Source: an uncultured virus (IMG/VR IMGVR_UViG_3300030508_000022)
Lineage: Duplodnaviria > Heunggongvirae > Uroviricota > Caudoviricetes
Direction: 5' to 3' (one strand)
Length of the DNA stretch: 20,000 nucleotides
IMG/VR virus record: IMGVR_UViG_3300030508_000022
Coordinates: 53,392-73,391 of that record
In this document: piece by piece, positions 1 to 20,000 of the stretch
Layout: every line of letters begins with the position of its first letter
Position numbering within the stretch: the first letter of the stretch is position 1
Position numbers and translations under genes: made by a program
The notes under the pieces: generated by a model
Databases searched by the model: none
What the model was told of the DNA's origin: nothing
Seen by the model: only the letters and a program-made list of their open reading frames with translations

Positions 1-1
1 A

Positions 2-439
2 GTAGAAACTCCAACACCTACACCAATAGAACCAGTAGCACCAGAGGCTACTGCTACACCAGAGCCCACCCCTACGGTAGAGCCTGTAGTAGAGCCCACA
101 CCATCAGTAACAGTATTTGATGTTGTTGGGACAGATAATTCCGAACCCAACCCATACAACGAAATACTAGAAAAGCTTGTTCCAGCATTAGCTGGCACAT
201 CTAAGCATCTTGTTGCAACATTCGCTAATGTTACTCCAACTACTGGGTATATTCTGGTAAGGACCTCAAACGGTATTTATACCTTTGCTCGAATCGTTGC
301 ATCCAATAATGGAGGCTTTGAGTCAGAGTTCTTGTATAATGTACCTGCCGCTGAGCACGCTCTACTAACCAAGATCTTTGAAGAGATTGGTGTCAAGCCG
401 TCTGGACATTCATTCATGAGTCAGTCTGGCATTCTGTAA
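2..439 (+). CDS. 3' part of a hypothetical protein with a Pro/Thr/Glu-rich linker (5'-truncated by the window edge)
   Basis: Frame 2 is open from the window start (VETPTPTPIEPVAPEATATPEPTP...SQSGIL) to TAA at 437-439, followed by a terminator. Not in the ORF track. Confidence 0.8.
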   Translation, partial: VETPTPTPIEPVAPEATATPEPTPTVEPVVEPTPSVTVFDVVGTDNSEPNPYNEILEKLVPALAGTSKHLVATFANVTPTTGYILVRTSNGIYTFARIVASNNGGFESEFLYNVPAAEHALLTKIFEEIGVKPSGHSFMSQSGIL

Positions 440-465
440 TTTCATTGTTACCACATAATGGAGAG

Positions 466-496
466 AGGGCCCCTGCGCAAGGGGCCCTTTTCTTTT
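466..496 (+). terminator. Rho-independent terminator
   Basis: AGGGCCCCT-GCGCA-AGGGGCCCT 9-bp stem followed by TTTCTTTT. Confidence 0.85.
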
Positions 497-616
497 GGGT
501 AGGAGGGGGGGGTATAAAAGGTGCCCTGTTCTTCCATAATACATTGGTAAAAGAATTATCACTTACATTACGTAAGGAGATAGCAAGTTAAAAACAAACC
601 AAAAAGGAAATCTCAT

Positions 617-1873
617 ATGTTTCACCGGGTCTGTCGGAGCATAGTCAGCTTAAAAACACTTTGCCCTATCAACGGGGCATTTCCTATGGAGGGCGATCCA
701 TTTATGCTACCTGAAGAAGGCGGTGTAATTGTGTATGGGATGTGGAACGAAAAGACGTTCCAAGGGAAAATCGGAGTTTATGAGATCGTCAATGGCATTC
801 CATGCCTTGCGGCCTCAGTTCCTGTATCAGGAACAAATGGGGCATATTGCCCAAGAAGGGAATTCCAACCAGCCGTCAATTGGATGGTGGGAATCCTCGA
901 ACGATCATCTACGAATGACCTCCCTACGGGAAGTTATTACATTCCGGTGGAAGAACTGGAAAAGAGGATCGAGCTCCCCAAGTTCTGGAAAGAACGTGGG
1001 AACAAGCAACAAAAGACTTTCGGACCCGAAGTGACTCGGCGTCGCGAGCTATTTGCTACTCTACCACACAGAAAATGTGTGGAGATCTCAAAGCTCCTAC
1101 TGCCAGCACGAGAGGGATCCACCACCAAGCTGGAGATTCTCCAGATTGATGAAGACGGAGCCCCAGGTGCGCTCAGCAACTTCCCCGTCAAGGCGAAGAA
1201 GTTCACACACCTCATGACCATTAGACTCGAGAAGTCATTGATGTTCATGAACACGGAATTGATGACTACCTGGCACCGCTACATCAAGCGTGCACAAGAA
1301 GTCAATATCACCCACGACCCCGACTCAGCTCGAATGGCCATACAGGATATGGCCATTGGGTTGCAAGAGTTGCTAACGGCACACTGCTACAGAAACTGGA
1401 TCACACCAGGGTCTGTGGACTTCAAGAATGAGTATTGCGAGCGGATGAACAATATCTGCACGAAAATAGTCAGCTACTTCCCTGAACTAGTGAAGCCAGT
1501 TGATACATTCAACCTGAAGTTGTGCGCTGTGGACCCAACCCAGATCCCCCTCCTGATCGGCATCCAAGGTTCCCCTGTGGGAGTCGGCAGAGCAGATCTC
1601 GTGGATGGATTCAAGTTCCCTCGTACATGGCGCAACACGCCATTCGAGGCAAAGTCAAAGGACGAAAAAGCTCCGTTCTTCCGCAAGCCAGTTCAAAAAG
1701 AAGCCCAGGTCATTTACTCGTCAGAGTTTGCACCTGAGCCAGTCCAAGTCGAACAACCTAAGGTTGAGGTCGACCCATCTATTACATCACCAGTTGAGAC
1801 TCCCGTAAAGGAGCACGCGACAACCGGTGGTATCAGTCTTAAGTCATTCTGGGAAATACCTTCCCTGGAATGA
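617..1873 (+). CDS. hypothetical protein (418 aa)
   Basis: Long ORF with AAGGA a few nt upstream of the ATG and a Pro/Glu-rich C-terminal tail. No family recognised. Confidence 0.8.
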   Translation: MFHRVCRSIVSLKTLCPINGAFPMEGDPFMLPEEGGVIVYGMWNEKTFQGKIGVYEIVNGIPCLAASVPVSGTNGAYCPRREFQPAVNWMVGILERSSTNDLPTGSYYIPVEELEKRIELPKFWKERGNKQQKTFGPEVTRRRELFATLPHRKCVEISKLLLPAREGSTTKLEILQIDEDGAPGALSNFPVKAKKFTHLMTIRLEKSLMFMNTELMTTWHRYIKRAQEVNITHDPDSARMAIQDMAIGLQELLTAHCYRNWITPGSVDFKNEYCERMNNICTKIVSYFPELVKPVDTFNLKLCAVDPTQIPLLIGIQGSPVGVGRADLVDGFKFPRTWRNTPFEAKSKDEKAPFFRKPVQKEAQVIYSSEFAPEPVQVEQPKVEVDPSITSPVETPVKEHATTGGISLKSFWEIPSLE

Positions 1874-1919
1874 TACCGCGCAAGAAGGTAATCAAACACA
1901 ACAACAAAAACAAAATACA

Positions 1920-2324
1920 ATGAACATCATTGCAAAGATCGGCGGCCTCTTTATCAAAAAAGCCGCACCCACCGCTGGCCAAAAGGCCGGTGTCATCGCC
2001 AAAGCTGCCATTAGTGCAGTAAGGCCATACGCAGTAGACGGCCTCAAGGTCGCTGCTGGAGTCGCCGCCCTCTATGGCGGTGCCAGACTCGGCATTTCCC
2101 TCGTGGACAATGCGGAGAAGGTTGCGCACAAGGGGGCGAGTGCCGGCAAGAGGGCGATGGAGACCGCAGGGGCTGCTGCCTCCATGGTCAAACACAAGGC
2201 CGCAGGCGCAGTCGGGTTGGCAACAGGCATTGTCCTGAAAGCCACTGGGGTCTTCAAGGGCCCCAAGAAAGACTCGGATGAAATTGTTCCTGAGGGCCTA
2301 GTGCCCCAGGAAGAACTCATCTAG
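1920..2324 (+). CDS. Ala/Gly/Lys-rich hypothetical protein (134 aa), possibly membrane-associated
   Basis: Start reassigned to ATG 1920 (MNIIAK...), which follows an A-rich leader and avoids overlap with the previous ORF. Hydrophobic stretch VAAGVAALYGGARLGISLV. Confidence 0.75.
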   Translation: MNIIAKIGGLFIKKAAPTAGQKAGVIAKAAISAVRPYAVDGLKVAAGVAALYGGARLGISLVDNAEKVAHKGASAGKRAMETAGAAASMVKHKAAGAVGLATGIVLKATGVFKGPKKDSDEIVPEGLVPQEELI

Positions 2325-2339
2325 TTCAAATACGGATTT

Positions 2340-2367
2340 AGGGTGGTGCTAGCAATAGCACCACCCT
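2340..2367 (+). terminator. strong hairpin, probable terminator or mRNA 3' stabiliser
   Basis: Perfect 12-bp stem AGGGTGGTGCTA/TAGCACCACCCT with a GCAA (GNRA) loop just after a stop codon. The U-tract is poor. Confidence 0.6.
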
Positions 2368-2478
2368 TGCCCGTCATCTTTTGAAAAGATACGATTAACG
2401 TTTCTGGCAGTAGCCAGTGTTAAATTATATTAGGTTACCACATATATTTAACACTGACTACTGCTTGAAATAACATAC

Positions 2479-3177
2479 ATGAGTAAAGACAAATTTATTT
2501 TAACTACTGACTATAAGTGCCACATGTTCTCTGCGGTATTCTCCCTTGAAGGACAAGAAAGTATCTTCAACTCAATGGACAAAGCCGACTTGCTCCACTC
2601 CTATATGGTCTCCAGGATCATGATTGAGTTTGATAAGTACGAGCAGGAAGGGATTTTCAATGATACAGAATTTTTAAAAGGCGCTGTCGTTCGAGTTAAA
2701 GATGTTCTGGACTCTGTGAAGAAGAGAGTGTCTGAATCGTACGAAAAGCGACTTGCTATTACTCTTTCCACAATCGAGGAAAGATACCCATTTGAAACAA
2801 AATGTGTAAACGAACTCATTAAAGACCCAACAGGTGTTGTGTGCTCTAGTTTCTTCGTTCCACAAATCATTATGGGGATGATTAATCATCACGAAAATAG
2901 CGAGAACAAGAAACTCCCACACCTGATCTCAATCAACCTTAATCAGTTCGTGGACGCTATTGGATCTTCCAATGAATCTGCAATAACTGATGCTGTCAAT
3001 CTCTGGAGGGAGAAAGACCTAGAGAACCAACTTCAGAATAGTAAAGGGATTGAAAACCTTCGACACCTAATCAAACAAACAGTCCAGGTTAGCCTTGTTG
3101 CTAATGGTGACTTTCAAAAATTTGTACAATCTCAAAATGCTGAAACAAATGCCACCAAAAAAGAAAAGGAGGGGTAG
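2479..3177 (+). CDS. hypothetical protein (232 aa)
   Basis: Long ORF with an A/C-rich leader. No motif recognised. Confidence 0.8.
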   Translation: MSKDKFILTTDYKCHMFSAVFSLEGQESIFNSMDKADLLHSYMVSRIMIEFDKYEQEGIFNDTEFLKGAVVRVKDVLDSVKKRVSESYEKRLAITLSTIEERYPFETKCVNELIKDPTGVVCSSFFVPQIIMGMINHHENSENKKLPHLISINLNQFVDAIGSSNESAITDAVNLWREKDLENQLQNSKGIENLRHLIKQTVQVSLVANGDFQKFVQSQNAETNATKKEKEG

Positions 3178-3805
3178 ACCCCCCAAAGTAAAGGAATCGC
3201 AACTGCCAGTTGTGCCCAAGAAACGGGGTCGTCCATTTAAAAATCCTCCTCAATCACTTCCGACTGAGAAGAAAAAACGTGGCAGACCTTTTAAGAATCA
3301 GCCTACTCCAACTGCTACCAAACCAAAGGTGAGGGCAAAGAGGGTTGAGAAAGTTACCCCAGAAAAACCAATCAAGAAAAAGGAAGTAGTGGTTGATACA
3401 GGGTTTGGATCTGTAGAAGGAAAGATGTTCCTATCCCACCGAGACTCCAAGATACCTAAATTCCAATCCTGGTACAAACAGTACCTGGATGTAGATCCAC
3501 AGAATAATGGAACAGACATTAATGGTCTTTCTGAAGTAATCTCTAAGCTGCAGGATGTAGTTAACGACTACTTCATTGAGAACAGTATAGACCTGTCCAT
3601 TAGGATTCCGGTTATGAGATTGATGCTGGGAGAGAAGATTACAAAAATATTCTTTATGCCAGAAGCTGCTGGAGTGACTGTTGAGATCTATTACAAGGTG
3701 AGTTCAGTTCCATCTGGTGCTAGTCCTTCTACAAAGACAACCTTGGTTTGTAATCAATTCAATTCTGCAGTGAGGTCAGTATTCCCACTGGGAGTTTCTG
3801 GATAG
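3149..3805 (+). CDS. AT-hook-containing putative DNA-binding protein (~218 aa)
   Basis: Start probably ATG 3149 (MPPKKK). Three AT-hook motifs (KRRGRPPK, KKRGRPFK, KKRGRPFK) in a basic N-terminus, followed by a globular-looking domain. Confidence 0.75.
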   Translation: MPPKKKRRGRPPKVKESQLPVVPKKRGRPFKNPPQSLPTEKKKRGRPFKNQPTPTATKPKVRAKRVEKVTPEKPIKKKEVVVDTGFGSVEGKMFLSHRDSKIPKFQSWYKQYLDVDPQNNGTDINGLSEVISKLQDVVNDYFIENSIDLSIRIPVMRLMLGEKITKIFFMPEAAGVTVEIYYKVSSVPSGASPSTKTTLVCNQFNSAVRSVFPLGVSG

Positions 3806-3838
3806 AAATTTATTTTACCCTGAAACTTAAGATTCTTG

Positions 3839-3868
3839 TTGACCTGCCTTAAATCCAGTGGTTAAAAT
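3839..3868 (+). promoter_or_regulatory. candidate sigma70-type promoter
   Basis: TTGACC (3839-3844), 18-nt spacer, TAAAAT (3863-3868), directly upstream of the rod-like hairpin. Confidence 0.45.
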
Positions 3869-3889
3869 CGAATCCGTCAGGATGAGTTC

Positions 3890-3988
3890 GGGAAAAGTCC
3901 GCTTCGCGTTAGCGAAGTGACTTATCGTGAGGAATCCGAAGGTTTCCGAGGGATCAGTCACTTCGGTAGCGAAAGCAGATCTTTTCCC
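3890..3988 (+). ncRNA. ~100-nt rod-like imperfect hairpin (putative ncRNA or structured leader)
   Basis: Nested pairings GGGAAAAG/CTTTTCCC, GCTTCGC/GCGAAAGC, CGAAGTGACT/AGTCACTTCG and GGAATCC/GGTTTCC in an intergenic gap. Confidence 0.55.
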
Positions 3989-4037
3989 CACCATAAATAC
4001 TTAAACAACATGACAAAAAGCTCCCTGAAAGGGAGCC

Positions 4038-4817
4038 ATGTCTTCATCCAAAAAGTTCGTGACAGAAAAAAACAAAAAGACAGATGAGTCTCAGTTTCCA
4101 GTCATAAAGTCAGAGGAGGATTCAGAGCTTCCTGAGAAAGAAGATCTCTTTGATAACTCCCCTAGGCCAGTCTTAACCTCCCTGATTGTTTCAGGAAAAG
4201 AGATCTCTGTCCCTTCCTCCTGTCAGTTCGATACAAAAGCGTTCTGGCATCCCAACCTGCCATTCGTCAACTCCTACAGAAACGAAGGGATCCTTCCAGT
4301 TAAGGAAACTAAGGAGTGGCTCTACAACAACTTCCTAGAAACCCTCACAGACCAAGAGGGTACCCAGAAGGTTATGGCAATGGAGAACGACGAACTTCTA
4401 GGAGTTGTCGCTACTCTATCCAAAGATCAATTTGAGAGACTGGCAATATACTGCTCGCAGAGGTTGTCTGAGGGCGCATACAAAGCTGAATGGAATGTAG
4501 AGATGTGGAACATTGGGTTCTCTCTCTTCTCAGAGCTTGGAATGGTACGGCTAGGGGTAGTTCCCCTTCCAGATGCCAAGAGGCTTTGGGTTGGAAGAGA
4601 TTCAGTTGCTGGATCCAGGCAAATTCAATTCAGGGCTGCTAGAGGAAATTTCCTCCACGTTGGCCTAGACTTTGTAAGAACCTTTATTGGTCAAGATGCC
4701 CACAAGAAGAGTTGGTCTCTCCAGCACAGAGGTGGACTCTGGAGGATAGTGTCAGGTAAACCCCGATCTCCTTCGTATATCTACATTGAGGAGTTCGACA
4801 ACGATTTATTTCAATGA
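4038..4817 (+). CDS. hypothetical protein (259 aa)
   Basis: Long ORF. The putative SD (GGGAG) lies within the hairpin GCTCCCT-GAA-AGGGAGC. ATGA overlap with the next gene. Confidence 0.8.
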   Translation: MSSSKKFVTEKNKKTDESQFPVIKSEEDSELPEKEDLFDNSPRPVLTSLIVSGKEISVPSSCQFDTKAFWHPNLPFVNSYRNEGILPVKETKEWLYNNFLETLTDQEGTQKVMAMENDELLGVVATLSKDQFERLAIYCSQRLSEGAYKAEWNVEMWNIGFSLFSELGMVRLGVVPLPDAKRLWVGRDSVAGSRQIQFRAARGNFLHVGLDFVRTFIGQDAHKKSWSLQHRGGLWRIVSGKPRSPSYIYIEEFDNDLFQ

Positions 4818-5083
4818 GTCTTCGATATGAACAGGATTCAGCAATAGCTGCTACTGAGAAGTTTTTGAAGAGCTTCTTTACTGGGAGGAAAAGAACACTC
4901 AAGGAATTGAGAGAGGAGGCGACCAAGTGCCTCAGACACTTCCCAGGAATTGACAAGGATGGCAAGCCCATCTTTAGTCAGGACAACATCAAGTGTCAGA
5001 CTAGAGATGAGGACCAAGCATTTTTTAATCCCCCAAAAATCTGTCCTCCAGTGGAGTACAGGCGTGGGGATAAGCGATACTAG
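4814..5083 (+). CDS. small phage protein resembling the BPSL0761-like family
   Basis: Pattern MSLRYEQ..AI..TEKFL...LREEA..CLRHFP resembles from memory the family motif MT.P.ER..A...R.FL...R..A..LLRHYP. Translationally coupled to the upstream ORF. Confidence 0.5.
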   Translation: MSLRYEQDSAIAATEKFLKSFFTGRKRTLKELREEATKCLRHFPGIDKDGKPIFSQDNIKCQTRDEDQAFFNPPKICPPVEYRRGDKRY

Positions 5084-5158
5084 TCAGCAGGTCAGTAACA
5101 ACGTCTGGTAGCACATTTGACATAGAGTGCTAGGAGTAACGTCCCTAGCTCCCTCCAC
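5064..5158 (+). ncRNA. putative small structured RNA with a tRNA-like 3' end
   Basis: Hairpin GCTAGG-AGTAACGTC-CCTAGC followed by TCCCT-CCA, able to pair with GGGGA at 5066-5070. The loop motif is shared with the 6903-7120 element. The 5' end overlaps the preceding CDS. Confidence 0.3.
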
Positions 5159-5328
5159 GATTGTCATTTAAAAGCGCCTACGGGATCGAGAGCCCAAAGA
5201 GCGGAGGGACTAAGTGAAAATCTGCTGTATACTTACAGAAGCACCTCTACCCGACAATCCAAAGCGCAATCCTTATACTCGATGACTTGAAAAGGGAGTG
5301 CATTCCCGTTCTGACTATTTTGATTTTA

Positions 5329-5402
5329 TGCGTGATCTTTCAATTGGCAGGAACCTGGCCAAATGGGGCTCGGGAATGTGGGTTCGAGTCCCGCTCACGC
5401 TC
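5329..5402 (+). tRNA. degenerate tRNA or tRNA-like element (no assignable anticodon)
   Basis: Acceptor GCGTGA/TCACGC, D-arm TTTC-AATTGGCA-GGAA and canonical T-arm GTGGG-TTCGAGT-CCCGC. The anticodon arm is irregular (bulged stem, 6-nt loop, no U33) and CCA is not encoded. Confidence 0.6.
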
Positions 5403-5405
5403 GTA

Positions 5406-5743
5406 TTTTCTGGACAAGGAGGTGGGCTTAGAAGCAGCCATCCATAGAGAGTTGACCGTAGTCGGGGGTCTAGGATACCTATGAGTCTACATCAAATACA
5501 CCGATAAAAAGGAGATAAATGTAGTATACGTTAGGGAATATATCTGAAGACTTATCTTATTCATTAAATAAAGGCATATGTTACCTAGGGCACTCTCCCT
5601 AGGTGATTTGAATAGGGTATGCTGCGAGGTTGCTACCTCCTCTTGTAATGAAATCTAGTTATAACCTATTGATTACAAGTAGGTATATGAGTGTTATACT
5701 ACGAGACCAGTCATTTGGCGTAAAAGCACGATTGTCCAGAAAA
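5406..5743 (+). ncRNA. structured RNA carrying 23S rRNA L11-binding (H43/H44) motifs with a large internal insert
   Basis: Perfect 12-bp closing stem TTTTCTGGACAA/TTGTCCAGAAAA. GGCTTAGAAGCAGCCATC (5425-5442) matches conserved 23S H43, and GCGTAAAAGC (5718-5727) matches the H44 loop GCGUAAUAGC with one mismatch. Confidence 0.75.
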
Positions 5744-5758
5744 CATTTTTGTAGAACT

Positions 5759-5961
5759 TCTTGGGTAGTGAAAAATACCGCTTGTTGGTTGAGTTTGGCC
5801 TGGCAAACTGTCATGACCCTATCAGCTTTGGTATGATTGGCTTTCAGACAAGCCACGCCTTGAAGGCAGAAAACAAGCAGGATAGTGTTGGCCAAGCTTC
5901 TTGCATTGCGCATCGCTGATACCGACGCTTACCCTGTTGCGCCTATTCTCACTACTCAAGA
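5759..5961 (+). ncRNA. putative ~200-nt structured RNA of unknown family
   Basis: 13-bp closing stem TCTTGGGTAGTGA/TCACTACTCAAGA (one G-U). Internal GCTTGTT/AACAAGC encloses hairpins AGTTTG/CAAACT, TGGCTT/AAGCCA and GCCT/AGGC. Confidence 0.55.
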
Positions 5962-6150
5962 TCCTTTTTTGGAAGATGTGTTTCGGTTAGTATCGGTATT
6001 GCCGAATTAAATGTTGAAAACCCGTCTGTGGCCGCGAGGAGCAATCCTTTCCCGCCCAAAAAAAGTAACAATGTAGAATTATGTGAAGTCCAAACTCACA
6101 AAAATTCTACTACAGATAATATCAGCAGCCCCTCAAAAAGGAATTAGTAT

Positions 6151-6897
6151 ATGTCGTACTTAGTACTCGACCCACAAAACAGCATTGAGGACAAATTCAA
6201 AGTCATCTCAGCAGTATCAGCAAGCAGACAGCATGGAGTTCAGTTCCGCCCAAGATCCTCTCAGGATAATACTTGGTTCGACTTCCCATGCACAGAAGTA
6301 ACAGACGAACATGTTCGTCAGAACTTCTTTAGAATCCCGATTTCGGGACAGGAGCAGACCTATCAAATCGAGCCGGTTCGCCGTGTGGTGTATCCAGCAC
6401 TCGCTGACATCGAACCGAAAGACACTTGGCTAAACCCAGGTCGCCTCTCTCCCGAGCAGATCAATACTGCAGCGGGATATCGTTTATTGACAAAGAATGA
6501 ACAGATTGCAATCGAGCTAGGTAAGGTCTCACAATGCTTCATTGGCGATCTTGAATTTTACGACTCCGGTGTTTGGAGAACGCGTCACCTAGGCAGTGCC
6601 CTTGCTGGCAAGAACGGTTTAACCACTTACCGCACCAAGCGTAAGTACAAGAACCCACTGAGTTCAAAAACTGATGATTGGTTCACTCCAACAATGACTT
6701 GGATTCGACTCAAGCGAGACAAGTCTACTGCGTGGCTTGTAACAGAAATTGTCCTTGATTTAACTTCAGGCCGTCCCGAGGGGTTGTTATTTAATAATGT
6801 TAGACACGATGTACTAAGTCTCATCCGTTCGGACAAATATGAGGTTAGTGCTGGTGACGACTATTGGCAGCCATTATCGGTCTTCAAAAACATTTAG
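6151..6897 (+). CDS. hypothetical protein (248 aa) embedded in the ncRNA array
   Basis: Long ORF with AAGGA upstream. No family recognised. Confidence 0.8.
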   Translation: MSYLVLDPQNSIEDKFKVISAVSASRQHGVQFRPRSSQDNTWFDFPCTEVTDEHVRQNFFRIPISGQEQTYQIEPVRRVVYPALADIEPKDTWLNPGRLSPEQINTAAGYRLLTKNEQIAIELGKVSQCFIGDLEFYDSGVWRTRHLGSALAGKNGLTTYRTKRKYKNPLSSKTDDWFTPTMTWIRLKRDKSTAWLVTEIVLDLTSGRPEGLLFNNVRHDVLSLIRSDKYEVSAGDDYWQPLSVFKNI

Positions 6898-6902
6898 TTG
6901 AT

Positions 6903-7120
6903 TTTGGTAGGCGGTGTGAAATCGTAGAACATAAAGGTTAGTTTCAAAGATAATCCTAGGGCCCCAAATTTAGGACTTTGAATCAGGTATTTAGCAAGGC
7001 ACTGATAAAGCTTAGACCTTAAAATACTCTACAAGGAAATACTGGAGTACCAGTCCGGTTAGAAATGAGAGTATACCGAAACGCAGATAATCGTGGGAAG
7101 TAACGTCCCACCCTACCAAA
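6903..7120 (+). ncRNA. putative ~215-nt structured RNA with a tRNA-like 3' end
   Basis: Closing stem TTTGGTAGG/CCTACCAAA stacked on hairpin GTGGGA-AGTAACG-TCCCAC. Internal stems TTCAAAG/CTTTGAA, ATACTCT/AGAGTAT, ACTGG/CCAGT and CGGT/ACCG. Confidence 0.6.
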
Positions 7121-7126
7121 TTGCCT

Positions 7127-7270
7127 TTTTGTAGTGCCGCAAGGCTGTGGTGAAACCATCCACAAATAGTAAGTGACCGAGTCCCTTTGCGAGCTGCAGG
7201 TTTCTTCAGGACAGAGGCAGGGGCCGGATCATCCTGTTACCATTCAGTGCACAAAACTATTACTACAAAA
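7127..7270 (+). ncRNA. putative ~145-nt structured RNA of unknown family
   Basis: Closing stem TTTTGTAGTG/TACTACAAAA, a GCC-GCAA-GGC GNRA hairpin and an internal CCCTTTGC/GCAGGGG stem. Confidence 0.5.
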
Positions 7271-7325
7271 TAAGCGGCAAAGGCCGCTCAGATATTGCCC
7301 ATGTTAGTTTAGTAGAAAGTTCAGT

Positions 7326-7793
7326 ATGGCAAAGAAGATTAGTGTAGAGGAGTTAGATACAGTCTTGACTGCTTCAGTCCAGGACGGAGCAGAGAAAGAA
7401 AGAATTTTAGCAGAGGTTCGTAATTATATTGCGAATCTTGCAAATGATCAGGACGAGGCAGAGCCTGCTGTAGAGACCAGGGATGTAACAATCCTTTTTG
7501 GCTCTCAGGAGACCATTGACGTGATTGATACCGACGCGATTGTAGCGTTCACTGTCAAAATTGAAGCCACCTCAGATCATAACCAGATAATTCCTCATTT
7601 GCTAGCGAAGGCCAGTATTTTTAATCAGAACACAAGGCGTAGAAACTCTCGTATCCAGAATCTGGGCGAGACTTTCAACACCCTCAGTCCTAAAAGGCAC
7701 TTGGATGAGTTTCCTAAAAAGATCCTCACCAAGCAAGCGTCCCTGGTCATCAAGACCACGAACCATCCTATACAGAGTGTTGTTGTGCGTTGA
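7326..7793 (+). CDS. hypothetical protein (155 aa)
   Basis: Clean ORF with plausible composition. No family recognised. Confidence 0.8.
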   Translation: MAKKISVEELDTVLTASVQDGAEKERILAEVRNYIANLANDQDEAEPAVETRDVTILFGSQETIDVIDTDAIVAFTVKIEATSDHNQIIPHLLAKASIFNQNTRRRNSRIQNLGETFNTLSPKRHLDEFPKKILTKQASLVIKTTNHPIQSVVVR

Positions 7794-7803
7794 CTACGGA
7801 GAT

Positions 7804-7864
7804 GCGCTACAGCCGGTGTAACCTTTTACGGGGTTATGCCGGCTAAGCGCCTTTCTATAGAAAG
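7804..7864 (+). promoter_or_regulatory. long hairpin(s) upstream of the Ubl gene
   Basis: 15-bp stem AGCCGGTGTAACCTT/GGGGTTATGCCGGCT with 4 G-U pairs, extended by GCGCT/AGCGC. A second hairpin CTTTC-TATA-GAAAG follows. Confidence 0.5.
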
Positions 7865-7938
7865 CGCCTAGTTGTGGTTCTTGATTAAAAACTAACGCTG
7901 GCTCCTGGCGTCCAGGTAGCAAACATAATATACACATT

Positions 7939-8184
7939 ATGGCAAACGGTAACATTCGTATCACTGTCTCCTTCGGAGGCAACCAGCTCCCAATCAATGG
8001 TCTCCCTGTGGGGTCCACTCTGAGCTGCATTCGTGCCAACCGCAACGTTTCTGCAGCCCTCGGCTACAGCAACGAGAACGTGGAGTTCGTCCTCAACGGC
8101 TCCCGCGCAAGCGACAATACTGTCATCTCTGACGGCGATGTCGTTAACGTTCAGCACAAGGCACACGAGAAGGCTTCCGCCTAG
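7939..8184 (+). CDS. ubiquitin-like (beta-grasp, ThiS/MoaD/Prok-Ub-like) protein (81 aa)
   Basis: Size and strand/helix pattern (IRITVSF...GSTLSCI...VEFVLNG...DNTVISDGDVVNV) are typical of beta-grasp proteins. First gene of an E2/E1/JAB cluster. Confidence 0.85.
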   Translation: MANGNIRITVSFGGNQLPINGLPVGSTLSCIRANRNVSAALGYSNENVEFVLNGSRASDNTVISDGDVVNVQHKAHEKASA

Positions 8185-8200
8185 TCTCGTAGGCTAATTT

Positions 8201-8236
8201 TATCCCCCAATCTCGTTGCGCCGAGATTGGGGGATA
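8201..8236 (+). terminator. perfect 15-bp hairpin between the Ubl and E2 genes
   Basis: TATCCCCCAATCTCG-TTGCGC-CGAGATTGGGGGATA, with a T-rich run about 10 nt downstream. Confidence 0.65.
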
Positions 8237-8282
8237 TCTTAGACATTTATTTTTTTTATATCCCACAAGTTCTTCAAAACAC

Positions 8283-9092
8283 ATGAAACCTCTTATTATC
8301 CTTAACGAAGACGGTGTCGCATACCGTATGGAGCCATTCGCTCTACAAAATGTTAGTGAGATCATCGAACGAGTCTCAAATCAGTCGTTCTCAACCATCA
8401 AAAAGCATACGACTTTTGAGGTTGCAGAATCAGTTGGATCATCAGGCGTACAGTACAAAAGGGTGCCATTCCACCTGTCCATTACGAAGAAGAACGAAGC
8501 TGTCTACTGGGGATATATTCCTGGGATTGTCTTTGATACCTCCTTCCAGATTGTGGAACACAGTGGAACCCCTCGATTGATCGCTGATTTTACTCGCTCA
8601 GCAACTGACGCATTCCAGGATAGGATTTACTGCTCATCGGAATCTCTCAGTACTTCGGATTGCAAGGTTCGGTTCTTGGTTGCTATCTCTCTTACTCCAG
8701 GGGGGTCAGGCAATTACGAAATCAATGCATATTTCTGCTTCCAACTTTTTGATGTGAAAGCGGGGTTAATTATGGGCAACTTCTTGCCGTGTATCCCAAA
8801 CGTCTTCGCTGACGCCAGGGTTTGCATGGGTAGTGCCTTTGATAAGTACACCAATCCTGTCAAAACCTCGGATGAAGAAATCCAGCGTACCCTCAAGTCA
8901 TTCTTTGAGAGCCGCATGAATTCGGATCTGATCACTCAAGGTGCAAATCGCATCGAGTTGGCAGACCAGCTAATTGGGTGGAACAGAGAAAAGAAGCAGG
9001 TTGCTCCCATCAAGTCCGCCAAAACAATCCTCACCGTCAAAGTTGGAAACTACTATCTTGATGGCCTTCCATACGCCACAGTTGGTTGGTAA
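8283..9092 (+). CDS. prokaryotic E2-like (ubiquitin-conjugating fold) protein, similar to Prok-E2/PRTRC protein B
   Basis: Motif P-NVF-DARVCMG with putative catalytic Cys181 and downstream FFESRMNSDL. Context next to Ubl, E1 and JAB. Confidence 0.75.
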   Translation: MKPLIILNEDGVAYRMEPFALQNVSEIIERVSNQSFSTIKKHTTFEVAESVGSSGVQYKRVPFHLSITKKNEAVYWGYIPGIVFDTSFQIVEHSGTPRLIADFTRSATDAFQDRIYCSSESLSTSDCKVRFLVAISLTPGGSGNYEINAYFCFQLFDVKAGLIMGNFLPCIPNVFADARVCMGSAFDKYTNPVKTSDEEIQRTLKSFFESRMNSDLITQGANRIELADQLIGWNREKKQVAPIKSAKTILTVKVGNYYLDGLPYATVGW

Positions 9093-9101
9093 TACACATA
9101 C

Positions 9102-10208
9102 ATGAAATCCTTATTCCAAGAAATGTTGGAGTTGCCTGGATTGCCTGTCAGTTCCGAAACTATTTTCGGAGCTACTCGTCGGTCCAGGATGTTGTCTCTT
9201 CTTGACGACTTTAGTTATCTCAAAAAAAATGGAGGGGAGCTGAAAATATTCCCACTTACTGCAGAACAAAAAGCGGATAGGCGGGACCGAAGTTTTATAT
9301 CTAAGGAGCTATCCGAGTCCTTTGAGATTGGTCAATTCCAGTGCCAAATATTCGATGCAGTTGTTAAAAAGCTGGAAGCAGAGGTTTCCAGAGGAGAAGA
9401 TTCTCCTTGGGCTTTGCGATTCATTGCAGAGATGCCTCGACAGCAGGAGCCACAACAGGCTCCTGTACCACAAGCCCTACCAGAGGTTCGAGTGGAGGAA
9501 CAACCCCTTACGGGAGTTTTCCCAGCTGATGCATTCAATACTCCAGTGGCGCAGCAGGCTACTCCAGCAGTTGTTCCAGTTGTTGCCCCAGCTGCCTATC
9601 AGCCTACAACTCCACGTCAACAAGTTCCCATTGCACCAATTATTGGTGGAATTGGGGCTGAAGTAAATTGGGCGGATATAGCTGAGCCAACACCTGCACC
9701 TAATCGTGGTGCTCCTCAGGTTACAGATGGATTCGTCGATATGGATCCAGCTGACTTTGAGAATCTTCCTACGGCAGCTCCTACTACCCCTCCTCCCGCT
9801 CCCACGGCAGCAGAGGCAGCAGAGGCGGGAGAAGTTCCTCGCGCTACCATGGCCAATGAAACTCCAGCTGTTGGCGAAGGTGCGATTACAGGATTTGGTG
9901 AAATTCGTACACCTGAGGCTGTGGATCAGATTGTTACACCACCAGCTGTTGGTACTACGGTGGTTCAGGTTACTGATGGTGCAGGTGCCGCTGGATTGTG
10001 GCATACACCAGCTGTTGGTAATCAATTCTTTGGAGTTAATCAGGGAGATGACCACATAGTGTTTACCCCTACTGATCACAACCTGTTCATTACTGCTGAT
10101 AACAATCTGGCAGTGGGTGATACTCCAGCTCCAGTAGCTGATGTTCCAGATGTGCAGCAGGCAGTTCGGAATACAGTTCGTAGGCGCGTACGCGCAATAA
10201 ACGAATAG
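9102..10208 (+). CDS. protein with a small N-terminal domain and a long Pro/Ala/Thr/Val-rich lysine-free region (368 aa)
   Basis: ORF starts 9 nt after the E2 stop. Repeated TPAV/PAVG motifs. Last Lys at residue 90. Confidence 0.8.
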   Translation: MKSLFQEMLELPGLPVSSETIFGATRRSRMLSLLDDFSYLKKNGGELKIFPLTAEQKADRRDRSFISKELSESFEIGQFQCQIFDAVVKKLEAEVSRGEDSPWALRFIAEMPRQQEPQQAPVPQALPEVRVEEQPLTGVFPADAFNTPVAQQATPAVVPVVAPAAYQPTTPRQQVPIAPIIGGIGAEVNWADIAEPTPAPNRGAPQVTDGFVDMDPADFENLPTAAPTTPPPAPTAAEAAEAGEVPRATMANETPAVGEGAITGFGEIRTPEAVDQIVTPPAVGTTVVQVTDGAGAAGLWHTPAVGNQFFGVNQGDDHIVFTPTDHNLFITADNNLAVGDTPAPVADVPDVQQAVRNTVRRRVRAINE

Positions 10209-10234
10209 TATACGCACTAACTGAAAGTTAAATG

Positions 10235-10266
10235 GGTCAGTGCCGAAAAGTCGGCACTGACCATTT
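10235..10266 (+). terminator. hairpin, probable terminator or processing site
   Basis: 12-bp stem GGTCAGTGCCGA-AAAG-TCGGCACTGACC followed by ATTTCTT. Confidence 0.6.
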
Positions 10267-10308
10267 CTTAGATAAACAAAAATCAACCAAAAAACAATTA
10301 ATCAAAAT

Positions 10309-11022
10309 ATGAAACAGAACTACTACGTCATCGGATGTGGAGGGGTATGCAGCTATTTCTTGCCAGCATTCCTCAAGACCCTCAATTACTCCAAGGAGTT
10401 TAAGGGGTCAACAGTAACCCTAGTTGATGGCGATACAATCGAGGACAGGAATTATGAGCGTCAGCTCTTCGCCAGCGGATTGACGGGAATGAACAAGGCA
10501 GAGGCCTTGATGTCGGTTCTTGGTGAAAGTCACCCCAACATCAATCTCAAGACACATTCCGAATATGTGACTGGATCATTCCCCATTAAGGATGGTTCTG
10601 TTGTCATTGCGTTTGTCGACAATCATCCGGCTCGAAAAGACATCCTATCAATTGTTGATCGTCATGAGGCAAAGTGCTTCATTGGAGCCAATGGTCGGAT
10701 ATCTGCCAGCTCGTATTATTACGACCACAAGTGGGAGGGGACTACTCTGGATCCGCGAGTGCGATATCCTGAGATACTTACTACTGAGCGCGGTTCACCT
10801 GTCCATGCGGCTGGGTGCAATACCGAAGAGCACCTGGAAGAGATTCCACAAACATCACTGGCAAATTACTTTGCCGGAGCACACACACTACTCTTGTGGA
10901 ACTTCTGGACCACTGAGTACAAAGAACTTGACCCCGAGCAGTCATACGACTTCTGGCCGGTTGAGATAAGCAACACCGACATGCGCTATGCGACAAAGAT
11001 GGTTGGAGACCTAAAGGAATAA
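10309..11022 (+). CDS. ThiF/MoeB/E1-family adenylyltransferase (Ubl-activating enzyme)
   Basis: VIGCGGVC nucleotide loop, VDGDTIEDRNYERQ, NKAEAL and VDNHPAR motifs. Candidate thioester Cys170 (AAGC) followed by Q---AN. No CxxC zinc pairs. Confidence 0.93.
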   Translation: MKQNYYVIGCGGVCSYFLPAFLKTLNYSKEFKGSTVTLVDGDTIEDRNYERQLFASGLTGMNKAEALMSVLGESHPNINLKTHSEYVTGSFPIKDGSVVIAFVDNHPARKDILSIVDRHEAKCFIGANGRISASSYYYDHKWEGTTLDPRVRYPEILTTERGSPVHAAGCNTEEHLEEIPQTSLANYFAGAHTLLLWNFWTTEYKELDPEQSYDFWPVEISNTDMRYATKMVGDLKE

Positions 11023-12636
11023 ATGGAACAAACACCAGAACAATCAATACCAGCATCGGAAGAGCAAGTGGATAAGCCGTTCTTCCCAATAGCTCCATAT
11101 CACTACTTCAAAAATACATCGTATCGGTCTTCGATGTTGTCTGATCGTAGGGCCCAGTTGGTTAGATGGGGTCTCAATCCACAGAGAAATATATTTGTGG
11201 GTAATTTTGCGGGGGCGCTCTTACTAGAAGGACACCCTGGTGCAGATTGCGTCCCATTTGACATGACGGCATGTGGATATCCTATCGTACCTGAAGCGTA
11301 CGAAAAGATATTCAGTCACATGACCCCTATGGGGTACTTCAATCCAGTAATTGATGGAAAGATTCTGTCATACATGGCGGATATTCCATTCATTCCATTT
11401 GAGGTAACAAAGGCATGCAAGACGGTTTGCGGGTCTAACTACAGCCTTCCCAAGGGCAAGTTCTTGAGCGTTGGTCGTCGTACCAGGAGCTCTCGTGGTG
11501 GTGGACGGTCTTCACTGTTTGACCCGACCAATAACAATATTCAGGTTGAGTTTATTCGTCTTGCTGACGGAGATACCTCAACTCCTACTGTTATGACAAT
11601 TGAGGACAACGTGAACATGGCCAATTTCGATATAAGTAATATCTTTATCGACTCAAAACATACGGTTAATAAAAGTCTCTTGGGATTATTTATTCTACCT
11701 ATTGGTTCAGTGGTGTGGTTTTGGAACAATCAAAAATGGACTACCTGCAGCGTTAAGACATCTAAGACCAAAGATGGTGTTATGGACTTCAGTCTTGTTG
11801 AGGTTGCAGCAACAAAAAGTGGTGGATCCAACGAGAGGGCAGTTGTGTTTCAAACATCGGGTGAGGAGATCGAGGTACATAAAACAGTATCCAAAATGAT
11901 GGAGAGTGACACTATTCGAGTTGCTCAAAAGAGCATCAAGTCGGTTGGTGTCAAGGATTCAACCTACGGAACTGTACGAGGACAGATCATGAAAATGCTC
12001 TGTAACGAGTTCGGCTCTGAGATCCTGGGTCCCGTAAAGACCAACCTATTGCAGTCAAGTGAACACAAGACGATGAAAAACGTCATTGAGTTTGCCGACA
12101 GGCTGGTGTCCAAAACCCCATCAATTAGTGTATCACTGCACAGTGGTTCAACAATGATGTCTATATGGCAAGCAGCTATTCGTGCTGCTGAGGATCAGGT
12201 TCCACTTTACTGGGATAACCAGTTTGTCGAACTTGGTTCAGGTAACATATCAAGTATACTAGGGGGGTTTGGACTTCATTGCTACCGTCCAAGTAGTGAC
12301 AACTACGATAGAACATTGTCTCATCTTCAGATGGACCCCAAAACAGCAAAGGGTCTATTTAAGAAAGTCAAAGTTGAGTGCTCTGGGACTTTTGTGTCCA
12401 CAATCAAGAGGACATCAAAAGCCAAGATCAAAACCGCCATAATGGTGGAAGTTCCTTCGGCTATCGCCAATCAACCCTCAAACATATCCAAGGGATTGAT
12501 TGAGGCATTTATACAAAGAAAGGAAATATTTTCTCGAAGCATGTTTGAGGAAGAAGATCCATCGTCGCCCCAAGAAGAGTCTATTCAGAGAGTAGATTTT
12601 GTCTTGGATAAAAAGTCACTCATAATCAAAAGATAA
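11023..12636 (+). CDS. hypothetical protein (537 aa) within the Ubl cassette
   Basis: Starts immediately after the E1 stop (TAA-ATG) and ends 7 nt before JAB. No family recognised. Confidence 0.85.
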   Translation: MEQTPEQSIPASEEQVDKPFFPIAPYHYFKNTSYRSSMLSDRRAQLVRWGLNPQRNIFVGNFAGALLLEGHPGADCVPFDMTACGYPIVPEAYEKIFSHMTPMGYFNPVIDGKILSYMADIPFIPFEVTKACKTVCGSNYSLPKGKFLSVGRRTRSSRGGGRSSLFDPTNNNIQVEFIRLADGDTSTPTVMTIEDNVNMANFDISNIFIDSKHTVNKSLLGLFILPIGSVVWFWNNQKWTTCSVKTSKTKDGVMDFSLVEVAATKSGGSNERAVVFQTSGEEIEVHKTVSKMMESDTIRVAQKSIKSVGVKDSTYGTVRGQIMKMLCNEFGSEILGPVKTNLLQSSEHKTMKNVIEFADRLVSKTPSISVSLHSGSTMMSIWQAAIRAAEDQVPLYWDNQFVELGSGNISSILGGFGLHCYRPSSDNYDRTLSHLQMDPKTAKGLFKKVKVECSGTFVSTIKRTSKAKIKTAIMVEVPSAIANQPSNISKGLIEAFIQRKEIFSRSMFEEEDPSSPQEESIQRVDFVLDKKSLIIKR

Positions 12637-12643
12637 CAATACT

Positions 12644-13855
12644 ATGTCCGAAAGACTGTATATCCACAACAATAAGCCTCTTTACTTGAGGAGCCTGACG
12701 GAAGAAATATCTGTGTATACTCCTGTTGAGTTTACCGAGCTGAAGAGCGAGCCATTGCTACGACTCAAGACTGGGAAGATGTCCCTGTCTCTGTGGCGCA
12801 CCATTGCGTTCTTCTTCAAGAAGATAAATGATACTGAAAAATCCGAAGCTCAGGTTCGTTTGTTTTACAACAAAACAACTCGGATGTGGAAGGCTCACGC
12901 CTTCCCTCAGGAGATGAACACTGGGATGACGACCAAGGAGTTGCCAGACCATGAGAGGTTCCAGACTGACATGAACGAGATGCTGGCCGGTGGTTTCCAT
13001 CAGTGGGGAACTGCCCATAGTCATTGCAACGCTACAGCGTTTCAGAGCGGGACGGACAAGACCGACGAAGATAACTCAGCTGGTATCCATATCACCATGG
13101 GAACGGTGTCTGGGCCGAAGATTGATCTTCATGCTCGGTTTACTGTCATTCTGCCTGGATCTCTTGAGTTTGATGGTGAAGGCAAGGAGACGGCTGTGAA
13201 GGCAAGGGTGTATCAATCCAAGCCGGATCTTCGCGACTTCGTTGAGGTTCCTAACTGTTTCGTATCAGAAAATGCTCCACCAGAGATCAGGACCTTTGCC
13301 TTTGATTTCTTGATCAATACTCCCAGTGAGGAGTTGGTTGATCAAGAGCTGGTAAAGCGCTGGGTTGAGAACCGCATCCCCAAGGCCCTCACGCCTAGGG
13401 TGATTGTGCCATATGCTCAACGTCATCCGTACATGGGGTTGCCCCATCACGGTACCGGGGCTCACCATCAAGGATCCGACTATTGGAACCGTGGGGGTAA
13501 GTCAAACAGTTCAAAAAAAAAGCGAGAAAGGGCGGGGCGTTCGACAGCTGCTTCGTCGGCGCTGATGCCGGTTAATCAGTCTCTGATAGAACCACAGGTA
13601 AACAAGGTCGCGGCAAGGCACAAGATAACTCAACTCAATCTCAAGAACATTCTATCTAAAGCAGATGGGAATCTTACTAGCTCTGAGCTGAATGTCATCA
13701 TTGATATGCAGACCAATATCTTCTCGGTATACAATATATCCGAGGCATGCATGATCTTGAATCTTGAGGAATGGATTAAGGGCCGGAGGATTGCTAGTGG
13801 GATAGAAAATGGAGCCTCCATGGAAGATATCATGATGGGGTATGCCGGAGAATAA
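12644..13855 (+). CDS. JAB/JAMM (MPN+) metallopeptidase with a C-terminal extension
   Basis: Upstream Glu (KSEAQV) plus an exact H-x-H-x7-S-x2-D motif: HSHCNATAFQSGTD. GIHITMG strand follows. Confidence 0.92.
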   Translation: MSERLYIHNNKPLYLRSLTEEISVYTPVEFTELKSEPLLRLKTGKMSLSLWRTIAFFFKKINDTEKSEAQVRLFYNKTTRMWKAHAFPQEMNTGMTTKELPDHERFQTDMNEMLAGGFHQWGTAHSHCNATAFQSGTDKTDEDNSAGIHITMGTVSGPKIDLHARFTVILPGSLEFDGEGKETAVKARVYQSKPDLRDFVEVPNCFVSENAPPEIRTFAFDFLINTPSEELVDQELVKRWVENRIPKALTPRVIVPYAQRHPYMGLPHHGTGAHHQGSDYWNRGGKSNSSKKKRERAGRSTAASSALMPVNQSLIEPQVNKVAARHKITQLNLKNILSKADGNLTSSELNVIIDMQTNIFSVYNISEACMILNLEEWIKGRRIASGIENGASMEDIMMGYAGE

Positions 13856-13905
13856 TATAGTTTAGAAATCTTGATATAACATATATCAGGGCGGTCTTGT
13901 TGTAT

Positions 13906-13931
13906 GGACCTACCAGAGATGGTAGGTCCTT
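13906..13931 (+). terminator. hairpin closing the Ubl cassette
   Basis: 10-bp stem GGACCTACCA-GAGA-TGGTAGGTCC with a GNRA loop and a weak U-tract. Confidence 0.55.
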
Positions 13932-13969
13932 ACTTCGATTTTTAAAAACTAAACAAAAACAAAAAACAA

Positions 13970-15328
13970 ATGTTAAAATCTATACAAATTTTTATCATCG
14001 ATAAGCTTGTTAGAGAGGCAAGGTCTGCATATATCTCGCTTGGTCGAGAGTTCCCTGCGATCCAGACTCCACTCGAAATCGAAGATGTAAAAACAAAAAC
14101 GTTCCTTGCTGCATTTCCTGGTATTGATGCAGTTGCACTCGCTTCTATTGAGAGTGGGCTATTGGCACAGCACATCAATGTGACTGAGTCGATCTTGCGG
14201 AACAACAACCTGTACGCAGTGATTGGGTCTATTGTTGCGAGTAGTTCGTACGACTTCTCTACTGTTGCACCTGACTTCGTTTCACCATATGTTGATTCAG
14301 AGGAAATTGAGTCGGTTGTTAGTGGTCTCGTTGGTGCAGTCCAGCCAGTCGAGTTTGATTGGGCCGCAAAGAAGGTGGTCCCCAAAGCCACTACTATCCT
14401 CCAGGAAGTAAACATCAACGGGCCTATTGTCCCCGCAAGGTCATTGGACTGGCAGGAAAACAGGGTGGTAACCCAAGCACCAACCCCAACACCAACTCCA
14501 ACACCAACTCCAACACCAACACCAGTGAATCCAAATCCGCTAGCAGCACAAGTTATTCCGGCAAATCCACTTGCCGCACAAGTTGTTCCAGCCACAGAGC
14601 TGAATCCACTCGTTGGGGCAGTTGTCCCAGCCCAGGATGTAGTTGATGTCAATGAAGATGACTTCTTTGTCGAAGTTGACTCTTTGCAAGCCAAGTATCC
14701 AGGGTGTCTAGTTGTCGGGTTGTTCCGACCATACAAGACCGAAAAGAAAGATATGGGAAACTACAGCTATCACCTTGAAGAGACATCATCCGTCAAAGAT
14801 GCTGCTTTCTTCAAGGCCATTAAAGAGCACAATCTCGAACTAGATGTCAAAGACTTCCTTGTTCGAGATTCTGAAACATTTGAGGAAGTGCTCGAATCAA
14901 TGAGAAAAGCTATTATTGAAGATAAGACTGTCACAATCTCCACAGGCACCACCAGTGACATGACGACTCCTGGATTCAAGACAGGGATCACCATCAGTAT
15001 TGGTAAGAAACCAAGATCTGATAGGTACCCTGACGGACAATATAACGATCAGGATGAGTGGGTCGATGATGAGGAGAAAAATATCGCAGACATAGTTAAT
15101 AGTGAGGATGATGTAATTCCGGTTACTGCTTACTTCCAGGAAAATACCTGGGGAATTAGGGCGACTGGGGATTACTTTGTATTCCCCAACAATCAGTCGA
15201 ACCCTTCGGTTCTTGATTTGACGAAGAAATTCTTCGTTATCCCAACCAGCATCATCTCGGATGAATTCCGTGAGGCGTTGATTGAGGCATTTAATGACTT
15301 CACTTTTGACGAAGACTTCAGTCTGTAA
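13970..15328 (+). CDS. acidic hypothetical protein with a (PT)n linker (452 aa)
   Basis: Long ORF after an A-rich leader. Two domains separated by PT repeats and NPLAAQV repeats. Confidence 0.85.
   Translation: MLKSIQIFIIDKLVREARSAYISLGREFPAIQTPLEIEDVKTKTFLAAFPGIDAVALASIESGLLAQHINVTESILRNNNLYAVIGSIVASSSYDFSTVAPDFVSPYVDSEEIESVVSGLVGAVQPVEFDWAAKKVVPKATTILQEVNINGPIVPARSLDWQENRVVTQAPTPTPTPTPTPTPTPVNPNPLAAQVIPANPLAAQVVPATELNPLVGAVVPAQDVVDVNEDDFFVEVDSLQAKYPGCLVVGLFRPYKTEKKDMGNYSYHLEETSSVKDAAFFKAIKEHNLELDVKDFLVRDSETFEEVLESMRKAIIEDKTVTISTGTTSDMTTPGFKTGITISIGKKPRSDRYPDGQYNDQDEWVDDEEKNIADIVNSEDDVIPVTAYFQENTWGIRATGDYFVFPNNQSNPSVLDLTKKFFVIPTSIISDEFREALIEAFNDFTFDEDFSL
14480..14632 (+). repeat. intragenic CCAACN hexamer repeat (PT)n followed by three ~30-nt NPLxxxVxPA repeats
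   Basis: Directly visible in the DNA and in the translation. Confidence 0.8.
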
Positions 15329-15336
15329 TCACAAAG

Positions 15337-15798
15337 ATGCAAACAGTCCGAGCATCCTGCTACATGGGACTCAATGCAGTCCTTCGGGACGCCGCTGCTG
15401 CCCAGGGGAGAACCCCCTGGGTAGTATTGGTGTCTTCAAATGAGATGAGCGCTAGGTCGGCAATGATTGACGAGCGTGTCCTTACAAAGTCATATAAGAT
15501 TCCTCTACAGGACATTCTGCGCATAGAGTGTTTTGATGGAGACCCTTTTGATTATCCTGGTGCTACTCTATTCTCTGATAGTACTGCACAGCAGATTGCA
15601 AATTTCTTAAACCGTGGTTTTTGGAATTCTGAAGCAGATTTGGTTGTATCCTGCCCCACTGGCATTTCCATAAGTCCAAGTATTGCAAAGGGATTGTACG
15701 AAAAGACCCCTCACCGCCTGGGATTGGCGTTACATCCCACTAAGCCGCCTAAGTTTTCTAGTAGAATCTTAAAAAGCGTGGCTCAGTACGTTTCTTAA
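15337..15798 (+). CDS. protein-tyrosine/dual-specificity phosphatase-like protein, probably inactive
   Basis: ILRIECFD...LFS...AQQIANFL...LVVSCPTGISISPSIA resembles HCxAGxSRS but lacks the His and the CX5R Arg. Confidence 0.6.
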   Translation: MQTVRASCYMGLNAVLRDAAAAQGRTPWVVLVSSNEMSARSAMIDERVLTKSYKIPLQDILRIECFDGDPFDYPGATLFSDSTAQQIANFLNRGFWNSEADLVVSCPTGISISPSIAKGLYEKTPHRLGLALHPTKPPKFSSRILKSVAQYVS

Positions 15799-15858
15799 CT
15801 TGTTGCGGCGCAACGCTAAGTTAATACATTTTTTAGTAAACCCCAAAGTATTCATAAA

Positions 15859-16239
15859 ATGAAGAATAATAAAAATCAGTTAGTATTTAATTTTACAGAA
15901 GCTGTGGTGCAGTTCAGAACTGCATCAAAGAACATGGTAAGTGCGTTCGAGGAATTGAACGCATCTTCAGCCCCATTTCCAGTAAAAAGGGCTTCATCAA
16001 AGGTCTTGAATGATGAAGTTGAAATTGTCCGCGCAAGGATCAATAAAGTTGTTAGATCGAAAGCTAGAACCTTGAACCTGCGCTGGAATGAAGTCTATCG
16101 TATTATATACGAACGACTTCGCAAAAAGACGAACTTCGATGCAATCGCCAAAGGGCTATCCAAAGGGATTAGACCAATTGATGCGGTATGTCAGTCGGGG
16201 TACGGACAGGAACTCTTGGAACTCGCTACAGATATTTAG
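15859..16239 (+). CDS. small helical protein, possibly related to phage antirepressor C-terminal domains
   Basis: Pattern R..IN.VVR......WNEVY..IY..L......D.....PIDAV...G....L is reminiscent of such domains. The function call is weak. Confidence 0.55.
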   Translation: MKNNKNQLVFNFTEAVVQFRTASKNMVSAFEELNASSAPFPVKRASSKVLNDEVEIVRARINKVVRSKARTLNLRWNEVYRIIYERLRKKTNFDAIAKGLSKGIRPIDAVCQSGYGQELLELATDI

Positions 16240-16268
16240 CACCAAGAGTCCTCCCCGTACCATCGCAA

Positions 16269-16745
16269 GTGAAGCAAGTAACACAAGACATAATCAAAGT
16301 TAGTTCAGGCATGATCCTTCATGCCGTTAGTGTTAATGGAAATCTAGATGGTGGATTTTCGTTTCAAATCACACAAAAGTACCCAGAGGTAGTTGAACTT
16401 TACAAGTCCTACCTCAAGGGCCATCCATTCCCAGCAGATCTACTTGGGACAACATTGCTCGTGCCAGTCACCAGCTCTTTGTTTGTCGCCATGCTGTTCT
16501 GCATGTCTGACAGGGGTCAGCAGCGAGTACTGGAGTACTCAGCACTTAGACTATGCTTGGCTCAATTAGCAGGTAATGCTTATTTAGCCGCATTGACTGA
16601 AGCAGGAGGTTTTGTCTATCTTCCCTACAAAATGGGGTCAGGGGCTAACGCCGGCGAGTGGTCTGTAATTAATACCCTTGTAGACAGACACTTGCCTGGC
16701 GCAATTGTTTGTATTATGCCGACAAACTCAAGCCCGAAACGATGA
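16269..16745 (+). CDS. macrodomain (ADP-ribose-binding/processing fold) protein, degenerate
   Basis: Start reassigned to GTG 16269. QDI...ILHAVSVNGNLDGGFSFQITQKYP, LLGT, YSALRLCL and PYKMGSGANAGEW match the phage macrodomain pattern (GD, HxxNxxGxMGxG, PxIGxGxAGGxW) with substitutions. Confidence 0.75.
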   Translation: MKQVTQDIIKVSSGMILHAVSVNGNLDGGFSFQITQKYPEVVELYKSYLKGHPFPADLLGTTLLVPVTSSLFVAMLFCMSDRGQQRVLEYSALRLCLAQLAGNAYLAALTEAGGFVYLPYKMGSGANAGEWSVINTLVDRHLPGAIVCIMPTNSSPKR

Positions 16746-17617
16746 TAAAGATAGAACCTAAGAGAAGACAGCAGTCTCTAGTAGAAGAAATAGAGAGTAA
16801 GAAAAGACTGCCTATCCGCTGGGACATAGGAAGAAAAGAAAAACGAGATAGTGACGATCACAACTTTATGCACCTAAAGTCCCTAATGGCTCGTAATGAG
16901 CGACTAGGAAGGATTACGTACATATTGTCCCTGCCAGCAGACCTATGGATTTGGGAAATGAAGCTTGCTGCTTATTTTCCCAACAACATAATTGTGTTTG
17001 TTGGTGTAGAGAGAGATAAGGATGTTCACGCTCGTTCCGAAATAAGAAGACGCCAATTGGATACTGGCCACGGAACAAACTACAAACTGATATTGCTTGA
17101 GTATGGGAAAACAATGAAGAAAGCCCTCCAGGGCCGATTTCATTGTGATCATATGATCTTGAATGGAAGGGGAAAACAGTTTGATATAATTTACGCAGAC
17201 TACATGGGTTGTCTGGCGATTCCTAAGATGCGAGAAGTAGAAATCTTGTTCAGGAATCAAAGTATTTTGGCTGATGGTGGAATATTCATGATTACTCTCT
17301 CACTAAACCTGAGGAATACTCAAAGTGAATTATACCAAAAGTCATTAAGGTTGGGATATCCCGTAATGGAAAGCGAAGCTTATCAGATTATTGACTGTAA
17401 TCAGGCTTGGCGAGATATGAAAGGAGATTCTTCACCTCGGGTACATGCTCATATGCATGGAATCCGAAAGCTGATGCTGGAGGCAGCACGAAATAATGGG
17501 GTGCAACTAACAGAGTTGCCTGGTGTCATTTATTATAGCCCGAACAAGTACGATACACCAACTCGTCCTGAAGCGTGCTTCGTGTTTAAAAAAATCAACC
17601 TAACCAAACTAGAATGA
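16742..17617 (+). CDS. class I SAM-dependent methyltransferase-like protein
   Basis: FVGVERD, FDIIYADYMG and LADGGIFMITL motifs. No clear Gly-rich motif I. ATG 16742 overlaps the macrodomain stop (ATGA). Confidence 0.6.
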   Translation: MIKIEPKRRQQSLVEEIESKKRLPIRWDIGRKEKRDSDDHNFMHLKSLMARNERLGRITYILSLPADLWIWEMKLAAYFPNNIIVFVGVERDKDVHARSEIRRRQLDTGHGTNYKLILLEYGKTMKKALQGRFHCDHMILNGRGKQFDIIYADYMGCLAIPKMREVEILFRNQSILADGGIFMITLSLNLRNTQSELYQKSLRLGYPVMESEAYQIIDCNQAWRDMKGDSSPRVHAHMHGIRKLMLEAARNNGVQLTELPGVIYYSPNKYDTPTRPEACFVFKKINLTKLE

Positions 17618-17620
17618 TTA

Positions 17621-17752
17621 ATGAAGTCAAACAAAAGACTAAAGCAGCAGCAGCAGCAGAAAGTGGACCGCAAGGAGCGGTTGTTGAAGGACTCCTCTTT
17701 GAAGGAGAGCAAATACGCTAAGAAAAAAAGATTAAAAAGATTAGACGGATAG
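17621..17752 (+). CDS. small basic protein (43 aa)
   Basis: MKSNKRLKQQQQQKVDRKERLLKDSSLKESKYAKKKRLKRLDG fills the gap before a terminator. An alternative 35-aa frame starts at 17614. Confidence 0.4.
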   Translation: MKSNKRLKQQQQQKVDRKERLLKDSSLKESKYAKKKRLKRLDG

Positions 17753-17771
17753 TTCTTGTCCACTCTATTTT

Positions 17772-17797
17772 GTGGGGCCTTCGGGCCCCACTTTTTT
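17772..17797 (+). terminator. Rho-independent terminator
   Basis: GTGGGGCC-TTCG-GGCCCCAC followed by TTTTTT (cUUCGg tetraloop). Confidence 0.92.
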
Positions 17798-17824
17798 AGG
17801 TCTTGAAAAACAACACAAAAATAC

Positions 17825-18658
17825 ATGAGATCACTAGTCGTTGGAGACATACACCAGGATCTTGATCCTATAAGGTGGCTTTTGGATAACGAGCACTTTG
17901 ATGAGCTCATTTCGGTTGGAGATTGGGTTGATACAAAGAAGCCCCAATCAGAGGTTCTAACTTTTGAAGAAACGTGTTACGCCCTCAGAGCGTTGATTCT
18001 GCACCATGAGCACAAGAGGAAGATAAGGTTTATATTAGGGAATCATGATCTCCAATACATATACGCCTCCAATGCACTATCTACCTCTCACTCTTGCAAG
18101 GAGAATCCATACTCTTCAACTTCTTATTCCCACAAGAAGGCTAAGAAGTGGAGGAAGTGCTTCTTTGATGCCAACCTGAAAGATAGCTTCTTTCTTGAGC
18201 ACTTTGCTTTAGCGTACCAGACGCAAGGGTGGACTATTTCACATGCCGGCATCATCCCAGAACACATTCCAAAGGACATGAAGCTCAAGGAATTTGTTGA
18301 AAGTGAATGCGAACAGGTTTGGAAGAATTTCCGAAACCTTGACTACCCGAACAACTACATACTTAGGGGAGTGGGAAGGTCTAGGGGTGGTAAGGATAAC
18401 TTTGGTGGAATGCTTTGGCTCGATTGGGACAAGGAATTCTACATGCACCCAGAGACAGGTAATCAAATTTTAGGTCACACTAGAGTTGCTGTACCTGAGA
18501 GCAAGCACTTGAGATTCGGAGATACTTTACTCAAAGCTTGGAATATCAACACAGAGAAACACTATGGTGTTATCGAGGATGGTATCTTTGGTTTTAGAGA
18601 GTTTTACGAAGACAGGACTCTTGGCGTGAAGCCTGGGAATGACCTTGTTGTCGCCTAG
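17825..18658 (+). CDS. calcineurin-like metallophosphoesterase
   Basis: All five motifs present: GDIH, GDWVD, GNHD, SHAG and GHT. Confidence 0.93.
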   Translation: MRSLVVGDIHQDLDPIRWLLDNEHFDELISVGDWVDTKKPQSEVLTFEETCYALRALILHHEHKRKIRFILGNHDLQYIYASNALSTSHSCKENPYSSTSYSHKKAKKWRKCFFDANLKDSFFLEHFALAYQTQGWTISHAGIIPEHIPKDMKLKEFVESECEQVWKNFRNLDYPNNYILRGVGRSRGGKDNFGGMLWLDWDKEFYMHPETGNQILGHTRVAVPESKHLRFGDTLLKAWNINTEKHYGVIEDGIFGFREFYEDRTLGVKPGNDLVVA

Positions 18659-18702
18659 TAGTATTTACTTGCAGATCTCAGTGGTTGATATATAAACAGT
18701 TG

Positions 18703-19452
18703 ATGCCACTGTGGACTCACGATGGGGAGGCTTGGCGTACGGTTAACCTCCACAAGAAGACTAACGGCCTCGCAGCATTTTTGTGTTGCGGAGGCCCGTC
18801 TTTGCGTGTGATAGACCCTAAGTACCTAAAAGGCCCCAACAGGATTGTCATGGGGTTGAACAATACATACCCATTTGTAGTACCAGATATTTGGACAGGA
18901 TTAGACTCTCCAGAGAATTATGATGTAAGATTGTTTTGGGAGGCATTCCCTAAAATCATGTCAGGAGACCAGGGTGAAGCCTTGATAAATAACATCAAGG
19001 TTAAGACATTAAATAACGTCAATTTTGCTGACATACTCTATGCTGATAAAGCTAGCCAGTATTTTGACTTTTCGGAGAACATGATGTTCCGATATGACAA
19101 GAACACATTTGCATTTGCAATTCAGTTTTTGCTGTGGATGGGGATAAAGACAATCTACTTGTTTGGAGTAGATCTAGATAACACCACTCAGCATTACTTT
19201 GATGGCAGTTATTTGACCGAAGAGCAGAGAGATTATAATCATAGGTTATATAAAGAAATTTTAAGCTCGCTTAAAAAGTTAGTTAAAGAATGCGAGACTC
19301 GTGGTATCCGATTCGTTTCCTGCTCGCCTGGATCAAAGATAAACGATTTTATAAATTACGAAAGCCCTTTTGATGTAATCAAGTCTCTTGAGATTAATGT
19401 GCCACAGGGTAGAAAAAAGAAACACGTATTGGATAAGGCCGAACATAGTTGA
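18703..19452 (+). CDS. DUF115/MAF_flag10-like (sialyltransferase-related fold) protein
   Basis: CCGGPSL, MGLNN and MGIKTIYLFGVDL motifs. Start probably ATG 18703 (track gives TTG 18685). Confidence 0.65.
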   Translation: MPLWTHDGEAWRTVNLHKKTNGLAAFLCCGGPSLRVIDPKYLKGPNRIVMGLNNTYPFVVPDIWTGLDSPENYDVRLFWEAFPKIMSGDQGEALINNIKVKTLNNVNFADILYADKASQYFDFSENMMFRYDKNTFAFAIQFLLWMGIKTIYLFGVDLDNTTQHYFDGSYLTEEQRDYNHRLYKEILSSLKKLVKECETRGIRFVSCSPGSKINDFINYESPFDVIKSLEINVPQGRKKKHVLDKAEHS

Positions 19453-19483
19453 CGGATAAGTAATCTTGATTTAATATTCAAGG

Positions 19484-19690
19484 ATGAATCGATATGCCCA
19501 GACATACTTCAATGAGGTTGCAAAGCTTGCCGAGGACGCAGATACCGTCAATTTTGATCTCAATAAGGCAGTCACACCCCCTCCCGCACCAAAGCCAATC
19601 GCTATTCCCAAGCCAACTCCATTCGCCATGCCTAAGATGCCAAAGAATAGTCCTATGGTAAATGAGCACGACCCAATTGGAAATAGTTAA
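19484..19690 (+). CDS. small Pro-rich hypothetical protein (68 aa)
   Basis: ORF with AAGG directly upstream and a TAATG overlap with the next gene. Confidence 0.7.
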   Translation: MNRYAQTYFNEVAKLAEDADTVNFDLNKAVTPPPAPKPIAIPKPTPFAMPKMPKNSPMVNEHDPIGNS

Positions 19691-20000
19691 TGAATAAGTA
19701 TTCAAAAGAATATATTGATACTTTTTGTGAGCTTTCAAAGAAGGCTGATAATGGCAACCTATGGCCAGATGTCTGGAATGAGATAAAACAAACAGTGCAC
19801 AATGCTTGGGATTCTAAGTTTGATTTTTGGAAGGGGGTTGGAGATTGGGGCAATAAATTACACACTGGGTATAGTGATTGGGCCAATCAGAAGATCGACG
19901 ATATAGGTACTGGGATTGCGAGCAATATCCCAGGCTCTGGAGTTACATTCGGAAAGGGGGTTGATAATCAGACTCTAGCTAACACAGCTTCTGTCCTCAG
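19690..20000 (+). CDS. hypothetical protein, 3'-truncated by the window edge
   Basis: ATG 19690 (MNKYSKEYIDTFCELSKKADNGNLW...) stays open to the window end. Not in the ORF track. Confidence 0.75.
   Translation, partial: MNKYSKEYIDTFCELSKKADNGNLWPDVWNEIKQTVHNAWDSKFDFWKGVGDWGNKLHTGYSDWANQKIDDIGTGIASNIPGSGVTFGKGVDNQTLANTASVL

Follow-up and report, generated by a model that had tools for sequence, protein, structure and literature searches.

The window, that is the whole stretch of 20,000 nucleotides analysed here, is the final 20 kb of a 73,391-base virus record. Genes for a large terminase, a sigma factor, a DNA polymerase, a DnaB-like helicase, a primase, a UvsX-like recombinase and a tail-fibre-like protein identify this contig as a tailed dsDNA phage, and since one of its proteins is also encoded on a contig of 186,740 bases, the record is probably partial. 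The segment under study occupies part of a 1,067-base gap between open reading frames that end at 5083 and begin at 6151, the nearest frame on its 3′ side being 407 nt away. A coding reading of the segment was rejected, since no frame runs for more than 55 codons from stop to stop. Immediately upstream stands a degenerate tRNA which retains D and T loops and a 6-bp acceptor stem and has an irregular anticodon arm; 3 nt separate its 3′ end from the segment, for which it may serve as a 5′ processing signal. A promoter-like site at 5251-5279 was at chance level (6 such sites found, 4.1 expected).

The 338-base segment 5406-5743 is a self-closed copy of helices H43 and H44 of 23S rRNA, split between positions 1090 and 1091 (Table 1; rRNA positions are what we take to be the E. 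coli 23S numbers). Within the H43 copy, whose motif occurs once in the 73-kb contig, U1060 corresponds to 5423 and the loop to 5428-5436, with A1067 at 5430 and G1071/C1072 at 5434/5435. The 5′ strand of H44, GAGT at 5449-5452, provides G1087 (5449), A1088 (5450) and U1090 (5452). The insert is closed by TGAC 5453-5456 and GTCA 5710-5713, after which comes the linker TTTG at 5714-5717. The H44 tip begins with GCGTAAAAGC at 5718-5727, separated by the 4 bases ACGA from the 3′ arm, and its last two positions, 5730-5731, are GA where other members of the family described below have AC or AT. The distance between H43 and the H44 tip is thus 274 nt, compared with about 10 nt in rRNA. The segment retains U1060, A1088, G1059-C1079, the upper H43 stem and both loops, together with G1087-C1102, U1090-A1101 and both H44 tip pairs. 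G1071/C1072 are accompanied by G1091-C1100 and C1092-G1099, as required by the loop-loop base triples which we take G1071/C1072 to form with the H44 tip pairs.

Table 1. Features of the 338-base segment and of the tRNA remnant that precedes it
Feature	Coordinates	Strand	Remarks
Degenerate tRNA	5329..5402	+	ARAGORN: possible pseudogene, His/ATG; not detected at default threshold
Closing stem, 5′ arm	5406..5417	+	Replaces the top of H42; not rRNA sequence; pair probabilities 0.4-1.0
H43 copy	5418..5443	+	23/26 identical to Salmonella 23S (1055-1080)
Shortened junction ATAGA, then H44 5′ strand	5444..5452	+	Junction of 5 nt instead of 6; A opposite A1057
Insert in H44	5453..5717	+	265 nt; lineage-specific hairpins, no ORF
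H44 tip (1091-1102) and GA	5718..5731	+	Loop GTAAAA; A1095 = 5722; family signature A1101 = 5728
Closing stem, 3′ arm	5732..5743	+	Perfect 12 bp with 5406-5417

A preliminary description of this DNA had proposed a stand-alone mimic of the L11-binding domain, with a perfect 12-bp terminal stem in the position of H42, H43 and H44-loop motifs and non-rRNA flanks. All of these were found: the stem as given in the table, the two motifs each in its place (the 3′ core 5718-5731 being 10/14 identical to Salmonella 23S), and flanks of which 3/25 and 11/25 bases are identical to 23S. The expansion of about 270 nt that it placed between the loops exists, with the length given in the table, but lies inside H44, since GAGT follows H43 directly and the interruption thus falls between 1090 and 1091. 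The insert had further been called hairpin-rich; the proposed arms were located at 5487/5519, 5583/5597 and 5642/5672, but the CTTGTAAT/ATTACAAG hairpin is absent from the unconstrained ensemble (probability 0) and appears only when the mimic fold is imposed. When the region was aligned locally to five rRNA operons, 0/40 shuffles reached its score with each operon, and the two-part core scored 61 bits, whereas 30 simulated genomes yielded no more than 3.4. A search of the region against Rfam, LSU models included, as the preliminary description had suggested, returned nothing at E≤1 and just one 14-bit chance match at E≤10. No other part of 23S, the sarcin-ricin loop included, was found in inserts or nearby, and the insert of the window resembles neither other inserts nor 23S.

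We then observed that the split arrangement is shared by many phages. An exact 26-base pattern was present in 25 viral contigs, of which 23 had the same split design, one carried real rRNA and one lacked H44. A shorter H43 pattern gave at least 119 matches; once cultured phages and the window were included, there were at least 118 unique H43 matches: 94 were split, two had rRNA spacing and 22, some of them on short flanks, were without the H44 side. One of the 94 is mis-paired, the first copy in contig L091 (530 nt) being joined to the H44 of the second. Scans with the H44 side found at least 120 viral loci and 29 loci in species genomes, 22 of these with H43 upstream. Altogether there are at least 146 distinct split copies in viral contigs, cultured phages and genome assemblies. 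The cultured carriers include pf16, UNO-G1W1, Astolliot, XacN1, XaC1, Aeromonas 4_4572 and CBB (81-106 bits), none of which has the RNA annotated as an RNA gene. Homologues with both loops and a closing stem, whose lack had been named as grounds for abandoning the mimic, are therefore numerous.

An alignment of 31 of the 49 short members revealed covariation. Paired cells amounted to 92.1% compared with 68.6% after shuffling, the score was 0.598 compared with 0.156, and 0/500 shuffles scored as high; slid-alignment controls left 34-53% of cells paired. In the same 31-member alignment 186 cells were changed on both sides. Measures that count pairs or types did not rise above shuffles (121/500 and 131/500). 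The outer stem and the insert-closing helix covary at every pair, and core pairs covary as well: 1055-1104 is GC in 81 and AU in 10 members, 1057-1081 is AU in 63 and CG in 9, and 1058-1080 takes four types. A covariance model from phage homologues, likewise suggested beforehand, was built from these 31 members with the window left out; in the whole contig it matches only the two halves of the window copy, 5408-5511 (32 bits, E 5e-7) and 5629-5728 (15.8 bits, E 0.01). The window has the family traits, namely a self-closing stem, an insert at 1090/1091 with closing helix, a UUUR linker and A1101; position 1101 is A in 91/94 and G in 3/94 of the matches listed. Among the matches listed, a same-strand tRNA lies within 40 nt of 38/93 members and within 300 nt of 50/93, and no protein family recurs beside the RNA beyond two pairs (58 flanking ORFs, 29 loci).

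The best explanation is a phage non-coding RNA gene, belonging to a widespread family with a single descent from 23S rRNA. Its homologues and its non-rRNA, covarying flanks strongly support the earlier suggestion of a ribosome mimic under selection rather than rRNA debris. There is no Rfam family for this RNA, and we found no description of it in the full-text literature searched, where supplements of motif catalogues could hold it unnamed. On the comparative sequence evidence, the split H43/H44 RNA thus appears to be a real, selected RNA of a kind that we have not found described, with the window copy as a divergent member and a function that we can propose.

Several relatives depart from the common plan. 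Contig L091 (701-1250) contains two tandem family copies in one phage, and L040 (684-755) a self-closed variant that has no insert, measures about 70 nt and differs at the junction. In L019 (1426-1536) an H43 half without the H44 side follows a tRNA and is probably a broken copy. L179 and L212 show a compensated change in the upper H43 stem along with altered loops. Copies in L173, L192 and L196 are found in assemblies labelled as bacterial strains, not MAGs, and presumably belong to prophages; other genome-assembly matches may be mis-binned phage contigs. A true 23S fragment occurs at 1400-1596 of L017, a 2.7-kb 'viral' contig whose sequence turns non-rRNA soon after H44, possibly through an rRNA intron. 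Matches in Escherichia and Shigella phages were rejected as chance, lying mostly inside fibritin genes. Phage PA5oct, with ncRNAs mapped by RNA-seq, is without the motif, its ncRNAs are not of this family, and six of the cultured carriers are absent by name from the main text of the PhageExpressionAtlas paper.

The bases that are kept bear on the partner. Where the search left positions free, U1060 was present in 93/93 and G1059-C1079 in 77/80 of the matches listed. A second set, anchored on H44, comprised 93 members; 29 loci, several of them members with altered H43, were missed by the strict parser, and the H43 stem positions, fixed by the parser, are uninformative in this set. With the loop unconstrained, G1071 and C1072 were each kept in 92/93 of the matches listed, and the tip of H43 was looser: A1067 in 81, G1068 in 79, A1069 in 89 and A1070 in 80 of 93. 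Tip positions 1067-1070 were changed in 36/93 copies, 30/93 in ways absent from the rRNA controls, and some tip change occurred in 30/70 insert-based clusters; in these statistics the copies are not independent and the controls come from three phyla. The controls had consensus loops in 214/216 Pseudomonadota copies and intact 1067-1070 in 59/59 Bacillota copies. For 24 Bacteroidota rRNA copies the sole variation was G1067, in 7, and part of the tip variation may therefore simply mirror the host. The tip also varies between close relatives.

Protein uL11 contacts the U1060-A1088 pair, whereas the thiostrepton cleft, and with it the region that shifts while factors act, is marked by A1067 and A1095 (PMC2175356). 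Family members thus preserve the fold and the side facing uL11 but tolerate change at the tip, which faces the factors; this pattern points to uL11 and favours an RNA that binds uL11 rather than a decoy for GTPases or thiostrepton. Among the targets listed in the preliminary description uL11 fits best. uL10 is a poor match: the sequence of the outer stem is not constrained, rRNA-like sequence lies upstream in 2/94 copies among the matches listed, and no rRNA H42 sequence was found below the junction, the uL10 site being, as we take it, the H42 kink-turn. From this conservation pattern we consider it probable that the family binds uL11; for the window copy itself, binding is slightly the better guess.

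The window copy has oddities of its own. In its junction the arrangement normal for the uL11 fold (a 1055-1104 pair, 1056.1103, a 1057-1081 pair and a 6-nt strand) is absent; read in the family register it gives G.A, G.G, A.A and 5 nt, and an alternative register is possible. A rebuilt four-way junction could hold tandem G.A pairs (5419-5420/5730-5731), or an A1055-U1104 pair with an extra G on each strand. GA at 1103-1104 was found in the window alone among the 94 split copies from the matches listed (0/93 others), and a 3′ core without AC or AU at these positions makes this copy a divergent family member. Junctions of 5 nt occur in 12 other copies, 2 of which also begin with A opposite A1057. 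The core score is low, with just 7/93 members lower. A search for the GA variant gave 16 matches, none with H43 upstream; the lineage-specific junction pattern had no relative in the metagenomes searched, and no close phage relatives were found through the downstream protein or protein P0002.

Predicted folding also sets this copy somewhat apart. The whole region folds at z = -3.4 and the insert alone at z = -1.5, where 15/200 shuffles fold as well. The insert carries CTACCTCC at 5633-5640, complementary to the 5′ strand of H43, with which it pairs in the predicted ensemble (p 0.55-1.0), leaving H43 itself at p = 0. Imposing the mimic fold requires 19.3 kcal/mol, where the family median is 14.6 and 5/80 members reach as high a value, in a model that covers secondary structure without tertiary or protein contacts. 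Since every member pays such a cost in this model, the excess of the window copy is a difference of degree. With its lone GA at 1103-1104 and a predicted fold that hides H43, the copy may be remodelled or decaying.

From the observed anatomy, the family, its covarying secondary structure, the tRNA-cluster context and the conservation pattern we infer a course of transcription, processing, binding and purpose. The RNA would be transcribed with the neighbouring tRNA-like gene and freed by tRNA 3′ processing. The closing stem would join both ends, H43 and the H44 tip would dock via the G1071 and C1072 triples, and the insert would branch off sideways from H44. Once folded, the core would show its U1060-A1088 face, and free host uL11 would be bound via its C-terminal domain, off the ribosome. 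In the least certain step, uL11 would be withheld from ribosomes, RelA/Rel would be poorly activated and the stringent response blunted during infection, because L11 is essential for RelA activation (PMC7058999). Given binding, we regard a stringent-response purpose as an even call. A working uL11-withholding RNA at this locus is a tentative reading that we hold at somewhat less than even, and with its junction rebuilt this copy may bind more weakly than typical members. The broader idea, that the RNA of many unrelated phages captures uL11 and lowers RelA/Rel or another uL11-dependent alarm, a counter-defence made from a ribosomal centre, is possible and rather doubtful. Several points weigh against withholding. 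To titrate uL11, the RNA would have to be about as abundant as ribosomes; translation is less efficient on ribosomes that lack uL11, a cost to the phage; the insert is almost always retained, which a pure sink would not need; and the window copy has the unusual GA, the low core score and the competing fold described above.

The nature of the insert matters for two other readings. Its site, closing helix and UUUR linker are fixed across the family, while its length runs from 28 nt to more than 330 nt (shortest 28, 45 and 47 nt) with no shared sequence; it branches off H44, closed by a helix of its own and followed by the linker. Removal of the insert as a group I type intron, joining H43 and H44, would suit the window in that U is the last base of the 5′ part and G that of the insert, and excision would yield a continuous H44 with U1090-A1101. 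However, the last insert base is G in 84/93 and A in 9/93 of the matches listed and differs in three close-relative pairs, the shortest inserts fall far below the roughly 200 nt or more of a group I intron, and no Rfam intron matched the window or 17 loci. The spliced product considered in the preliminary description is therefore unlikely, and since flanks that are non-rRNA and covary also argue against rRNA debris, intron or debris is highly improbable as an account of the element. Alternatively, the core could recruit uL11 so as to stabilise the RNA and guard its ends, the lineage-specific insert being the cargo. This uL11-capped scaffold avoids the titration problem and agrees with the fixed insertion site, helix and linker, with structured inserts and with a sub-motif that recurs in 7/146 copies among the matches listed. 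We nevertheless consider it unlikely, given the lack of a common insert sequence over so wide a range of lengths, the insert-free variant in L040 and the window insert, which alone folds no better than shuffles.

Other readings change the target or set the window copy apart from its family. The RNA could divert translational GTPases (EF-G, EF-Tu, IF2, RF3) as a decoy or soak up thiopeptide antibiotics as a sponge; in agreement with this, the window has both A1067 and A1095, the thiostrepton site (PMC2175356). Across the matches listed, however, A1067 is missing in 12/93 and A1095 in 7/94 copies, and no sarcin-ricin loop or other 23S part accompanies the RNA. The relaxed H43 tip thus weakens the GTPase and thiostrepton targets, which we judge very unlikely. 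The RNA might instead inhibit or mislead some host defence component, either an enzyme attacking H43/H44 or a sensor reading it, with tip variation as the trace of an arms race. Phage tRNAs are thought to counter tRNA-cleaving defences, and the family is placed among such tRNAs; the XacN1 copy comes after an RNA ligase gene, and the tip differs among close relatives. But an exposed tip should be copied faithfully and this one drifts, the ligase is one neighbour among 58 ORFs scanned, and we know of no defence enzyme aimed at H43/H44, nor did the literature searched show one, so that such a decoy is quite improbable. Finally, the family may be functional while the window copy decays with the pseudo-tRNA that adjoins it. 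Its sole loss of the 1055-1104 pair among the matches listed, the A opposite A1057, the low core score and the competing fold would be expected of decay. Against this, the closing stem is perfect over 12 bp and exceeds the family mean (6.6/8 pairs), the copy still has both loops, U1060, A1088, its insert-closing helix and its linker undamaged, and the changes are confined to one junction and readable as a consistent alternative pairing; decay is thus fairly unlikely. Under the uL11-binding reading, if true, this copy would be an example of a junction rebuilt, and possibly switched by insert pairing, with the protein-binding face kept.

The reference system for comparison is the GTPase-associated centre of 23S rRNA (top of H42, H43 and H44; the uL11-binding domain of about 58 nt; RF02541). 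It shares with the phage RNA the H43 sequence, the loops, U1060/A1088, G1087-C1102, the H44 tip pairs and the order of parts. Unlike it, the phage RNA is free-standing and closed by a non-rRNA stem, carries the 1090/1091 insert and UUUR linker, has A or G at 1101 where the Rfam rRNA consensus has a conserved U, and shows a relaxed H43 tip; the window copy also has its rebuilt junction and gives no Rfam LSU match. Ribosomal protein operon leaders (uL1, uL10-bL12 and others) similarly copy an r-protein binding site outside the ribosome. These leaders act in cis on host mRNAs, whereas the phage RNA lies among tRNA genes, with no constant gene, r-protein or other, downstream of it in the 58 ORFs at 29 loci. 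To our knowledge, the rRNA mimics described to date are leaders of mRNAs and act in cis. Phages carry RNA decoys such as RNA anti-CRISPRs, and tRNA and tmRNA genes; they likewise imitate host RNA, and here what is copied is a functional centre of the ribosome. GOLLD and ROOL are linked to tRNA arrays. They too are structured non-coding RNAs, large ones, tied to phages (PMC12286853); unlike them, the phage RNA is much smaller, is based on an rRNA domain and has no Rfam match to either. The text on uL11 consulted in a 2024 review mentions no uL11-binding RNA outside the ribosome (PMC10931766). If true, a trans-acting phage copy of a ribosomal centre, present on viral contigs and on contigs attributed to many phyla, would be a new viral RNA class and a new interference with translation control. 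Direct tests of the family are feasible, since the RNA occurs in cultured phages, pf16 (Pseudomonas putida) and UNO-G1W1 (P. fluorescens) among them. Its copies also amount to a natural mutagenesis experiment on a uL11 domain off the ribosome, with fold bases set against factor-contact bases.

Further structures and genes were observed around the RNA. At 5759-5961, 16 nt 3′ of the mimic, lies a second self-closed structured element (16-nt arms, z = -2.8), which has no match in Rfam, phage records or rRNA. A third, at 6905-7120 (z = -2.7), is inside a 428-nt non-coding gap; no match to it was found and an Rfam search of 6880-7340 was empty. The idea that these elements copy other rRNA parts, which we take to be 16S h23 or h11 and 23S H24 or H26a, was rejected, none beating shuffles against the five operons. 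Hairpins at 5118-5165 and 7093-7112 share the 11-mer AGTAACGTCCC at their loops, a likeness to be read with single repeats of that size being near chance level here. The first of them ends in the same 10 nt as the 3′ junction of the mimic and could form a mimic-like stem, bulge and tandem G.A motif. An 89-aa ORF before the array (4814-5083) has a weak match to the BPSL0761 family, below cut-off. Relatives of a ThiF protein of the window occur in 6 viral contigs, and these six loci (33-35% identity) have no split H43/H44 RNA. The protein is part of a ubiquitin-like cassette at 7939-13855 that resembles PRTRC and includes an 81-aa small protein; its matches are a weak one to Prok-E2_D (E 0.002) and others to ThiF/E1 (E 1e-10) and Prok-JAB/PRTRC_A (E 2e-4 and 6e-5), and those to NCBIfam fall under their cut-offs. 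The ORF that follows the RNA array (6151-6897) shows a weak language-model likeness (0.86) to dual-OB-domain clusters, which we take as a lead only.

Follow-up and report, generated by a model that had tools for sequence, protein, structure and literature searches.

On balance, the open reading frame at 7939-8184 probably codes for the modifier in a ubiquitin-like (Ubl) conjugation system carried by a phage, with a Lys-Ala end, maturation by a JAB peptidase and transfer from an E1-like to an E2-like protein. The window, that is the whole stretch of 20,000 nucleotides that was analysed, belongs to a 73-kb tailed-phage contig with genes for terminase, tail fibre, DnaB, primase, DNA polymerase and a UvsX-like protein. 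Within the window the genes of the cassette follow each other in the order Ubl, E2-like protein, 368-aa protein, ThiF-type E1, 537-aa protein and JAB (Table 1).

Table 1. Features of the cassette and their positions in the window.
Feature	Position	Strand	Remarks
155-aa protein	7326..7793	+	kept just upstream of Ubl in the closest viral relatives
Ubl gene	7939-8184	+	ATG start, TAG stop; 81 aa, stop included in the coordinates
Ubl conserved domain end K78-A79	8170-8175	+	family alignment
Ubl variable extension S80-A81	8176-8181	+	beyond the conserved domain end
Hairpin between Ubl and E2 genes	8201..8236	+	perfect 15-bp; T8 run 14 nt further
E2-like protein	8283..9092	+	269 aa; motif P172-N173...G178..C181-x-G183
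E2-like putative catalytic Cys181	8823-8825	+	motif and alignment
368-aa protein	9102..10208	+	N-terminal ~53 aa correspond to the small protein of relatives
ThiF-type E1-like adenylating enzyme	10309..11022	+	237 aa, single domain, without rhodanese
E1 Gly-rich loop GCGGVC (G9-C14)	10333-10350	+	sequence
E1 invariant Cys170	10816-10818	+	alignment
537-aa protein	11023..12636	+	between E1 and JAB; conserved in the window's own subfamily only
JAB/JAMM metallopeptidase	12644..13855	+	403 aa; E68, H125-x-H127-x7-S135-x2-D138
JAB HxHx7Sx2D motif	13016-13057	+	sequence

Fold and C-Terminus of the Ubl

Translation of the gene gives the protein MANGNIRITVSFGGNQLPINGLPVGSTLSCIRANRNVSAALGYSNENVEFVLNGSRASDNTVISDGDVVNVQHKAHEKASA. 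By inspection of the sequence, glycines are located at residues 4, 13, 14, 21, 25, 42, 54 and 66, the latter being the last one before the C-terminus ...QHKAHEKASA, and a single Cys is present at position 30. The translation bears out the original prediction of a Ubl that lacks a C-terminal Gly, terminates in a KASA tail and has K74 and K78 as its only lysines. In the AF2 model (pLDDT 85.1) the strands 5-12, 15-23, 48-52 and 68-73 and the helical segment 28-41 form a beta-beta-alpha-beta-beta arrangement, followed by a disordered tail (residues 74-81). Searching the PDB with this model by Foldseek returned 161 matches at E<=1e-3, the best of which were SUMO and Caldiarchaeum ubiquitin with E about 4e-5 and TM 0.66-0.70; the sequence identity to the eukaryotic Ubl matches is just 15-19%. 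A profile of the Ubl also gave weak PDB matches to ubiquitin, MoaD and SAMP2. By its modelled fold the window protein belongs to the ubiquitin-like beta-grasp superfamily. The C-terminal Gly, usually Gly-Gly, that is activated in conjugated beta-grasp modifiers is absent. Among curated Ubl families no match above threshold was obtained for the window Ubl (Pfam ThiS 14.1 bits, cut-off 22.5), and a match to Prok_Ub/PRTRC_C was found neither with the window Ubl (P0001) nor with 25 single-domain and 24 further members, 23 tandem forms or P0008.

An exhaustive search led to a Ubl family of 54 members, with 8 of the 62 phmmer hits discarded as non-members. The domain ends in Lys-Ala in 44 members, in Lys-Gly in nine and in Lys-Cys in one, so that Ala or Gly directly follows the invariant Lys in 53 of 54 proteins; none stops at the Lys itself. 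K78 is the sole invariant column in an alignment of 25 sequences whose columns are 44% identical on average. The correspondence of EKA to an xKG terminus, as proposed originally, is thereby supported, as K78-A79 aligns with the invariant Lys and the residue behind it. Beyond K-[AG], 16 members have no further residue, 19 have one, 14 have two, two have three and three have more, and the sequence of the extension, which comprises 0-3 residues in 51 of 54 members, is not conserved. The relative P0002, 80% identical to the window Ubl, shares the identical ...HKAHEKASA ending. A sequencing error or a decayed copy of the Ubl was ruled out, the tail being kept in near and distant relatives.

Tandem relatives occur as two- and three-domain forms. 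The K-[AG] motif is present in all 25 internal repeats, the repeats inside one protein being 37-96% identical to each other, and each of the 23 complete tandem proteins uses one residue, either A or G, across all of its repeats. The alignments of the family suggest that its functional C-terminus is the conserved Lys-Ala (K78-A79 in the window) and not Gly.

Alternatively, the E1 could activate the encoded Ala81 directly without any trimming, and K78-A79 would then serve as a recognition element two residues upstream. Among the short extensions, 15 of 35 have a final Ala, as in SA, VA, LA, QA, GA, A, DAA and VIA; the window Ubl with its SA, the 80% relative and several others are included here, and the Ubl of an abundant marine clade requires no trimming. 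Direct activation of Ala81 nevertheless appears unlikely to us. In 14 short-extension members the last residue is a bulky one (I, L, V, F, K, R, Y, N or C), and according to the accessible text of PMC10097602 residues of this kind prevented activation when tested with Cap2. The internal tandem repeats bear the same motif, and with extensions of 0-3 residues the spacing between the invariant Lys and the reactive end would not be constant. Trimming down to Lys-Ala is the reading that we follow below.

Related Loci

Related loci were in part retrieved by degenerate DNA patterns. The ETRANxK[AG] pattern yielded 19 metagenome loci, 12 of them with a Ubl-HMM match, and no match in viral contigs. A pattern for the window subfamily led to five true loci in viral contigs and to five matches in genome_contigs, none of which was real. 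With the window Ubl P0001 as query, no related loci were obtained from viral contigs. In cultured phages tblastn gave no match for the Ubl; there, the window E1 found one weak partial match and the marine-clade E1 five weak ones. The Ubl profile found 98 protein clusters.

Of 65 loci searched, 49 contain a Ubl-HMM match upstream of the E1. Outside the window, the Ubl ends exactly in ...QAS[SC]KA in 45 of 48 loci that have one (42 of 45 distinct contigs). Searches with the E1 located the cassette in at least 59 viral contigs, and the Ubl gene is evident in 45 of these. Phage contigs of ~40 kb make up the abundant marine clade, which carries a family-A DNA polymerase as well. In the window subfamily (L089-L093) the Ubl ends in ...HEKAA or ...HEKALA and is adjoined by E2, E1 (with the loop GCGGVC) and JAB. 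The core gene set was also found in L010, L062, L076, L083 and L089-L093.

Enzymes of the Cassette

The E1 passes the Pfam ThiF threshold (41.2 bits, cut-off 28.1), and G9, G11, D40, D42, E45, N48, Q52, K63, D104, R109 and C170 are invariant in an alignment of 17 sequences. With this score and its invariant ATP-site residues it qualifies as a ThiF/MoeB-type enzyme, in which the sixth loop residue is Cys. For loops of this type, Gly is canonical at the sixth position. The best NCBIfam match, PRTRC_ThiF, remains far below its cut-off (41.3 versus 144.75 bits), and all PADLOC matches are weak ones (<=24 bits) to Cap2-type 'E1-E2' models that cover the N-terminal E1 region only.

The predicted departure of the E1 loop from GxGGxG was found as described (G9-C-G-G-V-C14). 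Its proposed co-adaptation to Ala is not supported in that form, as it is not strict. At the sixth loop position all loci with a Lys-Ala Ubl carry T, C or A, and the canonical GxGGxG loop was seen in two Lys-Gly loci only, the loop counts of the large marine sample being biased by a retrieval that relied partly on a pattern requiring G[AC]GGV[TC]SY. The five loci of one Lys-Gly lineage (L067, L069, L075, L076 and L077), however, also carry GAGGIT, and L083 combines a Lys-Ala Ubl with GCGGVA; both cases rule out a strict coupling of loop and terminus.

For the E2-like protein, the match to Pfam Prok-E2_D (E 0.0019, 18.4 bits) lies under the 25-bit cut-off, and PRTRC_B as best NCBIfam match reaches 12.1 bits compared to a cut-off of 131.45. 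The residues N173, C181, N213, D215 and L216 are invariant in an alignment of 25 sequences, and the motif PN..G.[ILV]C is found in 62 of 68 homologues from the loci. At the HPN position IPN or LPN occurs, with IPN in the window; invariant or near-invariant columns contain no His, and the window protein has none after C181. Compared by hhalign with the E2-like protein encoded beside a PRTRC ThiF on a plasmid, the E2 profile reached a probability of 70% and E 4e-5. The AF2 model is of low confidence (pLDDT 59.6), and Foldseek found no match at E<=1e-3 with it. In VIA-align, E2/UBC/UEV-fold proteins account for most of the top 20 rows for this low-confidence model, with Z values of just 4.7-5.6.

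The JAB is matched by Pfam Prok-JAB (E 1.8e-4, 21.8 bits) under the 25-bit cut-off and by NCBIfam PRTRC_A with E 6.4e-5 and 22.6 bits, where the cut-off is 101.8. Its JAMM motif is complete and provides the zinc site of the JAB/JAMM peptidases: HxHx7Sx2D is conserved in 64 of 64 homologues from the loci, and E68, H125, H127, S135 and D138 do not vary across 23 sequences. Judged by these conserved catalytic motifs, the E1, the E2-like protein and the JAB look active.

The linkage of these enzymes also bears on the question whether the Ubl could be a sulfur carrier or another E1-activated intermediate (ThiS/MoaD or MccB type), thiocarboxylated or altered for phage biosynthesis. Such a role would agree with the weak Pfam ThiS matches seen in 10 of 25 Ubl members (best E 5e-4), with the small, single-domain, ThiF/MoeB-like E1 and with the PAPS-reductase-family gene that adjoins the PRTRC ThiF on the plasmid locus L007; two relatives of the Ubl are labelled 'sulfur carrier protein ThiS' in JGI records. 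We regard it as quite improbable, since each lineage examined has, linked to its Ubl, a JAB and an E2-like protein whose Cys is invariant. In the part of Iyer et al. (2006) that is available, the linkage of JAB and E2 is taken as an argument for ubiquitin-type transfer and against a transfer of sulfur. Further, the window Ubl stays below the ThiS cut-off and has no Gly-Gly, and neither a ThiG/MoaE-type or other biosynthetic partner nor a rhodanese or sulfurtransferase is encoded among the 17 window ORFs.

Ubls that act without conjugation exist, Hub1 being an example, and the window protein might in principle be such a non-covalent beta-grasp adaptor, or the decayed remnant of a Gly-ended Ubl that is no longer activated. 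Both are very improbable: the K-[AG] end is kept across all 54 members in spite of their divergence, likewise in 45 of the 48 related viral loci where a Ubl was matched, and the catalytic motifs are intact, pointing towards purifying selection on the terminus and not towards decay. Alignment of the homologous tails also showed that the close relatives are not Gly-ended; the pattern that would have pointed to a degenerate copy according to the original prediction, Gly at the end of all close homologues, is clearly absent.

Further Genes and the Hairpin

In L089-L093, phmmer matched the 155-aa protein upstream of the Ubl to equally long ORFs (E 1.5e-44 to 4.5e-23), and a Pfam search assigned it to no family above threshold. 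The hairpin behind the Ubl gene has an MFE of -34.5 kcal/mol (z -6.85), and 0 of 200 shuffled sequences fold equally well. Seven relatives were folded as well, and each has a similar GC-rich hairpin behind its Ubl gene. A scan for consensus terminators did not list the hairpin among its hits; we describe it as terminator- or attenuator-like.

Between E2 and E1, relatives encode a small protein of 113-150 aa. Residues 2-53 of the 368-aa protein match such an ORF of L093 (6604-7056; phmmer E 4.9e-8), and the remainder beyond the N-terminal ~53 aa is a low-complexity expansion rich in P, A, T and V; no family was found for the protein in a Pfam search. For the 537-aa protein, phmmer found counterparts of 536-583 aa in the corresponding place of L089-L091 and L093 (E 1.3e-53 to 5e-27). 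No match to it was found in the marine clade loci, and Pfam, PHROG and the Atlas provided no family or usable lead.

Proposed Mechanism

The fold, the order of the genes, the conservation of their catalytic motifs and, throughout the family, a K-[AG] end followed by variable extensions are directly observed, and from them we infer the biochemical steps, the targets and the role of the system. The 81-aa precursor would lose the variable Ser-Ala, most likely to the JAB of the cassette, and a JAB of this type would also split the tandem two- and three-domain forms of the relatives. The E1 would then adenylate the carboxylate of Ala79 and load the Ubl onto its invariant Cys170, from where it would be handed to Cys181 of the E2-like protein and finally joined to amino groups of phage or host targets. 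The same JAB might reverse the attachment. The invariant penultimate Lys is a probable recognition element for E1 and JAB, and by means of the hairpin after its gene the modifier may be made in excess over the enzymes.

Removal of SA by the JAB, which had been predicted originally, is plausible in view of the sequence. The marine-clade Ubl needs no trimming and the JAB is kept there, so trimming is not the only job of the JAB and perhaps not its job at all. By analogy, conjugation would proceed through Ala, with the cGAS of CBASS as precedent in the accessible text of PMC10097602.

As a more tentative extension, tailed phages, the abundant marine clade among them, might own a complete Ubl conjugation via Lys-Ala with which proteins of the host or the phage are tagged in the course of infection, free of cross-talk. 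The Ala end and the altered E1 loop would then separate it from the Gly-dependent Ubl systems of the host (Bil, Bub and CBASS E1s and JABs), and the tandem members would be poly-Ubl precursors cut by the JAB. We consider this wider picture less likely than not.

The experimental cases of bacterial Ubl conjugation so far are host defence systems (CBASS, Bil and Bub), with a terminal Gly or, for cGAS, Gly/Ala. The present set of Ubl, E2, E1 and JAB is complete and carried by phages, and its beta-grasp modifier shows a conserved Lys-Ala end. If the system conjugates, Ubl activation chemistry widens to a natural Ala-terminated beta-grasp modifier, natural poly-Ubl precursors would occur outside eukaryotes, and the question arises which targets are tagged by the phage: host defences, its own virion proteins or replication factors. 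With 81 + 269 + 237 + 403 aa the system is small, and its reconstitution in E. coli is feasible. If it does not conjugate, it still represents a widespread, unnamed phage gene cassette that is worth a family definition.

Comparison with Known Systems

SUMO, NEDD8, Atg8 and polyubiquitin carry short variable extensions or head-to-tail repeats, which a specialized peptidase cleaves off ahead of activation. The window Ubl shares the beta-grasp fold and the flexible tail with the eukaryotic Ubls. Their reactive residue, in contrast, is Gly, usually as Gly-Gly, and the sequence identity is low, as given above.

Within the literature consulted, type II CBASS stands alone as an E1/E2 pathway for which the use of a C-terminal Gly or Ala has been proven by experiment. 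The accessible text of Jenson et al. (2023, PMC10097602) describes that Cap2, a bacterial E1-E2, conjugates cGAS via a C-terminal Gly or Ala, that the Ala-ended cGAS of E. cloacae is conjugated, and that a Gly-to-Ala mutant of cGAS keeps the thioester, while Ser, Val, Arg and Trp abolish it. Cap3, a peptidase of the JAB family, cuts exactly after the terminal Gly/Ala. In contrast to the cassette, the conjugated protein of CBASS is a nucleotidyltransferase instead of a beta-grasp Ubl, its E1 and E2 form one fusion protein, and the system serves host defence, whereas here a phage gene set is found. No CD-NTase or CBASS effector family was found in the window.

Bil and Bub resemble the cassette in comprising Ubl, E2, E1 and a JAB/JAMM peptidase, and multi-beta-grasp Ubls occur in them according to the available descriptions. 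In the accessible portion of the Bub preprint (PMC11601596), the JAB cleaves a Ubl precursor and thereby exposes a conserved C-terminal residue. Both systems are reported to use a C-terminal Gly; the Bil E1 consists of tandem adenylation domains and a Cys domain, in comparison to the single 237-aa domain here, and Bub forms Ser/Tyr oxyesters without an E1 Cys, whereas the cassette has an invariant Cys in its E1 as well as in its E2. The PADLOC models for Bil gave no match in the window.

Literature searches for phage-encoded Ubl/E1/E2/JAB systems did not return a description of the cassette; phage-borne operons may be listed in the supplementary tables of Iyer et al. (2006) and of the Bil/Bub papers. 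No literature linking PRTRC with ubiquitin-like was found. Among the matches listed, as far as their text is available, PRTRC is mentioned in genome annotations only. The predicted bacterial type 6d genes are, as we assume, identical with the PRTRC system of NCBIfam/TIGRFAM. Type 6d was defined by Iyer, Burroughs & Aravind (2006), in the part of the paper available, as Ubl, alpha-helical protein, E2-like protein, JAB and E1-like protein. The cassette holds the same five kinds of genes, if the small protein is accepted as the putative helical counterpart. Common to both are also a small stand-alone Ubl, separate E1, E2 and JAB, an E1 without rhodanese, a mobile element as carrier and an E2-like protein with a conserved Cys and without the His of HPN; PRTRC_ThiF, PRTRC_A and PRTRC_B are the best NCBIfam matches for E1, JAB and E2.

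The differences start with the scores of these matches, which are all far under the cut-offs. Following the accessible text of Iyer et al. (2006), 6d Ubls are highly conserved in ending with Gly, where Lys-Ala is found here, and the 6d E2s have an absolutely conserved downstream His, which is absent here. The Ubl profile shows no similarity to Prok_Ub, and its comparison with a Ubl-like protein of 71 aa that is encoded beside a plasmid PRTRC ThiF and ends in ...KTNG gave an hhalign probability of 0.5%. A ParB family is not represented among the 17 window ORFs, the carrier is a tailed phage instead of a plasmid or ICE, and tandem poly-Ubl forms exist in the family of the window Ubl. Taking likeness and difference together, we rate the cassette, for which the literature searches gave no earlier description, as a phage-borne variant of the predicted bacterial '6d'/PRTRC-type systems.

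Results

Translation of the ubiquitin-like protein (Ubl) bore out the tail features of the original prediction: glycines occur at residues 4, 13, 14, 21, 25, 42, 54 and 66, the last well before the C-terminus, and K74 and K78 are the only lysines. The E1 loop likewise reads G-C-G-G-V-C. Coordinates are collected in the following table.

Features of the window and of related loci (window positions unless a locus is named)
Feature	Position	Strand	Description
236-aa ORF	3095-3805		three AT-hook-like KK(R/K)RGRP(P/F)K repeats; similar repeats in syntenic ORFs of L091, L093
Ubl gene	7939-8184	+	ATG to TAG, 81 residues, end ...VNVQHKAHEKASA
Hairpin	8201-8236		perfect, 15 bp, GC-rich, z -6.85; in 98-nt gap 3' of Ubl gene; T8 run 14 nt downstream
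E2-like gene	8283-9092	+	269 aa, 3' of Ubl; weak Prok-E2_D match, E 0.0019
368-aa protein gene	9102-10208	+	3' of Ubl; largely low-complexity
269-aa ORF	9477-10286	opposite	resembles shadow of 368-aa ORF region
Second strong hairpin	10235-10262	both (terminator scan)	12 pairs, 8 GC; between 368-aa ORF and E1 gene
E1 gene	10309-11022	+	ThiF family, 237 aa, 3' of Ubl; 41.2 bits, over cut-off; starts MKQNYYVIGCGGVCSY
537-aa protein gene		+	3' of Ubl; no assigned family
JAB gene	12644-13855	+	403 aa, 3' of Ubl; weak Prok-JAB match, E 1.8e-4
264-aa ORF	13942-14736	opposite	probably shadow of 13970-15328
452-aa ORF	13970-15328		(Thr-Pro)7 run, repeated NPLAAQV(I/V)PA units; partly conserved in L093 (phmmer E 7e-11)
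Accessory genes	15337-19452		first encodes phrog_5614 protein, syntenic with L091, L093
'Phosphatase'-like gene	16188-16745		phrog_335; syntenic with L091, L093
Phosphoesterase gene	17825-18658		calcineurin-like
MptE-like gene	18685-19452		MptE-like / sialyltransferase-like
L093 Ubl gene	7991-8248	-	end ...HEKALA
L008 gene set	1797-8622		Butyrivibrio plasmid (Firmicute)
L007 region	7238-9625		Photobacterium plasmid

Relatives of the Ubl were collected by running phmmer exhaustively against 1.84 billion representatives. Among the 62 matches at E<=1e-3, an HMM built from 24 single-domain sequences confirmed 54 as family members; the eight excluded were two low-complexity repeat proteins and six long ones of 749-3475 aa. 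The C-terminal domain ends in Lys-Ala in 44 of the 54 members, in Lys-Gly in nine and in Lys-Cys in one. No residue follows this K-[A/G/C] motif in 16 members, one in 19, two in 14 (including the SA of the window), three in two, and more than three in a further three. K78 is the sole invariant column of the family alignment, and K74-A75 align with a second, looser [KR]-A position, so that the shared motif can be written approximately as [KR]-A-x-x-K-[AG]. The EKA of the window, originally proposed to match the end of related prokaryotic Ubls, thus falls on the K-A or K-G domain end.

The motif is also kept within proteins. Twenty-four members are tandem Ubls with two or three domains each, and all 25 internal domains end in K-A (20) or K-G (5), followed by short linkers. 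Repeats inside one protein are 37-96% identical, and every repeat carries the same residue, Ala or Gly, in 23 of 23 complete proteins. A word-indexed profile search yielded 98 clusters, 94 ending in K-A and 90 stopping right at the motif, mostly as ...E[RQKP]QASSKA; they are named 'hypothetical protein' in their sources, and twice 'sulfur carrier protein ThiS'. Ala also ends 15 of 35 short extensions past K-[AG] (A, SA, VA, LA, QA, GA, DAA, VIA; representative proteins P0001-P0063), an enrichment without explanation so far. The family protein P0003 ends ...HEKAGFFRRAIWFLSRIVPTKKALA and is identical to the L093 Ubl up to that tail; its gene call possibly contains a frameshift or read-through.

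IMG/VR was searched with the E1, giving 6 loci and then 59. In the 65-locus set of E1-retrieved loci, which includes the window and five second copies of the same contigs, a Ubl-HMM match lies upstream of E1 in 49 loci; most others are cut too near E1. Outside the window, ...QAS[SC]KA is the very end of 45 of 48 matched Ubls (42 of 45 distinct contigs), the remaining three ending in KAHG, EKG and IKGA. A degenerate pattern of the window's subfamily detected five viral contigs of 40-131 kb with Ubls ending in ...HEKAA or ...HEKALA. The tail is thus kept in close homologues, rather than being the odd copy among Gly-ended ones that the original prediction had considered. Four of these contigs hold the full E2-like, E1 and JAB set, the fifth being cut, and synteny with the window starts at a 155-aa upstream gene, takes in the 537-aa protein and continues further. 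With another subfamily's pattern the cassette was also found at soil and other metagenome loci. The order Ubl, E2-like, small protein, E1, (variable protein), JAB is constant across all lineages examined. No cassette was found in the cultured phages of the INPHARED set, and none of 185,579 species-representative genomes gave a genuine match to the window-subfamily pattern.

The AlphaFold2 model of the Ubl (25-sequence alignment, mean pLDDT 85.1) shows beta-beta-alpha-beta-beta order and a chain that is flexible from about residue 74. Foldseek gave 161 PDB matches at E<=1e-3, headed by SUMO and Caldiarchaeum ubiquitin (TM 0.66-0.70, 15-19% identity); as modelled, the Ubl has a ubiquitin-like fold. 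Sequence matches among 25 family members were weak and sub-threshold (ThiS in 10, TGS in 7), with none to Prok_Ub. Another 24 members (P0008 and 23 tandem forms) matched ThiS, Rad60-SLD, TGS and Ub-Mut7C, a few over the cut-off, and neither Multiubiquitin nor Prok_Ub. A PDB profile search returned ubiquitin, MoaD and SAMP2 at sub-threshold E of 0.02-0.08.

In the E1, G9, G11, D40, D42, E45, N48, Q52, K63, D104, R109 and C170 are invariant among 17 diverse sequences. The JAB has invariant E68 and H125-x-H127-x7-S135-x2-D138 (23 sequences), and HxHx7Sx2D recurs in 64 of 64 homologues. An alignment of 25 E2-like sequences has N173, C181, N213, D215 and L216 as invariant positions, while P172, G178 and G183 are almost invariant. 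Its loop (I/L)PN...G..C.G, found in 62 of 68 locus homologues, resembles the HPN...C motif of eukaryotic E2s. Its model is poor (pLDDT 59.6), and Foldseek with this low-confidence model gave no match. In an all-against-representatives VIA-align comparison, E2/UBC/UEV-fold proteins fill most of its top 20 rows, at Z of no more than 4.7-5.6 (Ubc8, Ubc13/Mms2, BubB, Cdc34, E2S, UBC12, UFC1, Cap2 E2 domain); an E2/UBC fold is regarded as likely rather than established. Judged by their conserved residues, all three enzymes look active.

The window belongs to one 73,391-bp contig, whose final 20 kb it makes up. A PHROGs search of 22 contig ORFs, 13 with matches, revealed large terminase, tail-fibre-like, DnaB-like helicase, primase, large DNA polymerase, UvsX-like recombinase and SbcD-like nuclease genes, which mark the contig as all or part of a tailed-phage genome. 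Its ORFs of at least 120 aa number 65 in the + orientation and 11 in the - orientation. The top NCBIfam matches of E1, JAB and E2-like are PRTRC_ThiF, PRTRC_A and PRTRC_B, all far under the cut-offs. PADLOC returned weak matches of E1 to Cap2-type 'E1-E2' models, one weak JAB match and nothing else. The subfamily-specific 537-aa protein may be a specificity factor or a target. The product of the gene that separates E2 and E1, 368 aa versus 109-150 aa in relatives, shares homology with them over its first ~53 residues, the remainder being a P/A/T/V-rich expansion. In 7 of 7 folded relatives (L010, L076, L083, L089, L091, L092, L093) the Ubl and E2 genes are likewise separated by a strong hairpin, in many cases with a U-run after it. 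This arrangement suggests partial termination with the modifier in excess over the cassette enzymes.

Discussion

Three observations suggest that the modifier works through Lys-Ala and loses any residues past it before use: the Lys-[Ala/Gly] is invariant, the extension varies over 0-3 residues, and even diverged internal repeats have kept the motif. Eukaryotic Ubl precursors and polyubiquitin similarly lose terminal extra residues before use. The cassette JAB would be the obvious candidate for the cut, after which the E1 would activate the terminal Ala of the trimmed Ubl. The JAB probably also takes the modifier off its targets, since the marine clade keeps a JAB with no need of trimming. A JAB peptidase of Bub is reported to make exactly such a precursor cut (PMC11601596), and Cap3 to cleave exactly after the last cGAS residue (Ledvina preprint). 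That residue is Gly or Ala in 1,583 type II CBASS operons, the Ala-ended cGAS of E. cloacae is conjugated, and the Cap2 thioester is still formed by a Gly-to-Ala mutant and not by Ser, Val, Arg or Trp mutants (PMC10097602). Cap2/cGAS is a direct precedent for a bacterial E1 that activates an Ala terminus.

E1 loop and Ubl end
Loci	Loop	Sixth residue	Ubl end
Marine clade, 45 loci with Ubl	GxGGxT	Thr	K-A, then stop
L018	GAGGVT	Thr	K-A + HG
Window and 4/4 subfamily E1s	GCGGVC	Cys	K-A + 1-2 residues
L083	GCGGVA	Ala	K-A, then stop
L062, L063	GCGGIG	Gly	K-G (L062), K-G + A (L063)
L067, L069, L075, L076, L077	GAGGIT	Thr	K-G, then stop

The unusual E1 loop had been regarded as a possible co-adaptation to the Ala end. 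As a necessary one this is refuted by the Gly-ended lineage with GAGGIT. The canonical Gly at the sixth loop residue occurs in 0 of roughly 52 loci with an Ala-ended Ubl. All the loci compared represent perhaps six lineages, and some were retrieved with a pattern fixing this very residue. Because of this sampling and the Thr shared with one Gly-ended lineage, the unusual loop is read as a clade feature, which may be loosely associated with the Ala end. Two plasmid E1s have the loops GCGGTG and GSGGTG.

Among plasmid loci, L008 encodes a 74-aa ORF ending ...FLRAA, a 220-aa protein containing G.ICTG, a 558-aa protein in which the JAB motif HSHx7Sx2D lies C-terminally, Rad52 and ThiF (GSGGTG); the set is possibly analogous to the phage cassette, its 74-aa ORF being a candidate Ubl. 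In L007 one small opposite-strand gene separates the PRTRC ThiF from a gene close downstream that is annotated as phosphoadenosine phosphosulfate reductase family; plasmid PRTRC systems may thus be linked to sulfur or to nucleotide modification.

The cassette is distinct from Bil (large, tandem-domain E1), Bub (no E1 Cys, oxyesters) and CBASS (fused E1-E2 and a CD-NTase substrate). In the open-access literature, supplementary tables aside, nothing was found that describes a Ubl-E2-E1-JAB cassette in phages or a conserved terminal Ala on a beta-grasp Ubl. The closest described system is operon type 6d (Iyer et al. 2006), which many mobile elements carry. Its small Ubl ends in a highly conserved Gly, and its E2-like protein has no HPN His but does have a conserved His downstream; an alpha-helical protein, an E1-like enzyme and a JAB that bears an N-terminal domain complete the set. 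The phage cassette is made up of the same components, but its Ubl lacks the terminal Gly and its E2-like protein the downstream His. Its E2 profile matches the E2-like neighbour of plasmid PRTRC ThiF (prob 70%, E 4e-5), whereas its Ubl profile does not match the plasmid Ubl-like protein, which ends ...KTNG (prob 0.5%), the phage proteins miss the curated PRTRC scores and the ParB/plasmid context is absent. Measured against these published accounts, the cassette is filed as a new, phage-borne variant of 6d-type systems.

Follow-up and report, generated by a model that had tools for sequence, protein, structure and literature searches.

Why would a phage gene lying between an E2-like gene and an E1 gene encode a protein with 278 consecutive residues free of lysine? 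We analyzed this gene, whose product is called X here, in a window of 20,000 nucleotides (the whole stretch of DNA analyzed). The contig belongs to a jumbo phage, and the cassette carrying X is a very distant PRTRC-like system.

Genes and layout of the cassette

The genes and hairpins around X are as follows (window coordinates).

7939..8184, + strand, candidate ubiquitin-like (Ubl) protein P0002, 81 aa (Pfam ThiS E = 0.071, below threshold)
8201..8236, + strand, terminator-like 15-bp hairpin followed by a T8 run, after the Ubl candidate (from folding energy)
8283..9092, + strand, E2-like protein, 269 aa, candidate catalytic Cys181 in ARVCMG (Pfam Prok-E2_D)
10235..10262, + strand, 12-bp hairpin, 27 nt past the X stop codon, between the E2-X pair and E1
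10309..11022, + strand, ThiF-type E1 adenylyltransferase, 237 aa (Pfam ThiF 1.4e-10, above cut-off)
11023..12636, + strand, 537-aa protein whose start abuts the E1 stop
12644..13855, + strand, JAB/JAMM peptidase, 403 aa, motif HSH-x7-S-xx-D (Pfam Prok-JAB 1.8e-4)

The Ubl and E2 assignments are those of candidates, with scores under the curated thresholds. The E2-like protein matches Prok-E2_D with E = 0.0019 (18.4 bits; gathering threshold 25) and PRTRC_B with E = 0.09. Its homolog P0021 (58% identity) retains C181. Comparison with a bona fide Butyrivibrio E2_D by hhalign gave a probability of 0.2, with the VC-x-G and FF-x-x-x-x-N-x-D motifs aligned. The AF2 model of the E2-like protein (two sequences) had a pLDDT of 37.5 and was unusable. 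P0002 has no C-terminal Gly(-Gly) for adenylation, and PDB sequence matches give no support for a beta-grasp fold. Its gene has a GC3 of 0.70 compared to 0.33-0.56 for the neighbors. Residues 1-73 of P0002 are Lys-free, with Lys only at positions 74 and 78 and the tail HKAHEKASA; the probability of no Lys in 73 residues is only 0.012. The Lys-free Ubl core at residues 1-73 mentioned in an earlier note on this DNA thus exists in this separate 81-aa ORF (7939-8184) and not in X, which has six Lys in that region.

The E1 matches PRTRC_ThiF with 1.1e-10, far under the equivalog cut-off, and its best match among the PADLOC E1-E2 models (3.7e-6) is confined to the nucleotide-binding part. The JAB protein matches PRTRC_A with 6.4e-5; its motif was read from the translation. 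The 537-aa protein matches no family in Pfam, NCBIfam, PHROG or PADLOC. The E2 and X genes are separated by 9 nt, X lies upstream of the ThiF E1 and the JAB gene is found further downstream. The E2-X pair is bracketed by the two strong hairpins, at 8201-8236 (-28.9 kcal/mol, z -5.4) and 10235-10262 (-25.1 kcal/mol, z -6.4), each of which was equaled in stability by 0 of 200 shuffles. Homologs of E2 and of X from a sister lineage occur on contigs with matching lengths, 8395 and 190646 bp in either case. The genome has 44% GC and lacks Shine-Dalgarno sites.

Comparison with PRTRC, Prok-E2_D and Bil cassettes

As laid out in row 6d of Iyer et al. (2006; PMC1779556), PRTRC or Prok-E2_D-ThiF-JAB systems (TIGR03735-03737) are likewise co-oriented cassettes on a mobile element. 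PRTRC-type cassettes and the phage cassette share a small candidate Ubl, a Cys-containing E2-like protein, a short E1 of the ThiF type and a JAMM peptidase, and both contain additional proteins of unknown function. PRTRC membership is defined by ThiF, protein A and protein B over equivalog cut-offs (NCBIfam TIGR03735/6/7). The phage proteins score lower: ThiF 41.3 bits vs 144.75, A 22.6 vs 101.8 and B 12.1 vs 131.45. The PRTRC C/D/E/F proteins were not found in the phage cassette, and PF02195, used to look for a ParB-related gene, had 0 matches across the 73,391-bp record, estimated to be 58% complete. In the type 6d description (PMC1779556), a His located C-terminal to the catalytic Cys is absolutely conserved in the E2-like protein. 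In contrast, neither of the two E2 sequences here has a His after C181, a comparison that presumes C181 to be catalytic.

Five related E2_D/ThiF cassettes were compared, from Thermoanaerobacterium, Butyrivibrio, Photobacterium, Chroococcidiopsis and Salmonella phage Arash. An X homolog (hmmsearch and phmmer, best E 0.78) or any lysine desert was found in 0 of the 5. The Thermoanaerobacterium gene in the slot of X encodes a Lys-rich product (23 of 124 residues). Phage Arash is in culture, and MS has detected the E2-like and E1 proteins of its cassette (PMC10585845).

The Bil system (BilABCD) is also similar in that it combines E1, E2, Ubl and a JAB-type DUB, in the passages cited (10.1101/2023.09.26.559546; 10.1101/2023.09.04.556158). 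There, Bil conjugates to lysines and is promiscuous in a heterologous host. Bacterial E1/E2 pairs can conjugate non-specifically, even to a Lys of their own Ubl (the relevant part of 10.1101/2023.09.26.559546). Bil as described in these passages is a host-encoded defense, whereas the cassette here is phage-encoded and its Ubl candidate lacks a C-terminal Gly.

Composition of protein X

X is a protein of 368 aa (ORF 9102-10208, of which 9372-10208 encodes residues 91-368 and the stop codon) and consists of two parts.

9102..9371, + strand, X residues 1-90, conserved N-terminal module with all eight Lys and the sole Cys
9372..10205, + strand, X residues 91-368, lysine desert; acidic, Pro/Ala/Val/Thr-rich, Cys-free and almost Ser-free

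The complete list of Lys positions is 2, 41, 42, 48, 57, 68, 89 and 90; Cys is found at position 81 only, and the last Ser are at 96 and 101 with none beyond. Residues 91-368 contain 0 Lys, 13 Arg, 16 Asp and 19 Glu, together with 10 Phe, 3 Trp and all three His of the protein. The basic C-terminal stretch (356-364) is RNTVRRRVR and the protein ends in RAINE. Residue counts therefore bore out the earlier observations that residues 91-368 lack Lys and Cys, that Ser is missing after about residue 101 and that the basic C-terminus uses Arg only. The Lys content of the neighboring cassette proteins is ordinary (E2 5.9%, E1 5.5%, 537-aa protein 7.3%, JAB 6.5%). A lysine desert has been defined either as a Lys-free region of at least 150 residues or as a Lys-free region covering at least 50% of a protein of at least 150 aa (Szulc 2023 and a 2026 review, in the wording given in PMC13696103). 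The Lys-free region of X has 278 residues, which is 75.5% of the protein (278/368), and is a desert under either definition. By the charge-hydropathy rule (our own estimate), the X tail is not clearly disordered.

An antisense ORF of 269 aa (9477-10286), codon-aligned to X, was not accepted as a genuine gene. Its product would be rich in Cys, Trp, Ser and Asn, and the scarcity of Leu and Ser codons accounts for the ORF.

X matches no family in Pfam, NCBIfam, PHROG or PADLOC at their thresholds, with one chance-level NCBIfam match (E 0.067). The AF2 model (three-sequence alignment) had a pLDDT of 31.3 and was unusable. ESM Atlas searches with both ends of X gave no usable match, and a profile search of the PDB using the X alignment gave 0 matches. 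The tail is probably disordered. X shows no E3 signature (RING, HECT or RBR), neither a Zn-binding Cys/His pattern nor a catalytic Cys domain. Pup is a small disordered protein with GGQ or GGE at its end. The form with a C-terminal glutamate is described in the Pup passage of PMC13696103. X was rejected as a Pup-like modifier: it has 368 aa and ends in RAINE, and its homolog P0004 (see below) ends in MQEG.

Chance, codon usage and linker composition

At the proteome Lys rate of 5.9%, the probability of finding no Lys in 278 residues is 4.5e-8. At the 4.1% Lys of the other PATVQ-rich stretches in the same genome (16 K/394 aa), it is 1e-5. The choice of basic residue also differs: K:R is 0:13 in the desert, whereas those stretches have 16:5 (Fisher 1e-5). 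The desert has 0 in-frame AAR codons where its own position-specific base frequencies predict 6.2, and the same DNA contains nine AAR in frame 2 and two in frame 3. Eleven of the 13 Arg codons are CGN vs 349 of 940 genome-wide (P 6e-4); CGN Arg codons are two mutations away from any Lys codon. GC drift favoring Arg was rejected as a cause because the GC3 of the desert is low (0.295). Recent repeat expansion was rejected as well, since a search for tandem repeats in the desert region found none.

Unrelated low-complexity linkers of this phage are not equally Lys-free: they contain about 4% Lys, although Lys-free cores of 60-102 aa occur in its other Pro/Thr linkers, which are Ser-poor too. Lys-free runs of at least 150 aa occur in 3 of the 83 ORFs of the genome (441, 278 and 162 aa), the longest in a structural protein. 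There are 19 runs of at least 90 aa, most of them in a Lys- and Arg-poor structural module. This module has 2.8% Lys vs 7.3% in the remaining genome, and because Arg (2.15%) and acidic residues are equally scarce, it is low in overall charge and not specifically Lys-depleted. Outside the structural module, only X exceeds a Lys-free run of 102 aa. It was concluded that DNA composition, tandem repeats and the make-up of Pro/Thr/Ala-rich linkers of the same phage do not account for the desert.

A distant homolog keeps the desert

P0004 is the sole distant X homolog among 1,835,955,588 representatives (E 8.8e-20, 34% identity). It has 0 Lys and 9 Arg over 306 aa, from residue 84 to the C-terminus, and 4 Lys in its N-terminal part. 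Lys depletion is thus kept in one of one distant homolog. The desert appears to be conserved across homologs beyond composition, at a sample of n = 1; with a single independent homolog this conservation is in part mere shared ancestry. Only three Arg positions are common to the two deserts in the alignment. Ser depletion is found in both (X 2/278, P0004 1/306), and for X is partly shared with the other Pro/Thr linkers of the phage. The absence of Cys is not conserved, as the P0004 desert has three Cys, two of them polymorphic. Identity between X and P0004 is 34/60 in residues 1-60 and 10/50 in residues 61-110. K2 and K57 are invariant in the three-sequence X alignment and the other X Lys are not kept in P0004. 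Nine distinct natural substitutions fall within the two deserts and none is to Lys; the sole Lys-creating substitution (Q82K) falls in the N-terminal module.

Two short motifs within the desert were found by comparison with P0004.

9648..9689, + strand, motif B, GIGAEVNWADIAEP, X residues 183-196
9729..9770, + strand, motif A, GFVDMDPADFENLP, X residues 210-223

Motif A aligns to GFDDMDPEDFVGLP of P0004 with a score of 53, which was reached by 0 of 500 shuffles (maximum 45). Motif B aligns to GNAVEFNWEQVADP with a score of 39, against a 95th percentile of 37 in 500 shuffles. The spacing between the two motifs varies (27 vs 67 aa).

Other searches for X relatives returned little. Queried with all of X or just residues 1-115, word-indexed searches retrieved its own cluster only, and a metagenome scan returned solely an identical 4.3-kb contig. 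There was no match in viral-contig scans (run with X, P0004, the E2 and its alignment, and also with the N-terminal motif as a degenerate DNA pattern), in genome-contig scans or in INPHARED by tblastn with X and E2 as queries. P0005, an Arg-rich repeat protein, was set aside as a marginal match (E 9.5e-4), in which about 60 aa from the C-terminal part align at 45% identity.

Comparison with known lysine deserts

Eukaryotic ubiquitin-proteasome proteins with lysine deserts include UBQLN1/2, Slx5 and RAD23-type shuttles, in the portions cited of PMC10169902, PMC10665810 and PMC13696103. UBQLN1/2 have a Lys cluster in the N-terminal domain followed by a long desert (the UBQLN passage of PMC13696103). 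On these accounts, X is similar in having a low-complexity and probably flexible region, Lys-free over at least 150 aa and more than 50% of the protein. It is also encoded with Ubl-conjugating enzymes, its remaining Lys are N-terminal and the pattern is kept in a homolog. X differs from the eukaryotic proteins as described there in being viral/prokaryotic, without sequence kinship, UBL/UBA or RING domains or a proteasome context. Its desert is nearly devoid of Ser too. The passages cited of PMC13696103 also report deserts in Actinobacteria with a Pup-proteasome system and an enrichment in Mycobacterium phages. As in those phages, X is phage-encoded and has a long Lys-free region, with a hypothesized adaptation to lysine-directed tagging. 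Unlike the Pup/Mycobacterium phage case outlined there, the tagging genes are phage-encoded, adjoin X and are of the E1/E2 type, not PafA/Pup; GC bias is no explanation here because the genome has 44% GC. The parts of the literature searched report no lysine desert within a prokaryotic or phage E1/E2/JAB cassette.

Proposed role of X and alternative explanations

We tentatively propose, at a little short of even confidence, that X is a cassette-specific tethered adaptor, a lineage-specific accessory subunit whose flexible tail has been purged of Lys against self-conjugation. The adaptor or scaffold part of the earlier proposal fits the architecture, as X combines a conserved N-terminal module with a fast-evolving acidic tail carrying two conserved motifs. 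The E3-like part does not fare as well: an enzymatic role of this kind is unlikely, judging from a tail that is Cys-free, the presence of only three His and the lack of a family match. The argument that the desert independently suggests lysine-directed ligation was dropped as circular, because it already assumes the cause of the desert.

In the proposed mechanism, the N-terminal module (about residues 1-60 to 110) would dock X onto a cassette enzyme. E2 is the most likely partner because of the 9-nt spacing and the hairpins that bracket the E2-X pair. The remainder of X would form a long, acidic, proline-rich flexible chain, and its two short docking motifs may bring in a target or a further subunit. 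Tethered beside the charged E2~Ubl thioester, such a chain would expose any Lys of its own to the active site; such Lys would therefore be removed by selection, with Arg used where positive charge is needed, so that self-conjugation in cis is avoided. We infer a disordered tail, contact of X with E2 or E1, ligation to lysine by the cassette and a Lys purge caused by this chemistry. Several observations speak against this reading: Lys content is normal in the cassette enzymes, eight Lys persist in the N-terminal module of X, none of the five related cassettes has X or a lysine desert, Lys-free runs abound in the genome, the E2 and Ubl candidates score under the curated thresholds, the Ubl candidate ends without Gly, the desert is kept in a single independent homolog, and the charge-hydropathy estimate does not clearly indicate disorder.

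It is also conceivable, though unlikely, that the desert is a biophysical or compositional by-product. X would then be an acidic Pro/Ala/Val/Thr linker or a cohesive low-complexity region, with an Arg preference unrelated to conjugation and due to guanidinium-aromatic contacts, condensate/sticker behavior or motif recognition. The 10 Phe, 3 Trp and 13 Arg of the tail are consistent with this, as are the Ser-poor Pro/Thr linkers with their Lys-free cores and the related cassettes that do without such a protein. Lys and Arg differ in phase behavior, and compositional bias is the main alternative explanation for deserts in the pertinent passage of PMC13696103. P0004 would keep the pattern because both proteins inherit the same linker type. 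However, the basic residue in the other linkers of the genome is mostly Lys, the GC3 of the desert offers no drift toward Arg, the preference for CGN among the Arg codons is left unaccounted for and no other ORF outside the structural module has a Lys-free run above 102 aa.

Improbable in our estimate is a shield against a lysine-directed system of the host (a Bil-type Ubl defense, pupylation, or acylation and proteolysis), a pressure that would also keep the phage structural proteins Lys-poor. The low Lys and many Lys-free runs of the structural module agree with it, and so do the deserts of Mycobacterium phages and the attachment of Ubl to the central tail fiber of a phage by a host Bil system (the tail fiber passage of 10.1101/2023.09.04.556158). 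Yet the module is just as poor in Arg and acidic residues, Lys content is normal in the phage's other non-structural proteins, and neither the GC content nor the lack of Shine-Dalgarno sites points to an actinobacterial (Pup) host, if host taxon can be read from such features. Still less probable is that X is the acceptor the cassette is meant to modify, or a pseudo-substrate that acts as its brake, the desert limiting conjugation to the N-terminal Lys cluster or blocking it while X sits on E2: all eight Lys do lie within residues 2-90, K2 and K57 are invariant and the JAB peptidase could undo such a mark, but only two of the eight are conserved in P0004, which itself has four N-terminal Lys.

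Implications

Lysine deserts are an emerging idea of how proteins of the ubiquitin system escape their own chemistry. In the sources cited, documented cases are so far eukaryotic, while for actinobacteria with Pup and for their phages such deserts have been proposed. The full picture suggested by the preferred adaptor reading is a jumbo phage with its own Ubl conjugation machine and a dedicated tethered adaptor, whose 278-residue arm has been purged of Lys and nearly of Ser; taken as a whole, we consider it rather doubtful. If it is wrong, X would usefully caution that an acidic linker with Arg as its only basic residue can arise unrelated to conjugation. If it is true, X would give the lysine deserts of the eukaryotic ubiquitin system their first parallel in prokaryotes or viruses. 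The E2 would then be a promiscuous lysine (perhaps serine) ligase, aimed via the two motifs at host or phage targets. The desert would be a sequence-only marker of genuine lysine ligation by a poorly understood type of cassette, and X would provide a handle for finding the targets of the cassette.

Composition of the lysine-free tail

Protein X (P0001, 368 aa), encoded between an E2-like gene and a ThiF E1 gene, contains Lys only at positions 2, 41, 42, 48, 57, 68, 89 and 90. Its single Cys is at 81 and its final Ser residues are at 96 and 101. The remaining tail, residues 91-368 (9372-10205; called the desert below), carries 44 Ala, 37 Pro, 32 Val and 25 Thr together with 35 Asp+Glu and 13 Arg, and RNTVRRRVR lies at its C-terminus. 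An earlier note made from the sequence alone had described this tail as free of Lys and Cys, with no Ser after about residue 101 and with the same C-terminus; its coordinates and counts were correct when compared with the X translation. It had also called "the Ubl core (1-73)" Lys-free, which does not hold for X: six Lys are found in that part of X, and the Lys-free 1-73 segment belongs to a separate 81-aa ORF at 7939-8184 (P0002), with Lys at 74 and 78 only. The Lys-desert observation itself is solid.

The probability of finding no Lys in 278 residues is 4.5e-8 at the rate of the called proteome (83 ORFs; Lys 5.9%, Arg 4.2%). As a control, following the earlier note, we took all further regions of the genome that are rich in Pro/Ala/Thr/Val/Gln (394 aa, collagen-like repeats left out), which contain 16 Lys and 5 Arg, giving P = 1e-5 for zero Lys in the desert. 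The K:R ratio is 0:13 in the desert vs 16:5 in the control stretches (Fisher 1e-5), a comparison that favors the earlier note. Arg may be preferred to Lys for biophysical reasons, an explanation that would suit the 13 Arg of the desert and sits less easily with the Lys-bearing control stretches; we consider it rather unlikely. At the DNA level, AAR triplets occur 0, 9 and 2 times in frames 1, 2 and 3, with 6.2 expected in frame from the desert's own position-specific base frequencies. The desert DNA as a whole shows no shortage of AAR. The desert GC3 is low (0.295; genome GC 44%), which leaves no GC drift towards Arg, and no tandem repeat was found beneath the desert. CGN codons make up 11 of its 13 Arg codons vs 349 of 940 genome-wide (P 6e-4), and a CGN codon cannot be converted to Lys by one single change. 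An antisense 269-aa ORF (9477-10286, - strand), codon-aligned with X, was rejected as a by-product because its product is rich in Cys, Trp, Ser and Asn and because Leu and Ser codons are scarce in X.

Lys-free runs elsewhere in the genome

Lys-free runs of at least 150 aa are present in 3 of the 83 ORFs. The longest (441 aa) lies within a nearly uncharged, Ser/Thr-rich structural protein of 518 aa (L003:17441-18997; L003 and L004 are parts of the same genome outside the window). There are 19 Lys-free runs of at least 90 aa, mostly in the first 20 kb. The baseplate/fibre module there (L003:229-19772) has 2.8% Lys and 2.15% Arg vs 7.3% and 5.0% in the remaining genome, and its acidic residues are likewise low. 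A shield from a host lysine-directed system, perhaps common to X and this Lys-poor virion module, would link the two, and we regard it as improbable: Arg and acidic residues are low together with Lys in the module. Three small ORFs with collagen-like Gly-Pro-X repeats, one on the minus strand, are found at L003:15124-16295 and are free or nearly free of Lys and Arg.

Outside the structural module, the runner-up to X is a 102-aa run in a 452-aa protein (13970-15328, + strand) directly downstream of the JAB gene. This protein has a (Thr-Pro)9 repeat, and Lys in its residues 44-241 is limited to 134, 135 and 139, which leaves two runs without Lys, of 90 and 102 aa; the C-terminal half, in contrast, is rich in Lys. 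The cassette is thus adjoined by a second Lys-depleted, Pro/Thr/Val-rich region.

The cassette and its phage

The cassette genes are all on the + strand.

7939-8184, +: candidate Ubl (P0002); ThiS match at E 0.071, tail without Gly
8201-8236: 15-bp hairpin and T8 run, z -5.4
8283-9092, +: E2-like protein; Prok-E2_D match at E 0.0019, sub-threshold
9102-10208, +: X, starting 9 nt after the E2-like gene
10235-10262: 12-bp hairpin, z -6.4
10309-11022, +: ThiF E1, 1.4e-10
abutting E1 downstream, +: 537-aa protein of no known family
12644-13855, +: JAB protein with complete HxH-x7-S-xx-D motif

Cys181 of the E2-like protein is kept in a homologue of 58% identity. The high GC3 of the candidate Ubl gene (0.70, C3 0.54, vs 0.33-0.56 in neighbours) and the very stable hairpin with T8 (8201-8258) suggest a separately terminated, highly expressed small gene. 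The closest NCBIfam families of the cassette are PRTRC ThiF, A and B, all far under the equivalog cut-offs, and no ParB was found within the 73 kb of the record; the cassette is thus related only very distantly to the PRTRC/E2_D type and is not a member. The contigs carrying the sister-lineage homologues of E2 and those carrying the homologues of X agree in length (8395 and 190646 bp), which suggests that the linkage is kept; adjacency is not thereby established.

The window is the terminal 20 kb of a 73,391-bp IMG/VR record with an estimated completeness of 58%. The genes studied also occur, unchanged or nearly so, on contigs of up to 187-190 kb. Elsewhere in the record are genes for a split DNA polymerase III alpha, a DnaB-type helicase, a primase, RecA, an SbcC-like ATPase, a baseplate J protein and an intein-bearing 1014-aa protein (L004:6141-9185, - strand; splicing domain at residues 182-610, Pfam 1.3e-9). 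From contig size and the replication, recombination and baseplate J genes, the source is a large uncultured tailed phage. No Shine-Dalgarno-like sequence was found upstream of the Ubl candidate, E2, X and E1 (7920-7940, 8265-8285, 9085-9104 and 10290-10311), where the DNA is A/T-rich; this may hint at how translation is initiated in the host. A 236-aa ORF with a TTG start (3095-3805, + strand) contains three copies of a KKRGRPFKN/KKRGRPPK repeat that look like AT-hooks (Pfam AT_hook E 0.018, under cut-off); such repeats are unusual in a phage.

Homologues and anatomy of X

A full HMMER scan of 1,835,955,588 representatives gave three proteins at E <= 0.001: X's own cluster, P0004 (389 aa, E 8.8e-20, 34% identity) and the marginal P0005 (E 9.5e-4). 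The remaining homologue searches (viral, metagenome and genome contigs; INPHARED tblastn) returned X only. The Lys of P0004 are at 2, 57, 62 and 83, and its last 306 residues (84-389) lack Lys altogether; this stretch contains 62 Asp+Glu, 9 Arg, 3 Cys and a single Ser. The desert is thus kept in this one homologue. The earlier note had named normal Lys content in homologues, or equally Lys-free low-complexity regions, as grounds for giving up the desert; neither comparison spoke against it.

Identity between X and P0004 is 34/60 over residues 1-60, 10/50 over 61-110 and 75/258 with 41 gaps beyond 110, and only three Arg positions are common to the two deserts. The Lys-free, Arg-containing state has thus outlasted extensive divergence in the one lineage that could be compared. 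Members of the two 90% clusters differ by 11 distinct substitutions, nine of them in the deserts and none of these nine to Lys; the sole substitution that creates a Lys, Q82K, affects the N-terminal module. Of the three Cys in the P0004 desert, two are polymorphic.

The conserved core of X is its N-terminal 60 residues (MK..QE.LE.PGLPV..ETIFG.T.R.RMLS..DDF ... LTAEQK). In an ungapped scan of the desert against P0004, with 500 shuffles as control, GFVDMDPADFENLP (X 210-223) matched GFDDMDPEDFVGLP with a score of 53, reached by 0/500 shuffles, and GIGAEVNWADIAEP (X 183-196) matched GNAVEFNWEQVADP with a score of 39 (shuffle 95th percentile, 37). The two motifs are 27 aa apart in X and 67 aa in P0004. 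X is thus predicted to consist of a docking module that continues into a flexible arm bearing short linear motifs. Its basic C-terminus is not conserved in P0004. No family or relative was found in Pfam, PHROG, PADLOC or PDB, NCBIfam gave one chance-level match (BrxA/BrxB, E 0.067), and an AF2 model from a 3-sequence alignment had a pLDDT of 31, too low to be informative. P0005 (234 aa) is Arg-rich with two repeats and matches X 305-364 at 45% identity; X may end in a small module that is also used in other proteins, or this match may be spurious.

Related cassettes

A tblastn search with E1 found 28 plasmid records and one phage record, and five related cassettes were compared. Thermoanaerobacterium pMU3262 has E2_D, a 124-aa protein and ThiF in this order; the 124-aa protein is Lys-rich (23 K) with a C-terminal Gly, and on inspection alone we class it as Ubl-like. 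Butyrivibrio pNP144 has E2_D, a JAB-bearing 558-aa protein, Rad52, a 113-aa protein and ThiF. Photobacterium carries a classical ParB-linked PRTRC cassette and Chroococcidiopsis a JAB-ThiF pair. The cultured 181-kb Salmonella phage Arash (OQ632216.1, L010:1340-4539) carries four consecutive genes: a 60-aa ORF, one resembling E2_D (E 0.024), JAB (1.4e-7) and ThiF (7.8e-15). Its E2-like and ThiF proteins are annotated as "structural protein" from virion mass spectrometry, and the words ThiF and ubiquitin are absent from the paper describing Arash (PMC10585845). None of the five has an X homologue (best E 0.78) or a Lys-free run above 144 aa, a run located within a ThiF protein. X with its desert is therefore a lineage-specific addition and not a general need of such cassettes. 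Among annotated sequences, the E1 of the window is closest to short ThiF + E2_D cassettes located among replication and recombination genes (Rad52, helicase, SSB, ArdC) on 110-145-kb non-mobilizable "plasmids" of Clostridia/Bacilli, which look like phage-plasmids.

Possible function of X

Eukaryotic UPS proteins are known to contain lysine deserts, and similar ones have been proposed in actinobacteria with Pup and in their phages, according to a review (PMC13696103). In the literature searched, including that review, we found no published desert inside a prokaryotic or phage E1/E2/JAB cassette. The same source gives the logic of avoided self-conjugation for eukaryotic deserts and describes UBQLN1/2, which X resembles in having a Lys cluster in the N-terminal domain followed by a long desert. 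Such logic is plausible for bacteria because Bil E1/E2 conjugates non-specifically, even to Lys of its own Ubl (10.1101/2023.09.26.559546). Ser is scarce in both deserts (2/278 in X, 1/306 in P0004), and hydroxyl acceptors may have come under this pressure as well; we give this little weight since other Pro/Thr linkers of this phage are Ser-poor too (8/222). That X is a designated acceptor or a pseudo-substrate brake, with its N-terminal Lys as candidate sites, seems improbable.

Our preferred reading draws on one homologue and on sub-threshold E2 and Ubl assignments, and is offered tentatively. The E2-like protein and X would be co-made as a bicistron with a hairpin on either side. The N-terminal module of X would be the docking part, and the flexible acidic arm would be held out, its two motifs binding a target or another subunit. 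Tethered next to the reactive E2~Ubl thioester, the arm would be more exposed than any other substrate in the cell, and Lys would for that reason have been selected out, with Arg supplying positive charge where needed. X may then be a tethered adaptor whose arm lost its Lys by selection against conjugation.
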